Shown piece by piece: positions 1 to 64,000 of a DNA stretch of 64,000 nt (its first letter is position 1; every line of letters starts with the position of its first letter). The notes below the pieces were generated by a model. The model was not told the origin of the DNA. It did no database searches and was given only the letters and a program-made list of their open reading frames with translations. The DNA is from a virus, in the IMG/VR virus record IMGVR_UViG_3300032294_002964, positions 1 to 64,000 of that record; one strand, written 5' to 3'. A program made the position numbers and the translations under genes.

Positions 1-1
1 T

Positions 2-580
2 AAAGAAGTTGCTGAAAAGATTGGAACCAAGACTGAAAATGGTTACGAACTCGATATGGGTGAGTATAAGATGGTTATCCTTAGAAATAATGGGTATCCT
101 ACTTATAACTTCTGTTCTATTTTGGATGATTACGATTATGATATTACACATATCATTCGTGGTGTAGATCATATTTCAAATCTTGATAAACAAAAGAGAA
201 TTTGGGATGAAATCTGTAAGGTTGAAGGTGAAAAGACTTTTCCAGAAGTAATTCATGCTGGTCTTCTATTTGAAGGAAATAAGAAACTTTCAAAGAGAAG
301 TGGTAACGGTACAACTGAGGATTATCAAGATGTTAATAAAAAGGCTCTTTTGAACTGGTTGTTGAAATTTGGTTGGTCACATCCAGATCCTAATTTCGAT
401 AAACACAATCCAACTTTGAGTATGGATGATATGATTAGATTATTTAACGAAGGTAATATTTCTAATCGAAATTGTAAGATTGATAAGAATAAACTTATAT
501 TCTTGAATAAACTTTGGAATAAGATGGACTCTAAAAGAGTTGTTGAAACTTATACAGAATTTGTAGAAAAGAAGGTTTAA
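2..580 (+). CDS. Glutamyl-tRNA synthetase-like class I aaRS (GluRS/GluQ family), 5'-truncated by the window, minimal form
   Basis: Motifs PTYNF..DD...ITHIIRGVDH.SN, KLSKR (KMSKS), LLNWL..FGWS and KLIFLN. The frame is open from position 2 and stops before any anticodon-binding domain. Confidence 0.85.
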   Translation, partial: KEVAEKIGTKTENGYELDMGEYKMVILRNNGYPTYNFCSILDDYDYDITHIIRGVDHISNLDKQKRIWDEICKVEGEKTFPEVIHAGLLFEGNKKLSKRSGNGTTEDYQDVNKKALLNWLLKFGWSHPDPNFDKHNPTLSMDDMIRLFNEGNISNRNCKIDKNKLIFLNKLWNKMDSKRVVETYTEFVEKKV

Positions 581-1344
581 TACCTTCTTTTTTTCTTTTC
601 AGACCTTTTACCCCACCATCTTCCGAATAACCAGGCTAATATTGGAATTATTATCTTTTCCATTGACCATTTCCAATTCTCATACCAAAATGATTTAATC
701 TGAGCTGGAGCATTTGCCTGAACATATATTTCATCAGAATATACAGTTTGTTTTACATCGTCATTTTTGAAAATAGAAATAACTAAATTTAGTTTATTCT
801 TACCACTTTTTAGAGGTGTTACATTAAATATCCACTCTGTATAACTTGAATCTACCATTTGTTTTTCTGAATTAACTTCTGATATTTTAAAAGAATCTCC
901 AGTTGGATCGACTAATTCAACTTGCATAGTGTGTGATGTTTTAATACTTTTAGTTATCACTTTACCATTTAAGTTTTGTGATATTTCAACATTTGTATTT
1001 GATCTACTTATTCTAACGATTATATCATAGTTCTTCATAACTTGCATTGTATCTGGAACTTTGTATATAACTTGACCTAAATCTGATTGGCTATTTACAT
1101 TAGTAGTTGAATTTGTATTCTTTACTACCTCTTTGATTATTGTTTCTTTTTGTGGTTGTTGTGGTCTTTGCATAGCAGACACCACTTCATTTTCAAAATT
1201 ATTTGAAGTATCAACTGGTTCTTTATTATCTACTAATGTTGAATCATTGTTTATAAAATTACCTTTTTCATTATCACCTATTGGTGCTTTTTGTGAAGCA
1301 CATCCGAATAAAAATAATGTTAATAATAAAAATAAATATCTCAT
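577..1344 (-). CDS. Predicted lipoprotein with C-terminal membrane anchor
   Basis: Signal peptide with lipobox LFGC; C-terminal hydrophobic stretch followed by a basic tail; AATATATA motif just upstream. Confidence 0.6.
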   Translation of the reverse strand: MRYLFLLLTLFLFGCASQKAPIGDNEKGNFINNDSTLVDNKEPVDTSNNFENEVVSAMQRPQQPQKETIIKEVVKNTNSTTNVNSQSDLGQVIYKVPDTMQVMKNYDIIVRISRSNTNVEISQNLNGKVITKSIKTSHTMQVELVDPTGDSFKISEVNSEKQMVDSSYTEWIFNVTPLKSGKNKLNLVISIFKNDDVKQTVYSDEIYVQANAPAQIKSFWYENWKWSMEKIIIPILAWLFGRWWGKRSEKKKRRY

Positions 1345-1390
1345 GTCTTATATATTTGAAATTTGAAATAATTTTTATTATATTAGCATA

Positions 1391-1398
1391 TAAGTTTG
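1391..1398 (+). promoter_or_regulatory. Bacteroidetes primary-sigma -7 element (TAnnTTTG) upstream of the RNase P RNA
   Basis: TAAGTTTG ends 5 nt before the P1 helix. Confidence 0.55.
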
Positions 1399-1403
1399 TA
1401 TAA

Positions 1404-1627
1404 GAGTGTGGAGGAATCATCGCTGGTTTAAAAACTGGAGGAAGTTCACGACTACTAAACCTAACTTGGGAGATATAAAGTTGTGGCTGTTTCGGCCCAA
1501 CCTCTGGATCGTTACTACCAAGGAAGTAGCAACTCAAACAGAACGAGGGTGTCGGTTTCCCTATGAGTTCGGGTTGAGGCATAGATAAATGATGATATAG
1601 AACAGAATCGTGGCTATACTCGCACTC
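1404..1627 (+). ncRNA. rnpB: RNase P RNA, bacterial type A, minimal (~225 nt)
   Basis: GC-richer intergenic island with GAGGAAGUUCACGA (CR-I), AGAUAAAUGAU (CR-IV) and ACAGAAUCGUGGCUA (CR-V). Helices pair by eye: P1 1404-1413/1619-1627, P2 1416-1421/1591-1596, P3 1423-1429/1432-1438, P4 1443-1451/1608-1615 with bulged U, P5 1452-1455/1526-1529, P6 1457-1461/1554-1558, P7 1465-1469/1518-1522, P15, P16, P17. Confidence 0.9.
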
Positions 1628-1653
1628 AATTACAAACATATTTTTTTAAAACT

Positions 1654-1953
1654 ATGGACTTTATTCGTTATAATCTAATTTCAAAAATCTTGACTAAGTA
1701 TCGAGAAAATCGAAACATGTATAATCATGATAACTTCTTCTATTTTGAAAATAGTGTAAATAAGATTAATCGAATCGGTAAAGGATTTCTATATAATGAG
1801 GAAGAAATAATGCCACTTGAATGGCAAGATATCAAGGGAAAAGAACTCCTTGAAATTCTAAAACAAATGAATCAAAAGAATTTCTTCTTCTATAAAAACA
1901 TAGATGGTAAATTCTACAAAACCAGACCTAAGAAAAGAAATGTTAAAGAATAA
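1654..1953 (+). CDS. Hypothetical protein
   Basis: ORF in operon context; no recognised motif. Confidence 0.55.
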   Translation: MDFIRYNLISKILTKYRENRNMYNHDNFFYFENSVNKINRIGKGFLYNEEEIMPLEWQDIKGKELLEILKQMNQKNFFFYKNIDGKFYKTRPKKRNVKE

Positions 1954-2665
1954 TTATTACGCTCCAAAGTATGACTATAACACAGAGTATTCCTGTGAGA
2001 AATCTGGATGTCATGAAGAGGGTATTTGTAGATGTGGTCGTATTGACGATGCTTATGTTGAAAGTGTAGATCTAACATATCTTACAACCGAAATTTATGA
2101 CCAATTAATACCATCTGATAAAAAATCTAAAAAGAGAGATACTAGATTATCCGAATTATTGTATGGTGGTGAGATTGTTGATAAGTATTGCATTTATAGA
2201 ATATTATCTATCAACAAAGTATGGCAAACAGATTTATGGGAGGTGAACACAACTGGTGGATATTATGGTGATGAAATTGATAGTGTTACTTTAGATATTG
2301 TAACACTTAGTAAGGTATCTACACAATGTTCGAAGCTATTTGAACTTACTACACTAAAAGATAAATTATTTTATGTGATTGAATTAGAATATGGGTTTGT
2401 TTTAGATGAAATAAAAGACTGTGATTTTGAATTGATTACAATTTATAAGAATCATATTGACTTTAAAAAGCTAAATCAAAACCATATCAAGAATGTTAAA
2501 ATGGAAGACCTATCACACTATTGGGAGGAAAAGTATGACCTACCAAGAGGAATTGTTAGAGGCGAAATTGATAACTATAAAATAGTTGATGGATTTCATA
2601 GAATTATTGCTGCTAGTGACAAAAAGTCGTTTGAAGTTTTCAGAGTTATAAAAAATGAAAATTAA
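1940..2665 (+). CDS. ParB/Srx-like N-terminal-domain protein with Cys-rich N-terminus
   Basis: C-terminal YKIVDGFHRIIAA matches the ParB/Srx DGxHR motif; C-x4-C...CxC near the N-terminus; ATG 1940 preferred over 1904. Confidence 0.6.
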   Translation: MLKNNYYAPKYDYNTEYSCEKSGCHEEGICRCGRIDDAYVESVDLTYLTTEIYDQLIPSDKKSKKRDTRLSELLYGGEIVDKYCIYRILSINKVWQTDLWEVNTTGGYYGDEIDSVTLDIVTLSKVSTQCSKLFELTTLKDKLFYVIELEYGFVLDEIKDCDFELITIYKNHIDFKKLNQNHIKNVKMEDLSHYWEEKYDLPRGIVRGEIDNYKIVDGFHRIIAASDKKSFEVFRVIKNEN

Positions 2666-2685
2666 ATCATATATATACACTCAGT

Positions 2686-3189
2686 ATGATGAGTGTGCCT
2701 TGCTCCAATTGCACAGCAAAATGTTGCAAAAATTATGATGTTTTTATTGACCACGAAGATCTGAATATATCAGATGATTTATCATTTATCAAAATTATTG
2801 AATATGATAAATCATATGGATATGTTCCTAAATTTAATCTTTGGAAAGACGGTAAAAAGAAAAAGTGGGTTCTTTGCTTAAACAATCCTGAGAAAGTTTG
2901 TCAGTTTCTTAAAGATGATAAGTGTTCTATTTATGATAAACGACCATTGATATGTAGAACTTATCCACATTATGTTGATGATGATAAGATCAAAACGATG
3001 AAGAATCTATGTCCAGTGAAATGGAATTTATCAGAACTTGAAAAAGTTGAACTAAGAATCAATTATGAAAAGCTTTTAGTAAATTTTTTAGCATTTGAAA
3101 CTATTTGTGACCAATGGAATAAAATCGTTACAAAAGAGGATAATTTAGAAAAATTTCTTATATTTGTAAAAAACTATCATTTTATATGA
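2686..3189 (+). CDS. YkgJ-family cysteine cluster (Zn/Fe-S) protein
   Basis: CxxCxxxCC ... CQFL...CSIYDKRPLICRTYP signature. Confidence 0.85.
   Translation: MMSVPCSNCTAKCCKNYDVFIDHEDLNISDDLSFIKIIEYDKSYGYVPKFNLWKDGKKKKWVLCLNNPEKVCQFLKDDKCSIYDKRPLICRTYPHYVDDDKIKTMKNLCPVKWNLSELEKVELRINYEKLLVNFLAFETICDQWNKIVTKEDNLEKFLIFVKNYHFI
3159..3166 (+). promoter_or_regulatory. Bacteroidetes -7 promoter element TATATTTG
   Basis: Matches TAnnTTTG about 20 nt upstream of the Nudix start; the same motif occurs at 4547, 5057 and 6822. Confidence 0.5.
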
Positions 3190-3710
3190 TTATAGATCGT
3201 AAAAATAAATACAAAGGTTATCTCAATATTGACGAGATTACCTATAAAACAAAGTCTGGTAAAGAGGGTAAACGCGAATTAATGGTTCGTCAAAATGCGG
3301 TTGCCGCACTTCTTTACAACACAGAAACTGAGAAATATATTCTAATCTCTCAATGGCGACCAGGTTCAGCATCTGATATTATTGAAATTGTGGCTGGTAC
3401 ACTTGATAAACCAGGTGAAGATCCACGAGATGCAATGAAGCGTGAGATTGATGAAGAGGTTGGATACGAAACAGATTCAATCAAATTGATTGATGAATGT
3501 TATATGTCACCGGGTGGATCAAGTGAGGTAATCACTATTTACTTCTGTGAAGTATCTAAGAAGATTGGTGCTGGTGGTGGAGTTCCTGGTGAGCTTGAAG
3601 AGATTGACACGATTGAAATGGATCGTGAAGAGTTAATGACAACTCGATTTAAAGATGCAAAAACAATTATTGCCGTAAACTGGGCAAGATATAACCATAA
3701 TGTAAAATGA
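3186..3710 (+). CDS. Nudix hydrolase (ADP-ribose/NDP-sugar pyrophosphatase, NudF/NudK-like)
   Basis: Nudix box G-x5/6-E-x7-REIDEEVGY plus QWRP and YMSPGGSSE motifs. Confidence 0.85.
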   Translation: MIIDRKNKYKGYLNIDEITYKTKSGKEGKRELMVRQNAVAALLYNTETEKYILISQWRPGSASDIIEIVAGTLDKPGEDPRDAMKREIDEEVGYETDSIKLIDECYMSPGGSSEVITIYFCEVSKKIGAGGGVPGELEEIDTIEMDREELMTTRFKDAKTIIAVNWARYNHNVK

Positions 3711-4198
3711 ATTTAGATAAATTAAAAGAACCATATGTTATTATACTCATTGGTCCCCCTTTGAGTGGTAAGACTACTTGGATTCGTCAGAATTTTGAAC
3801 CTGAAACTTTCGAACTAATTTCGAGAGATCAAATTGTCATGGATGTTCACGGAGATGAAGACTACAATACTGCTTTTAAATCTGTTGACCAGAAAGAAGT
3901 AGATAGAATTCTTGTAGGTAAACTATCACAAGCCGGAAGGGAAGGTAAGAATGCTATTGTTGATATGACCCATATGAACTCTAAAAGGAGAAAGTTTAAT
4001 CTTTCTTTCTTTGGTAAAGACTATTACAAATTAGCAGTTATTTTTCCTATCTTAAAAGATGAAGAGTATATTCAGAGAGATAAGAAGAGAACAGAGGAAG
4101 AAAATAAAAGCATACCAATGCATGTGATAAAAAATATGATTTCATCATATCAATCAATTAAAAATGACGAAGGTTTTGACAAAGTAATTTCACTTTAA
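3707..4198 (+). CDS. Polynucleotide-kinase-like P-loop kinase (AAA_33)
   Basis: GPPLSGKTT, ISRD, IVDMTH...RR and IP..VI..M match the PNK kinase domain pattern. Confidence 0.8.
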   Translation: MNLDKLKEPYVIILIGPPLSGKTTWIRQNFEPETFELISRDQIVMDVHGDEDYNTAFKSVDQKEVDRILVGKLSQAGREGKNAIVDMTHMNSKRRKFNLSFFGKDYYKLAVIFPILKDEEYIQRDKKRTEEENKSIPMHVIKNMISSYQSIKNDEGFDKVISL

Positions 4199-4209
4199 AA
4201 TTAACAAAT

Positions 4210-4500
4210 ATGAATTCAATAGAAAAAGTTATTAGACTAACAGAAGATGCTATTCTAGCGTCCGGTAAAAAATTCAAAGAAATTGATCCTGAATCGATAA
4301 AGGGATTTCTTAAAAATCAATATGGTTTAAATAAAGATCAAATCAATATTGTGATGGAACGACTATCAGAAATTTATTCTGGTAAAAAGTCACAAAAAAT
4401 TGTGAATGTCGATGTTCCGGTTCATACAGAGGACTCTTATGTTCCTAAGGTTAAGGAGGGTCGTAAAAGTGTCTTTGGAGAAATTAAGAAGATTGCTTAA
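4210..4500 (+). CDS. Hypothetical protein
   Basis: ORF followed by a terminator. Confidence 0.55.
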   Translation: MNSIEKVIRLTEDAILASGKKFKEIDPESIKGFLKNQYGLNKDQINIVMERLSEIYSGKKSQKIVNVDVPVHTEDSYVPKVKEGRKSVFGEIKKIA

Positions 4501-4501
4501 T

Positions 4502-4529
4502 AAAAAAATCCCCTTATGGGGATTTTTTA
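4502..4529 (+). terminator. Intrinsic terminator
   Basis: AAAAAATCCCC-TTAT-GGGGATTTTTT hairpin with T tail. Confidence 0.8.
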
Positions 4530-4569
4530 TTTTAGGAAATTATCCTTATATTTGATAAAAATACACACA

Positions 4570-4857
4570 ATGTTTAACTCTAATAATTTTCCAACTTTGA
4601 ATCGAGCTCTCTCACTTCTTATTGTATTCATCCTATTGATGATGGTACTTTTTAGTGGATTGTTTATATCACTTGCTATAGCTGCTGCGGCTATTGTACC
4701 ACTTACTTGGATTTGGGGTCTGTTGACTGGTCAGTCCTATGATCGAGTTTGTGATAACTCGGAAGTAATTTACAAACTTAACCAACTTGGAAAATGGACA
4801 ATTGCTATAGGATTTGCAATCTTATTGATATATCTTATCTATATAATTGTATTCTAA
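4570..4857 (+). CDS. Small membrane protein
   Basis: Two to three hydrophobic segments; ATG 4570 lies downstream of TATATTTG (4547-4554). Confidence 0.6.
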   Translation: MFNSNNFPTLNRALSLLIVFILLMMVLFSGLFISLAIAAAAIVPLTWIWGLLTGQSYDRVCDNSEVIYKLNQLGKWTIAIGFAILLIYLIYIIVF

Positions 4858-5004
4858 TTATCTACCCTGTCCTTTGTAAGCTTTCTTGTAGTTTTTCGAG
4901 CTTTTGTTTCTAGACTCTTTCTTTTTAGAGTGCTTTCCTAGTTTTTTCTTAGCCTTTTTTGTAAAAGATCTTACATTGCTTGTTGTTGTTGATTTTTTTG
5001 CCAT
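4858..5004 (-). CDS. Small Lys-rich basic protein (48 aa) ending YKGQGR; not in the ORF track
   Basis: Translates MAKKSTTTSNVRSFTKKAKKKLGKHSKKKESRNKSSKNYKKAYKGQGR; AATATATA motif at 5027-5034 upstream. Confidence 0.75.
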   Translation of the reverse strand: MAKKSTTTSNVRSFTKKAKKKLGKHSKKKESRNKSSKNYKKAYKGQGR

Positions 5005-5083
5005 TTGTTCTTCTCATTATTTTTAGTATATATTTTTGTTTTTTAATAATTTTCCGTATATTTGTAGAACAAACAACGAAAAT

Positions 5084-5431
5084 ATGGACTTTTTAACATT
5101 CAATCCTAAAAATTTAGTTTTAGTAGATGGTGACTTTGTTAAATCAAATGATTTGGCTGATTTAATCTATGAGAACGATGGATCTTACTCAAATGATTGT
5201 CAATACATGACTTTCAAGTGTGGTGATATCACGATTGATGTTAATTATGAAATGAGTGTTTCAGGTTCTATTAATGAGGATTCTGGTGACTACTGGACAC
5301 CTCCAAGTTGTGATGTTGATATTGATGATGTTGATATTTATGTAACTGCTGTTTACATAAATGAGGATGAAGTTGAATTGACATCAGAGTTGAAGACTGT
5401 TTTTGAAAAAATTGTAGATAAAAATATATGA
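5084..5431 (+). CDS. Acidic hypothetical phage protein (GDYWTPP motif)
   Basis: ATG 5084 follows the TTTG-N18-TATATTTG promoter (5035-5064). Confidence 0.6.
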   Translation: MDFLTFNPKNLVLVDGDFVKSNDLADLIYENDGSYSNDCQYMTFKCGDITIDVNYEMSVSGSINEDSGDYWTPPSCDVDIDDVDIYVTAVYINEDEVELTSELKTVFEKIVDKNI

Positions 5432-6036
5432 TTCTCAAAAGAATACCAAAGTATTTACTAAAACTTATTGTAAAAAGTCCAATTAAATTCACTATGTTGT
5501 TAGTGGTTTTAACTCTTTTATATCCAATATTTCATTTGAATTATGATAAAAAAGAAAATGTTAAGGTTATTACACATTTTAAAAATGGTGTGTCAGAGTG
5601 TTATGTTGTTCCATCGTCCGGTGAAAATGATATGAGGATTATAAAATCTGAAAGCGAACTAACTATTAATAGTGATGGTACAATTGAAGTTGATGATGAA
5701 AATGTACCACTTATTCTATCTTGGATAGGATTTGTAATATTTTCAATTATTATAGTAATTTCATCTTTTCAAGATGATGATGATTATAATTGGTCATTTA
5801 GAGACAATTTTATTGAAGTTTTACATGATGATGTTACTTGTGAGATGGATCAAATTGGCAGTGAACAAATTTACTACTACATACTTGATGGTAAATTGAT
5901 ACTTAAATCAAAGTCTCATAAGTCTCGTATCCACGATGAGGTTGAGAGATATTTTGAATCTCCAAAGATTTTCATTGATTACGAGGGAACTAAACAAAAA
6001 AGGAGAAGTAATAAACTTGATGAAATATTAGGATAA
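5428..6036 (+). CDS. Membrane protein with C-terminal RxxKLxxIL motif
   Basis: Two TM segments; ends KRRSNKLDEILG. Confidence 0.55.
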   Translation: MILKRIPKYLLKLIVKSPIKFTMLLVVLTLLYPIFHLNYDKKENVKVITHFKNGVSECYVVPSSGENDMRIIKSESELTINSDGTIEVDDENVPLILSWIGFVIFSIIIVISSFQDDDDYNWSFRDNFIEVLHDDVTCEMDQIGSEQIYYYILDGKLILKSKSHKSRIHDEVERYFESPKIFIDYEGTKQKRRSNKLDEILG

Positions 6037-6428
6037 TGAAAGTATCATTTGATTTTGATGGTTGCTTAGGAGATAATAAATTTGTCCAGATGATGTGTAA
6101 AATGTTCATATCATCTGGACACGATGTTTTTATTATAACAAGTCGTGATCCTCAGATGTCCAATAATGATGTTTTTAGAGTATCGGATTTGTTAGGTATA
6201 AAAAGAGAAAATATCATTATGACTAATGGTACTCTCAAAGTACATGCATTTATTCAAAATCAAATTGATATACACTTTGATAACTCATACGATGAAGTAG
6301 TTGCTATAAATGACGAATTTACAAAGGGTCCTAATATATTTCAGAAGAATGAATCTATGCCAGCAATACTTGTGAATTTTGATACAGAGGAAATGGGATA
6401 TATTCATAATTTTATTCTTAACAAATGA
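6036..6428 (+). CDS. HAD-superfamily phosphatase (cap-less, PNK-phosphatase-like)
   Basis: SFDFDGCL (motif I), IITSR (motif II), K, and HFDN (motif IV). Confidence 0.75.
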   Translation: MKVSFDFDGCLGDNKFVQMMCKMFISSGHDVFIITSRDPQMSNNDVFRVSDLLGIKRENIIMTNGTLKVHAFIQNQIDIHFDNSYDEVVAINDEFTKGPNIFQKNESMPAILVNFDTEEMGYIHNFILNK

Positions 6429-6814
6429 TTTGTCCTAATTGTGGAAATAGTAATCAATGTCCTTGTACTAATTGTGACCCAGATAGGACAAAACCAAATA
6501 AGTATATTTGGGTAGACACTGAGCATGGTGTTGTTCAGTGTTGTTTCTGCAATTATCAATTTAATGAAGGTGAATCACTTAATTATGAGTGGGATTTAAT
6601 GATTAAAACATATAAAGAGAGGTTAGATGATAAACTTTGTGCATTTTGGTTTGAATCAAAAAATAAAAGTGACCTCTATATATCACATGGTTTGGATGAA
6701 TTTGCCTTTAGAATGGCTTTCAGAGAACATTACAGTGTAGATCCAAGGAACCTAAAAATAGAAGAATGGTTAGTGATTAAAAGAGATTATAAATTATTCA
6801 AACTAATTGAATAA
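6425..6814 (+). CDS. Zn-finger hypothetical protein
   Basis: CPNC..CPCxxC..CxxC; ends KRDYKLFKLIE. Confidence 0.55.
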   Translation: MICPNCGNSNQCPCTNCDPDRTKPNKYIWVDTEHGVVQCCFCNYQFNEGESLNYEWDLMIKTYKERLDDKLCAFWFESKNKSDLYISHGLDEFAFRMAFREHYSVDPRNLKIEEWLVIKRDYKLFKLIE

Positions 6815-6848
6815 TTTTTTGTATATTTGAATACTAAAATATAAAGTT

Positions 6849-7217
6849 ATGAACTTTCACGCAAGAAAACTGGTTAAACCAGAAGACCTTAATCCACGAG
6901 GTACTCTTTTTGGTGGACGACTTCTTGAATGGATTGACGAAGAAGCCGCAATCTATGCAATGTGTCAATTAGACACAAAAGATATTGTGACAAAATTGAT
7001 TTCCGAAGTTAATTTTGTATCGCCTGCTTATCCAGGTGATGTAATTAAAATTGGTGTTGAACCAACCAATTTTGGTCGAACTTCACTTACTGTTAAGGTA
7101 ACAGTTGTAAATAAAGATACCGGTAATGTGATTGTTCAAATTGATAAAATGGTATTTGTATCTCTTGATAAGGAAGGAAAACCATTTCCACACGGCAAAA
7201 CAGAACAGAAATTTTAA
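6849..7217 (+). CDS. Acyl-CoA thioesterase (hotdog fold, YciA-like)
   Basis: DLNPRGTLFGGRLLEWIDE, GRTSL and FVSLD..GKP. Confidence 0.9.
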   Translation: MNFHARKLVKPEDLNPRGTLFGGRLLEWIDEEAAIYAMCQLDTKDIVTKLISEVNFVSPAYPGDVIKIGVEPTNFGRTSLTVKVTVVNKDTGNVIVQIDKMVFVSLDKEGKPFPHGKTEQKF

Positions 7218-7226
7218 TTAATAAAC

Positions 7227-9464
7227 ATGAAATACATATTTACATTTATTTTAACACTGATAACATTTTCAGTTTTTTCACAAATTGATACCACTGTACT
7301 TCCACTAAGTACAGATAGTCTCAAACTATTAACTCTGGTTGATTCTTCTTCATTACCGGCTATTGAGATTGTTGGTATTCGTAGTAATCCTACTGATCCG
7401 ATTACTACAACAAGGATTAATATGGATTCAGTTAGATTCACTTATCAAGGTGGTGATCCATTTTTTACCATTAACCAATGGTCTCCTAATGTTCTTACAC
7501 AATCAGATAATGGTTCTCAATATGGATATTCATATATGAGAATTCGCGGATTTGATCAAACTAAAATTAATTTTACACTTAATGGAATCCCATTAAATGA
7601 AATGGAAGACCAAGGTATCTACTTTAGTAATATGCCTGGTTTTTTAAATAACATTTCTAATATACAAGTTACTCGTGGTATTGGCACATCTCAATATGGA
7701 ACAACATCTATTGGTGGTTCCGTTAATATGGAGACGATATCTCCACTACAACGGTCTTTAAGGTTTAATCTTAATCAAGGTTCTTTTAATAATAAACAAA
7801 CATCCATTATCTACAATAGTGGATTTTTAGGTAAGTCTAAATTTGCTTTTAGCTCAAATGTATCTTATTTAGCTACTGATGGATTTAGAGATAATACTCA
7901 ATCTGAAGGATTTAATTACTTTGGACAAGTTGGATATTTCTCCCGAAAAAATACGGTAAGACTATATGGATTTACTGGTATGGCAAAGAATAATCTTTCT
8001 TGGCAACCCGTTTCTCGAAATGGATATAATGTGTATTCATACGGATTTGATACACTTGGTAATTATACAACATTCGATAATGTTAACTACTTTCAAAATG
8101 GTACAAATCAAAATTATAGAACTAATGCTAATGGTAATATAGAACGTGATCGATTCAATCAAAATTTTGTGGCACTTAATTGGATAAATTATGCAAAATC
8201 AAACTTGAAGTATAACTCCTCACTTTATTTTATAAATATTAATGGATCTTACAATACAAGAGAACCTTATCATCTCAGAGGACTGGTTGTAGACAATGAA
8301 ATTATTGGTGATGAATTTTATCCTGAAATATTCAAATATAGTTTGAACTCATACCAATTTGGTGGTATGTCTAATATGGTTTATAATTGGGGTGGATTTA
8401 CATTTAATACAGGCCTTAACTATAATAATTATAGACGAGAGCATAGAAGAGGATTTTACGACAGACCAATGTCTTTTGATAGTACTCAATACTATGTTAA
8501 TACTGGATTTAAAAATGATCTTATTACATACTCAAAAATTAACTATCAGTGTAATAAGTTTAACTATTTTATTGATCTTCAATATCGAAATGTCACATTT
8601 AAATATTTAGATAATAAGTCTGGATTTGAAAAAGATTATACTGCTGAAATTTTATATCATCAATGGAATTTCTTTAACCCCAAAGCTGGTGTAAAGTTAA
8701 TTGATAGTGACTATGAGGCATGGATATCATTTGGCAAAACAAGTAGAGAAGTAACACGAACTGATCTATTTTATGGATATGATGATGTCGATATAAATAA
8801 TGGTGTTGTTTCTAATCCTCTACAGGGTAATATTACACTGAATTTTACACCAGAACAGATTTATGATGCTGAAATTGGACATAAACTAAAGTTCCGTAAT
8901 TTAGACCTATCATATAACTTTTATTATATGTTAACTCAAAATGAGAGACTTAATAACGGTACCTATAATGAAATAGGTATGCCACTAAAGTCTATTATGG
9001 ATAGAGTTGAAAGAAAAGGATTTGAACTAGAATCTAACTACAATTATAAAAAACTAAAAGTATCGGTAAATGGATCTTACTCATTGAATAATATATTCAC
9101 AGATAGTCCAGTGATTACTGTACCGGCGAATACACCAACTTATATGTTAAATCATTCAGTTTCATACGGTAGAAAATGGATGGTTTCTGTAAATGGTAGT
9201 TTGATGTCGAGAATTTACTTAGATAACACAAATGATAAAAACTATTCAACACCACAGTATTACATAATGAACTTTATTGGTTCATATAATTGTGATAGAG
9301 TTAGACTATCATTCACTATCAATAACATCTTGAATAAGAGATACTTTTTACCTGGTGGAATTATCAACAATTCAACACCAAATGGTATTGATAAGATTGC
9401 TGGATTTTATCCAGGTATGACACGAAGCTACTTTGTAAACGCTACATTTGACCTATGGAAATAA
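7227..9464 (+). CDS. TonB-dependent outer-membrane receptor (Bacteroidetes vitamin-uptake type)
   Basis: Signal peptide; plug motif MRIRGFDQTKINFTLNGIPLN..IQVTRG.G.S.YG..SIGGSVN; beta-barrel C-terminus NNILNKRY...R.YFVNATFDL. Confidence 0.9.
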   Translation: MKYIFTFILTLITFSVFSQIDTTVLPLSTDSLKLLTLVDSSSLPAIEIVGIRSNPTDPITTTRINMDSVRFTYQGGDPFFTINQWSPNVLTQSDNGSQYGYSYMRIRGFDQTKINFTLNGIPLNEMEDQGIYFSNMPGFLNNISNIQVTRGIGTSQYGTTSIGGSVNMETISPLQRSLRFNLNQGSFNNKQTSIIYNSGFLGKSKFAFSSNVSYLATDGFRDNTQSEGFNYFGQVGYFSRKNTVRLYGFTGMAKNNLSWQPVSRNGYNVYSYGFDTLGNYTTFDNVNYFQNGTNQNYRTNANGNIERDRFNQNFVALNWINYAKSNLKYNSSLYFININGSYNTREPYHLRGLVVDNEIIGDEFYPEIFKYSLNSYQFGGMSNMVYNWGGFTFNTGLNYNNYRREHRRGFYDRPMSFDSTQYYVNTGFKNDLITYSKINYQCNKFNYFIDLQYRNVTFKYLDNKSGFEKDYTAEILYHQWNFFNPKAGVKLIDSDYEAWISFGKTSREVTRTDLFYGYDDVDINNGVVSNPLQGNITLNFTPEQIYDAEIGHKLKFRNLDLSYNFYYMLTQNERLNNGTYNEIGMPLKSIMDRVERKGFELESNYNYKKLKVSVNGSYSLNNIFTDSPVITVPANTPTYMLNHSVSYGRKWMVSVNGSLMSRIYLDNTNDKNYSTPQYYIMNFIGSYNCDRVRLSFTINNILNKRYFLPGGIINNSTPNGIDKIAGFYPGMTRSYFVNATFDLWK

Positions 9465-9991
9465 TAGCAGTTATATTTAGTCTTTTATCAGTGTGGCTAA
9501 CATCAAAGAATAATATTTGGTGTTGGCCGATTGGTATTGTAGGAGTTTTAGGATTTGCTTATCTTTTTTATACGAAAGGTGAGTGGGGTAATTTAGTTCT
9601 ACAGTTTATATTTTTATCACAATCAATAGATGGTTGGATTAATTGGAATAAACCAAGTACAAAAGTATCTAAGATAAGGAAAAATGAGTTGTATAGTCAT
9701 ATAATGGGTCTAATTGTATTAGGTACTGTTATATCAATAATAACAACAATTTCAGGAAGTACTCATGTTGTATTAGATAGCATAACAACTACTCTAAGTA
9801 TTGCGGGGATGTTCTTACTAATACACAAAAACTTAGAGGCTTGGTATCTTTGGATAGTGGCTGATATTTTATATGTGGTTTTATTTTTAAAAAATGAACT
9901 TTACCTATCATCTTTAGTATATTTTGTGTTTACTATACTAGCATATTATGGATATAAAAACTGGAAAAAACAATTAAAAAATGGGATTTAA
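9455..9991 (+). CDS. pnuC: Nicotinamide riboside transporter PnuC
   Basis: NIWCWPIGIV, GWINW, LDS.TT.LSI, EAWYLWIVAD and YYGYKNW; multi-TM. Confidence 0.9.
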   Translation: MEIIAVIFSLLSVWLTSKNNIWCWPIGIVGVLGFAYLFYTKGEWGNLVLQFIFLSQSIDGWINWNKPSTKVSKIRKNELYSHIMGLIVLGTVISIITTISGSTHVVLDSITTTLSIAGMFLLIHKNLEAWYLWIVADILYVVLFLKNELYLSSLVYFVFTILAYYGYKNWKKQLKNGI

Positions 9992-10223
9992 AAAGAAAAT
10001 TAAAGGACTTGATGAAGATCAAATTAAACTCTTTGTTAAAAGATCAATTGTTGATGGAACATCAACTAAAATTTTAAAATCAAAGACTCTAAAAGAGTCT
10101 GAATATTTACAACAAGTTGTTTTAGAGGCAACTGATGAAATTGGTGACCTAATAGATTCTTTAAAAGAAAGATTTGACTCACCAAAAGAGGTATTAAAAT
10201 ATTTAAATAAAAGTTTAAAATAA
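9981..10223 (+). CDS. Hypothetical protein
   Basis: Translationally coupled ORF within the operon. Confidence 0.5.
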   Translation: MGFKKKIKGLDEDQIKLFVKRSIVDGTSTKILKSKTLKESEYLQQVVLEATDEIGDLIDSLKERFDSPKEVLKYLNKSLK

Positions 10224-10444
10224 TGAAAGTAAACTATCCACAACCTGGTAGAAAATACAATCACTATAAAGGTGGGCTATATCAGGTACTATTTTTATCA
10301 AAACAAACTGAAACTGGTGAAGTTTTAGTAAACTATCAATCTTTACTATTTGGATCTTACTTCTCAAGACCTTTAGATTCTTGGAATGAACTAACTCCAG
10401 ATGGTGAAGTTAGATTTATTCTTATAGAAGATGAAAAGGTTTAA
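10223..10444 (+). CDS. DUF1653-family protein
   Basis: G.KY.HYKG..Y.V......ET.E..V.YQ.L......RP.....E......RF signature. Confidence 0.8.
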   Translation: MKVNYPQPGRKYNHYKGGLYQVLFLSKQTETGEVLVNYQSLLFGSYFSRPLDSWNELTPDGEVRFILIEDEKV

Positions 10445-11429
10445 AAATGGTTTAGTATTAGGTAAAATGTATCCTTTTACAAAGGGTCACCAGTATCTTA
10501 TTGATACTGCGATATCTAATGCTGAAACAGTTCATGTTATCATCACACATAACCTTTCACAATCTATTCCAGGTGAAGTGAGATATAATGCAATAAAAGA
10601 GACATATAAAAATAATCATAATGTAAAAGTCTATTCAATATCGGACGAAGGTATTCCAGCTTATGATTATGAGTGTGAGACATTAGAAGAGTTTTACTCA
10701 TACTGGGTACCACTTGTATATTCACAAGTTGAATACTTAGATGTCGTATTTACATCTGAAAATTACGGAGAAGACTTTGCTAAATATTTAGGGATTGAAC
10801 ATTTCTTAGTTGATAAAGATAGAACTCATGTTCCAATATCTGGCACTCTTGTTAGAGAAGATCCACATAAACATTGGGACTATATTGCAGATTCTATGAA
10901 ACCATATTTTGTTAAAAGAATTGCTATCATGGGACCAGAGTCTGTTGGTAAGTCAACATTAGCTAAAAATGTTTCTAATACTTTAGGAACTAATTTTGTA
11001 CCAGAGTATGGAAGATTAGTTTATGAAATTAATAATTCAGTGACTATTGATGATTTCATTCCAATCTCAATAGGTCGTCAAGAAATTGAAGACTGGATGA
11101 TAAAACACTCAAAAAAATTCATAATTTGTGATACAGAGGATATAACGACATATCTTTTTTCAAAGATGTATTGTCCTGATGAATATAAAAAAGTCGAACC
11201 ATACTTCTTAAATTTGCTTGAATCGAAGTCTAAATATGATCTTTACATCTTATTAAAACCAGATTGTGAAGGTGTTCAAGATGGAACAAGAAACTTTTTA
11301 GAAGAAAGATGGGATCACTATGAAGTAATAAAATCTGAATTAATCAATCGAGGTTGTAATTTCGTAGAGATCGGTGGAGATTGGATTGAAAGGAGTAAAA
11401 AATCATTAAGACTAATCAATGATTTATAA
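10431..11429 (+). CDS. nadR: NadR-type NMN adenylyltransferase / ribosylnicotinamide kinase (no HTH)
   Basis: GKMYPFTKGH (HxGH-like), VFTSE.YG and ISGT.VR; second domain GPESVGKSTL, EYGR and CDT. Confidence 0.9.
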   Translation: MKRFKNGLVLGKMYPFTKGHQYLIDTAISNAETVHVIITHNLSQSIPGEVRYNAIKETYKNNHNVKVYSISDEGIPAYDYECETLEEFYSYWVPLVYSQVEYLDVVFTSENYGEDFAKYLGIEHFLVDKDRTHVPISGTLVREDPHKHWDYIADSMKPYFVKRIAIMGPESVGKSTLAKNVSNTLGTNFVPEYGRLVYEINNSVTIDDFIPISIGRQEIEDWMIKHSKKFIICDTEDITTYLFSKMYCPDEYKKVEPYFLNLLESKSKYDLYILLKPDCEGVQDGTRNFLEERWDHYEVIKSELINRGCNFVEIGGDWIERSKKSLRLINDL

Positions 11430-11703
11430 AGATAAAATAAAATGCTTTTTCGGATTTCATGATTGGGAATATTCTACTTGGGAAAGTGAAAAGTACTCCA
11501 TCACTACAAAATCTGATATGAGTCATATTAATGAATTACTTGAAAGACAATATCACTATCCATCCAGGTTTTGTCAATGTTGCTATAAAAAACAAAGAAG
11601 ACATATAGTTGACCTTGGTAGGACTATCTTATGGAGAGATACCGATAAATTAACATTAAAAGAAATAAGACAAAAAAAATTAAAAAAAATATTAAATGAG
11701 TAG
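11419..11703 (+). CDS. Hypothetical protein (C..G.H.W / CxxC) with C-terminal RxxKLxxIL motif
   Basis: CFFGFHDW...RFCQCC; ends EIRQKKLKKILNE. Confidence 0.55.
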   Translation: MIYKDKIKCFFGFHDWEYSTWESEKYSITTKSDMSHINELLERQYHYPSRFCQCCYKKQRRHIVDLGRTILWRDTDKLTLKEIRQKKLKKILNE

Positions 11704-12097
11704 CGAAGAACTTTTTATAATTATGGTATTTTTTATATTTATGTTCTCATTTTTATTCTTATTGAGATATTTTGTAGTTAAAAATAGTGCTTCAGCATCT
11801 TACATCACAAAAAGAAGATGGAAGAATATTAACTGGAGAGTAATTTTCAAATATTGGACAATTTGTCAAGGATTTATGATCATTTCCAGAATAGGTGAGA
11901 TTTGGGAAAATATCTACCTTATTATTTTAACACCAATACTTTTAATTACATTCTTACTTTTTTTCTATCTTACACATAATGTCGGTCCAGTTAAAGAGTA
12001 TGGTGAAGAACAAATATTAGATCAAGAAGATTTTCAGAACTATGAAAAGTCGTTTAATCGTCAAAAGAAAATAGATAAAATCATCAAGAGATTTTAA
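11696..12097 (+). CDS. Membrane protein
   Basis: Three hydrophobic segments; ends RQKKIDKIIKRF. Confidence 0.55.
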   Translation: MSSEELFIIMVFFIFMFSFLFLLRYFVVKNSASASYITKRRWKNINWRVIFKYWTICQGFMIISRIGEIWENIYLIILTPILLITFLLFFYLTHNVGPVKEYGEEQILDQEDFQNYEKSFNRQKKIDKIIKRF

Positions 12098-12123
12098 TAT
12101 ATAAAAGAAATTATCACCTCAGT

Positions 12124-12420
12124 ATGGGACAATTACATGACAGTCAACAAGAAGAACTTTTAGCAAAATTAGCAGGTTTTTATAGAAGAAGATATCCTAA
12201 TCAGTCAGATTTTGAAAAAAAATTCAACGATGCTGCTGAAGATCTAATTGATACTGGTGATATTGAAAGAACAGTATATTTAACTTTTTGCACTGAGAAT
12301 GATATCGAACCTAAGATTAAAAAGAAATCATCATCTTCTTCATCAAGTAGTTCATCTAGCTCATACTACGATAGTGGATGTGGAGGTGGAGGTAGAGGAT
12401 ATAGCAGACCATCTTGTTAA
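12124..12420 (+). CDS. Small protein with poly-Ser linker and Gly/Cys-rich C-terminal peptide (possible RiPP-like precursor)
   Basis: Ends in a poly-Ser run then YYDSGCGGGGRGYSRPSC; directly upstream of the radical SAM gene; AATATATA at 12096-12103. Confidence 0.6.
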   Translation: MGQLHDSQQEELLAKLAGFYRRRYPNQSDFEKKFNDAAEDLIDTGDIERTVYLTFCTENDIEPKIKKKSSSSSSSSSSSSYYDSGCGGGGRGYSRPSC

Positions 12421-12431
12421 TAAATAAATTT

Positions 12432-13334
12432 ATGTTAGAGAGTATAGATCTTTTTGGTAAAAACATACCATTAAAAACTCATGTCTGTCACTTATTTGGC
12501 CAAGATGCTCAAGAGGTTGAAGAACCGTATGTTCATCTTTATATAAGAACAAAATTTTGTAATGCTAAGTGTCAGTTCTGCACTTATGCTGACGATGCTA
12601 ATAAATTTAATGAAAAGAGACTTATAGAGATTTTTAATGAAGTAACTTCTAAAATTAAAATTTCTAAGGTCGCTGTATCTGGTGGTGAGCCAACTTTATA
12701 TTGGGATAACTTTCAAACAATCACACATCTTGCAAAAGAATGGGCACCTAAAGCTGAGCTATCTATGAATACTGATGGTTTTAGATGGAGACAATTTTTA
12801 GAAGATCCAATTTCTAAATTATACGACTATATTCAATTATCGAGACATCACTATGATGATAAATTAAATGATGAAATTTTTAGAACTAAAACACCAACTT
12901 CAGAAGAGATAAAAGATATTGCTGAGAATTATGCAAGAGATATTCATCAGATTCAATTTAGATGTAATCTAATTAAAGGATATATTGATAATAAAGAAGA
13001 GGTTTTTAAATTCTTAGACTGGGCAAACTCAGTTAGTATTAATGATGTTGGACTTGTATCTTTAATGCCGGTTAACGATTACTCAAAAGAAAAATTTATC
13101 TATTTTCATATTAAAGAGTTAATAGGTGATAACTTTTTATTAACTAAAACTTGGAATAGATATGGTGGTGGTTGTGAGTGTTTTAACTATGTTTATATGC
13201 CACCAGAAGATCAATTTAGAAGACCAATTCGTGTATATCATAAAAACACATTTAAACCATCTGATGTAAGAGAAACATTAGTATTTGATGGTTATAATTT
13301 GAGATTAGGATTTGATGGTGAGATTATTTATTAA
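12432..13334 (+). CDS. Radical SAM enzyme
   Basis: CNAKCQFC (CxxxCxxC), SGGEPTL, NTDG and LSRHH. Confidence 0.9.
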   Translation: MLESIDLFGKNIPLKTHVCHLFGQDAQEVEEPYVHLYIRTKFCNAKCQFCTYADDANKFNEKRLIEIFNEVTSKIKISKVAVSGGEPTLYWDNFQTITHLAKEWAPKAELSMNTDGFRWRQFLEDPISKLYDYIQLSRHHYDDKLNDEIFRTKTPTSEEIKDIAENYARDIHQIQFRCNLIKGYIDNKEEVFKFLDWANSVSINDVGLVSLMPVNDYSKEKFIYFHIKELIGDNFLLTKTWNRYGGGCECFNYVYMPPEDQFRRPIRVYHKNTFKPSDVRETLVFDGYNLRLGFDGEIIY

Positions 13335-13606
13335 ACCTCATCCATAAATAATTCTTCTAAGTAATCAATTACTTCCATATATCCATCATAAAGACCACAC
13401 TTCTCATCTAAGTAGGCAGCAATTTCGTGAGACTTCTGTTCAACAGACAAACCATCATTATTAGCGATTTCTGAGAATCTTGATTTCAAATCTTCACGAC
13501 CATCATATAGATCAAAATCTTTATCTGATAACCATTTTGTGAATTTATCCCAGTGTGATTCATAACCGTGTGAATCGAACTCCTCGTATATTCTTAAATA
13601 TTTCAT
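13331..13606 (-). CDS. Putative internal virion protein (capsid-targeting-like N-terminus)
   Basis: Starts MKYLRIYEEF. Confidence 0.55.
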   Translation of the reverse strand: MKYLRIYEEFDSHGYESHWDKFTKWLSDKDFDLYDGREDLKSRFSEIANNDGLSVEQKSHEIAAYLDEKCGLYDGYMEVIDYLEELFMDEV

Positions 13607-13608
13607 AG

Positions 13609-13938
13609 TTAGTAAAACTTTATTTCATTTTTAAAACTACCTATAGTTTCTTTATCATCTATTAATCTAACGGATAAAACATTTAATTTTGGTTTAGGCT
13701 CAAATGCTTCAACCTTTTCATACCATAAATCAATAAAATCATCTTGAGCATTCTGCTCGCTATTTGAAGATATTAAATACTCATAGTTTTGAGATGTCCA
13801 TTTTTTTGAATATTTACTCTGGTACCAATCTTCTTCTTTAGCTTCAAAATTAGTAACATTATATGTTACTAAATACTTTGAAAGTTTTTTACTTTTAAAG
13901 AAGGAGAAAAGTCCTTCAAATGTTTTTAAATGTTTCAT
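13609..13938 (-). CDS. Putative internal virion protein
   Basis: Starts MKHLKTFEG. Confidence 0.55.
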   Translation of the reverse strand: MKHLKTFEGLFSFFKSKKLSKYLVTYNVTNFEAKEEDWYQSKYSKKWTSQNYEYLISSNSEQNAQDDFIDLWYEKVEAFEPKPKLNVLSVRLIDDKETIGSFKNEIKFY

Positions 13939-13956
13939 AATTAATCTTCACTTTCT

Positions 13957-14595
13957 TCACTTTTCTGACTGAGCTAATGATATAAATGCTGGTATGAAAA
14001 TTATTAATCTTTTATCAATACTACTATTTATATTAACCTCCCAAGAGTCTCCTATGGATAGATATGCTTTACTCATTTTAATCTGGCCACCACTCATATC
14101 TGATATATCTACATTTGTAGTAAAGAAATCTAGTTTATCTGATTTACCAATCACTTTTCCACTAGCATCTTTAATCGAATATTTGGAATATATAGAAAAC
14201 ATTGATTCAATTATTTCTTGTTCTACACTTCCTATTTTATTACCACTCTCATCGGATATATTTATAACAGTTCCTAAACTAAAAACCTCTTGTTTAGCGG
14301 TTGCTTTTAACTTTCCACTCTGATCAAAATATTCAAATTTATTTCCAAAACTAAGAGTTCTTTGTTCTACTCTACCACCGGTTGATATTTGCATATCCAT
14401 TCCGATGGCAAGTAACTCTTGATCCATCGTAAAAGAATTACTATTTCTCGATTCTTCACTTTTAGTTTTATCTTGGTAATTTGGTGATGGGTCACATCCA
14501 ACCAATCCTGTAGCAAGTGCACCTCCGACAAGAGCACCTTTCCAATTTACTTCTTCATCTATTGAATATGACTTATATGTTTTTAAATGCTTCAT
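13957..14595 (-). CDS. LURP-one/scramblase (tubby C-terminal-like) domain protein with CTS-like leader and lipobox-like segment
   Basis: Repeated 'I.D..G..IG.V' units typical of LURP-one; MKHLKTYKSYSIDEE followed by GALVGGALATGLVGC. Confidence 0.65.
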   Translation of the reverse strand: MKHLKTYKSYSIDEEVNWKGALVGGALATGLVGCDPSPNYQDKTKSEESRNSNSFTMDQELLAIGMDMQISTGGRVEQRTLSFGNKFEYFDQSGKLKATAKQEVFSLGTVINISDESGNKIGSVEQEIIESMFSIYSKYSIKDASGKVIGKSDKLDFFTTNVDISDMSGGQIKMSKAYLSIGDSWEVNINSSIDKRLIIFIPAFISLAQSEK

Positions 14596-14602
14596 TTTTT
14601 AA

Positions 14603-14959
14603 TTATCTTTTATATGGTTCAACTGAAAGAACCTCAACTTTTGAATCATCTTTAACTGCAACTATACAATCACAATCTACCTTACCACATTCCATTTCTG
14701 ATTTTTGAACATCGATATTAGATGAATCACATTTAGCTGTGATTAAATACAATTCACTTCCTTTATTTTCTAAGAAGTCTGGATTAACTTTTTCTCTATC
14801 AGAGAAATAAAACTCACCTGGCTCAGACAAATCAACAACTGAATGAGATGTTAGTCTATAAAGCATAACCTCACCTGTTAGTTCTGCAGCCTTACATAAA
14901 GAAGGAGATTCAGTATTTTCATTAATTTTAAAATTTTTAAATGAATTGATAATTTTCAT
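14603..14959 (-). CDS. Putative internal virion protein
   Basis: Start MKIINSFKNFKINE at 14959, downstream of the AATATATA motif (14979-14986). Confidence 0.55.
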   Translation of the reverse strand: MKIINSFKNFKINENTESPSLCKAAELTGEVMLYRLTSHSVVDLSEPGEFYFSDREKVNPDFLENKGSELYLITAKCDSSNIDVQKSEMECGKVDCDCIVAVKDDSKVEVLSVEPYKR

Positions 14960-15037
14960 ATTATGATTTAGTTTTCTGTATATATTAAAAAAATGTTCCA
15001 ATAAATGAACTTTGATAAAAATAATAGTATAACATAT

Positions 15038-15132
15038 ATGTTGTTTGTTTGTGAGTTCAAAAACATTATTTTGTTATCTTCTTCTCAAAGAAATTGAACT
15101 CACGTAGAAAACCCCTTTTAAAGGGGTTTTTT
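15038..15132 (+). ncRNA. Candidate small structured RNA / leader upstream of mgtC
   Basis: 10-bp perfect stem GTGAGTTCAA (15051-15060)/TTGAACTCAC (15094-15103), followed by a terminator and preceded by GAACTTT-N14-TATAA. Confidence 0.4.
15108..15132 (+). terminator. Intrinsic terminator
   Basis: AAAACCCCTT-TTA-AAGGGGTTTTTT. Confidence 0.75.
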
Positions 15133-15153
15133 ATTTTTATAAATAAAATAGAT

Positions 15154-15609
15154 ATGAACTTTGATCCAGAATTTTTACCACTAATTACATTACTATTACC
15201 AAAGGTCCTAATTGCCACTATATGTGGATTAATAATTGGATATGACCGTGAAATTAAACAAAAAGTTGCCGGTATTAGAACCAATATATTAATATGTGTT
15301 GGTTGTACAATACTAACTGCAACATCTTTCTATTTAGCAAAAGATAATCCTGCTATTGATCCAACACGAATCATCGGTCAAATTATTACCGGAATCGGAT
15401 TTTTAGGAGCAGGTGTTATTATGAAGAACGATGATAAAATTGTTGGAGTTACAACTGCTGCTTTTATCTGGGTTATTAGTTCTATAGGAATTTTAATAGC
15501 GTGTATAGATTCTTTTTCCACTCCTATAATTTTAACTATTGGATTATTAATAATTAGCCGTATATTTGAAAAAGTAGAAACATATATAAAAACTAAAAAT
15601 AAAGAATGA
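15154..15609 (+). CDS. MgtC/SapB family membrane protein
   Basis: IG.DRE....AGIRT, DPTRIIGQIITGIGFLGAG.I and GVTTAA.IW. Confidence 0.9.
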   Translation: MNFDPEFLPLITLLLPKVLIATICGLIIGYDREIKQKVAGIRTNILICVGCTILTATSFYLAKDNPAIDPTRIIGQIITGIGFLGAGVIMKNDDKIVGVTTAAFIWVISSIGILIACIDSFSTPIILTIGLLIISRIFEKVETYIKTKNKE

Positions 15610-16115
15610 AACTTGAAATCGAGCGCAAATTTCTCTTGAAATCTTTACCAGAGATTGAACCAGAACAAATCGTTGAGATTGAACAATTTTATTTTAAAAA
15701 TCAAAGTGGAGTCTGGGAAAGAGCTCGAAGTTGGTTTTCATCAAATGGTGAGAAACGGTATATTCATACTGTAAAAAAATCTGTTTCTAAAAGTGTCAAT
15801 ATTGAAGATGAGCACGACTTGTCTGAAAAACAATTTAAGTCATTTAGAGATAAGTGTTATAAAACTCCTAATGAGTCTAAGTATATAAGAAAAACTAGAC
15901 ACATTTACAAAGATGGTGATCTTAAATGGGAAATTGACGAATTCAATAATGACTATAAGTTGATTATTGCTGAGATTGAAATTCCAACAAAAGATTATGA
16001 AGTTATAATTCCGGACTACCTAAAAGAATTAGTATTGATTGAAGTAACTGGAATGAAACCATTTAGTAATCGTAGTCTATCTTTAAAAATAAAAAAACTA
16101 GCGAATGTACAATAA
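15606..16115 (+). CDS. CYTH-domain protein (adenylate cyclase/triphosphatase-like)
   Basis: EIERKFL, K.R, WEIDEF, IAEIE and EVTG...SN..L. Confidence 0.85.
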   Translation: MKLEIERKFLLKSLPEIEPEQIVEIEQFYFKNQSGVWERARSWFSSNGEKRYIHTVKKSVSKSVNIEDEHDLSEKQFKSFRDKCYKTPNESKYIRKTRHIYKDGDLKWEIDEFNNDYKLIIAEIEIPTKDYEVIIPDYLKELVLIEVTGMKPFSNRSLSLKIKKLANVQ

Positions 16116-16713
16116 TAATTTAGAATTAAGAATGTATGGATTAGTTCCATACCAACTTATGGGAATACAACAAGGTATTCAATATGGACACGCAACTGAT
16201 GAATTTGCTCTAAGAGTTATTAAATCTCTAATGGGTAAGAGTAACGAAATACCTACAAAAGATATTGAGACATATGTTGACTGGTTAGAAAACTGGAAAA
16301 CATATATCGTACTAAATGGTGGTACTACCAATAACAGAATTGAAAATGGATCATACGTTGGAACCCTAAATAATCACAGGGAGACATTAGATAAAAATGG
16401 TGTTTTTAATGTTTCATTTAATGAGCCAGATTTAGGTGATCAATTAACTGGTGTTGTTTTCATTGTGGATGAAAGAGTCTTTTTAAAGAGTAAAAGAGAT
16501 AAGTATGTTTATTTAGATTTTGAAGATTGGGTATTTGAAAATCCTAATCATTATATTTCCACTCTCAAGAGAACCGATAAATGGATAATTAAATCACTTA
16601 GAGAAAACACTAAAAAAACAGATCCAGATTATTATAATAAATGGGTTGAGTATATGGGTGGTGAAAAGAATGTCTTTTTACGAGACTTTCTAAAAGATTT
16701 TAGATTGGCTTAA
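16105..16713 (+). CDS. PTH2-like peptidyl-tRNA hydrolase
   Basis: MYGLV......G.Q.GHA, W...KT.IVL and F.EPDL...LT.V match the PTH2 fold pattern. Confidence 0.6.
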   Translation: MYNNNLELRMYGLVPYQLMGIQQGIQYGHATDEFALRVIKSLMGKSNEIPTKDIETYVDWLENWKTYIVLNGGTTNNRIENGSYVGTLNNHRETLDKNGVFNVSFNEPDLGDQLTGVVFIVDERVFLKSKRDKYVYLDFEDWVFENPNHYISTLKRTDKWIIKSLRENTKKTDPDYYNKWVEYMGGEKNVFLRDFLKDFRLA

Positions 16714-17063
16714 TGCAAATTAAATTAAATAACGAGATATTTAACTGTTTAAATGGAAGTGTTCAACTATCTATTGGAACTCATGCTACTCTTTATTTAA
16801 CTTTTGATTTAGTTAAATATCCTTCATATGAGAATGTTCTAATTAAACTATATGAATCTGATAATACATTTAAATTAGTATCTTCAAAATTTGAAGCAAC
16901 AGGTTCTAAAATAAAAACACTTGATATTGATTATAGCTCTAAAAGATTAGAAATATCTATACACTGTGATGTACTTAATACAACCGATATTAATCTTAGA
17001 AGAGAAGATTTAATCAATGAACTTTTAGAAAAAACTTTTAAGGGTGAACAAGATATAAATTAA
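16713..17063 (+). CDS. Hypothetical protein
   Basis: Near-C-terminal RREDLINELL variant motif. Confidence 0.5.
   Translation: MQIKLNNEIFNCLNGSVQLSIGTHATLYLTFDLVKYPSYENVLIKLYESDNTFKLVSSKFEATGSKIKTLDIDYSSKRLEISIHCDVLNTTDINLRREDLINELLEKTFKGEQDIN
17032..17058 (+). promoter_or_regulatory. Putative phage middle-type promoter AAACTTT-N15-TATAA
   Basis: Same boxes and spacing at 44415(+), 39958(-), 41054(-) and 53699(-); variants at 33273(-), 57386(-) and 15007(+). Confidence 0.7.
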
Positions 17064-17082
17064 TAATAAAAACAAGATATTT

Positions 17083-19194
17083 ATGGATAAAATAATTTCA
17101 GATGAAAACTACATCAAGGAAAATTACGACATCAAAAATGCGTTATCTGAGGATGATGATGATGTTGATGATAGTTTTAAACAAAAGAAAAACCAAGGTA
17201 ATTCAAAAACACCTATACTCGATTCATACAGTCGAGACCTTACTAAGTTAGCCGAGGAGGGAAAGCTTGATCCAATCGTAGGTCGTATGAAAGAAATTGA
17301 GAGAGTTTCTCAAATTCTATCAAGACGCAAAAAAAACAATCCAATTCTTATTGGTGAACCAGGTGTTGGTAAATCTGCAATTGCAGAAGGATTGGCACTT
17401 AAAATTGTTCAGCGTAAATGTTCAAGAGTTCTTTTTAATAAAAGAATTGTAACATTAGACTTGGCTTCTATGGTTGCTGGTACTAAATACCGTGGTCAAT
17501 TTGAAGAAAGAATTAAAGCACTTATGGGTGAGTTAGAAAAGAATCCAGATGTTATTCTTTTCATTGATGAAATTCATACTATGATTGGTGCTGGTGGTGC
17601 TTCAGGTTCTCTCGACGCATCTAATATGTTTAAACCAGCTTTAGCGCGTGGTGAAATTCAAATCATTGGAGCAACTACAATAGATGAATATCGTAAGCAC
17701 ATTGAAAAAGATGGTGCACTTGAAAGGAGATTCCAGAAAGTTATGGTTGAACCCGCATCTGTTGATGAAACATTGGAAATTCTTGGCAACATTAAAGATA
17801 AATATGAGTCACATCACAATGTAAATTATACAGAAGATGCTATAAAGGCATGTGTTGATTTAACATCTCGATACATGACTGATCGTTTCTTACCAGATAA
17901 GGCTATTGATGCTCTTGATGAAGCTGGATCACGCGTTCATATTTCTAATATTGTTGTTCCTAAAGAAGTAACAGATATTGAGCAAAAACTTCTTGATATT
18001 AAGGACAAAAAACAAGAAGTTGTTAAGAGTCAGAGATATGAAGAAGCTGCAAAGCTTCGTGATGTTGAGAAACAACTTCAAAAACAACTTGAAGAGGCTC
18101 GTAAGAAGTGGGATGAAGATACTAAAGAAAATCGTCAAACTGTAACTGAAGAAAATGTTGCTGAAGTAGTCTCAATGATGACTGGCATTCCACTTCAAAA
18201 GGTTTCTCAAAATGAGAATAAAAAGCTTGCAATGATGCAAGAAATGATGAAAGGTAAGGTAATTGGACAGGATGAGGCTATTCAAAAAGTAGTTAAAGCA
18301 ATTCAAAGAGGTCGTGTTGGATTGAAAGATCCTAATCGTCCAATCGGTTCTTTTATTTTCTTGGGACCTACTGGAGTTGGTAAAACAGAATTGGCTAAAC
18401 AATTGGCTAAGTATCTATTTGATTCAGAAGATTCACTTATTCGTGTTGATATGTCTGAATTTATGGAAAAGTTTGCAGTATCAAGATTGATTGGAGCGCC
18501 TCCAGGATATGTTGGGCATGACGAGGGTGGTCAACTAACTGAAAAAGTTAGACGCAAACCTTACTCTGTAATTCTTCTCGACGAGATTGAGAAAGCTCAT
18601 CCAGAAGTATTTAACTTACTATTGCAAGTTCTTGATGATGGTCAATTGACTGATTCACTTGGTCGTAAAGTTAATTTTAAGAATACTATTATCATTATGA
18701 CCTCTAATACCGGTTCAAGAAAATTGAAAGATTTCGGTGTGGGTGTAGGTTTTAATACTAAGAGTAGAGAAGGTTCTAAATCTTCAGAAGAGAAAAGTGT
18801 TGTTGAAAAGGAATTGAAGAAGACATTTGCTCCTGAGTTTTTAAATCGTATTGATGATGTAATAACTTTCAACTCACTTGAAAGAGAAGAAATTACTAAG
18901 ATCATATCTCTTGAGGTTGATAAATTAAAAAATCGAGTTAAAGACTTAGAATATGAATTGGAACTATCAGAAGAAGCATTGAATGTAATTGTTGATAATG
19001 GATTTGACCCACAATATGGAGCAAGACCTCTAAAGAGAGCAATTCAAAGATATGTTGAGGATGTTTTAACAGAAGAGATTATTACAAATAATCCAGAAAA
19101 GGGATCTAAGCTATTGTTGGACTACAACAAAGAAGATGATAAAATGTTTGTAACTATAAAGAAGAATACAAAGAAAAAGAAAACTGGAGAATAA
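17083..19194 (+). CDS. clpC: ClpC-type AAA+ ATPase lacking the N-terminal Clp repeat domain
   Basis: Walker A motifs GEPGVGKS and [12 protein letters not shown]-domain YEEAAKLRD, ClpP-docking VGF loop and GARPLKR. Confidence 0.9.
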
Positions 19195-19224
19195 AAAAAA
19201 CCCACTCAAATGAGTGGGTTTTTT
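19193..19224. terminator. Bidirectional intrinsic terminator (repeated element)
   Basis: A8-CCCACTC-AAAT-GAGTGGG-T6 between convergent genes; the same hairpin occurs at 39987 and 55362. Confidence 0.85.
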
Positions 19225-19225
19225 A

Positions 19226-20692
19226 TTATTTTATTATAAGAACAACATTATTATCACTTTTATTACTCTCATTTGGTATTTTAATAATTTGCATAAAGTT
19301 ATATTTAGACTTATTAAGTGATATATACTCCTCAAATTTATCAAAATCATCACAATGAACATCTTCTATTATAAAAAAACCGCCAATTTTTAAATTTTTG
19401 ATAAAATTTTCAAAAAATACTATATTAGCACTAAATGTATGTAACCCGTCTTCTATAATAATGTCAAATTTAAAATTGAAATTATTAGACAAATCATCTA
19501 TAATTGATGTGTTAGTCTGGTCGCAAAAATATGTTTTAATCCTATTCTCTTGTACCAAGATATCCTTATCAATATCCGCACCATATATTTCTGCATTTTT
19601 AAAATAGTCTCTCCATCCTCTAAGTGATCCACATGGATTTCCTTGACCACTCATATTAGATGGTATATTTAAGTTGTTAGTTCCTAATCCCAATTCAAAG
19701 ACATATTTCACATCATCTTTAATTTTATTAAAAATAAAATCATAAAATCTTGTGTAATTATGGTGACCATTTCCTTTATCACTACCATTGAGATTCATTA
19801 TTTCACAAAGGGTTGTCGTTCTTTCGTACATTTTTAATTCAAAAAAATCATTCATATTTTTTATTTTTTTTTCTTTGATAAACTCAAATACTGGAAACCA
19901 GTCGCCAGAAGTTGGATTATCTTTATATTTAACAGAGCTAATAACATTACATTTATCATCATTTGATGCTGCAAGTATAGATAATATAGTTTGATCATCA
20001 TCTATTATTTCAAACTCAATGAATTCATTTACAATCCTTTTAAATTCATTATAAAAATGAATTATTAAATTAGTAGGTATAATATAAAATCCACCACAAA
20101 CTAAAACATTATCTAACATTTTTGAGTAAAAAAATGGGTCTTTAGATGGCTGAATATTCTGTCTATTAAATAAAATTATTTTATCAGAATTAGGACTTAT
20201 TAATTTTTTATTCTTTATCTCTTCTATATAACGAGGATCACCATGACCTATTCCAAAATCAATCCAAGCTATGTTATCAGAAAATATAAGCTCACGTTCA
20301 TATGCAATCTTAATGAATTCAGTTTTAGCAAACATCAGAGCGACATATTCTGGATTAGAATATTCTGGTGGATTAGAAGGATCCCTTCTTTTATATTCCT
20401 TAATTTTATCAGAATTTTGAATATTTTTGATAGTATCAACCATATTAAAATACTCTAAATCGGTTTTATCTATTATTTGGAAATTAATTTTTGTTCTAAA
20501 ATTCGAATCTACCTTTTTAATGATTTCATTTTTAATAAAATCGCTACAAAAAACGATTAAATCTAATTCTATATTTGAGTAAAATTCTATAAAATTATTG
20601 ATATATTTATCATTACTTCTTTTATAATTATTGGACCAATTTCCTCTATCTATATCAATAAAAGAGGTTATGCATTGAATTTCACTAGTCAT
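19226..20692 (-). CDS. WlaTC/HtrL-family glycosyltransferase fused to a class I SAM methyltransferase
   Basis: N-half AWIDFG, CGG and DDDQ; C-half SDKG..HNY, FELGLG, GADID and IIEDG.H...IIED. Confidence 0.75.
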   Translation of the reverse strand: MTSEIQCITSFIDIDRGNWSNNYKRSNDKYINNFIEFYSNIELDLIVFCSDFIKNEIIKKVDSNFRTKINFQIIDKTDLEYFNMVDTIKNIQNSDKIKEYKRRDPSNPPEYSNPEYVALMFAKTEFIKIAYERELIFSDNIAWIDFGIGHGDPRYIEEIKNKKLISPNSDKIILFNRQNIQPSKDPFFYSKMLDNVLVCGGFYIIPTNLIIHFYNEFKRIVNEFIEFEIIDDDQTILSILAASNDDKCNVISSVKYKDNPTSGDWFPVFEFIKEKKIKNMNDFFELKMYERTTTLCEIMNLNGSDKGNGHHNYTRFYDFIFNKIKDDVKYVFELGLGTNNLNIPSNMSGQGNPCGSLRGWRDYFKNAEIYGADIDKDILVQENRIKTYFCDQTNTSIIDDLSNNFNFKFDIIIEDGLHTFSANIVFFENFIKNLKIGGFFIIEDVHCDDFDKFEEYISLNKSKYNFMQIIKIPNESNKSDNNVVLIIK

Positions 20693-20785
20693 TTTTATTT
20701 TATATTTTTTATACTATTTGAATTTTCACACGGTATATTTTTACTAAGAAAAATTTGACTATCGTTTAATACTATTTTCACACTT

Positions 20786-21433
20786 TTAATTTATTCTTTT
20801 GTAAAACTCATCAGAGCAGATTTTATCAATATACATATATCCATTATTCAATAAAATATCTCTAATATTTGAATTATCATTATTTTCAATTCCAATAATT
20901 TTAATATTGTATTTTTTAAAATCTATTCCCTTCAGAATTTTTTCTTCTGATCCCTCTGTATCTATTGATAGATAATCAATATCATTCATATTATTTTCTT
21001 CCAGAATAGAAGATAGTGTTCTACACTCAACACTTAATGTTTCAAAATCAGAATTATGTTCAATTGACTCTCGTAAAAGTCGATTCCAGTGATCGTTTGA
21101 ATAGTTTTCTTTGATACCACTTATCATACTTATATAGTCATAACCGGCTATAAATTCGGCATGTCCATTATAATCACTTATTGCACAATTATATTTTTTA
21201 CAAGTTCTAATTGAATTTTTTAGTTTTTGGAAACTAACAGGATGTGGCTCGATGCATATCCCACTCCAATTAAGTTCTAAATCCATATAAGCGGTATTAG
21301 ATGCAATAAATGGATCACAAGCACCAACCTCAACATAATTTAAATTGTTTACTCTACCTAATAACTTATCAAGTACAAACTCCCAGGGCTGTGGATATGG
21401 TAAATGTTGTTCTATATAATATGGTCTATTCAT
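20786..21433 (-). CDS. FkbM-family methyltransferase
   Basis: YVEVGA.D...SNT, W.GICIEP and LSIDTEGSE. Confidence 0.85.
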   Translation of the reverse strand: MNRPYYIEQHLPYPQPWEFVLDKLLGRVNNLNYVEVGACDPFIASNTAYMDLELNWSGICIEPHPVSFQKLKNSIRTCKKYNCAISDYNGHAEFIAGYDYISMISGIKENYSNDHWNRLLRESIEHNSDFETLSVECRTLSSILEENNMNDIDYLSIDTEGSEEKILKGIDFKKYNIKIIGIENNDNSNIRDILLNNGYMYIDKICSDEFYKRIN

Positions 21434-21479
21434 TTTACGGTATTTTTTTGTTTATAATTTTTTATAAGCGTTGAAAAAA

Positions 21480-22424
21480 TTATGATAAATCGTATAATTT
21501 TATAAATTTTTCCATAACAATACTAGGTATATATTCCTGATAGCAATTCCAATTGTCAAATTTATTACTATCAAAATTTAAAAGTAAATTCATTAAATCC
21601 TCATAATTATTATATAATAATGCTTTATTTCCTAGTATATCAATATGATTTCTTTCAGGTGATCCATTCCAAGTAATCACTGGCTTATTTTTTATAGAAA
21701 ATTCCGCACACGTCAAACCGAAAGATTCTCCGATTTGTCTGGCATGTAAATGTGCATCACAAGTATTTATAAATTTAACTTTAAAATTCAAATCTGGATT
21801 TGGCTCTAAAAATATACACCTTTCATGTTCTATAAATTTTTCAGTATTTTGAAATAGAAAATAATAATTATGATTGAGTGGTAAAATATCTCTTATAACT
21901 TCCTTCACAAAGTTTATATCAAATGAGTCATATCCACCGTTTCTACCAAATACAATAGAATTAGAAGGTATAGATAACTCTTCTCTCAAATTATTTTCAT
22001 TTTCAGGCAGATTAATCATATGTGGAACATAATCTATTCCAGATATTTTACTTAACCAAGGTGAGCATACATAATATTTATCACCGTGTATATTATAACT
22101 TGATATATTAGCGGAAACTGCCATTATTAAATTTTTACAAACGCTTGATATAACACCATCATTTGAACCACCTTTAATTGCAAAAAAATAATCACACTTC
22201 TCATCAATTAATATTTTATCTATTTCATTTTTGTAATTATATCCAAATATCTTAAACTCTTTAATCATTTTTTCTTTAACAAGATCACTATTTTCTAAAT
22301 AATTCTTATTATATAAAATAATACATTCAAAATTATAAAAATGTTTCAAATAGTACGCATAATCATATAAAGCTACTGTGGTTCCTCTTATTGATAGTAT
22401 ATTATCATGTAATGCTATTTTCAT
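21480..22424 (-). CDS. GT-B (GT4-like) glycosyltransferase
   Basis: RGTTVALYDYA and CDA.LHAR..GESFGL..AE (E-x7-E). Confidence 0.75.
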   Translation of the reverse strand: MKIALHDNILSIRGTTVALYDYAYYLKHFYNFECIILYNKNYLENSDLVKEKMIKEFKIFGYNYKNEIDKILIDEKCDYFFAIKGGSNDGVISSVCKNLIMAVSANISSYNIHGDKYYVCSPWLSKISGIDYVPHMINLPENENNLREELSIPSNSIVFGRNGGYDSFDINFVKEVIRDILPLNHNYYFLFQNTEKFIEHERCIFLEPNPDLNFKVKFINTCDAHLHARQIGESFGLTCAEFSIKNKPVITWNGSPERNHIDILGNKALLYNNYEDLMNLLLNFDSNKFDNWNCYQEYIPSIVMEKFIKLYDLS

Positions 22425-22446
22425 TCCTTAATAATTTTATTAAAAA

Positions 22447-23082
22447 TCATAGTTTATTTTTATTTTGAAATAAAACATTTCCCATATCTACCCAAGGCAA
22501 ATCTTCAAAAACTATTTCAAAATTATTCTTTATCATAAATTCTTTAAATTCTGGATATAACATAACACCCTCATAGGTCTCAATAAGAGAAACTTCAGAA
22601 TAAATAAATTTGGTATTTCTTAAACAATTTGGTGATGATTTTAACACTATTGGTTCCAATCCTTGCATATCTAGCCACATGAAGTCGATAATGTTCAAAT
22701 TATTAGATTCATAAAAGTCATCTAAATTTATACATTCTATATCTATTTCCTCTTTAAATGATATTTCTGGATGTACTTGTAAATGATCTTTTGGTTTTAA
22801 TAATGATGAAGATACTGCTACATGACCAAACCTATCACTGAAATATATTTTAGATTTCTCAGTTTTATTAGAAAGTGCTAAATTGTAAATCTCAACGTTT
22901 AATTTACCACTTGTGTTTTTAAGTGTATCATTAAAAAGATGAGGTATTGGTTCGAATCCATATATTTTACCATTGATAAAATAATTTGAGAAAAAAAGTG
23001 TATCTGATCCACCTGCTGTTCCAGCCTCAATTACAATACAATCATCCTTCAGATTATTTACTATCCATTTTTTTATATCCAT
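22447..23082 (-). CDS. FkbM-family methyltransferase
   Basis: IEAG, FEP, SSSLLKP, WLDMQGLE and EVS....Y. Confidence 0.85.
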   Translation of the reverse strand: MDIKKWIVNNLKDDCIVIEAGTAGGSDTLFFSNYFINGKIYGFEPIPHLFNDTLKNTSGKLNVEIYNLALSNKTEKSKIYFSDRFGHVAVSSSLLKPKDHLQVHPEISFKEEIDIECINLDDFYESNNLNIIDFMWLDMQGLEPIVLKSSPNCLRNTKFIYSEVSLIETYEGVMLYPEFKEFMIKNNFEIVFEDLPWVDMGNVLFQNKNKL

Positions 23083-23088
23083 TTTTTA

Positions 23089-23937
23089 TTATTTTTTTAT
23101 AATTGTTTCTATTTTGTTTAAAATTTTTGATAAGTCAATATTTGTTTGAAAAATTGGTTCATCATTAATTTTTTTATATAAAATATTATCATTATCTATT
23201 TTTTTTATATCCTCTATCATATCATCCATATTATTATAATTAATAAGGTTAATACAAGAATTTATATTAAAATCTACACTAAAAGACTTATCTGAGTAAT
23301 ATATTGGTATACAACCTGATACTTTAGCATGTAATAATTTCTCAGTGAAATATCCAGGATAAATTGAGTTTTCAAAACACATAGCAAATTTATATTCTGA
23401 TATTAAATCCATTTTTATTTTTTCACCATCCGGAATCTGTTTGAGATGTATTTTGCCAAAAGCATCAACACTTTTATATGTTGATAGTTTACTTAAAAAA
23501 TTCATTCTTATATTTTCTTTTCTGCTAAAAACAGTGCAGCAAAATTTATTCTTTTTTTTAGTGTTAAACTCATTTTCCCCATATAGATAATTAACTGGTA
23601 TTAGATACTCAGGATTTTTATAGGTTGATACACCAAACCAGTCTATATAAAAATACCATAAAGGTAGTCTTATATTTCTACTATTATAAGAGTCAATATC
23701 AAATGATAGAGAGTAGTCACACTGATTAAAATTTGGTCTAATATTTTCACCAGTGTAGAATATTTTTTTACAATGATTATATTTTTTATGTTCATTGCCA
23801 AAGCAACTATAGATTATAACATCGGCTTTTTCTGGACCTACTAGTTCCAAATTAGATACTAACTCTCTTATACTATAGAATAGAAAATTTCTATCATCTA
23901 TAAAATCATACCAAAAATCTAAAAAAGATATCTTCAT
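23089..23937 (-). CDS. GT10 alpha-1,3-fucosyltransferase-like
   Basis: FYTGEN.RP and YKFAMCFENS..PGYFTEKL. Confidence 0.85.
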   Translation of the reverse strand: MKISFLDFWYDFIDDRNFLFYSIRELVSNLELVGPEKADVIIYSCFGNEHKKYNHCKKIFYTGENIRPNFNQCDYSLSFDIDSYNSRNIRLPLWYFYIDWFGVSTYKNPEYLIPVNYLYGENEFNTKKKNKFCCTVFSRKENIRMNFLSKLSTYKSVDAFGKIHLKQIPDGEKIKMDLISEYKFAMCFENSIYPGYFTEKLLHAKVSGCIPIYYSDKSFSVDFNINSCINLINYNNMDDMIEDIKKIDNDNILYKKINDEPIFQTNIDLSKILNKIETIIKK

Positions 23938-23939
23938 TT

Positions 23940-24608
23940 TTAATTATTTTTATTTAAAGAAATTTTCCAATTAACGTCATTTTGTATAGTAGTTTCAAAT
24001 TCTGAATTTTGACTAGCTAAACTTGGTTCAAACCACCAATTATTTAAATTGAATTTATTAATTAATTTATTATAGAAAAAATCAGCTGGATATTTTGCAA
24101 ATTCTTCTATACTATCAACTACTTTTTCTATACATTTTTGACTAATTATAAAAGAATGAGTACATCTAGAACCATTCATTCTATAAACATTTTGATTGTT
24201 TACTATTTCAGCATGTAAGTCACAACAAGATCCCACCCATGCCAAATCCCAGTCTTCTGGTAACTGACTTTTATAGTTATTAAATCTATTTATAAAATCA
24301 TTTCCTAAAATAACATCATCTTCAAGTACTAAAATAGATTTATATTTTTTATAAGCATCTTTTAATATCCAACAATGTTTTAGTAACAAAGAGATTTCAG
24401 AAAGTTTAAGTATCCTGCCATTCTCCTCATCTTCAAAAATTTTAGTATATTGTTTTGATATCTCTATTAAATTCCAGTTATCTTTATCATAAACCTCTAC
24501 CCATTCATAATCAGATATTCCTAATGTGCTTAAGTGTTTAATTAGTCCTTCTTTTCTGTTAGAAAGTTTACTCCAATGGCAAATGTAAATTTTATCGATA
24601 TTTAACAT
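23940..24608 (-). CDS. GT25-family glycosyltransferase
   Basis: R, E.SL.LKH, LVLEDD and THSFIIS. Confidence 0.75.
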   Translation of the reverse strand: MLNIDKIYICHWSKLSNRKEGLIKHLSTLGISDYEWVEVYDKDNWNLIEISKQYTKIFEDEENGRILKLSEISLLLKHCWILKDAYKKYKSILVLEDDVILGNDFINRFNNYKSQLPEDWDLAWVGSCCDLHAEIVNNQNVYRMNGSRCTHSFIISQKCIEKVVDSIEEFAKYPADFFYNKLINKFNLNNWWFEPSLASQNSEFETTIQNDVNWKISLNKNN

Positions 24609-24611
24609 AAT

Positions 24612-25373
24612 TTATTTATATTTTTCATAAATTTCTTTCATCTGATTTGGTCTAATATAATGGAAAGACATAGGTTTTTTTAAGCAATCTTGCAATGAGA
24701 TAGGATAATCTAAGTACCACTTTGCATTCTCATCACCATTGATAGCACCTTCATAATGAGATGGTGGTTGACTAAGTATATAAGGAACATGAGTAAGATC
24801 AATATTAAAGTATTTTTTTATCATATATCCAATCGCAACATCAGAGAATGGATAAGCACCTCCCGATATTTCTATCCAATGTTTATTAAATTCATCAATA
24901 ACTTCATAGCACTTTTTCATTAGAGAGTTACTAATAAAAAAACCTGCTCCCCCGGCAACCGCTCTAAATGTACTATCTTTTTTATCTTGAACCTCATGTA
25001 TTGAAGGAATGTGTGACCAAAATCCACAAGGTTGACAAAGTATTAAATCCGATTTAGGATCATATTTTTTTAATTCATTTTCTGTTGAATTTCTAAATAA
25101 TATAGCATCACAACTTGTCATACAGTACCAATCAAGTGAATCATCATCTTCAAACATGTATTTGAATCCTAATTGTTGTTTTAAAAAATGACTGTTATAG
25201 TCCTCACCTGCTTCTTTTATTGGAATTAAAGATGTATCACCACCATTACCTCCAAAAAGATAGACTTTATTAAAATCATTTATCCAAGTATTTTTACAAG
25301 CGGTATATCTCTCAACTAAATTACTTGAGGTAACAACACCAACTGATATATTATTGTTTTTATCCATTACCAT
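24612..25373 (-). CDS. Fringe/GT31-like glycosyltransferase
   Basis: TW, DWY, GGAGFFIS, SDVAIG and SFHY. Confidence 0.65.
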   Translation of the reverse strand: MVMDKNNNISVGVVTSSNLVERYTACKNTWINDFNKVYLFGGNGGDTSLIPIKEAGEDYNSHFLKQQLGFKYMFEDDDSLDWYCMTSCDAILFRNSTENELKKYDPKSDLILCQPCGFWSHIPSIHEVQDKKDSTFRAVAGGAGFFISNSLMKKCYEVIDEFNKHWIEISGGAYPFSDVAIGYMIKKYFNIDLTHVPYILSQPPSHYEGAINGDENAKWYLDYPISLQDCLKKPMSFHYIRPNQMKEIYEKYK

Positions 25374-26163
25374 TACTCAATTCTTTTTTAATAAAATATT
25401 TCCAATATCCTATTTTAATTTTATTTAAATTCCAGTCTTTGTTTATAAACTCATCATATTTACTATTAAGGAAATTTTCATTTATTTCAGACCAGTCATT
25501 AATAAAAAGTATTGGTAAGTCCTTAAAAAGTGAGTGTGTATTTTCATATCTAACTATTGGTATAGATCCCATGTATAATGATTCCCAAAGTCTATGTGTG
25601 TCTATGCCGTTTCCTCTTGGACAAAATACAAACTTTGAAGACTTTATTTCTCTTAGGTATTTTATCCGACCATCAATTGTATTATTAATGCTACCAATTA
25701 AATTCCATTTTTGATTGTAAAATAAGTTATAAATCAACCTTCTTTCTGATTCATAATTACTTAGATTGAAGTTTAAATAGGATAAGTTGGACTTATCTAT
25801 TTCTTCTTTAAAAACAGACAGCATTATTTCTTGATTTCCATAAATTCTATGTATAGGTGAATCATCACAATCATTAGTTATTCCTAGTGGAATTCCGAAT
25901 GTGTTTTCACAATCACTACTTTTATTAATACAAAAAACTTTTTCAAAATTTTTACTTATTCTATCTGTCACTGGATAATCTGAATGTCCTATAAAAGTTA
26001 TCTTGTCAATTTTTTGTGGATGTATTTGTCCTCTCCAATTTAATTGTCCATGATAAAAAAAATCAGTTTTTATGTAACAAATATTATTCTCTTTGCTGAA
26101 TTCTAAAAATCTATCTTGTGTTATGATATCATCAACATTCCAGTCTAACTCTTGTATTTTCAT
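25360..26163 (-). CDS. Exostosin/GT47-like glycosyltransferase
   Basis: KFVFCPRGNGIDTHRLWESLY.G.IPIV; exact start uncertain. Confidence 0.7.
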   Translation of the reverse strand: MKIQELDWNVDDIITQDRFLEFSKENNICYIKTDFFYHGQLNWRGQIHPQKIDKITFIGHSDYPVTDRISKNFEKVFCINKSSDCENTFGIPLGITNDCDDSPIHRIYGNQEIMLSVFKEEIDKSNLSYLNFNLSNYESERRLIYNLFYNQKWNLIGSINNTIDGRIKYLREIKSSKFVFCPRGNGIDTHRLWESLYMGSIPIVRYENTHSLFKDLPILFINDWSEINENFLNSKYDEFINKDWNLNKIKIGYWKYFIKKELSNGNG

Positions 26164-26941
26164 AATTTTTAAGATCATTTATTGTGTCAATTAATAAATT
26201 CTCATATGTGTATAGATTACTATGAGACTTTAGATAATATTCTTTTCTCTTTTCATATTCATTGTATTTAGAAATATTTTCAACTACATAATCATCATAA
26301 TTCATATTGAAATTTTTATATAAATCTCTAATAAAATCGTTGACAAATATTAATCTACCCGAACCTATAATTTTATGATCTGTTGATTTTATAGACTGTT
26401 GAACAACAAAATTTGGATGTACTATATCTCGATAGAAATATGTATCTCCTATTTCTATCATTTTTTTCTCCATTATAGAACTAAATATTTTCCCAAATAA
26501 GAAGTTACTATCTCTTCTTATGGAGTTGAAATTAAAAGGATATAGTATTATAACATTACTATAATCTTCTTTATTATCTATAATATATTTTGATATTTTA
26601 TATTTTGATTGTAAATATGGAGTGGTATAGAAATTAAAGTTATCTGATAGTGAAATTTGACCATCATATTGATTCCACAGCTCGCAGGTAGAATATACAA
26701 TAACTTTTCTAGAAATTTCTTTTAGTTCATCAATGATTTTTAATGTAAGATAAAAATTAACTTCATCATAAACTTTTAAATCTTTGATAAATTTTCTAGA
26801 TTCGCCTAAGCAAATAAACACTCTATCCCAATTTTGATCTTTTAATTTATCAATATCTAAGTTTCTAGATGAAACTCTAACATATTCTTTTGGAAAGTAA
26901 TATGATAGTTGAGAAGTATTTCCAATTATTAGGCTGTTCAT
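26132..26941 (-). CDS. NAD-dependent epimerase/dehydratase-like (NDP-sugar modifying)
   Basis: IGNTSQL (degenerate GxxGxxG), ST.E, YxxxK (YLQSK), FN and RD.VH. Confidence 0.7.
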   Translation of the reverse strand: MNSLIIGNTSQLSYYFPKEYVRVSSRNLDIDKLKDQNWDRVFICLGESRKFIKDLKVYDEVNFYLTLKIIDELKEISRKVIVYSTCELWNQYDGQISLSDNFNFYTTPYLQSKYKISKYIIDNKEDYSNVIILYPFNFNSIRRDSNFLFGKIFSSIMEKKMIEIGDTYFYRDIVHPNFVVQQSIKSTDHKIIGSGRLIFVNDFIRDLYKNFNMNYDDYVVENISKYNEYEKRKEYYLKSHSNLYTYENLLIDTINDLKNYENTRVRLEC

Positions 26942-28017
26942 TTTATATTATTTAATATATTACTCCACTCAGTATAAATTTTATCTTTTCTTATTGAGTT
27001 GAATTGTTCCATATTTTTAGAAACTTCTTGTAGATTTGTTTGTTGCAACTTCAATGAAAGTTCTTCAAAACTATCAAAATAGATAATATGAGGCATCCAT
27101 TCTTGATTATAAAAATCAGAATATTTAATCCAATTAGACATTATTTCTAAATTGTTATATCTATTTGGATCATTATTGCTATCACAATTTATAACTGAAC
27201 CCGGTGGCATCCAAGTTATTGGATTCCAAGATAATTCACTGAGTACTTGACCAGGATATTTACTAAATAATTCTAACATTAGATTATAACTTGGACAAAA
27301 AATAGGAAAATTTGCAGTATAATACTCAAATATTGACATAGTTGAGCAATTATAAGGTATAATTATAATTCCTTTATATGAATAGAGATCTGTCCATTCA
27401 AATTTTCCAAGTGATGATTTATCAATAATAGAATTCTGATCAAATTTTATTGGTAGTCTTCCAGAATATAAAAATTGAGATTTAGTTGGATTATATTTTG
27501 AATTAGTATATTCACAAATATTTGGTATCAATTTACACTCTCTTTGTACGAAAAATTCAAAATATTTTTTATCATATTCAGAATTAGCAACCGGTATTAT
27601 TATTCCATCATCTATTCCTTTTCTCAAATAATCATTAAAATAGTTCCATTTTTCAGCATTACTTTGAAAAGGAACTTCATACCTTATAGGTACTTGTATA
27701 ATTATTGGTTTTTTGAATTTCTCATAAAGAAGTGAAAAAGAAGGAGGATAAGTACATAAAAATGCATCATATTGTTCCAGTTCATTCTTATATCTCTCAT
27801 AGAAATCATCAGACATTTTTTTATCAAGAGACCACCATCTTGGTCTACCGTTTGATAAAATGTCCTGATTAACAATCTCTACCTTAACTGAGTCGTTTCC
27901 AAATATCCAATTTGATCCTGATATCGACCAACTAGTAACTTCATTTCCAAGATTTTCAAAAATTTGTTTCAGGTCAGCAATTACTGATACATGGCAGTCT
28001 AAATTAAATATCTTCAT
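26938..28017 (-). CDS. Putative glycosyltransferase (GT-B-like)
   Basis: NLD.H.SV..D and IPY..STMSIFE.Y; cluster context. Confidence 0.5.
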   Translation of the reverse strand: MKIFNLDCHVSVIADLKQIFENLGNEVTSWSISGSNWIFGNDSVKVEIVNQDILSNGRPRWWSLDKKMSDDFYERYKNELEQYDAFLCTYPPSFSLLYEKFKKPIIIQVPIRYEVPFQSNAEKWNYFNDYLRKGIDDGIIIPVANSEYDKKYFEFFVQRECKLIPNICEYTNSKYNPTKSQFLYSGRLPIKFDQNSIIDKSSLGKFEWTDLYSYKGIIIIPYNCSTMSIFEYYTANFPIFCPSYNLMLELFSKYPGQVLSELSWNPITWMPPGSVINCDSNNDPNRYNNLEIMSNWIKYSDFYNQEWMPHIIYFDSFEELSLKLQQTNLQEVSKNMEQFNSIRKDKIYTEWSNILNNIK

Positions 28018-28018
28018 T

Positions 28019-28687
28019 TTAATTGTTTAAATATATTTGATATGGCATACCGTTTTTACCTATACCTGGTCTTGGAATAGTTTCACCGTAATAAATTGGA
28101 GAATCGTCAACAATATTTCTAAAGTCAAGATTATTATCTTTTAAGACATTATAAATCTCTAACCAATCTTCAGCAAAATGACATTCAATAATAGCAAATT
28201 TACATTTTCTTAATGTGTTTAAGCCACCTTTGATAACTCTTAATTCAGCTCCTTCAACATCTATTTTAATATAATCTACTTGTTTATCTTCAAAGTACTC
28301 ATCCAGTGAAATAGATTTTACATTGCCTATTACATTCATTTTACGATGTGCTGTATCGTGACCTACAATATTTGAAACATGATTGCCAGAATTGTTATTA
28401 TCACCATATATATCAACATATCCAGAAATATCTGATATTCCTATATTCTCAATTATACAGTTTTTTGATTGTAGATGTTTAATTGCCTCAAAATTAAAAG
28501 GATTTAATTCAAAGGAATATATTAATCCATTATCACCCGCTAATTTTTTAAAAAATGATGTTATAACTCCATTACAAGCACCTACATCACAGTAGATACC
28601 ACCTGATTTTGCATTTTCTTGAAATTTAATGGATATTAGTCTATCCCAATCATTTACTTGTATTTTATATTTTTCCCAAGCTTCCAT
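28019..28687 (-). CDS. FkbM-family methyltransferase
   Basis: DVGA..G, SFE and IKIDVEGAE. Confidence 0.85.
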   Translation of the reverse strand: MEAWEKYKIQVNDWDRLISIKFQENAKSGGIYCDVGACNGVITSFFKKLAGDNGLIYSFELNPFNFEAIKHLQSKNCIIENIGISDISGYVDIYGDNNNSGNHVSNIVGHDTAHRKMNVIGNVKSISLDEYFEDKQVDYIKIDVEGAELRVIKGGLNTLRKCKFAIIECHFAEDWLEIYNVLKDNNLDFRNIVDDSPIYYGETIPRPGIGKNGMPYQIYLNN

Positions 28688-28701
28688 ATTTTTATTATTT
28701 T

Positions 28702-29532
28702 TTACCAGTATGTTGATCCCTCAACTACTTGATGATTTCTTGTTTTTTCTGAATCATATGGTCTTTTCCAATTTGAATTATAATACTTATTAACAGCCGC
28801 CATATTATCCCATCTATTTCCTTTAATACCAAACATAATTTGCAATCCACCTCCAACATGTACAACTGGTTTACCCATTTTCTTTATTTGATTGCAAATG
28901 GGTAATCCGTATGCACCACATCCAACAAGTGCTATATCAAAATTTAATTTTTGAATATTATTTACCATGTTCTCATAGCAAACATTCCAAGGTAGATCCG
29001 TATTACCACCACCGTGTGTTTGATATGTTTTAAAGGTAATTAAATCAAAATCCGGTAATATACTTTTATCTTCAAAAAGTAATTCTTTTTTAGAATATTG
29101 TTCACGAATAGAATCTTCAAATGGATGAACTACTAATACTCTTCTATTTTCCAAAAATTTACTCCACGGATTTTCATGGTAGAATGGCTCTAATGCTTGT
29201 AATCCAGATATAAACTCAGCATTTTTGCAATAAAAATTAGATATTATAAACTCTTCTGAATTTACATTATCAGGAAACCATATTGTTAATAAATCCATAT
29301 TTGACAAGGCATCAACATATTCATTTATAAAATAATCTAGCACAAAATCAGTAGGTGGTGTTATACCAGCATGATTAGATGCATGCCATCTTAGTGAGTC
29401 ATCCCAAGACTTTTTATTAAAAAAGTATTTAACTACTTGTTGCTCTACTGCTCCCATTTTTCCTGCTACAAATGGTATAGAAGATGATATTAACTCTCCT
29501 ATTTTTTTATTTCCTTGTTCTATTGATATCAT
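28702..29532 (-). CDS. Putative GT-D-like/glycan-modifying protein
   Basis: FDIALVGCGAYG...HVGG.LQ..FGI.G.RW; cluster context. Confidence 0.5.
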   Translation of the reverse strand: MISIEQGNKKIGELISSSIPFVAGKMGAVEQQVVKYFFNKKSWDDSLRWHASNHAGITPPTDFVLDYFINEYVDALSNMDLLTIWFPDNVNSEEFIISNFYCKNAEFISGLQALEPFYHENPWSKFLENRRVLVVHPFEDSIREQYSKKELLFEDKSILPDFDLITFKTYQTHGGGNTDLPWNVCYENMVNNIQKLNFDIALVGCGAYGLPICNQIKKMGKPVVHVGGGLQIMFGIKGNRWDNMAAVNKYYNSNWKRPYDSEKTRNHQVVEGSTYW

Positions 29533-29535
29533 ATT

Positions 29536-30210
29536 TTATCCTAATACATTTTTTATTATTTTCCAATAATCTGCATGTCTTACATCATTCTCATCAAAAA
29601 CATCTCCAACAAACTCATAGTTATTTCTTTTTGTTGGAAATGGTTTAATTTCACCACCAAAGCTTAAATTGAATTCAGAATGTTCTAAAGATCTGTTCTT
29701 AACAAACGGATAAATAACTGTTCCAAGAAAATCCTGATCAATTCCCTTTCTTCCAAACTTATTCCATTTTTCAATAATTTCAGAAAATCTTATATTTCTC
29801 AATATACCATTTCTACATCCCCACATACCACCTAAAATTGGAACCGTATGATACGGATGATCTCTCATAATGTGAAAGTCTTTATCAGACTCAATCCAAT
29901 CTTTTATTGCAAAAACCTCTCTATCTGAGAATCTAGAGTCACAATCTCTTGATAGAAATATATCAACATCTTCCTCCGCTGCCCAAAATCTCCAAAACAT
30001 CCCATGAAAAGAATCTTTAGATTTTACTAACACAACCTCGACATTATCACCCCTGATAGAATCAATTAATTTTGAATCACAAGTATCATCAATGTAAAAT
30101 CTTGATATCCATCCTGGAAAATATTTGTTCACCAAATCTATATTTTTTAACGCTCCTACCCAATACATTGGCGCATCTCCCCAAAGTGAGTATGATACTA
30201 TATTTTTCAT
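29536..30210 (-). CDS. Putative GT-A glycosyltransferase
   Basis: SYSLWG..Y..G, MFWRF, SRDCDSR, HIMRDHP.H...ILGGMWG and DQ.FL. Confidence 0.7.
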   Translation of the reverse strand: MKNIVSYSLWGDAPMYWVGALKNIDLVNKYFPGWISRFYIDDTCDSKLIDSIRGDNVEVVLVKSKDSFHGMFWRFWAAEEDVDIFLSRDCDSRFSDREVFAIKDWIESDKDFHIMRDHPYHTVPILGGMWGCRNGILRNIRFSEIIEKWNKFGRKGIDQDFLGTVIYPFVKNRSLEHSEFNLSFGGEIKPFPTKRNNYEFVGDVFDENDVRHADYWKIIKNVLG

Positions 30211-30219
30211 ATCTAAATT

Positions 30220-31068
30220 TTATTTTTTAATGTGGCAATCTATCCAGTTATTTTCTAAAACTCTATAACCTGTATTATATACTCCATAGATATATTCTTT
30301 AGGATTTAAATATTGATAAACCCCATCTGAATTATTTCTAAAAAAACAAATCCACATTCCCACATTCCCACTATTAGTAATCAGTTTAGAACACTTACTT
30401 AAAATATGACTTATAGCTAAAAATATTACAGCCTGATTTAATCTTTGATTTGGTGGTATATGATACTGTGTTGAAGTTGTAGGATTTGAATAAATTTTAT
30501 AAGTTTCATTAAAATAAATTGAATCTGGGTATAATTTTAAAACTTTATCATAAAACTCTATTTCATCACTTTGTATTAATATCTTAAAATCTGGATTACT
30601 TTCTTTTACCTCAACTAATTTATCGATCATTTCCTCATGAGTGGGTAAATTAGTCTCAAGGTGCTTATTTAAACCCCTAAAGCATATAGCTATTGTTTTA
30701 TCAAAATCTATGTTATATGAATTTACTAATTTTTTTAAGACATCTTTAACGTAATTTGAAGGACTGAAATATTTATTTACTAAATGTTGAATATTTTTAT
30801 AATCTAATTTATTATATTCAATAAATTGATCTTCATTTGTTTCGAAAAAATCAATATAATCATCTATGATAGGACCGTTTTCTACAACACTATCAAAAAA
30901 GTAATTAGTAACATCAAGTGGTGTATCTTTATAATAGGCCCATTGTTTACTTGAATCAACAATTGGATATATTTTATTTTTATTATAAAATTCAATTATT
31001 CTTTTTAATCTGATTGTACAACTACTAAAGAATCCAGCATTATGATCTATAAAAATTGTATTATCCAT
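30220..31068 (-). CDS. NodZ/GT23-like fucosyltransferase
   Basis: AGFFS, ICFRG..K, QSD and LSKC......GNV. Confidence 0.6.
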   Translation of the reverse strand: MDNTIFIDHNAGFFSSCTIRLKRIIEFYNKNKIYPIVDSSKQWAYYKDTPLDVTNYFFDSVVENGPIIDDYIDFFETNEDQFIEYNKLDYKNIQHLVNKYFSPSNYVKDVLKKLVNSYNIDFDKTIAICFRGLNKHLETNLPTHEEMIDKLVEVKESNPDFKILIQSDEIEFYDKVLKLYPDSIYFNETYKIYSNPTTSTQYHIPPNQRLNQAVIFLAISHILSKCSKLITNSGNVGMWICFFRNNSDGVYQYLNPKEYIYGVYNTGYRVLENNWIDCHIKK

Positions 31069-31735
31069 TATTATAATTATTTTTTACAAAAACACAATCC
31101 CATTGAATATTACCAACGAGTGAGTATCCTTTTTCCTTTAGAAATTCTGTTTCTTCATTAAGACCATAATTATTCTCTATTAAAAAACAAGTAATATCAA
31201 CTTTATCAAAATTTATTGACTTTAAAACACTAAGCTCTGCACCTTCCACATCTATTGAAATTAAGTCAATGTTTTTAACATTATGTTTATCAAACAGAGT
31301 CTCTAATCTCAGAGCTTTCATTTTAATTACTTCTTTTGTTGAATATAGCTCATGATCTTTTGGATATGAACTATACATTTGAAGCTCTCTATTAATTCTT
31401 TCTAAGTGTTGGCTATTATAAAATTCCATAATTCCTGATAATACATTACAAGGACCACTTATTGATAAAAAATTAACATCCATTTCAATATCAGAAATTG
31501 CACAATTCTCTTTTATTGATAATTCTCTAGATACATTAAGCATTTTACTAAACTCTATAGGATTTGGTTCAATTAAAAGACCCGACCAATTTCTTTCCTT
31601 TTCAAAGAAATAAGTATTTGATGCTCCGAATCCATCTAAAGCACCCACTTCAACAAAAAAACCATCTTTTTTTCCTTTAAAAATTTGAGAATCTAAAATT
31701 ACGTCTTGTTGAATTTGTGATTTACTATTTATCAT
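31061..31735 (-). CDS. FkbM-family methyltransferase
   Basis: SQ..QD, FVEVGA.DG..SNT and SIDVEGAE; paralog of 20786-21433. Confidence 0.85.
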   Translation of the reverse strand: MINSKSQIQQDVILDSQIFKGKKDGFFVEVGALDGFGASNTYFFEKERNWSGLLIEPNPIEFSKMLNVSRELSIKENCAISDIEMDVNFLSISGPCNVLSGIMEFYNSQHLERINRELQMYSSYPKDHELYSTKEVIKMKALRLETLFDKHNVKNIDLISIDVEGAELSVLKSINFDKVDITCFLIENNYGLNEETEFLKEKGYSLVGNIQWDCVFVKNNYNNG

Positions 31736-31737
31736 TT

Positions 31738-32565
31738 TTAATTAAAAATTTTATATAAGAAAAATTTTATATTTTCAATCTTATTTTCTTCTGGTATTAT
31801 ATTATCTATAAACCAAGGTGTTTTAAGCATTTCTAAATATTTATCTTGATTGTTATCAAGATAAATAATATATTCGATCATTTGTCCAATTGAAACATGT
31901 TCATAAAAGCTGACAAATGACTTTATATTAAATTCTTTTCCAATTAAAGGATTTCCCCAATATAAAGGAATTGAATTAACCGTCATTGGTTCCATTATTT
32001 TTTCAGTAGTGTAACCAGGGTGTTGAGGTCTATATGCATTATTTTCAAAAGCTACTGAAAATTTATATTCTGATTGAAATTTTCTTTTATCTGGAACAGC
32101 GTATCCGATATTATTCATCCATCTTCCGCCAGAATCTATTCTCTTATATTTAGATAATTGTTGAACGAACATATTTCTTTCTTGACAATTACCATTTGAT
32201 GCTACAAAATTACAAAACTTTCTATTGACCATAGATTCTTCTATAATCTTAGGTCTTATTAAATCATAGTATCCATCATATAATAAGTAATGTGGTAGTC
32301 TATAATTTCTATCATCATCTAAGTATTCAAATGAGAAAGACCACTGACAATAACCTAAAGGTGGTGCAACATTCTCACCGGTATAAAATATTTTAATACA
32401 ATTATAATTTTGATGTTGATTACCAAATACTGAAAAGAACAAATAATCTGGATTATTTGATATTTCTATATCAAATTCATCTTTTAAAAGATTGTAGAAA
32501 TAATTATTAGTTTTATCAAAACCACCCCAAAAATCAGAAAAATCTATTTTAATCTTCTTTTTCAT
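31738..32565 (-). CDS. GT10 alpha-1,3-fucosyltransferase-like
   Basis: FYTGEN, KFCNFV.SN and YKFSVAFEN...GYTTEKI. Confidence 0.85.
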   Translation of the reverse strand: MKKKIKIDFSDFWGGFDKTNNYFYNLLKDEFDIEISNNPDYLFFSVFGNQHQNYNCIKIFYTGENVAPPLGYCQWSFSFEYLDDDRNYRLPHYLLYDGYYDLIRPKIIEESMVNRKFCNFVASNGNCQERNMFVQQLSKYKRIDSGGRWMNNIGYAVPDKRKFQSEYKFSVAFENNAYRPQHPGYTTEKIMEPMTVNSIPLYWGNPLIGKEFNIKSFVSFYEHVSIGQMIEYIIYLDNNQDKYLEMLKTPWFIDNIIPEENKIENIKFFLYKIFN

Positions 32566-33251
32566 AATCTTTCTAATACTGGCATATTTTTTCTAGTGTT
32601 CCAAGTTATCTCATCTTCTTGCCACTTTGCATGATATTGAACATCTAATTGATCAGCTCTTCTTTTACCAGCGGCATGATGTAAATGTTCAAATATGGTT
32701 GTATCGTTAATTCTATCATCTATTAACATTCCAGTATCTTTTAAATTGATGTATAACTCACAGTCAGAATACATATGAGTATAGACTGGACTATAAATTG
32801 TTTTGTTTAATTTTTCAAAACATCCCCAGGTCATAATTGGAATAGTTATTGCGGGGTATTGCATATTAGATGAGTCCGGAAGTTGATATCCATCTCTAAC
32901 CATAAGACCACCTTCTTTACCTTCTAATTTAGAAATTAGATATTGATCCCAATTTTGTGGTGGTAGAAAATCATCCGATGCGAAAACAACAATATCACCA
33001 GATTGTCCTTCAGTTGTAGAAGATAATTGATAAGATGGATAACAAACTCCAATTTTATCAGTTTTTACAGTTATTATTCTATAATCTAAATTATTAGATT
33101 TAAAATACTCTTTAATATAATCAGAGTGTTGTTCAACATTGACCGCAATGTGTGTTTTAATATTTTTTGTATTTGTAGACCTACCAATCCAGTAAGGATG
33201 CATTTGTTTAAATACCTCTGGTCTTATAGTGCACCATAATAAATGAATCAT
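32562..33251 (-). CDS. GT2-like (GT-A) glycosyltransferase
   Basis: SDDF (DxD), WD, Y.H.Y.D.E and EHLH. Confidence 0.65.
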   Translation of the reverse strand: MIHLLWCTIRPEVFKQMHPYWIGRSTNTKNIKTHIAVNVEQHSDYIKEYFKSNNLDYRIITVKTDKIGVCYPSYQLSSTTEGQSGDIVVFASDDFLPPQNWDQYLISKLEGKEGGLMVRDGYQLPDSSNMQYPAITIPIMTWGCFEKLNKTIYSPVYTHMYSDCELYINLKDTGMLIDDRINDTTIFEHLHHAAGKRRADQLDVQYHAKWQEDEITWNTRKNMPVLERL

Positions 33252-33300
33252 TAAAATAATAAATTTTAATAATTATATCTAATTTTAGATACTTGGTTTC

Positions 33301-33897
33301 TTAAATCTTTTGAATAATTGTAGGAACAGATCCTAACTCCAATACCTTACTTCTATCTAAAAGGAATTCTATATCATAGAAGTTAAAGTGGAATGTTAAA
33401 GTAAATTCCTTTGAAGATACTTTCTGTTGTGAGTAGTCAAACTTATTATCACTTAATCCCTTTAATATAATTTCTCTAAATGAGATTTTATAAATACCAT
33501 CTCTGTGTATATCTACAGCAGTAATTGTAAACGGGTGTAGATATAGATTATCAGTATCTAAATAATGTTTCGCAAGAATATCAAAAATAATCCAATAATT
33601 TATATCAGCATCTACTGATGCAAATGAAATTGTTATCTCATGTCCACCTATATCTTGTATATTTTTAGCTGGTTTATACATTCTCTCTTTACCTCTAATT
33701 AAGTGTTGCATTGGCACCTCAAAAGAAACTCCTGGAAAGCTAACAGCCTTTATAGTTGAGTTTAAATAATCAATTACATTCTCATATTGAATCCAATTTT
33801 TTTCTAAAATTGGAGTATATGATTGTATAACCTCTGCGGGTATAAAATTAGGTGGTAGGTTAAAAACAAACTGACTGGACTGACTACTTAATCTCAT
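33301..33897 (-). CDS. Tail tube/tail terminator-like protein (T4 gp19/gp3 fold)
   Basis: VSFPG, ITISF and 'L....FDY.......F.LTF.F..Y' tube-fold pattern; late motif at 33902-33909. Confidence 0.55.
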   Translation of the reverse strand: MRLSSQSSQFVFNLPPNFIPAEVIQSYTPILEKNWIQYENVIDYLNSTIKAVSFPGVSFEVPMQHLIRGKERMYKPAKNIQDIGGHEITISFASVDADINYWIIFDILAKHYLDTDNLYLHPFTITAVDIHRDGIYKISFREIILKGLSDNKFDYSQQKVSSKEFTLTFHFNFYDIEFLLDRSKVLELGSVPTIIQKI

Positions 33898-33901
33898 GTT
33901 T

Positions 33902-33909
33902 TATATATT
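33902..33909 (-). promoter_or_regulatory. Late-promoter-like motif AATATATA (representative copy)
   Basis: Found 4-25 nt upstream of starts at 1349, 5027, 12096, 14979, 33902, 38485, 43464, 47431, 49889, 54089, 60079, 62557 and 62632; analogous to the T4 late promoter TATAAATA. Confidence 0.75.
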
Positions 33910-35848
33910 ACTTTTTCTTTTTCTTTTGAAACTTAGTTAATCCATTGTTTATAGAATTGGCATTTGTTGTTCCTTTTTTCTGTAAGTTTTTAGAAACTCT
34001 ATCATTTGATGTAATTGGAACCTTTTTTCTAACCACAATCGCAACTTCTTGCTCTCTTGGTGGATCAATAATTAAAGGTGGTTCATCATCTACAGTGTCA
34101 CCGATTAATTCTATATTTCCACTTCCAACTAAATCATCAATATTGGATCCACTAATTATATCAGATAATGATCCTCCAAAGCTTGTAGCTGTGTCAAGTA
34201 TTGTAAATAAACCAGAATAAATAATGTTTTTAAAATTCTGATTTGTTGTAGTTATGTAGAAGTTGACAAATCCAGATTTAAACACATTTTTTAAACTAAC
34301 AAATCTATCCTCAGTTACTTTAAATTGGCACATTCCTAATCTAGCCACAGTTTCTTGAGTAATATATTGTGGAAACTCAATTAAATCTGAGTCACTTTTA
34401 AATACTAATTTTAATTGCTCACAATTTGTAAGATCTAATGGTTCTAAAACATCACCAATTGTTGTGCTATTTCTCTTAGTCTTAAAAGCAAGTGAAAACT
34501 TAAAAACATTATCAAATGGTCTTATTCCTATTTTCATAGCACCTATAGGATGATAATTATCAATTTTCTTAGGCATCGTAACATTTAAAGCCTGTGGAGA
34601 ATATGCTGTGACAATTCTTCCAAAATCTGCTATTGAAATTAATGCCGGAACTGGAACCTCTAATGTATTTTCAGGTAATGCTGATTTACCAAGTTCCTCA
34701 ATTCTATATCGATCAAATTTATTTTTAGAATAAATTTTTGGTTTAGAAACATCTCTAACATTTATCTTTTTAAGATTAACTAAATATTTAGATAATTGAT
34801 CTGGCTTCATACCATATGAAGCTTTTCTAACAACTATATTACCATCATCTCTATTGATAAGTCTCATTTCAACTTCTATAATTGAAGTGGTTGTTGAGTA
34901 TTTTATAATAGGTCTAAATTCTATAATTTCGGTAAAATCTTTTTCTATTTTATATGTTTGTGTCTTACCTTTTATATTTTCCTCAAAAACGGTAACATCA
35001 AATTCTAAATAGTAGAATTTATTTAACCTAAGAGAATCATCCATAAATATGGCAAAGGATTCAAATGTGTCGTTATAGGTTGCGTATATTTCAAAATAAT
35101 CACCCTGTTTAGACTCCTGCATATAGATACCCAATGCATCTAACTGTGGTCTCTGTGGAACCTGTTGAATTACCTTTTGTGTTGTTAAAAAGGTAGTAGT
35201 AGTTCCTATTGTTGTAATTTTAGTTATGAATCTAAAATCAATAAATATCGGAGCAGTCTGTGATAATCCATCACCTCCAGTTAAGTAGTAATTTATAGTC
35301 CCATCTTTAGCATATCCATCCTCTCTTTGTAATCCAATAAAATAAATAGAGGGAACATTTAATTCAATATATTTATTCCAAGATATATCTTGATATAATA
35401 ATGGTGATACATATGTGTTTAAAATTGGCTTGGATGTATCGTTCGCATTATAATAGAAATTAGATATTTCATAAAATTTTTTATTTCTATAATCATATGT
35501 GTAAAGTCTTAAATATATTCCTTGATACTCTTCAAATGTATAATTAGCGGGAAAATATATTTTAAGTCTATCATGAAGAATTGGTTCGGAAGGTGAATAT
35601 CCAGTTACAGATAAAAAATTATACTTAGATGTGTCTAATTTACCATACTTATTCAAAGGCTCATCTATTACAACTAGTTGATTGTCTTGACTATTATTGG
35701 TTATAGTTGTATCTGCGCCAACATATGAATTAATTAAATCTCTAGAATTTTTAACTATTTTATATGGCTCTAAAATATAATTAGATGAGTCATATACCCA
35801 CTCTAATAAAACATTTTTATTTAATCTTTTAAATTCAGACCTCATCAT
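33908..35848 (-). CDS. Large hypothetical, likely structural protein (paralog of 35855-38464)
   Basis: Shares LLE..YD, W.KYI, TAP.F.DF.FI, ES..GD.F.IY and RPI.K..TT with its neighbour. Confidence 0.55.
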   Translation of the reverse strand: MMRSEFKRLNKNVLLEWVYDSSNYILEPYKIVKNSRDLINSYVGADTTITNNSQDNQLVVIDEPLNKYGKLDTSKYNFLSVTGYSPSEPILHDRLKIYFPANYTFEEYQGIYLRLYTYDYRNKKFYEISNFYYNANDTSKPILNTYVSPLLYQDISWNKYIELNVPSIYFIGLQREDGYAKDGTINYYLTGGDGLSQTAPIFIDFRFITKITTIGTTTTFLTTQKVIQQVPQRPQLDALGIYMQESKQGDYFEIYATYNDTFESFAIFMDDSLRLNKFYYLEFDVTVFEENIKGKTQTYKIEKDFTEIIEFRPIIKYSTTTSIIEVEMRLINRDDGNIVVRKASYGMKPDQLSKYLVNLKKINVRDVSKPKIYSKNKFDRYRIEELGKSALPENTLEVPVPALISIADFGRIVTAYSPQALNVTMPKKIDNYHPIGAMKIGIRPFDNVFKFSLAFKTKRNSTTIGDVLEPLDLTNCEQLKLVFKSDSDLIEFPQYITQETVARLGMCQFKVTEDRFVSLKNVFKSGFVNFYITTTNQNFKNIIYSGLFTILDTATSFGGSLSDIISGSNIDDLVGSGNIELIGDTVDDEPPLIIDPPREQEVAIVVRKKVPITSNDRVSKNLQKKGTTNANSINNGLTKFQKKKKK

Positions 35849-35854
35849 TTAAAA

Positions 35855-38464
35855 TTATTTTTTACGCCCTCTTGGAATATCAGAATTAGGTGGATAGTAA
35901 TTAGTATCACTATTAGGTGGTGTAGATGGTGGTAATTGTTTTTTAGGACTACTTTTTGGAGGATTTTGTTGTATAATCTTATTAGATTTAATTAAATCCT
36001 TATCCTTTTTACTTTTTGGAATAAACTCACCAACTGTTACTTCTTGATATTTTAATCCTATACCCCATTTTACTCTTTTATTTAAAAGACCCGAATTAAT
36101 ATATTCTAATAAATCTTTCGATAAATCTTCAAAATCTGGATTTACTCTTGCTCTTTTAAGAATTGGTTTCAACTCAAGTTCTGGTGTAAACCAACTTCTA
36201 ACACCCTCAAATGGATCGATATTTAACCCCTTGAAGTATCCTAAAATCAGATCTATTTTTCTATCATTTATATCTGATATATCTTTCTTTAGAAGAGGAA
36301 CATTACTCTTTCCTGTTAGAGATTTTACTAAATTCTTAGTTTTATTTATCATACTCTCTTTAGTCTCTGGTTTGAATCCTAAAGATGGAACAGTAAATAG
36401 AAGTATTTTAAACTCTCTCATATTTTGAGGTAGTTTAAACTTATTATTTGGATTAATTCCAATCTCAATTGCTTTTTGCGATGCTTTCCATCTAGGATTA
36501 AACATAAATGAAGCACCTGATAATCCAGAGCCTTTCTTGATTTCCTGATTATCTGAATTACTAACTGTATTAGTATTTACACCCTTAGGTATATTAGTAC
36601 CAGAATCTATTGCGTCCTTAACAGATTGTGTAACATCAGGTTTCTCTGGTTGAACAACTGGTTCAGAAAGTCTTATCTGTTTCAAATCATAGTCGGTTAA
36701 CATTTTATTCATGTTTGTAGCAGAATCCCAAGGTAAGAAAAATGAGTTGTAAATTATCTTCTTAACACCAAATTCATCGACACCATTGATATAGAACAAG
36801 TCATACCCACTAGATGATATTTTTTTAATATCTTGATATGAGCTTTCTGGTATTTTAAATACAACTATACCATCTTCTAATTTATTTTCTGAGCTGTCTT
36901 TATAAATATCAAAACTTAAATCCTTTTTATCACTTTTGATTGTTAATTTTAAATTCTGTAATTTAGTTAAATCAATAGGTAGTTCATTGACTCCATCAGT
37001 CTCTATGAGTTTTAATTTAATAAAGTTATCAAATGGAAAGATATAAAAAAGAGATTTGTTATTTGGTATATAAGAAATTTTATCAAAAACAAAATTCCTA
37101 TCATCATTTACTATGTAATAATTACTTGAAAACAAATTAAATGGTATGCTTTTTAATTTTAAAATTGGTTTTGTTCCAAACGCATTGTTACTAGTATTTG
37201 GTAATATTGTAGATTTTATATAATGGACTTCTTTTCTTTTAGCCTTTCTAAGATTTATTTTACTAAGATTTCTTGCATATTTTGATATATCACCAGCACC
37301 ACCAGTACCATTACCAGTTTTTAATCTATCATTTGGCTCACTTCCCATCTTAGCTCCCCCACCTTGTAGCATTCCATATGATGCTTTTCTTTCAATAAAA
37401 GTACCATCAACTGAATCTATCAATCTCATAGTAGCATCTATTATAGCAGTAGTTGTTGTAAACTTTAATATTGGTCTATATTCAATTTCTTCTCCAAAGT
37501 CTTCATTTACTATAAAGGTTGTAGTTTTTGTTTTGACATTTTTTTCAAACAACTCGATAGTGTATTCGACATAATATCTATTTCCCTCATAATAGGACTC
37601 ATCTATGAAATTTTCAAAATCACCAAGAGTACCATTATAAGTTCCATATATTAAGAAGAAATCTCCTTGTGATGATTCCTCTATTCTAACTCCAAGCTTT
37701 TCAAATTCCGGAGTCTGTGGAACAACAACTGTTTTTTTACTAGTTAAGTTAAAGAATTTATTACCGCCAACCGTATCAACACTTGATATAAAATGAAAAT
37801 CTAAAAATACTGGAGCAGTTTTAGAAAGACCCAAACCATCTGTGAGATTGAAGTTTATTGAGTTTTCTCTTGTTACATTAAGTGATCTTTGATCCGAAAC
37901 TTTTGTTGTTGATGGAATCTGAATTTTAATATACTTACCCCATTGCTTTTCATTAATTAATAAATTAGGAGATGAATACTCTAATTTATAATTTTGTTCA
38001 ATATCAGTCATATTGAAAAAATAATTAGAAAGCTCAACTACTTTTGTATTATCAAAATTATAAGTATAAATTCTAAGATAGAATCCTTTATATTCACCAA
38101 AAGTCCAGTCTACTGGAATATGAACTTTAATTGTGTCATATCTAACAGGAATTGATCTTGCAAAATTTCTTACTTGTAAAAATGATGAAACATTGCTGTC
38201 AACTTGATTTGGCTGACTCGATAGAGGAACTTTACCATATCTATTTTGAATAGTATCTATTTTATAGATCTGATTGTATAAGTCATTATTAGTTTGTTTA
38301 TATCCTCTCGGTGTTGGACGAATCTCATCACCAGATATGAAACATTTAAGTCCGGTTCTTGTATTATGTAAAACATTATATGGCTCACCAATCAAATTAG
38401 AGTCATCATAAATGTATTCAATTAGAATATTTGGATCAATATTAAAATACTTAGATACTTTCAT
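35855..38464 (-). CDS. Large hypothetical, likely structural protein
   Basis: Paralog of the downstream gene; late motif at 38485-38492. Confidence 0.55.
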   Translation of the reverse strand: MKVSKYFNIDPNILIEYIYDDSNLIGEPYNVLHNTRTGLKCFISGDEIRPTPRGYKQTNNDLYNQIYKIDTIQNRYGKVPLSSQPNQVDSNVSSFLQVRNFARSIPVRYDTIKVHIPVDWTFGEYKGFYLRIYTYNFDNTKVVELSNYFFNMTDIEQNYKLEYSSPNLLINEKQWGKYIKIQIPSTTKVSDQRSLNVTRENSINFNLTDGLGLSKTAPVFLDFHFISSVDTVGGNKFFNLTSKKTVVVPQTPEFEKLGVRIEESSQGDFFLIYGTYNGTLGDFENFIDESYYEGNRYYVEYTIELFEKNVKTKTTTFIVNEDFGEEIEYRPILKFTTTTAIIDATMRLIDSVDGTFIERKASYGMLQGGGAKMGSEPNDRLKTGNGTGGAGDISKYARNLSKINLRKAKRKEVHYIKSTILPNTSNNAFGTKPILKLKSIPFNLFSSNYYIVNDDRNFVFDKISYIPNNKSLFYIFPFDNFIKLKLIETDGVNELPIDLTKLQNLKLTIKSDKKDLSFDIYKDSSENKLEDGIVVFKIPESSYQDIKKISSSGYDLFYINGVDEFGVKKIIYNSFFLPWDSATNMNKMLTDYDLKQIRLSEPVVQPEKPDVTQSVKDAIDSGTNIPKGVNTNTVSNSDNQEIKKGSGLSGASFMFNPRWKASQKAIEIGINPNNKFKLPQNMREFKILLFTVPSLGFKPETKESMINKTKNLVKSLTGKSNVPLLKKDISDINDRKIDLILGYFKGLNIDPFEGVRSWFTPELELKPILKRARVNPDFEDLSKDLLEYINSGLLNKRVKWGIGLKYQEVTVGEFIPKSKKDKDLIKSNKIIQQNPPKSSPKKQLPPSTPPNSDTNYYPPNSDIPRGRKK

Positions 38465-38492
38465 CCTAAGATAAAATTTTAGGATATATATT

Positions 38493-38517
38493 AAAAAACC
38501 TCTCTTATGAGAGGTTT
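38493..38517 (-). terminator. Intrinsic terminator
   Basis: AAACCTCTC-TTAT-GAGAGGTTT, with a T-tract on the minus strand. Confidence 0.65.
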
Positions 38518-38903
38518 AATTTCTTAATATATTCTTGTACTTCTGACTTTATTTCAACATCAGACATCTCAGGATATCTTTGTCTGATATCTCTAAATAG
38601 TTCAAGTTCATCTTTTTTTAACTCATCCATTTTCTCATTGATGGAATCAATATATTTTTCTAATGTGTTGGATTCACTTTCTAAGTCTATTAGTATTTTT
38701 AAAAATTCACCCTTTGCGGAATCGACACTGTTTATTTTAGTGTCATCAATTTTATTTTTAATTTCAACTAATTCTTGATGCTTCTCTCCAATTGAGGAAA
38801 CGATGTCTCTCATCATTTTCTCATAAGTTGACAAGTCTGTTGTTAAGTTTAAATAGTCTTTTCTTATATTCACAGCTCTTTTTAAGAAGATTTCTTGTAT
38901 CAT
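38505..38903 (-). CDS. Coiled-coil hypothetical protein
   Basis: Heptad-rich composition. Confidence 0.55.
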   Translation of the reverse strand: MIQEIFLKRAVNIRKDYLNLTTDLSTYEKMMRDIVSSIGEKHQELVEIKNKIDDTKINSVDSAKGEFLKILIDLESESNTLEKYIDSINEKMDELKKDELELFRDIRQRYPEMSDVEIKSEVQEYIKKLNLS

Positions 38904-39932
38904 TTAGGCATTCATATTTTTTGGAGGCTCAGGCTCTTTACCTTCTTTTAACATTCTACTTTTTGGAGGAGGTGGTGGATTAGGTATTGTCTGTTTTTTT
39001 CTATTACTAGCCTTCTTGACAACAGGTTTAGGCTCGGCTGTTTCTTTTAATGTAACCGAATCAGTAATTTGTGTATTAACACCTTTCTTTTCGGAAGCAC
39101 CGTTTTTCTTATCAATCATAGATTTTATCTCATTGATAATTCTATCTCTAATAATCGATGGATCTTTTAGCAGGTTATTTGTAAATTCGTCCGCTAAAAA
39201 CTCAATAATTGATATCTCATATGAATCCTCCATCATTTCAATGAAGTCTAATCTTGGAATCTTTCCATCTATTTTAAGATTTATTTTAAATTCATTATTA
39301 CGCTTTACATTTTTAAACATAGTAATAACTGGATCTTGAACTTCTATTCTCTGAATAGGTGGCTCTTGATTTTGAACAGTATTCATTCTTCTATCATTGT
39401 TTTCTATTATTGGAGTTGAACTTTCAACATTTTGTTGAGGATCTTCTAATATTCTAGAAAAAACCTCATTTTGTCTTCTCAGACTATCATCTACGGATGT
39501 AGCTCCATATTTTCTCTTTAATTCCTCAATTTCGTCCTCTGGATCAGCCATTATAATAGCTGACTCATTATTTACATTTTGATAAAAATCTGGATTAGAA
39601 TTTCTTATTGCTTGTGATAGACCATCACCACTATTATCATCAGGAATTTTATCCATTGGTATAGATTTAATTTGCTGAGCAAATGTGTTATAAGTATTTT
39701 GATTATCAAAAAACTTTGAAGGATCTACATAATCTTGTTTTGATGGATTTGAAGGTGCTGATTCATTCATAGTAGTATAACTATTTATTGGTACGAATAT
39801 TTTATCATTCATTAAAAGAGATGTATTAACTTTCTCTTTATTTGATGTTATAGCAACATTTTGATAAACATCAACTATTTCAAATTCATCACCTGTTAAT
39901 TTATTTTTAAACCTTTTGTTAATAAAACTCAT
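38904..39932 (-). CDS. Hypothetical protein
   Basis: Start MSFINK at 39932, downstream of the AAACTTT-N15-TATAA promoter (39958-39984). Confidence 0.55.
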   Translation of the reverse strand: MSFINKRFKNKLTGDEFEIVDVYQNVAITSNKEKVNTSLLMNDKIFVPINSYTTMNESAPSNPSKQDYVDPSKFFDNQNTYNTFAQQIKSIPMDKIPDDNSGDGLSQAIRNSNPDFYQNVNNESAIIMADPEDEIEELKRKYGATSVDDSLRRQNEVFSRILEDPQQNVESSTPIIENNDRRMNTVQNQEPPIQRIEVQDPVITMFKNVKRNNEFKINLKIDGKIPRLDFIEMMEDSYEISIIEFLADEFTNNLLKDPSIIRDRIINEIKSMIDKKNGASEKKGVNTQITDSVTLKETAEPKPVVKKASNRKKQTIPNPPPPPKSRMLKEGKEPEPPKNMNA

Positions 39933-39986
39933 AAAAATATTTAATTTTAGATACTTGTTATAATTGCCAATCCTTAAAAAGTTTAT

Positions 39987-40015
39987 AAAAAAACCCACTC
40001 ATTTGAGTGGGTTTT
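39987..40015 (-). terminator. Intrinsic terminator after the SSB gene (repeat copy)
   Basis: CCCACTC-ATTT-GAGTGGG. Confidence 0.8.
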
Positions 40016-40033
40016 ATTTATATTTTGATTTAA

Positions 40034-40996
40034 TTAAAAATCTTTAAAGAAGTCATCATCATCACCATCAGTTGATGGAGTTGAATTTGTAGAAGTCATT
40101 GACTCTTCAAAATCAAAATCTTCAGATGTTGGTTTTGACTCTGCTTTAGATGACACAAAGCTCTGTGAAGATTTACCAGTCATGAAACCAATGATTTCAT
40201 TAATCTTACCTTGTTGTGCCTCATCCAATCTTTTTGGAGCGAAATCTTCTAAGTTGTGCTCACGATCCATTAAGAACTCTCTAATAGTAGTTTGAGCCTT
40301 TGGATCAACTTTACCATCTACACCAAGTGGAGCATTTTTGAATACACCTTTGTCTTTGAAATAAATAGGAAGTGAAGATGTTTCTGGTTTGAACATAGAC
40401 ATTTTATAGTCTGGATATGTTTCATCACCAGTTTGAATTTCTTTCACTAAAAGAACGAAGTCTTTACCAGCTGAAAGATCAAATACATTACAAGATACAC
40501 CTGAAATCTCACCATTCTTTTCTGCTGAAATCTTATCTTTGATTGTCTTACCGTATTGGAAAGTCATAATTTTACCAACTAATTCTGGTTGTTGTTCATC
40601 TTCAAGAACTAAAATATAGGAATAATACTTCTTAGAGTAGTTTAACATTTTTGCTCTTTCTTGAAGAATCGCATTCTTAGAGTTAGTTAATTGGTAGTAA
40701 AGATCACTAAGAGCACATTTGTCACCAAAGTTCTTAGGACTATCGAAATAACCTGAAAGCTCTTTTTGATTTTTGATATTAACATAGTGAGAAATTTTCT
40801 CAATTGCTAATTGACCTACTTTACCATCTTGGGTTAAGTTAGGAAGGAAACGAACTACCGAACGGTATCCTTTCTTTTTGTCCTTTACTTTTGATAAATC
40901 GATACGATAAATACCATCTGTATTGGTTTTTGTTTGTTCATTCAAAAAGTCCATTTTTGAATCTAAATTGCCGAATAAATCATCGAATTCTGCCAT
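40034..40996 (-). CDS. Single-stranded DNA-binding protein, T4 gp32-like
   Basis: VRFLP, YILV.ED...P..GKI..F.YGK.I.DKI, FDL..G.DF.L, YP.Y..S.F and acidic tail DDDDFFKDF. Confidence 0.85.
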   Translation of the reverse strand: MAEFDDLFGNLDSKMDFLNEQTKTNTDGIYRIDLSKVKDKKKGYRSVVRFLPNLTQDGKVGQLAIEKISHYVNIKNQKELSGYFDSPKNFGDKCALSDLYYQLTNSKNAILQERAKMLNYSKKYYSYILVLEDEQQPELVGKIMTFQYGKTIKDKISAEKNGEISGVSCNVFDLSAGKDFVLLVKEIQTGDETYPDYKMSMFKPETSSLPIYFKDKGVFKNAPLGVDGKVDPKAQTTIREFLMDREHNLEDFAPKRLDEAQQGKINEIIGFMTGKSSQSFVSSKAESKPTSEDFDFEESMTSTNSTPSTDGDDDDFFKDF

Positions 40997-41087
40997 AATT
41001 GCCGTTAATTTTTTTAATTTTTTGAAATATCTTTTGGATAATTCAATTAAATATTATATCTTTGTTAGTTGTGAAAGTTTATCTATT

Positions 41088-41681
41088 TTAGATAAAATAT
41101 TTCACTATATCCTTATTTAAGCCTCCATGATCAAAAATTTTACAGAATTTAAGATATTCATCATCTGAACCTCTAAAAAAAGTTCCTTCAAATCCTAATT
41201 TAGTTACCACATCACCAACATCAGAAACTGAATCTTCTGTCCAAAGACATCCAAATGGTCTAAATTCTGTTTCACTATATAATACCTTTAAGCAGTTAAT
41301 TAGAACTTCGAAATTATCCTGATCAAATAGACTATCATTAAATGAAACACACATATATTCATAAGATGGTATATCACCAGATAAGATATATTTTAATTTA
41401 TTCTTTTTGTTATCTGGAACCTCTCTATTAATTATTAGATAATCTGACATTAGTCCTAATTGATTATTAGTTAGTGTTGTATTTAATATATCTACAAAAT
41501 CATCAGTATCGGTTATTGTTCTTAATCTTGCAGATTCAAAATATACATACCCAATATCGAATCCACTTATATTACCTATATTATCTGTGAAATCATAAAA
41601 ATAGCTTTTAACCTCATCTAATGATGGGAACTTACTTTCTAAATTATTAGACTCAAATATTTTGAATTTTTTTATTATCAT
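41088..41681 (-). CDS. Putative internal virion protein
   Basis: Starts MIIKKFKIFES. Confidence 0.5.
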   Translation of the reverse strand: MIIKKFKIFESNNLESKFPSLDEVKSYFYDFTDNIGNISGFDIGYVYFESARLRTITDTDDFVDILNTTLTNNQLGLMSDYLIINREVPDNKKNKLKYILSGDIPSYEYMCVSFNDSLFDQDNFEVLINCLKVLYSETEFRPFGCLWTEDSVSDVGDVVTKLGFEGTFFRGSDDEYLKFCKIFDHGGLNKDIVKYFI

Positions 41682-42214
41682 AATTGAATATTATATTCTG
41701 ATTTATCCGGTCTAACATAAACAATTTTAGAAATGTTCTTTATTTGATATTTGTAATTAGAATCGGCATATTTTTGTCCTAAACCTTTTTTAACATAGGC
41801 AATTGTAATATGTGGTTTATATTCTGGAAATTGATTAGAATTCGGAAGTTCTGATAATTTCTTATAAACCTCTTCTAATTTAGGTGTCTTATTCACTTCA
41901 AGTTTAACAACATCAAATTCTGGATTTTCAAATAATGAAATACCACTAATTTCCACTTTGAAGTCATCTTCGGTAGCATCTTGAAAACAACTTTGTATTT
42001 GCTCATCTGTAACTGTATCATGTATACCATATAATAAAGTTAGGTGTGGTCTTGGTTGTATTCCATAATTTTTACCTTCTACTTTATAAATATCTTCTTG
42101 TTGTATTGAATCTAATAGGTCGGACCAATTTGCAAAGTTATAGTCAACCATTACACAACCATACTCATATCTTGTTTGTGATTCTTTTATAAATTGTTTG
42201 TAATTTTTCATCAT
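41678..42214 (-). CDS. 2H phosphoesterase (Acb1/T4 gp57B-like) with CTS-like leader
   Basis: Two HxT motifs, PHLTLLYG and YKPHITIAY; starts MKNYKQFIKES. Confidence 0.8.
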   Translation of the reverse strand: MMKNYKQFIKESQTRYEYGCVMVDYNFANWSDLLDSIQQEDIYKVEGKNYGIQPRPHLTLLYGIHDTVTDEQIQSCFQDATEDDFKVEISGISLFENPEFDVVKLEVNKTPKLEEVYKKLSELPNSNQFPEYKPHITIAYVKKGLGQKYADSNYKYQIKNISKIVYVRPDKSEYNIQL

Positions 42215-42246
42215 AAACTATTTATTAAATTTTTGATACAAAGATT

Positions 42247-42591
42247 GTGAATTGGTATAAAATATTTTTATGTGTTAGTGTTTTGTTTTTTGCACAGATA
42301 GTTACTTGGTTCCAGATGTTTGGTCAATTTAAGTGGGATTTCTTCAAAAACAATTTATTCTTAGTTTGTCTTACTGGTATACCAATAACATTAATGTATT
42401 ATTACTCAACTAAATATGGAGTGGAAGGATTTGGAAATTCTTGGTCTTTAAGAATAGTTCAATTTGTAATGGGTATAACTATATTTACGCTATTCAATTA
42501 TTTCTTATTAGATGAGGGTATAGATAAAAAAAACACAATCTGTTTAGGATTGTGTTTTATAATTGTTTTAATACAAGCTTTTTGGAAGTAA
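42247..42591 (+). CDS. Small 4-TM membrane protein (SMR/DMT-like size)
   Basis: Four hydrophobic helices in 114 aa. Confidence 0.55.
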   Translation: MNWYKIFLCVSVLFFAQIVTWFQMFGQFKWDFFKNNLFLVCLTGIPITLMYYYSTKYGVEGFGNSWSLRIVQFVMGITIFTLFNYFLLDEGIDKKNTICLGLCFIIVLIQAFWK

Positions 42592-43440
42592 TTATTTTCT
42601 TTTATCCATCCAATTTGATATCTCCTGTATGCTATTGAACTCCTTTTGAACTCTATCATTTGATATTAATTGGTATTTATGATCTTCATATCCTGGTTGT
42701 CTTCCAAGAGCGATTTTTATTAGAAAATAATTTTCCCACTGAAAATAACCCATTGGTGTTGAATTTGTTTTCTCAGTGTTTACATATTTAAATCCTAAAC
42801 TTTCTAATTCATTTTTTTCATAATTGCTCCAATAATGTGTTGAGTGTATACCGTTAGATTTAGGTTTTAAAAAATCTAAAAACGCCTCATTTTTTTTAAA
42901 AGGACTTTTCAAGTGTTTTAAATTCCAACCAGGAATAAATGACTTATTTTTTTTCTGAAAATCTTCATATGATTCAATTCCTTTATCAACAACATTTCTT
43001 TCATATCCTAAATTAGCACCTTTAAGTTTTGGAGTACTATCATCAATAGTAGTTGATTTAGTTGCTTTTCTAATCTTTTCTAATTGTTTAACAGTTGATT
43101 CTCTTGGAAGAGCCCCTTCGTTACTTGGTATTTCCTCAGCTGAAACAATTTCTATCGTACCATCTTCATTAAATTTCAAACCAAAAGAAACAATTCTTCT
43201 ATTACCAACAACTGGTAAAACTTGACCCTTTAATATTTCAAAGTCGCTTTGACCTTGAAAATCAGGACCAAATGATTTAATAGCAGATGTTACTCTACCA
43301 CCAATTGGTAATTCTATTTTAAAGTCAAAATTTTGACCAGAATTACTAGTTATCATTCTTTCAATAGATCTTGGTAGAAGTTCAAAAAGTTCTTTTTTTG
43401 TACCTGCTCCGTAATTTACTCTACATCCTGTTATTTTCAT
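42592..43440 (-). CDS. Hypothetical late protein
   Basis: Late motif at 43464-43471; internal LKHLKS..NE motif. Confidence 0.5.
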   Translation of the reverse strand: MKITGCRVNYGAGTKKELFELLPRSIERMITSNSGQNFDFKIELPIGGRVTSAIKSFGPDFQGQSDFEILKGQVLPVVGNRRIVSFGLKFNEDGTIEIVSAEEIPSNEGALPRESTVKQLEKIRKATKSTTIDDSTPKLKGANLGYERNVVDKGIESYEDFQKKNKSFIPGWNLKHLKSPFKKNEAFLDFLKPKSNGIHSTHYWSNYEKNELESLGFKYVNTEKTNSTPMGYFQWENYFLIKIALGRQPGYEDHKYQLISNDRVQKEFNSIQEISNWMDKRK

Positions 43441-43515
43441 ATTTAAGATTAAAATTTATAATGTATATATTAAAATCCATTTTTTATTTTAAATACTCCT
43501 ATTCTTCTAACTAAA

Positions 43516-43547
43516 TTTGGTAATATGTTAGAATTTTACTAAATTTG
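43516..43547 (+). promoter_or_regulatory. Bacteroidetes primary-sigma promoter TTTG-N20-TAAATTTG
   Basis: Matches the -33 TTTG / -7 TAnnTTTG consensus with canonical spacing, immediately before ATG 43552. Confidence 0.7.
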
Positions 43548-43551
43548 CACT

Positions 43552-44085
43552 ATGATAAAGCGCCACAGAAATATTGCTCACTTAAATTCATTGATATTAG
43601 GTTCTATTGAATCTAATAGAGTCGATGAGTTAATGCATTATATTTCTGTTTATCCAAAAGATTTAATTGAAAAGCACCACAAAAATGGTCACTCTGCTTT
43701 TTTAGAAAACGCTCTATTGAAGGCAAGAAATGAATGTGCAAAATTTTTAATTGAATCTGGATTTATTGTTAGAAATCCTGAATTTATTATTTTAGATACT
43801 AAAATTGAAAACCTTGAATTTGCGATGAAAAATATGGAGTCATTGGGATTTCATTTTAGAGAAGAATTTAAAAGTGGATTAGTAAGAAGAATATTGGAAC
43901 CATATAAAGTATTGGATAATCCTAGAAGAGTTAACATTGCTTTAGAATACTTAGAAAGTGGATTTTTTACAGAGATTCAATTTGAAGAGGCTTTAGATAA
44001 AATTTTTAAGTCTAGTAAAGGTAAAAGATTTGAAAATGTTGTAAGATCTTATATACGTGAATATAAACTTAATAAAATTCTATGA
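43552..44085 (+). CDS. Hypothetical protein (weak ankyrin-like), C-terminal RxxKLxxIL motif
   Basis: Ends IREYKLNKIL. Confidence 0.5.
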   Translation: MIKRHRNIAHLNSLILGSIESNRVDELMHYISVYPKDLIEKHHKNGHSAFLENALLKARNECAKFLIESGFIVRNPEFIILDTKIENLEFAMKNMESLGFHFREEFKSGLVRRILEPYKVLDNPRRVNIALEYLESGFFTEIQFEEALDKIFKSSKGKRFENVVRSYIREYKLNKIL

Positions 44086-44441
44086 ACTGGTTGCAAATTG
44101 ATAGCTATAAATTTGAAGTAATTGATGATGGCTTTAAATATAGTGGACCACTAAAATCTTATCAAAAAGATATGTGGTCCAATTTTTCATATCATACTAT
44201 TAAAATAAAGTGTCCAAGTGATATACATTTAATAGGATTGCGCGATAAGATCTTTTCTGATATGAAATATAAAAAAGATGGTCAATATTATAGTTGCATC
44301 TTTAAACTGAAATCGACCAGAATTTTATCAGATTTTGGACACTTTAAAATTATTAAAGTTGAAGTTGAAGATATAAATATTGATGAAGTATCAAAGGATG
44401 TAGAAAGAGATTTAAAACTTTCTGACTTATTTGGATTATAA
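44082..44441 (+). CDS. Hypothetical protein with C-terminal RDxKLxxL motif
   Basis: Ends ERDLKLSDLFGL. Confidence 0.5.
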   Translation: MNWLQIDSYKFEVIDDGFKYSGPLKSYQKDMWSNFSYHTIKIKCPSDIHLIGLRDKIFSDMKYKKDGQYYSCIFKLKSTRILSDFGHFKIIKVEVEDINIDEVSKDVERDLKLSDLFGL

Positions 44442-44469
44442 GATGTTGTCTATAATCTAATAATAATAT

Positions 44470-44784
44470 ATGAAAAGCGAAATCAAAATTGAATTCTCAA
44501 ACAAGAAAGAACTGAAAAGAGTTATTGAAAAGGCTTACTTTGAAGAAGGTTATTTAGGTAAACTTTTAACCAAGAATAATTTTGTAGAAATAACACCTGA
44601 AGTAGATGATATTCTCTACACAGTTGTTAAAGGTTTAAATAACGCAACTATTAAAGTTACTAACAATGATTTGATTGATGGATCTTGTAGATTTATAGTA
44701 GACGATACTGGGGAAAATCCAAAGCTATTCCCAATTTCTATGTATTGTATCGTTGATGATAATAAAAAATACATTTTTTACTAA
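44470..44784 (+). CDS. Hypothetical protein
   Basis: Preceded by AAACTTT-N15-TATAA (44415-44441). Confidence 0.55.
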   Translation: MKSEIKIEFSNKKELKRVIEKAYFEEGYLGKLLTKNNFVEITPEVDDILYTVVKGLNNATIKVTNNDLIDGSCRFIVDDTGENPKLFPISMYCIVDDNKKYIFY

Positions 44785-44785
44785 A

Positions 44786-45727
44786 ATGAATAAATTTGAT
44801 TTTGAGCAAGTTAACCTTGTTCCACGCAAGTGTGTCGTTGATTCAAGGAGTGAGTGTGATACTTCTGTAAAATTCGGAAACTTCACATTTAAAATGCCTA
44901 TTGTTCCTGCAAACATGGAATGTGTCATTGATGAAAATGTTGCTATAAAATTGGCAAAGGCAGGATACTTTTATATAATTCACCGATTTAATGTTAATCC
45001 GATCTTATTCATTCTGCAAATGAAGAATCTTGGATTGGTTTCATCTATATCACTTGGAGTTAATGAAGACTCTTATAAGATTATTGATGAAATGAAGTCT
45101 ACTAGTATGATACCAGACTTTATAACAATTGATATCGCACACGGTCATTCAATCAAAATGGAAAGAATGATTAAATATATCAAAGAAAACTTACCTACTG
45201 TGTTTGTAATTGCTGGTAATATTTCAACATCTGACGCAGTTAGAGATTTAGAAGAATGGGGAGCTGACGCAACTAAGGTTGGAATTGGACCGGGAATGGC
45301 TTGTACTACTTGGCCGACAACTGGATTTGGATCGAGAAATTGTCAAGCTGCTACGGTATACAACTGTTCTCTTGTTGCTACTAAACCAATTGTTGCTGAT
45401 GGTGGTATTCGTGTACCAGGTGACATTGCTAAAAGTTTAGTTCTTGGTGCTACTATGGTAATGGTTGGTGGGATGTTATCCGGATTTAAAGACTCTCCAG
45501 GTCACTTAGTTAGTATTGATGGTAAATACAAAAAAGAATTTTGGGGATCAGCATCACAATTTCAATCAGGAAAATCAAATCGTATTGAAGGTACTAAAAT
45601 TCTAGTTGATTATAAAGATCGTTCTATTTTAGATGAAATGAAATATTTAGAAGAATGTCTTCAAAGTTCAATTTCATACGGTGGTGGAACCGATCTTAGT
45701 TGTTTTTCTAAGGTTAAGTGGATTTAA
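44786..45727 (+). CDS. guaC: GMP reductase
   Basis: PIVPANM, ITIDIAHGHS, KVGIGPG.ACTT, ADGG and LQSSISYGGG; type-2 GuaC length. Confidence 0.9.
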   Translation: MNKFDFEQVNLVPRKCVVDSRSECDTSVKFGNFTFKMPIVPANMECVIDENVAIKLAKAGYFYIIHRFNVNPILFILQMKNLGLVSSISLGVNEDSYKIIDEMKSTSMIPDFITIDIAHGHSIKMERMIKYIKENLPTVFVIAGNISTSDAVRDLEEWGADATKVGIGPGMACTTWPTTGFGSRNCQAATVYNCSLVATKPIVADGGIRVPGDIAKSLVLGATMVMVGGMLSGFKDSPGHLVSIDGKYKKEFWGSASQFQSGKSNRIEGTKILVDYKDRSILDEMKYLEECLQSSISYGGGTDLSCFSKVKWI

Positions 45728-46410
45728 ACTTCAAAGGTTACTTTAAAATCACCATGACTATAGTTATAACTGCTGAAACCAAATCTATTACACACTAAAT
45801 CAAATAGTTCTTCTACTTCTTTATCAATTTTACCATTGTAACTTGTGGATTCAAATTCTATTGTTACTTCAACCGCTTCTTTTGAATAATGTGGTCTATA
45901 ATAGTCAAATGATAGATTTGTCAATCCGTATTTACTAAATAGTGACTCAATATCTTCTTCATCTGGCCATTTAAAATCTTCATCTAGCTTTTGGTCTGGT
46001 TTAGAAAAATAGAATGATAACATCATGAATTTAACATCACCTTCATTATTAGGTGGTGGACTAGTACTAATTTTCATATCATACATTGACCAATCTTCAT
46101 CTTTTAATCTACCTATTGTAGTTTGTATTTGACTAACAATAGATACAAAATCTGTATAATCTTTAACATCATGGAATACAATAATAAAGTGACCTCTGAT
46201 CACATTTCCAGTATTTATAATTGGTTTGAAATTTTTATAACGAGAACTTTTATCAATATAGTCTTGATAATTCATATCATCAATAGGTGACTTAAACAAG
46301 ATTTTTCTATCATCATCTAAAAAATCTCGCATAGCATCAATAATTATATCCACTTCATTTTCATGAGTGTGATTTTCATTTATTCTATTGAAATATTTTA
46401 AGTGTTTCAT
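45724..46410 (-). CDS. Putative internal virion protein (paralog family)
   Basis: MKHLKYFNRINE; DIIIDAMRDFLDD helix. Confidence 0.5.
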   Translation of the reverse strand: MKHLKYFNRINENHTHENEVDIIIDAMRDFLDDDRKILFKSPIDDMNYQDYIDKSSRYKNFKPIINTGNVIRGHFIIVFHDVKDYTDFVSIVSQIQTTIGRLKDEDWSMYDMKISTSPPPNNEGDVKFMMLSFYFSKPDQKLDEDFKWPDEEDIESLFSKYGLTNLSFDYYRPHYSKEAVEVTIEFESTSYNGKIDKEVEELFDLVCNRFGFSSYNYSHGDFKVTFEV

Positions 46411-46934
46411 TTTTTATCCTCTTCTATTGATGTATAATAAAAATCACATTTTAAATCTAAGAAATTTATAACATCATCAAATTTCATTTGTTTATCAAAA
46501 ATCTCTTTTCTTACATATTTATGCAAGTTGTCTAATGATTTTTGATAATATTCGTCTTTTATATCCATTTTAGACCAGTCAAAAGATGCTGATTTTTTAC
46601 TATAAATTGAAAAACCTATTTTAATAACGCCAAAGTTGTCAGTCTTAACATTTAAAATAACAACTGGTTTCCATGCGTGTTTAGCAGCAGATAGTGATGT
46701 ATTAAATTCTTTATGATATTTTTCTAACCATTCGCTATTACAAGGTCCACCACTCCACTCACCATTTCTTATGTACATCTCCTTATAATCTTCAATCATC
46801 TTTGTAATTAAATCTTGATCTTTGCATTCGTATTTAGTACCGATTGAAATAGATACATCACATTCAGAACCATAGATATCTATAAGTCCTAAATCATCTT
46901 CTTCAAATTCTTCAAATATTTTTAAATATTTCAT
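46407..46934 (-). CDS. Putative internal virion protein
   Basis: MKYLKIFEEFE. Confidence 0.5.
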   Translation of the reverse strand: MKYLKIFEEFEEDDLGLIDIYGSECDVSISIGTKYECKDQDLITKMIEDYKEMYIRNGEWSGGPCNSEWLEKYHKEFNTSLSAAKHAWKPVVILNVKTDNFGVIKIGFSIYSKKSASFDWSKMDIKDEYYQKSLDNLHKYVRKEIFDKQMKFDDVINFLDLKCDFYYTSIEEDKK

Positions 46935-47425
46935 ACTTCTAAAACAAATTGACCTCTATAAGCTTTAAAATCTTCTTTCTTCATTACAGTAATAACAGTT
47001 AAAGTGAACTCATTATCACCTGCCTCTAACTGACAAACAATATTTAAATTAGATTTTTTATTCTTTATAACAAATCTATTTGGTTCACCTGCTCTAACAC
47101 CACGAGTTGGATAATCATCTTCATCTTGATAAATATCAAATCTATCTTGCATTAATGCAATTGTTAATTCTTCAACTCCTGATTCAATTGTATCTAATAT
47201 TTCATCTTTAGATATACCAGCTTCAATTTTACCACCAGTATCAGTAACCCCATGTCTATATTGTCTTGAAAGAGCATGACCGATGGCCTCTACATCAATT
47301 CTAATTTCAACTGGCTGTTTGATATCACCAATAAATTCTGGACCCTTTCTATCCATTAATTTTGGACTCACATATCCAGGTCTAATGGCTTCAGATATTT
47401 GTTTGAATGATTTTAAATGTCTCAT
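46931..47425 (-). CDS. Putative BECR/RelE-like ribonuclease-fold protein with CTS-like leader
   Basis: HA..R..R...I...EI...I and C-terminal TVITV pattern; MRHLKSFKQISE. Confidence 0.4.
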   Translation of the reverse strand: MRHLKSFKQISEAIRPGYVSPKLMDRKGPEFIGDIKQPVEIRIDVEAIGHALSRQYRHGVTDTGGKIEAGISKDEILDTIESGVEELTIALMQDRFDIYQDEDDYPTRGVRAGEPNRFVIKNKKSNLNIVCQLEAGDNEFTLTVITVMKKEDFKAYRGQFVLEV

Positions 47426-47455
47426 AGATTTATATATTAATTTAATAATATACTA

Positions 47456-47839
47456 TTAACGCCCGTAAATATTTATTGTATAGACAGATCCACCTGTCCA
47501 ACCTATTTCACACTCAAGGCCTAATCTACTTAGTCTGTTGATGAACTCTCTCATATCCATTTGAAAGTCCTCTCCTAAATATCCATCAACACCAGCAGAT
47601 CCAAAATAATCATCAAATAATATATCAATGGAAGCACACCAAGAACTTTCACTAGGAAATCTAAGAGAATAACAATTATCAAGGTCTCCTGAGTGCCATC
47701 GTTGTAGATCATCAAAGTTATCTACATATTTTAAATCATATTGATCTGCATACTCTCTAAATATATCTAAAATATCATCCAGATAATCATTGATTAAATA
47801 TTTTTTAGACTCATTAAAATTTTTGAATTTTTTTATCAT
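47456..47839 (-). CDS. Putative internal virion protein (paralog family)
   Basis: MIKKFKNFNES; DDILDIF. Confidence 0.5.
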   Translation of the reverse strand: MIKKFKNFNESKKYLINDYLDDILDIFREYADQYDLKYVDNFDDLQRWHSGDLDNCYSLRFPSESSWCASIDILFDDYFGSAGVDGYLGEDFQMDMREFINRLSRLGLECEIGWTGGSVYTINIYGR

Positions 47840-47843
47840 TTAA

Positions 47844-48698
47844 TTAGTAAATTATTATTCCAAGTTCGTGAAGTTCTTCACTACCATATTCCTCAATAAA
47901 TTCATCTACTGGATAGAATTCATTTTCGTTTGTTAATTCGATGTCAATATTTAAATCATACTCAGACAAGAATGATTGTAGTCTTTTAATAGTTGGTAAA
48001 ATATGATCATTAAATCTAAAAAAATTAAAAGAATTATCTTCTAAATCTATATTAATAGAGTCTTTTAATTCTGAATCTTTTTTCTCATAAAGCTTATGAT
48101 ATTGACCTATAGTAGAATCAACATCTATATCGTGTTCTTCTAAATCCAATAATATATCTTTAATATCATCAAAAATTAATTCAAGTGTTGACCTATCAAC
48201 TGACTCATTAATATCTTCTAAATCTCTAAAAGTTAAATCTAAATAAATAACATGTCTTAGAGATTGTTTTTTGGCGAATGGTAACTCATCAATATATCTT
48301 TTCATTCTTGAAATACTATTGAACCAAACACCATCAAATGTTCTTAAATAGATACTAGATAACTCTATATTAAATTGACTCTCTACGTGTTTTATAGATG
48401 ATTCAACCTCTTCAAAAAAATCATCATCAATAGCAAAAACTCCTTTTTCAAGTGGTTTCAATCTTATTGAAAAGCTTTTAAAGCTACCAAGATATCTACC
48501 ATCTGGTCCTATTTTTGAAAATTCATTATGATCTGTAACTATTTCTTTATCACCCAATGATAGTGCATGTCCAGTATAAACATCTGAAACTTCTAATCCA
48601 CAATCTTTCACACCAACAAAAATATCTGAAATCTCTTGAACAGTTTCCTCACTCTCTTTATTAGATTCAAATAGTTTATATGATTTTAAATATCTCAT
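47844..48698 (-). CDS. Putative internal virion protein, two tandem family domains
   Basis: MRYLKSYKLFES; EISDIF and DIKDILLDL repeats separated by INES. Confidence 0.5.
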   Translation of the reverse strand: MRYLKSYKLFESNKESEETVQEISDIFVGVKDCGLEVSDVYTGHALSLGDKEIVTDHNEFSKIGPDGRYLGSFKSFSIRLKPLEKGVFAIDDDFFEEVESSIKHVESQFNIELSSIYLRTFDGVWFNSISRMKRYIDELPFAKKQSLRHVIYLDLTFRDLEDINESVDRSTLELIFDDIKDILLDLEEHDIDVDSTIGQYHKLYEKKDSELKDSINIDLEDNSFNFFRFNDHILPTIKRLQSFLSEYDLNIDIELTNENEFYPVDEFIEEYGSEELHELGIIIY

Positions 48699-48701
48699 AG
48701 A

Positions 48702-49088
48702 TTATATATAAAAGTCTATATTTATTCTGGATGTATATGGCCAATTTTCATCCATTTTAAGACCAGATGTTCTCAATCCTCTACTATCTAAATAGATGTA
48801 AAATGGAGAAATATCACCATCAGCACGATGAAAGTTTGCACTATATCTATAACCAATTTCATTCATAATAGAAATTGACTTTTTTAAGGTATTTGAAATT
48901 AGGCTATCAAAGAAGAATATACCTCTACTTTTAATTGTAACTCTATATTCACTATTTCCACTATCATCATATCCTTTAAAAACTTCAACATCATATCCCT
49001 CATCTATTAAGTCTGTAAATATATCTTTAAGATGTTCTTGAACATCATCTAATGACTCATTTATGTTAAAATATTTAAGATACTTCAT
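48702..49088 (-). CDS. Putative internal virion protein (paralog family)
   Basis: MKYLKYFNINES; LKDIFTDLIDEG. Confidence 0.5.
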   Translation of the reverse strand: MKYLKYFNINESLDDVQEHLKDIFTDLIDEGYDVEVFKGYDDSGNSEYRVTIKSRGIFFFDSLISNTLKKSISIMNEIGYRYSANFHRADGDISPFYIYLDSRGLRTSGLKMDENWPYTSRINIDFYI

Positions 49089-49867
49089 TACCTTTTAACC
49101 ATGTAGAAGAAGCTTGAGTTTGATTGACCTTTTATTTCTTCTTCAACTTCTTTTATTTCTTCATTTCCCTGTGTAATCATATCAGCAGAATTTATCTTAA
49201 CACCACCTGGTAAAGTGTAGTCATATCTACCAGTTAAATTACCATATTGTTTCTTAGCCCAACCGGTTACCCACTTTACAAATAAATCATCCTTGAATAA
49301 GTATTCAGGTCTTATATTAGCATAACCTTCAATCACAACATCATATTTTACATTTGTTAAAATGTGTAATCTATGTTGCAATTGATTAAAGTGATATTTA
49401 AGTGTATATTTATTTAATTGATTCAACATATCAGACATCGAATCAAGTATTGTTTTATAAACACCTAACTCACCTATTGTTGTTACATATGATGATAGAT
49501 ATGGTTGATTAGTAACACCAAGGTTTACAGATAGGTTTGGTGTGTTTATACCTAATTGTAATAAGCTCTGTGATCTAACTTCGTATAAATATGAAATAGT
49601 TTGTATCTCACAAGGCACATTAACATATCTATACTTTGTAAATTCTTCTGTTTGAAATGCTTCTTGATGTATCATAAAATACATTTTTTGAACAGCATAC
49701 TGATAATTTCTATAAAAATAAGGAAGTGCCCTTGTTTCTATAATTCTTCGGATTTCAGAATCTGGTAAAACTTTTGGAAGTGCACAACCCACCGTTATTT
49801 CATTTTGAACGAAGTCTATTAATTCTTCAATGGTATATCCATCATTGTATGGTACATATTCATCCAT
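49088..49867 (-). CDS. Neck/head-tail adaptor protein, T4 gp13-like
   Basis: K.QYG.L......LPGGV.IN......G.EE...EE C-terminal signature; late motif at 49889-49896. Confidence 0.75.
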   Translation of the reverse strand: MDEYVPYNDGYTIEELIDFVQNEITVGCALPKVLPDSEIRRIIETRALPYFYRNYQYAVQKMYFMIHQEAFQTEEFTKYRYVNVPCEIQTISYLYEVRSQSLLQLGINTPNLSVNLGVTNQPYLSSYVTTIGELGVYKTILDSMSDMLNQLNKYTLKYHFNQLQHRLHILTNVKYDVVIEGYANIRPEYLFKDDLFVKWVTGWAKKQYGNLTGRYDYTLPGGVKINSADMITQGNEEIKEVEEEIKGQSNSSFFYMVKR

Positions 49868-49952
49868 AGGTTTGGTCTATATTTTATTTATATATTAAAT
49901 CAAACAAATCAACTTAGAACATACTATAAATAGTAAAATATTTTTAAATTTA

Positions 49953-51068
49953 ATGAAGACTATTGGACTATGTATGATTGTAAAAGACGAATCTCATGTT
50001 ATAACGAGATGTCTAGACTCAGTAAAAAGACTATTAGATTATGTTCTTATTGTAGATACTGGTTCGATTGACGGAACGCCTCAAGTTATTTATAACTGGT
50101 TATCTCAAAATCAAATTCCAGGTGAGGTTATAATAGAGCCTTGGAAAAACTTTGCATATAATAGAAGTTTTGCTTTAAAGAAACTTAGAGAAAAAGAAGA
50201 TATCGACTATGCTTTAATGATAGATGCTGATGAAATTTTAGTATTTGAGAATGATTTTAATGTAGAAATTTTTAAGTCAAGTTTATACGCAGACATATAT
50301 GACATATTAACAAATATGGGAGGATTTACATATAATAGACCAACTTTAACATCGAATAGAAGAAATTCAAGATACGAGGGAGTTGTTCACGAGTTTTTAG
50401 CAATGGATGATGGTGGATCAAAAGACTCAGCAAGGGGATTTTATAATTGCCCTATACAAGATAGTGCTAGAAATAGAAGTTCTAATAAATTTTTAAAAGA
50501 TGCTGAACTTCTAGAAGAGGCTCTAAAAGATCCAGAATTAAGTGATTGGTTTAGATCAAGGTATACTTTTTATTTAGCACAGTGCTATAGAGATGGTGGT
50601 AAACCAGAGTTATCTTTAGAAAGATACTTAGAAAGATCAAAACAAGGGTTCTGGGAAGAAGAAGTTTACATGAGTCTTTATACAGCAGCTAACTTAATGA
50701 AGGGTTTAAATTATTCTAAAGAAAAAGTTTTACAGACATATATGGAAGCACATGAGGCTCTACCATATAGAGCAGAGGCTATTCACGGTGCAATTAATTA
50801 CTGTCGATACAATGGATTAAATCAACAAGGATACATTTTAGGCAAGCATGCTATTACAATAAAATGTCCCGAAAATTCACTTTTTGTAGAAAAGTGGATT
50901 TATGACTACGGAATATTAGATGAATTTTCTATTTTAGCTTTTTGGGCTGGAAATTTTCAAGAATCTAAAGAAGCATGTGAAAGACTACTGTTTGAAAATA
51001 AAATACCCGACCATTATGTTGATCGGGTTAAATCTAATTTACAGTTTGCAATTGATAGACTTAGTTAA
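49953..51068 (+). CDS. GT2 glycosyltransferase with TPR-like C-terminus
   Basis: LCMIVKDE, DTGS.DGT, NFA.NR, IDADE, VHE and FYLAQCYRD. Confidence 0.85.
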   Translation: MKTIGLCMIVKDESHVITRCLDSVKRLLDYVLIVDTGSIDGTPQVIYNWLSQNQIPGEVIIEPWKNFAYNRSFALKKLREKEDIDYALMIDADEILVFENDFNVEIFKSSLYADIYDILTNMGGFTYNRPTLTSNRRNSRYEGVVHEFLAMDDGGSKDSARGFYNCPIQDSARNRSSNKFLKDAELLEEALKDPELSDWFRSRYTFYLAQCYRDGGKPELSLERYLERSKQGFWEEEVYMSLYTAANLMKGLNYSKEKVLQTYMEAHEALPYRAEAIHGAINYCRYNGLNQQGYILGKHAITIKCPENSLFVEKWIYDYGILDEFSILAFWAGNFQESKEACERLLFENKIPDHYVDRVKSNLQFAIDRLS

Positions 51069-52113
51069 AATTAGGTGATTCTTTTAATTTAGATAGAATT
51101 TCTCTCTCACTCGTCGAGATGTTTTGAGGAATCTTTATATTCATTCTGATAAATAAATCACCAATTGCACCTCTTAGATTAAGATCTGGAACACCCTTTC
51201 CTTGAAATCTCAGTACCTTTCCATGTTCAGTTCCAGGTTGAACTGAGAAGCTCATTTCACCATGTGGTGTTGATATTTTATATTCCTTTCCTAAAATTGC
51301 ATCGATAACTGAAACATATTGATCATAAACTAAATTATTATTTTCTCTTTTAAAAAAAGGATCTTGTTTCTCTTCTATGTGAATAATTAAGTCACCTGGT
51401 TGTCCTAACTTTATCCAATTTCCCATTTGATTCATTGATAAGTTTACACCACCAACTGCACCACTTGGTATTTTTATATCTACTGTTTCTTCTTTAGGAA
51501 CAGTTCCCTGACCTCTACAATTATTACAATTTGTTTTAGTAATTTGTCCGTGACCATTGCAAGAGGTACAATTAATTATCTGTTGAATTGTACCAAATGG
51601 AGTTTGTTGAACAACTCTTCTTTGTCCAGTTCCTTGACAAATACCACAATTTGTTAAATCTCTACCACCATACCCATCGCAAGTATTACACTTAACTTGT
51701 CTTGTATATCTAAGTGTTTTATCAACACCTTTTATAATATCACCGATAGTTACATCAACTTTTATTCTAAGATCGTTTCCTCTTCTATTTTGTCTTTGAG
51801 AATTCATATTTCCAAATCCAAAAATATCACCAAATCTTGAAAAGATATCATCCATTCCGAATCCACCAAATGGACTTCCACCTCCTCCAAAATTACCACC
51901 TACAGAACCATATGTGTCATATTCTTGTTTCTTTTGTGGATCTGATAATACATCAAATGCCTCAGCACATTCTTTAAACTTTTCTTCAGCTGTAGAATCA
52001 CCTGGATTTTTATCCGGATGATACTTCATAGCCATCTTTCTATATGATTTTTTTATTTCATCAGCTGATGATCCTCTATCAACTTCAAGTATTTGATAAT
52101 AATCTTTACTCAT
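51061..52113 (-). CDS. dnaJ: Chaperone DnaJ
   Basis: J domain with HPD, G/F region and four CxxCxGxG repeats. Confidence 0.95.
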   Translation of the reverse strand: MSKDYYQILEVDRGSSADEIKKSYRKMAMKYHPDKNPGDSTAEEKFKECAEAFDVLSDPQKKQEYDTYGSVGGNFGGGGSPFGGFGMDDIFSRFGDIFGFGNMNSQRQNRRGNDLRIKVDVTIGDIIKGVDKTLRYTRQVKCNTCDGYGGRDLTNCGICQGTGQRRVVQQTPFGTIQQIINCTSCNGHGQITKTNCNNCRGQGTVPKEETVDIKIPSGAVGGVNLSMNQMGNWIKLGQPGDLIIHIEEKQDPFFKRENNNLVYDQYVSVIDAILGKEYKISTPHGEMSFSVQPGTEHGKVLRFQGKGVPDLNLRGAIGDLFIRMNIKIPQNISTSEREILSKLKESPNFN

Positions 52114-52157
52114 ATTTTAATTATTCTTTTTATTTTATTTTAACAAAAATTATACCA

Positions 52158-52688
52158 CTATATACTTAGATGTCTGGATAATTTTATATCTCTAATTTCT
52201 TTTTTCATCTCATCAACTGAAATAGAAGCTAAATAACTAATTTTAGATCCTATATAATCTTCTACTATTAAGGTTAGAATTTCAGAATTAGTATCAATAT
52301 TTTCAAAGTCATTTAATTTATCATGATTTTTTAAAAATTTATTTGATAAGAACTCCAAAAATTCTCTTAAATTAAATTGCAATTGATACAATTCAAGTCT
52401 ATAGTTATGTATCTCACCCGGTACTGATGAGAAAATACCTGGCTTATTAATAAAAAACATAGAATAAGCTCTTCTAAGAGTCGGTAGTATATACTCAATT
52501 GGACTATTAGAGTTCTCTATTTTTTTATAGAAAACTGGATCGGTAAATAAATCATAGTGTAAAGTTGTGGAGTCTTTAAATAACTCTTTAAGGTGTTTAA
52601 CATCCTCTGTGTTATTTATTCCTCCACACAATGTGCTATAAAGAATCTCATTATCTAAGTCCTTTAATGATTTAAAGTCACCACTCAT
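52158..52688 (-). CDS. Hypothetical protein with C-terminal RDxKL motif
   Basis: Ends EIRDIKLSRHLSI. Confidence 0.5.
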   Translation of the reverse strand: MSGDFKSLKDLDNEILYSTLCGGINNTEDVKHLKELFKDSTTLHYDLFTDPVFYKKIENSNSPIEYILPTLRRAYSMFFINKPGIFSSVPGEIHNYRLELYQLQFNLREFLEFLSNKFLKNHDKLNDFENIDTNSEILTLIVEDYIGSKISYLASISVDEMKKEIRDIKLSRHLSI

Positions 52689-53188
52689 TTTGATAAAATA
52701 ACTTTTGGATATCTAAATGGCTTACCATTTATTGTATATCCTTTTGATACAACATCAATTATTTTTTTCTCACCAGTCTCTAACATTGAAACCACCTCGT
52801 GTAAATCAGAATCGTATGTCTCTGTTTGAATTTCTTCAATTCCTTGATTTTTCAAAAAATTATGAACTTTATTAAGAATAATATTAATTCCCTCAGATTC
52901 ACCAATTGATTTTTTTGCTATGTGTAAATCATTATCTAAATCAAGAATTGAATTTAACATTTTACCCTTAGTGCTAATTACTAATTCTTCTTTTTCTTTT
53001 TGAACACGCTTCTTATAGTTTTCAAATTCAGCATAGAGTCTCATGTATGAGTCTTTTGATTTAATCTCAGCATACTCATCCATTATCTCATTTAAAACTA
53101 ATTCACCTGCTTCATCGTGAATAATTTTGAACTTCTTATTATCCTCACCAAGAAGTTTCTTTTCTCTTAAAAATTCTACTGTATCCAT
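52685..53188 (-). CDS. grpE: Nucleotide exchange factor GrpE
   Basis: RLYAEFENYKKR, D..LHE.V and KGY......R..KV. Confidence 0.9.
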   Translation of the reverse strand: MDTVEFLREKKLLGEDNKKFKIIHDEAGELVLNEIMDEYAEIKSKDSYMRLYAEFENYKKRVQKEKEELVISTKGKMLNSILDLDNDLHIAKKSIGESEGINIILNKVHNFLKNQGIEEIQTETYDSDLHEVVSMLETGEKKIIDVVSKGYTINGKPFRYPKVILSK

Positions 53189-53189
53189 A

Positions 53190-53675
53190 TTAATAATTAA
53201 ATGAAAGTAATTTTTTTACATTATTTGAAACAACAAACTCATAAGTACCAAATTGGTCAGATACTTTCTGAACATCTAATTTTTCTATTTTAATTTTGAA
53301 ATCATCGATGTAGTCAACAAGCTCTGATAATGACTGCTTATATACACTGTTTGGAATCCAATAGTCTGGAAACTTATCTAAGAACTTATCTACAAAAATT
53401 TCTAATGCTTTTTTTCTAATCAATACTTGATTATTGTTATTTATAGACTTATTAGCTAGGAAATCTACAAGATAAGTATTAAACTTATGTATTAAGTTAT
53501 CGGTCTCAATCACCTTTAATAATCCAACAACTAATGCGTCTCTTTCTGATATTTCAAATTCTTTATTCTCTTTTAATATTTTTTCACCTTCTTTGTCAGA
53601 TCCAACTACATAGTAAACATAGTGATCCCAAAGGCATCTTCGTACCAAATCTTCTGGTGTAACTTTTATATTCAT
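53190..53675 (-). CDS. Hypothetical protein
   Basis: First gene of the grpE-dnaJ unit; promoter at 53699-53725. Confidence 0.55.
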   Translation of the reverse strand: MNIKVTPEDLVRRCLWDHYVYYVVGSDKEGEKILKENKEFEISERDALVVGLLKVIETDNLIHKFNTYLVDFLANKSINNNNQVLIRKKALEIFVDKFLDKFPDYWIPNSVYKQSLSELVDYIDDFKIKIEKLDVQKVSDQFGTYEFVVSNNVKKLLSFNY

Positions 53676-53831
53676 TAACGGATATTATAATTTTATATTT
53701 ATAAGGCTAAATAAGGCAAAAGTTGAATATTAAAATCATCTGAAAAAACTTTGAAAAAATCACATTTTTAATAAAAAAAATGTTATATATAACATATTAT
53801 AAAAATAACAAAAAAATAACATTTAAATGAG

Positions 53832-54065
53832 TTGAAAGACCTTATCCAAACTGAGGTTGACACACCTGACGGTGTGGGCCTCCTTGAACAAATTTACGTG
53901 ACTGAACTTGGTCATGTTATGGCAAGAATTTATTACAGAAAAAAAGGTATCTGGATAAATAAAAAAATTACATCTCTCAATTCACTTTTAGAAGGAACTG
54001 GTATAATCTCTACAGGTGAATATAAGGTCAAAAAAAGTAAATTACATAAAACTAATTATGGCTGA
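53832..54065 (+). CDS. Small hypothetical phage protein
   Basis: V.TPDG.G...IYVTELG..M motif; TTG start. Confidence 0.5.
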   Translation: MKDLIQTEVDTPDGVGLLEQIYVTELGHVMARIYYRKKGIWINKKITSLNSLLEGTGIISTGEYKVKKSKLHKTNYG

Positions 54066-54118
54066 CTGACAAATCAACTTAAAGATTTAATATATAAATA
54101 AAATTATTTAACTATTAA

Positions 54119-55357
54119 ATGATTAGTTATTCAGAATATTTACTTGAAAAAAAGCTAGAAAAACTCTTTGAGTCTAATATTAAGTTCTCAAAGGGTTTTT
54201 TGGGTGCATTAAACTCCATAGATACACCATTATCTAAAAAAATAATGTCATTGCAAAATAATGATGTTGATGTTCAATACAACTATATTGATGTTACTGA
54301 AGAAAATGATAGTGTGAGTTTCACACCTGATAGAAAAGCTCAAGAAATAATAGCTGGTAAAGAAGAAGTATATAAAGTGGTTGATAGTGGAAGATATTTA
54401 ACAAATTCTGAAAGAAATCAACATATCTATGATAGACTAAATCATGAAAGACCTGAAAGTGTTTATCAACCAGAGGTTGGAACAGTTGGTAAAATATTAG
54501 GTGAAACTACTGGAACAACTGGTAAAATATACTGTCTTTTTGAGTGTACGAGTGAGGGTGATAAAGGTAAAAGAACAATTATAAACAAAGAGGCTTTAGA
54601 GTCTTATGATGCCAGCTTTGACAAAGTTTGGAGCACAAGTAGAAATAAGATAAAAATAGGAAGAGTTATTAGAGCTCTTCTTAGAGCAGCTGGTATCCAA
54701 TCAAATGATGCTGAAATTGAAAAGTTTGTAAATCAATACAAATCTACAATTGATATTATCAATGACGCATTCAATAAATTTGATGTTGTCAAGGCTTTTG
54801 ATATTATACACTGGTACAATTATGAAAATTATACTTATGGGACAAATAAGGGGACTTTAGGAAGTTCTTGTATGGCAGAAGTTCCAGATTCTTGGCTTTA
54901 TATTTATAGAGCTAATCCAGATATTTGTAATTTGGTTATACTATATGATGAAAGTGGTAAAATCCAAGATGGTAAATATAAATCTGAAAAGATAATAGGA
55001 AGAGCACTTCTTTGGACAACAAGAGATGGATATAAATTCATGGATAGAATTTACACTGCAAAAGATAGTGATATTGATCTATTCAAAAAATTTGCAGATA
55101 GAAATGGCTGGTGGTCTAAAAGAAATCAAAATTCAGGAAGCGGATTTTCAATTGAAAAGGGCGCTGAGGTTAAAAGTACACCAACTATAATAGTTGATCT
55201 TCAAAAATGGGATGATGAATTTCCATATCTTGATTCACTCATGTATTTAAATAATGAAACTGGTGAAATTTCAAACGATGGTGAATCTATAAAAGCAAAT
55301 TATCTATTACAAAGTACAAGTGGTGGATATGATGAAATAGAAGAGGATGATTATTAA
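54119..55357 (+). CDS. Conserved-looking phage protein (SCM...GRALLW...MDRIY motifs) with CTS-like leader
   Basis: MISYSEYLLE; GTLGSSCM, GRALLW, FMDRIY and FPYLDS; late motif at 54089-54096. Confidence 0.55.
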   Translation: MISYSEYLLEKKLEKLFESNIKFSKGFLGALNSIDTPLSKKIMSLQNNDVDVQYNYIDVTEENDSVSFTPDRKAQEIIAGKEEVYKVVDSGRYLTNSERNQHIYDRLNHERPESVYQPEVGTVGKILGETTGTTGKIYCLFECTSEGDKGKRTIINKEALESYDASFDKVWSTSRNKIKIGRVIRALLRAAGIQSNDAEIEKFVNQYKSTIDIINDAFNKFDVVKAFDIIHWYNYENYTYGTNKGTLGSSCMAEVPDSWLYIYRANPDICNLVILYDESGKIQDGKYKSEKIIGRALLWTTRDGYKFMDRIYTAKDSDIDLFKKFADRNGWWSKRNQNSGSGFSIEKGAEVKSTPTIIVDLQKWDDEFPYLDSLMYLNNETGEISNDGESIKANYLLQSTSGGYDEIEEDDY

Positions 55358-55361
55358 AAAT

Positions 55362-55391
55362 AAAAAAACCCACTCAAATGAGTGGGTTTTT
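55362..55391. terminator. Bidirectional intrinsic terminator (repeat copy)
   Basis: A7-CCCACTC-AAAT-GAGTGGG-T5 between convergent genes. Confidence 0.85.
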
Positions 55392-55395
55392 AGTT

Positions 55396-57267
55396 TTACT
55401 TAACTTCTTCAAAGTTTATGTCTTCTGCTTGAGGTTGACCATCTTGTTGTGGTTCTTGAGTAGAAGCCTGTGAATACAAGTTTGTACTAATTTTATTCCA
55501 AGATTCATTTAGTTTTTCCATCTCAGAATCAATCTTAGTAATATCTTGATCTTTATGAGCTGTTCTCAATTCATTTAAAATTGAGTTCAACTCAGTCTTA
55601 TCATCTTCGGTCAATTTCTCATCAAACTCTTTAATTTGTTTTTCTGTTTGGAAAATCATATTATCAGCTTGATTTAATTTATCTACTTTCTCTTTCTCAA
55701 GTCTATCAGATTCAGCATTTGCTTCAGCTTCCGCCTTCATTCTTTCGATTTCTTCTTTAGAAAGTTGAGATCCACCTTCAATTCGTATTTTATTTTCTTT
55801 ACCAGTTGCCTGATCTTTTGCAGTTACTGAAAGTATGCCATTAGCATCAATGTCAATTGTACATTCAATTTTTGGAACACCGCGAGGTGCTGACATGATT
55901 CCATCAAGATGGAATCTACCAAGTGAACGATTATCACGAGCCATTGGTCTTTCACCTTGTAGTACATGTATTTCTACGGAAGGTTGGTTATCAGATGCTG
56001 TAGAGAATACTTCAGATTTACGAGTTGGTATAGTAGTGTTAGCTTCAATTAGTTTTGTAAATACACCACCCATAGTCTCAATACCTAAAGAAAGTGGAGT
56101 AACATCTAAAAGAAGGACATCAGTGATGTTTCCAGTTAATACTGCTCCTTGAATAGCCGCTCCAATAGCAACAACTTCATCAGGATTTACAGATTTATTT
56201 GGCTTTTTACCAAAATTTTTCTCAATTGCCTCTTGAATTGATGGAATTCTTGTTGACCCACCAACTAAAATAATTTCATCAATGTCTGATGCCTTTATCT
56301 TTGCATTTGTGAGTGCATTTTTAGCACATTGAATAGCTCTATCAACAAGTGATGATGTCAATTGTTCAAATTTAGACCTTGTCATTTTCTTAACAAAGTG
56401 TAGAGGCATTCCATCTTTTGCAGTAATATAAGGAAGATTAATTTCACTTTCTGTTGTTGAACTTAATTCAATCTTAGCTTTCTCAGCGGCATCTTTTAAT
56501 CTTTGAAGGGCCATTGGATCTTTAGAAAGATCCATTGAGTTTTCAGATTTAAACTCTTCAACCATCCAGTTAATAATAGCATTGTCGAAATCGTCACCAC
56601 CTAAGTGAACATCACCATCAGTAGATTTTACTTCAAAAACACCGTCACCGATTTCAAGTACTGATACATCGTGTGTACCACCACCACAGTCAAATACTAA
56701 AATTTTAGCATCTTTATTCTTTTTATCAAGGCCATATGCCAAAGCTGCAGCAGTTGGTTCATTGATAATACGCTCAACTTCAAGACCAGCTATTTTACCA
56801 GCCTCAATAGTTGCAGTTCTTTCAGCATCTCCAAAATATGCGGGTACAGTAATAACTGCTCTTGTAACTTCGTGACCAAGATAGTCCTCTGCAGTTTTTT
56901 TCATTTTTTGAAGAATCATCGCTGAAATTTCCTGAGGAGTATACTTGCGATCATCGATTTGAACTGCCGGAACATTATTACCAGTTTTAACTACTTTATA
57001 AGGTACTCTTTTGATTTCATCTGTGCAGATTGAAAAATCCTTACCAATGAATCTCTTAATAGAGTAAACTGTTTTTTCTGGGTTAGTTACTGCCTGTCTT
57101 TTGGCAGGATCTCCGATTTTACGATCTTTGTCAGTAAATCCAACAACTGATGGTGTTGTTCTCTTACCTTCTGAATTTGTGATTACAATTGGGTCATTTC
57201 CTTCAACCACAGCTACAGCACTGTTTGTGGTTCCCAAATCAATTCCTATAATTACGTTTTTGCTCAT
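55396..57267 (-). CDS. dnaK: Chaperone DnaK (Hsp70)
   Basis: [34 protein letters not shown] and NPDEVVA. Confidence 0.97.
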
Positions 57268-57294
57268 ATAATTTATTTTTTTATAACTTGATTT

Positions 57295-57368
57295 TCAAAT
57301 TGTATGCCAAAAATTTAAATTAGTTTATTTTACTACATTTGACACATTGATATGACATTTTGTCATAT
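57295..57368 (-). promoter_or_regulatory. Sigma54-like -24/-12 element plus palindromic upstream site before dnaK
   Basis: Minus strand TTGGCATACAATTTGA (GG-N10-GA, 57295-57310); perfect palindrome ATATGACA-TTT-TGTCATAT (57350-57368). Confidence 0.5.
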
Positions 57369-57416
57369 TCATTTACAGTAGATTATTCTATGAAAAAAAT
57401 AATTAAAAGTTTAAAT

Positions 57417-60059
57417 TTATCTGACTAATGTTACTCTACCTCTATAAACGTGTGTAACATCGAAAACATCAGTTACAAAAAACTGATATGCATAAACATC
57501 TATTTGACAATCTACACCATTTAAAGTACCATCCCAAATAGGTGGTTCAGACGAAGTTTGATCAAAAATCTTCTCACCCCATCTATTAAATATTTGCATT
57601 GTAACACTTTTATAATTTGTACCCTTTCCATAAAATACTTCATTTCTTTTATCATCTGTTGGTGTAAAGGCATTTGGTATATAAAAAGTAAATATTGGAG
57701 TTACATTCACAGTACCATAAGAACTATCGACACAACCATATTGATTTTCTGCCAGTAGTGTTATTAAAAAATTACCTGAGTATAAATAAGAGTGTTGTGG
57801 ATTAGATAGAGAACTATAAGTACCATCTCCAAAATCCCAAGTGTAACTTGTAGCACCTACTGAATAATTTGTAAAACTTACTAAAGGATTATATTCATCA
57901 ACTTCAGTTGGAAATACAGTAAATCCAGCAGTCGGTGTCGGTCTAACTAAGATAATAGCTGGTGATGAATTTGAAGTACATCCATTTATGTTTGTAACTT
58001 GTAAAGTTACTTGATAAACTCCACTTGAATTATAAGTGTGTGTTGGGCTTTGTAAGCTTGAAAATTGACCATCTCCAAAACTCCAGTTCCAAGAATTTAT
58101 TATACCAGAAGAGGAGTCATTAAAATCCAGTGTTAATGGTGGACATCCAGCACCACTATTAGGAGTAAAAGATACAACCGGCAGTGGATTTATAACAATT
58201 GGACCTTGGTCAGTACCTACACAACCAAAATTTGATGTAGCCGTTAATGTAACATTAAATGTATTTGCTGATGTATAAGTGTGTGTTGGATTTGGTACAT
58301 TCGAAATTATATTGTCTCCAAAATTCCAAACATAATTTATAATTTGTGATGTTGGTGATATTGTACTTAAATTTGTAAATAGTATATCACTATTTACACA
58401 TTGATTACCAGAATTAGTAAAGTTAACAATAGGGTTAGGATATATTGTTACTGGATTAGTAATGTTTGATGAGCAGGATAAAGATCCATCAGTTGATAAA
58501 ACTAAAAGATTTACATTATATGTTCCTTCTGAAGAATATGTATATGTTGGATTTTGAAGAAGTGATGTTGATCCAAATTCTCCAAATGACCACAGATATT
58601 GATTAGATATTGACCAAGATGGTGTTTGTGAATTATTTAAAAATTGTGTCTGAATACCTTGACAATTATTTTGAGCTAAAAAGCTAGAAACTGGATTTTG
58701 CCTAATATTAACAACATCAGAAACTGTATCTCTACAACTTGTGCCTTGTATTCTAACTATTAAATCAACATTATATGTTCCAGAATTCGGATATGTATAA
58801 ATTGGAGATTGTAACTGTGATGAGATATTATTACCAAACAACCAAGTATATTCTATGTTATATCCAAACTCTGGTGGTGTTGTGTTTATAAATGATGTTG
58901 GATTTCCAAGACAATTATCATTTACCAAAAAGCTAGCTGTTGGAATTGGATAAACATTTATATTTTGCGATATTTGATCAGTGCAACCGTTATCAGTTAT
59001 AACTTCTAATGTGACAATATACGTACCTGGTGAGATGTATATATGTGATGGATTTGTTAATGTAGATGTTGTTCCATCCCCGAAATTCCATAAGTAAGTT
59101 CCTAATCCATTGTTAGAAATTGTACTTGTGTTTGTGAAATTGAAAGTACCCTCACACTCACCAGTATATGTAAAAGATGGTGTTGGTATTGTTGGCTCTA
59201 AAGCTGCTTCTAATGTTAATTCACAACCTGTAGTTGTTGTTATATAACAACTAAGTGTATCATATAGAGTTGGATCTACAGTTATACTTGGTGTTGTTTC
59301 ACCAGTTTCCCATAAATATGTTGCAAAACCAAATGGTGCCGATAATACGGCTTCGGATTGATTTAAACAGTATTGAACATTTATTTGATTTGGTGAGCAG
59401 GATATAGCATCTATATAAGCGTACCCAAAGTGTCCACCGAGTGAGCAGTCACCTGTTTCGAATTCCAAAGTAACGGTTTGGCCGACATATGCGCTCAAAT
59501 CAACAGAAACAGTTGACCAATCTCTCCAAGCGATATTAACGGGATCTCCCTGACTATCAATACTTGGGCAGCTTTGAAACCCTGGTAGGTTAGAGGCTGC
59601 TGTTACCATATATTCTGTACATTCTATTACACTACCGTCTGATCGTCTAACTCTTGAATTAAATCTTGGTTGTTCATCATCAGTATGTCCTGGATCTTCA
59701 AATACTACCGCATATGCATATTGAACTAGTGTACTTTGTGGAGTAACAATAAATGTAAACGATAGAGCCTCAGCTTCAGCTCCAATATTATCATTTCCTA
59801 ATCTAGCAGAGAAACTACCAGAATATACAGTTGATAGTCCACCACAAGTATTTGGATCTATACCTTGTGTCATTAGTGTTTGTCTACCATTTACAATTCC
59901 ATTATTTGGTAAAGCTATTGGACAACATTCACCTCTTCTACCTTGCCATCCAGTGAAATTACCTAGTTCGAAGTCAGCATTATAGCAACCTTGTGAGAAC
60001 AAGTTCAATGTCAGTATTAAAGACATCGCTAACATCAAATAACTTTTCCATAAAGACAT
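57417..60059 (-). CDS. Secreted PKD-repeat protein with T9SS type-B (gliding-motility-associated) C-terminal sorting domain
   Basis: Signal peptide; six PKD repeats (W.FG.G..S....P.H.Y...G.Y.V.L); C-terminal YIPNAFTP..N..F...IFNRWGE..F...WDG...Y.Y...G.VTLVR. Confidence 0.9.
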   Translation of the reverse strand: MSLWKSYLMLAMSLILTLNLFSQGCYNADFELGNFTGWQGRRGECCPIALPNNGIVNGRQTLMTQGIDPNTCGGLSTVYSGSFSARLGNDNIGAEAEALSFTFIVTPQSTLVQYAYAVVFEDPGHTDDEQPRFNSRVRRSDGSVIECTEYMVTAASNLPGFQSCPSIDSQGDPVNIAWRDWSTVSVDLSAYVGQTVTLEFETGDCSLGGHFGYAYIDAISCSPNQINVQYCLNQSEAVLSAPFGFATYLWETGETTPSITVDPTLYDTLSCYITTTTGCELTLEAALEPTIPTPSFTYTGECEGTFNFTNTSTISNNGLGTYLWNFGDGTTSTLTNPSHIYISPGTYIVTLEVITDNGCTDQISQNINVYPIPTASFLVNDNCLGNPTSFINTTPPEFGYNIEYTWLFGNNISSQLQSPIYTYPNSGTYNVDLIVRIQGTSCRDTVSDVVNIRQNPVSSFLAQNNCQGIQTQFLNNSQTPSWSISNQYLWSFGEFGSTSLLQNPTYTYSSEGTYNVNLLVLSTDGSLSCSSNITNPVTIYPNPIVNFTNSGNQCVNSDILFTNLSTISPTSQIINYVWNFGDNIISNVPNPTHTYTSANTFNVTLTATSNFGCVGTDQGPIVINPLPVVSFTPNSGAGCPPLTLDFNDSSSGIINSWNWSFGDGQFSSLQSPTHTYNSSGVYQVTLQVTNINGCTSNSSPAIILVRPTPTAGFTVFPTEVDEYNPLVSFTNYSVGATSYTWDFGDGTYSSLSNPQHSYLYSGNFLITLLAENQYGCVDSSYGTVNVTPIFTFYIPNAFTPTDDKRNEVFYGKGTNYKSVTMQIFNRWGEKIFDQTSSEPPIWDGTLNGVDCQIDVYAYQFFVTDVFDVTHVYRGRVTLVR

Positions 60060-60152
60060 TGGTATTAGTTCCTTGCATTATATATTAACTAAAAATTGTA
60101 ATATAGTACAAACTGTCTATTTTAAAAGAAAAAAGACAACTTTAAAAGTGTC

Positions 60153-61415
60153 TTAATTATCTTCATTTTCAGGATCAGACTCTTGAAAGAATAGTGTTGG
60201 ATCTTTCTTCTTCAAGAAGTCTCTTGACTTTAAAAGTCTTTCATTTTGATCTCTGACCCAATCTTTTGCGAGTTCATACGGCTCAATCCCTTTAGTCATT
60301 TGCATTACATAACCAAAGTTTGGTTCTTTCTTATAGTATTTAAGAGCATATTCCTTTCTATCAGAACCCATATCAAGGAATACTTGATATGATTTCTTAA
60401 TATCTTCTTCTTTATCACTAACCGCCTTCTTGATAATAGAAATTATCTTATTAATTCTCTCATGTGCTTCTTTTTCATCTTCTGGGACTTGTCCTAAGAT
60501 ATCATCAATCTTATCATCTAAGATATAACCTACGATGATATGTTCACGATACAAATCATTTGTAAGAAGACCATGACGCTCGCAATACCAAGGAGTCTTG
60601 ATTTTGAAAAAGAAATCTTTTCCATATTCATCCTCAGTTTGAACAATCACACCTTCTTTATCAACTTGAGTTGCATTCACTTCAATAAGTGAATCTAAAT
60701 CTTTAGAATCATCTTCAAATGGTGCAATTCTGATAGTAGATATCTTATCTAAGTGATCTTTTATATTTAAATGTTTTCCAGTAGAATTATCTCTCATTCT
60801 CAAAAGAATAAGATCCTCTTCCAAGTATCTTAATACAATTCTATTTGCAGGAGATACATACTCAAAAATTGCAGTAATATTGTTATCTATACACCAATCA
60901 ACAAATTCTTTAACATCTGCTCTGGTTCTATAAACTCTATTGATACCATTAGCTTGTTCATTATCAAATCCCATTTTAGATTTACCTAAAATTTTACCAT
61001 TTGGTAATTGAATATATGATGCAATAGATCCATCCTCTTTGTTGTTTACAAATTTTATTTTGTAATTTTTAACAATAGAGTATGCAGACTCTGGTACTTG
61101 ATTTAAGTTAAAGAACTTCTCAAGTAGTAAGAATCTTTTATATAGAGTACCATCAGTATTAAATACGAAAGTAAGACCTCTCATTTCATATGCTTTAACT
61201 TCTGGTCTATTTTCTAATGGAGTGACAAAATCTCGATATTGAGCAAGTCGGTAATTGAAAACAGATATTGGATATCCATCAATCACAAATTTAGACTCAT
61301 AGAATGGAGACTCTTCTCTAGAGCACATCTCGACACAATCTTCATAAGTTGGAAGATAGTGTGATGATAAGTCTGTTGATTCTTTTAAAAATTCTATGTA
61401 GTTAAATATTTTCAT
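60153..61415 (-). CDS. RNA ligase, T4 Rnl1-like, with CTS-like leader
   Basis: EMRGLTF, EKFFNLN, KEDGS (motif I), FEYVSP.NRIV, EGVIV and KIKT.WY. Confidence 0.9.
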   Translation of the reverse strand: MKIFNYIEFLKESTDLSSHYLPTYEDCVEMCSREESPFYESKFVIDGYPISVFNYRLAQYRDFVTPLENRPEVKAYEMRGLTFVFNTDGTLYKRFLLLEKFFNLNQVPESAYSIVKNYKIKFVNNKEDGSIASYIQLPNGKILGKSKMGFDNEQANGINRVYRTRADVKEFVDWCIDNNITAIFEYVSPANRIVLRYLEEDLILLRMRDNSTGKHLNIKDHLDKISTIRIAPFEDDSKDLDSLIEVNATQVDKEGVIVQTEDEYGKDFFFKIKTPWYCERHGLLTNDLYREHIIVGYILDDKIDDILGQVPEDEKEAHERINKIISIIKKAVSDKEEDIKKSYQVFLDMGSDRKEYALKYYKKEPNFGYVMQMTKGIEPYELAKDWVRDQNERLLKSRDFLKKKDPTLFFQESDPENEDN

Positions 61416-62055
61416 TCTTTATGAATTCAAATTTTGGATGCAAATATATGGAATTATCTTTTTCTTCTATATCAAAATCTTTTTTAATCATTTGCATTGC
61501 TTCTTCATATGTGTCTTTGTAATCTTGTACAAAGCTTAGATCTTTAATATATTTAGTGTGTTTATTGACATTTAATTTTATACCATCGTCATATAGACCA
61601 ATTGAAATTTTACCGTTATACTTAGTATTGAATATTTTCTGAATAATAATAAACTTGTTAATATTATTAATCATAAACATATCTTGAATTATAGATATTG
61701 TGTATTCCACTCCATATCCATTTTCAACACTAACTTTATCCTCATCAACTCCAATTTCATCACAGAAATTACCTAAACATCCTAAAAAATCTTGTTGAAA
61801 CTCTTTATATTCTTTGAAATTTAAAACATTATGACTTGGTCTACTAATGTAAATTACAATTTGTTTATTACATTCTACCTGATCTACTTTAGTACTATCT
61901 AAAAATCTTTTTAAAGCTTGTGAAATTGTTTTACCTGACTCTCCGTTTCCATCACTATGAACAACATAATGTTCACTTCCTATTCTAGGAATCCAACCAT
62001 TATCAATTAAATCAATAAATGCATCTCTTAGTAATTCCTCTGTTATTTTTTTCAT
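61402..62055 (-). CDS. Hypothetical protein (internal-protein paralog family)
   Basis: ELLRDAFIDLIDNG helix shared with 48702-49088. Confidence 0.5.
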   Translation of the reverse strand: MKKITEELLRDAFIDLIDNGWIPRIGSEHYVVHSDGNGESGKTISQALKRFLDSTKVDQVECNKQIVIYISRPSHNVLNFKEYKEFQQDFLGCLGNFCDEIGVDEDKVSVENGYGVEYTISIIQDMFMINNINKFIIIQKIFNTKYNGKISIGLYDDGIKLNVNKHTKYIKDLSFVQDYKDTYEEAMQMIKKDFDIEEKDNSIYLHPKFEFIKNENI

Positions 62056-62549
62056 CTTTCTATATAATCTTTGTGTACTATTGTTATGGAATGATCAACA
62101 TTCCAGAAAATTTCAGAATCTATTGAGTGTAATGCTTTTGACCATAGATCATCATAACCAAGCGATTGATACCTATTACGAAGATGGTGCAACTCATTCG
62201 TTGGATTGTCTTTTGGTAAAATTTTATCAACTTGTTTAACTGTTTTTATTTTAGTATCGTCAAATAATACATATAAATCTTCTGATGATAAGTGTGAAAT
62301 TATACTTTTAAATTCATTTTTAAACTCTTCGATATTAATATTGTTTAAGTCAAATCTAATAGTGTATCGATACTCAAACATATCAGAGATGTCACTTGGG
62401 ACAGCTTTCTGAATACGTTTACAGTATACACCACTTAGATCTCCTAAATTATTCATTAAATCTCTGATAAAATCAGATAGATAATTTACATCTAATTTTG
62501 TTGGATTGCCTTTATTAGCTTTAAAAAAGTCCACAAATTTTTTAATCAT
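62052..62549 (-). CDS. Putative internal virion protein
   Basis: MIKKFVDFF; late motif at 62557-62564. Confidence 0.45.
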   Translation of the reverse strand: MIKKFVDFFKANKGNPTKLDVNYLSDFIRDLMNNLGDLSGVYCKRIQKAVPSDISDMFEYRYTIRFDLNNINIEEFKNEFKSIISHLSSEDLYVLFDDTKIKTVKQVDKILPKDNPTNELHHLRNRYQSLGYDDLWSKALHSIDSEIFWNVDHSITIVHKDYIER

Positions 62550-62643
62550 AATAGATTATATATTATTTTTTAAAAAATCATTTATAATTTTAAATAAATA
62601 ACAGTTGGTGATTTATTTTCAAATATAGATTAATATATAATTT

Positions 62644-62892
62644 ATGATAGACTATAAAAAGGAAATAATACCTGTAATTAAATGGTTAGCAATAGACCTA
62701 TTCGAGGTTGTAATTGATATTGAGTTATCAAATGGGTTATTATTTAACACAATTGAGTGGAGAAAAGATAAGAAAAAAGTCTATCTACACAAAATAGAAA
62801 ATAACTTAGATTATCAATTTGACTTTGATGACTTTGATATAGAAACCAAAAAAGAAATCTACTACTTTCTAGTTAGGAATTTTCTGAACTAA
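62644..62892 (+). CDS. Hypothetical protein
   Basis: Late motif at 62632-62639 directly upstream. Confidence 0.5.
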   Translation: MIDYKKEIIPVIKWLAIDLFEVVIDIELSNGLLFNTIEWRKDKKKVYLHKIENNLDYQFDFDDFDIETKKEIYYFLVRNFLN

Positions 62893-63379
62893 ATCTATTT
62901 TTATTTTTCTGTTCTAAATACTTCTTCACATCATCATAAGTAACTGCACCTGGATTAACTTTCAGTGTTTCCGCATTTCCTTCTTTTTTAACTTCAAGTT
63001 TCTTTTCCTCAGCTATCTTCATTCTTTCTTCATATTGAGTCTCCATCGTTTTTAATAGATGTCCTAAATAAAAATCAATACCTTTATCTTTTACCATTTT
63101 TGAATCGAAATTAAAAATAAACTCTTCTGCATTATAATATAGCGCAAAAACATCCTCGTTTATATAATAGTCAATATAAACTATTATATCACCAATTGTT
63201 CCCTGCATATTAATATTGGTTTTATATTGATTGTTATAGAAAAAGCTGAACTTATCCTTTTCATTGTACCTTCGCTGACCATTATGTTCAACAGTGGTAA
63301 CAAGTCCTAAATTTTGACGATAATATTTGGACTTTTTTAATTCATTAATTAAAGTTGGTCTTGTAACTATATTATACAT
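62873..63379 (-). CDS. Hypothetical protein
   Basis: ORF only. Confidence 0.5.
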   Translation of the reverse strand: MYNIVTRPTLINELKKSKYYRQNLGLVTTVEHNGQRRYNEKDKFSFFYNNQYKTNINMQGTIGDIIVYIDYYINEDVFALYYNAEEFIFNFDSKMVKDKGIDFYLGHLLKTMETQYEERMKIAEEKKLEVKKEGNAETLKVNPGAVTYDDVKKYLEQKNKNRFSSENS

Positions 63380-63399
63380 AAATTATGTATTTAAGAACA

Positions 63400-63963
63400 T
63401 TATTCCCCTACCTCGATCTCTAGATTTTCCTCTTTTCCAAAGTTTTTATCATATTCAATTTTAAGATCAACTAAGAAGTTGTCATCTATTGATTCTATTT
63501 CAACATTTTTACTTAAAACTGGATAGACAGTACCATCTTCATCATACTTCTTAAATTTAACATAACAGTTCTTAATATCTTTATAAGAGAAATTTTTTGT
63601 TTTATCTTTAACTATTGCCTCTTCTAATGGTATAGATATGTAAAGATCATATCTAGATTTATCACTGTCTTCAAAATAAAATTTTATATTATCATTAAGT
63701 GCTGAATATTTACTAAACTCGCTATCAACTAAATTTAAACCTAAATCTTGAAAAGATATTTTAGACTTATCCTTTTCTTCTTTCTGACCTCTCTTTAAAG
63801 CATCACTCATTTTAATTAAATTATCATCAGTAGCTTCCTCTTTATTCTCTTCAAAATAAGACTCTATTTTGATCTTTAATTTATGTAGAGCTGTTTTAAC
63901 ATACTCTTCAGGAGTTTCATAAACATTTTCATTTATAAAATCTGTAAATTTTGATATCTTCAT
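63400..63963 (-). CDS. Putative internal virion protein
   Basis: MKISKFTDFINE. Confidence 0.5.
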   Translation of the reverse strand: MKISKFTDFINENVYETPEEYVKTALHKLKIKIESYFEENKEEATDDNLIKMSDALKRGQKEEKDKSKISFQDLGLNLVDSEFSKYSALNDNIKFYFEDSDKSRYDLYISIPLEEAIVKDKTKNFSYKDIKNCYVKFKKYDEDGTVYPVLSKNVEIESIDDNFLVDLKIEYDKNFGKEENLEIEVGE

Positions 63964-64000
63964 TTTATATGTGTGTTTTTATAATCAACCTTTAGTCCTA

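Follow-up and report, generated by a model that had tools for sequence, protein, structure and literature searches.

RNase P is regarded as a universal cellular housekeeping ribozyme. To our knowledge, the translation-related set of genes carried by phages has until now consisted of tRNAs, synthetases, the CCA-adding enzyme and ribosomal proteins. Reviews of RNase P (a 2024 review; PMC4919922) name phages only as sources of tRNA substrates. A full-text literature search, with subscription journals mostly outside its scope, turned up no account of an RNase P RNA that is encoded by a phage, and neither did Al-Shayeb 2020 together with 200 of its supplementary files, the 2024 RNase P review or a preprint on theta ribozymes.

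A natural RNase P RNA of about 200 nt, without nearly the entire specificity domain (S-domain), has been reported from Pyrobaculum/Thermoproteaceae (type P/T; Lai et al. 2010, as summarised in PMC4919922), and the bacterial catalytic domain (C-domain) alone is able to cleave pre-tRNA with or without RnpA, at a lower rate and affinity (PMC4919922). In the reduced RNase P RNAs of CPR bacteria, P12, P13, P14 and P18 are missing, and the Rfam scores do not reach the noise cut-offs (Lui et al. 2021, PMC8172020). Theta ribozymes, which are minimal HDV-like ribozymes, adjoin phage tRNAs, and this suggests a lesser dependence on host RNases; RNase P itself is treated as a host function in that work (bioRxiv 10.1101/2023.06.13.544163).

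A viral RNase P RNA of bacterial type without an S-domain is newly described here. It was found in the window, by which we mean the whole stretch of 64,000 nt analysed, namely the first 64 kb of a 92-kb IMG/VR virus record rated 13% complete by CheckV, which implies a genome of about 700 kb. The gene occupies positions 1404-1627 on the plus strand and is 224 nt long from P1 to P1, and we are confident that it codes for a genuine RNase P RNA of a phage, maintained by selection. With the type-A RNA of E. coli (M1 RNA) it shares an ungapped CR-I, P4 with its bulged U, P5, GCAA, the P15-P17 arm with the GGU of L15, the P6 pseudoknot to L17, CR-IV and CR-V, and RnpA, the protein partner of type A, is encoded by sister phages of the window. 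In contrast to M1 RNA, which has 377 nt, the window RNA lacks P8-P14, CR-II, CR-III and P18, is encoded by a virus and scores below the Rfam thresholds. It most likely descends from a bacterial type-A RNA whose S-domain has been cut to P7 and a hairpin.

The type P/T RNAs resemble the phage RNA in being about 200 nt long and in keeping the catalytic domain while the S-domain is nearly gone, but they are archaeal and cellular, and their model (RF02357) scored the window RNA at only 15.2 bits (E 0.022) against a cut-off of 60. Moreover, the phage RNA, unlike type P/T, has a P15-P17 arm of bacterial style, the GGU of L15, the P6 pseudoknot and a near-bacterial CR-IV. The likeness to type T pointed out in an earlier reading of this DNA, made from the sequence alone, holds as an analogy and not at the level of the type-T model; it looks like convergent reduction rather than shared descent, an evolutionary parallel to the minimal form of Pyrobaculum. 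Engineered C-domain-only bacterial RNAs have the same domain content as the phage RNA, but they are laboratory truncations of reduced rate and affinity, whereas the phage RNA belongs to a natural, selected family and carries a conserved stub (P7, the stem Px, GGGAG and CGUUAnUAC) that they do not have. The CPR RNAs differ in being cellular, single-copy and essential, and those of a sample scored 31-44 bits with our family model R1 (see below). Theta ribozymes are likewise phage-encoded and tied to tRNA maturation, but they cleave themselves in cis and are proposed to act on 3' trailers, whereas RNase P is a trans-acting enzyme that removes 5' leaders.

Anatomy of the RNA and its locus

The RNA gene lies in a gap of 309 nt, flanked by one gene on the minus strand (577-1344) and one on the plus strand (1654-1953), and with a GC content of 43-45% it forms an island in surrounding DNA of 15-30%. 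The divergent upstream gene, a flank outside the RNA, codes for 255 aa with a lipoprotein-signal-like N-terminus and without a family match. The downstream ORF codes for a conserved protein of 99 aa and starts 27 nt past the RNA on the same strand. A conserved terminator is absent between the two and a search for transcription signals found no intrinsic terminator for the RNA; co-transcription of the RNA and the 99-aa ORF is possible. None of the neighbour genes in the window is tRNA-related. Two ORFs that overlap the RNA (1406-1588, plus; 1274-1639, minus) had been dismissed as spurious in the sequence-only reading, and we agree, since the homologs described below carry indels of 1-2 nt and 25-29 nt together with paired compensatory changes. 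Genes of this kind are now overlooked by phage annotation or mis-called as small ORFs.

The consensus of the Bacteroidetes -7 promoter element is TAnnTTTG. A candidate box of this type, TAAGTTTG, can be read at 1391-1398 (plus strand) and ends 5 nt ahead of P1. The block TATATTAGCATATAAGTTTGTA around it is invariant in four relatives (L059, L067, L073 and L083) in which P1 varies, but it also falls within the promoter region of the divergent gene 577-1344. The proposal that the RNA has its own Bacteroidetes promoter is plausible; an own promoter would most likely drive transcription of the RNA. Sigma-70-like promoter matches were set aside, as they are not meaningful for a predicted Bacteroidetes host.

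For the anatomy, E. coli rnpB (M1 RNA) was used as the reference and directly aligned to the window RNA. All elements lie on the plus strand. The RNA is closed by P1 (1404-1408/1623-1627 and 1411-1413/1619-1621), followed by P2 (1416-1421/1591-1596) and P3 (1423-1428/1433-1438). CR-I with the 5' strand of P4, GAGGAAGUUCACGA (1438-1451), aligns without gaps to E. coli G61-G74, and the ungapped correspondence extends through the 5' strand of P5, so that window positions 1438-1455 equal E. coli G61-C78. In P4, 1443-1445 and 1447-1451 pair with 1608-1615; the U that bulges out is that at 1446, or the one at 1445, as the UU is ambiguous. P5 (1452-1455/1526-1529) is followed by the GCAA of J5/15 (1529-1532), equivalent to E. 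coli G246-A249 and including A248 and A249. The P6 pseudoknot, which shows covariation, joins AAACC (1457-1461) to GGUUU (1554-1558) in the loop of P17. The P15-P16-P17 arm (1533-1578) is composed of P15 (1533-1537/1574-1578), P16 (1541-1544/1567-1570) and P17 (1546-1549/1559-1562), all three of which covary; its L15 GGU is at 1572-1574, and GGGU at 1571-1574 corresponds to G291-G292-G293-U294 in L15 of E. coli. CR-IV, AGAUAAAUGA, the 3' strand of P2, and CR-V with the 3' strand of P4, ACAGAAUCGUGGCUA, lie within 1583-1616 in the E. coli alignment. In either RNA, CR-V begins 19 nt after the start of CR-IV, and CR-I, CR-IV and CR-V follow each other in canonical order and spacing both in the E. 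coli alignment and in the match to the archaeal Rfam model RF00373. The complete catalytic domain proposed in the sequence-only reading was therefore recovered with every helix that had been listed.

That reading had also held that P4 is diverged yet paired, and this was borne out by compensatory changes and by the bulged U. In canonical numbering, the pairs of the window P4 are A66-U360, G67-C359 and U68-G358, then the bulged U69, and then C-G, A-U, C-G, G-C and A-U. Thus, the window has G-C at 67-359, U-G at 68-358 and a distal CACGA/UCGUG, against CCGGG/CCCGG in E. coli. The helix appears to have been rewritten with its geometry intact. Likewise, about 5 nt occupy the place of P18 in comparison with E. 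coli, in line with the proposed absence of this helix. At the position of P18, three relatives (L030, L056 and L093) have an insertion between P15 and CR-IV (alignment columns ~257-320), which in some of them forms a GNRA-capped hairpin; P18 has thus not been lost by every member of the family.

The reduction of the S-domain is evident from the distance between the strands of P5, 70 nt in the window versus 164 in E. coli. P7 (1465-1469/1518-1522) encloses 48 nt, in agreement with the earlier estimate of about 50 nt and with the conclusion drawn from it that the S-domain is largely deleted. Within the remnant (1465-1522), CR-II, CR-III and P8-P12 are not present; what is left is P7, a single hairpin and a pair of short conserved strands, GGGAG (1468-1472) and CGUUACUAC (1510-1518), with the stem Px (1472-1474/1508-1510). 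Both P7 and Px covary in a structure-blind alignment. An extra hairpin within Px (1480-1501) is confined to the subclade of the window, that is, to the window and L059, L066, L067, L073 and L083, and in the last of these it shows one compensatory change from G-C to A-U. The stub strands GGGAG (1468-1472) and CGUUAnUAC (1510-1518), which flank a variable hairpin, are nearly invariant and more conserved than a linker needs to be.

Homologs, covariation and Rfam models

The first homologs were found by blastn and model searches in the huge-phage genomes LR745206 and LR756502. Further loci were collected with two pattern scans of IMG/VR and one of metagenomes, which brought the number to about 80. 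Four of the eight matches of the first pattern (L009, L011, L014 and L016) had arisen by chance within coding DNA and were left out. In 80 of 83 matches a CR-I box was present 115-212 nt upstream of the 3' signature, and 56 distinct sequences of 199-319 nt remained after removal of duplicates.

In a structure-blind test, 33 sequences were aligned with MAFFT and the RNase P structure with both pseudoknots was imposed afterwards. As many as 92.6% of the cells pair, compared to 71.8% in shuffled alignments and 31-44% when the partners were slid, and change on both sides was seen in 42 of 58 pairs; none of 500 shuffles reached the observed values. The G, A and A of J5/15 were invariant in this alignment. 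A covariance model, R1, was built on the core only, from CR-I to the 3' strand of P4. It scored the window at 163 bits and 62 distinct members at 54-168 bits. The P4 and P6 pseudoknots lie outside the structure of R1. P4 is nevertheless 98-99% paired (98.2% on the R1 alignment, n=62), with compensatory changes in 5 of 8 pairs, and P6 is 95.6% paired on the same alignment with compensatory changes in all five pairs. Taken jointly, the two pseudoknots are 97.2% paired and 10 of the 13 pairs are compensatory (n=62), a value that was not reached in any of 500 shuffles.

The conservation of CR-IV and CR-V is partly circular, since the retrieval pattern fixed parts of both, while CR-I, GCAA, GGU and all of the helices were unconstrained by it. 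Both blocks are also kept in five members that were reached without the pattern (LR745206, LR756501, the Stenotrophomonas phage DLP6, G154 and G157). The window RNA shows the traits of the family: an R1 score far above background, a CR-I of the GAGGAAGUUC type, the stub with GGGAG and CGUUAnUAC, and residence in a phage.

At gathering scores, no Rfam family was matched anywhere in the window. Once the filters were relaxed, RF00373, the Rfam model of archaeal RNase P, aligned to exactly 1404-1627 (plus strand) over model positions 1-288, with the CR-I and CR-V blocks matched, at 40.7 bits (E 1.8e-10 for the stretch searched and 1.2e-11 for the whole record). No other Rfam model matched better, yet the score is below the gathering score of 84 bits, and by sequence the core of the RNA is nearer to bacterial than to archaeal RNase P. 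The type-A model RF00010, with a gathering score of 100 bits, had no match in the record of the window and gave 40 bits on the relative L093; the type-B model RF00011 gave no match at E <=10. Even the copy in LR745206 yielded nothing with cmscan, although blastn and R1 (131 bits) show its homology. The mini RNase P RNA is thus covered by no Rfam family. The sequence-only reading had hinged on a covariance-model match or covariation, and a sub-threshold match to RF00373 was found together with strong covariation. The plain minimum free energy fold was no better than that of shuffled sequences (z -0.49 on the plus and -1.08 on the minus strand), but this z-score is uninformative because the RNA is pseudoknotted.

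Phage residence, tRNA genes and RnpA

The genomes above 634 kb studied by Al-Shayeb 2020 (PMC7162821) are all placed in the Mahaphage clade, for which Bacteroidetes hosts are predicted. The DnaK of the window is 82% identical to that of LR745206, 78% to that of LR756502, 64% to that of LR756501 and 50% to that of Lak-A1, and two orphan proteins of the window match only huge-phage genomes of the Mahaphage type. From these protein comparisons, the window can be assigned to a Mahaphage-type megaphage, of which it would be a fragment. LR745206, LR756502 and the 735-kb LR756501 carry the RNA once each (126-131 bits with R1); under stricter filters, R1 found no match in Lak-A1 and LR756504, which is weak evidence of absence. 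The earlier reading had allowed for a cellular chromosome with this RNA as its native rnpB. DnaK, the orphan proteins and the copies in complete megaphages all indicate phage DNA.

Several other genes of the window deserve mention. A NUDIX hydrolase (3186-3710), a PnuC-type NMN transporter (9455-9991) and a NadR-like protein with an AAA_28 and a citrate-lyase-ligase-like domain (10431-11429) are encoded near each other and look like a phage NAD+ salvage module; modules of such kind have reportedly been seen in jumbo phages. A TonB-dependent receptor with Plug and beta-barrel domains, an outer-membrane protein typical of Bacteroidota, is encoded at 7227-9464, an ATP-dependent protease (phrog_4871, 837 bits) at 17083-19194, and the DnaK/Hsp70 chaperone already compared with that of LR745206 at 55396-57267. 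On the minus strand, 20786-33897 is filled by 17 ORFs that follow directly upon one another and code for about 200-360 aa each; several are mutual paralogs, such as 20786-21433 with 31061-31735 (39% identity) and 23089-23937 with 31738-32565 (33% identity).

In the 82 family loci (516 kb), we counted 264 tRNA genes, all of them on the strand of the RNA. A tRNA gene was found within 1 kb at 24 loci and within 300 nt at 16. In large phages outside the megaphage subclade, the RNA sits inside tRNA arrays and always on the tRNA strand. In the megaphage subclade, there is no tRNA within 1.5 kb of the RNA (LR745206, LR756502, LR756501, G154 and G157); the genomes of the first three carry 54, 44 and 59 tRNA genes, respectively. 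Of the 291 distinct phage tRNAs at the family loci, no more than 29 (10%) encode the 3'-CCA with which the GGU of L15 would pair, a point that counts against a role in tRNA processing; the conserved GGU would thus act on tRNAs whose CCA is added post-transcriptionally. L020, a viral contig on which the mini RNase P RNA also occurs, has an ARAGORN tRNA call with the anticodon CUA (1869-1941, minus strand; labelled Pyl), which may be an amber suppressor of a stop-codon-recoded phage.

LR756502 and LR745206 also encode RnpA, with PF00825 and TIGR00188 above their cut-offs and an intact RNR motif, KKFKRAVDRNR[VI]KRLMRE. Among the IMG/VR contigs, four carry an rnpA of phage type, and the only one of them that is nearly complete (G154, 476 kb) harbours the RNA as well, with a score of 162 bits; in the 58-kb fragment G157, RNA and rnpA are about 11 kb apart. 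No rnpA was found in LR756501, G152 and DLP6, which are complete genomes with the RNA. Some phages thus appear to supply both subunits, and others to need the RnpA of the host. A search of the 92-kb record of the window for tRNA arrays and rnpA, as suggested earlier, found neither a tRNA gene nor rnpA, which says little since the record covers only about 13% of the genome; the relatives supplied both, with tRNA arrays in the family and rnpA in LR745206 and LR756502. The clade of the window probably makes both subunits of RNase P, with no borrowing of host RnpA. Thus, of the uses of host RnpA first considered (borrowing, retargeting or sequestration), sequestration is unlikely in this clade, because LR745206 and LR756502 encode an RnpA with an intact RNR motif, while borrowing may apply to LR756501, G152 and DLP6.

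Possible function and its alternatives

The RNA is homologous to RNase P RNA, conserved in structure, of phage origin, linked to tRNA genes across its family and accompanied by rnpA in several genomes, and it keeps the catalytic and substrate-contacting positions (the bulged U of P4, GCAA and the GGU of L15). We consider a catalytic role in tRNA processing likely. The RNA would be transcribed, most likely from its own promoter, and would assemble with RnpA, phage-encoded in the closest complete relatives and presumably taken from the host in other members. The holoenzyme would then cut the 5' leaders off pre-tRNAs, chiefly those of the phage. More tentatively, megaphages might carry a self-sufficient two-subunit RNase P that matures their 44-59 packed tRNAs independently of the host and without reading the tRNA elbow. 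Such an enzyme would matter if infection left the RNase P of the host in short supply, inactivated or under attack, and some of these tRNAs may be unusual or suppressor tRNAs.

The same reduced domain content also fits an inactive molecule. A non-catalytic mimic that sequesters host RnpA or pre-tRNAs, and so throttles host tRNA maturation, would be a takeover device, and the lack of the S-domain and P18, the weak catalysis of isolated C-domains and the presence of the RNA without an own rnpA in LR756501, G152 and DLP6 would all be in line with it. However, positions for chemistry and docking are kept beyond what concerns protein binding, namely the bulged U of P4 together with the geometry of this helix, GCAA and the L15 GGU, the closest relatives encode their own RnpA, and the gene is located within phage tRNA operons on the same strand, where a mimic would also inhibit the tRNAs of the phage itself; we regard this explanation as quite improbable. 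An active enzyme of RNase P type that no longer reads the T loop could instead have been retargeted, with main substrates other than ordinary pre-tRNAs, for instance host RNAs, polycistronic phage mRNAs, tRNA-like elements, or tRNAs that are unusual or act as suppressors. In favour of this, the RNA has lost the S-domain and thereby the reader of the D and T loops. The copies of the megaphage subclade stand by themselves, with no tRNA gene nearer than 1.5 kb, and a conserved ORF starts 27 nt downstream of the RNA without a terminator in between; besides, the stub motifs GGGAG and CGUUAnUAC are nearly invariant. Nevertheless, ordinary tRNA arrays are the strongest association across the family, the elements that contact the acceptor stem and CCA are retained, and the type-P/T RNAs of Pyrobaculum are minimal RNase P RNAs without nearly the whole S-domain (PMC4919922). 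Retargeting is therefore unlikely.

An origin outside phages was considered as well, with the RNA as the native rnpB of a small-genome cell such as a CPR bacterium on a misclassified contig, or as a decaying host fragment. The CPR version was tested because reduced RNase P RNAs below the Rfam thresholds are known in these bacteria (PMC8172020), and one family member resides in a Candidatus Roizmanbacteria MAG. This member (L093, JAAXWV010000224.1; 146 bits) is the only match of the 3' signature among 185,579 prokaryotic species genomes, and no second rnpB was detected in the MAG. Its contig, however, is only 3 kb long and contains six tRNAs on the strand of the RNA, which is the pattern of the phage arrays, and it is probably mis-binned phage DNA. 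In 151 CPR genomes, only this MAG had a family-like RNA; the other 150 reached at most 38 bits with R1, against 126-168 bits within the family, and the 31-38 bits of four of them are consistent with diverged rnpB genes of their own. Matches of 111 nt in CPR genomes turned out on re-scoring to be ordinary spans of 215-286 nt. Three curated complete megaphage genomes hold one copy each, and decay is ruled out by the pervasive compensatory change. A non-phage origin is thus largely refuted, and we give it hardly any probability.

A phage RNA that acts in tRNA processing remains the preferred reading. A virus-encoded RNase P RNA, together with phage RnpA in some megaphages, would extend the translation genes of phages to the maturation of tRNA 5' ends, and, if the two-subunit reading is true, an RNase P ribozyme would here be seen for the first time to be encoded by a virus, and it would at once be a minimal RNase P of bacterial type that exists in nature. 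As a naturally selected bacterial-type RNase P RNA of about 200-225 nt without an S-domain, it offers a compact subject for studies of structure and mechanism and bears on how much of the ribozyme substrate recognition needs. The question can be addressed directly at the bench, since an unannotated copy is present in the cultured Stenotrophomonas phage DLP6. This member (105814-106006; 80 bits, E ~2e-18) ends 19 nt upstream of a tRNA-Arg, and cleavage at the 5' end of this tRNA is predicted to produce its 3' end; it sits in an unannotated gap of 258 nt in the tRNA cluster (KU682439.2, 105768-106025; L106, 2797-3054), a region in which ARAGORN calls several tRNAs that are absent from the annotation of the record.
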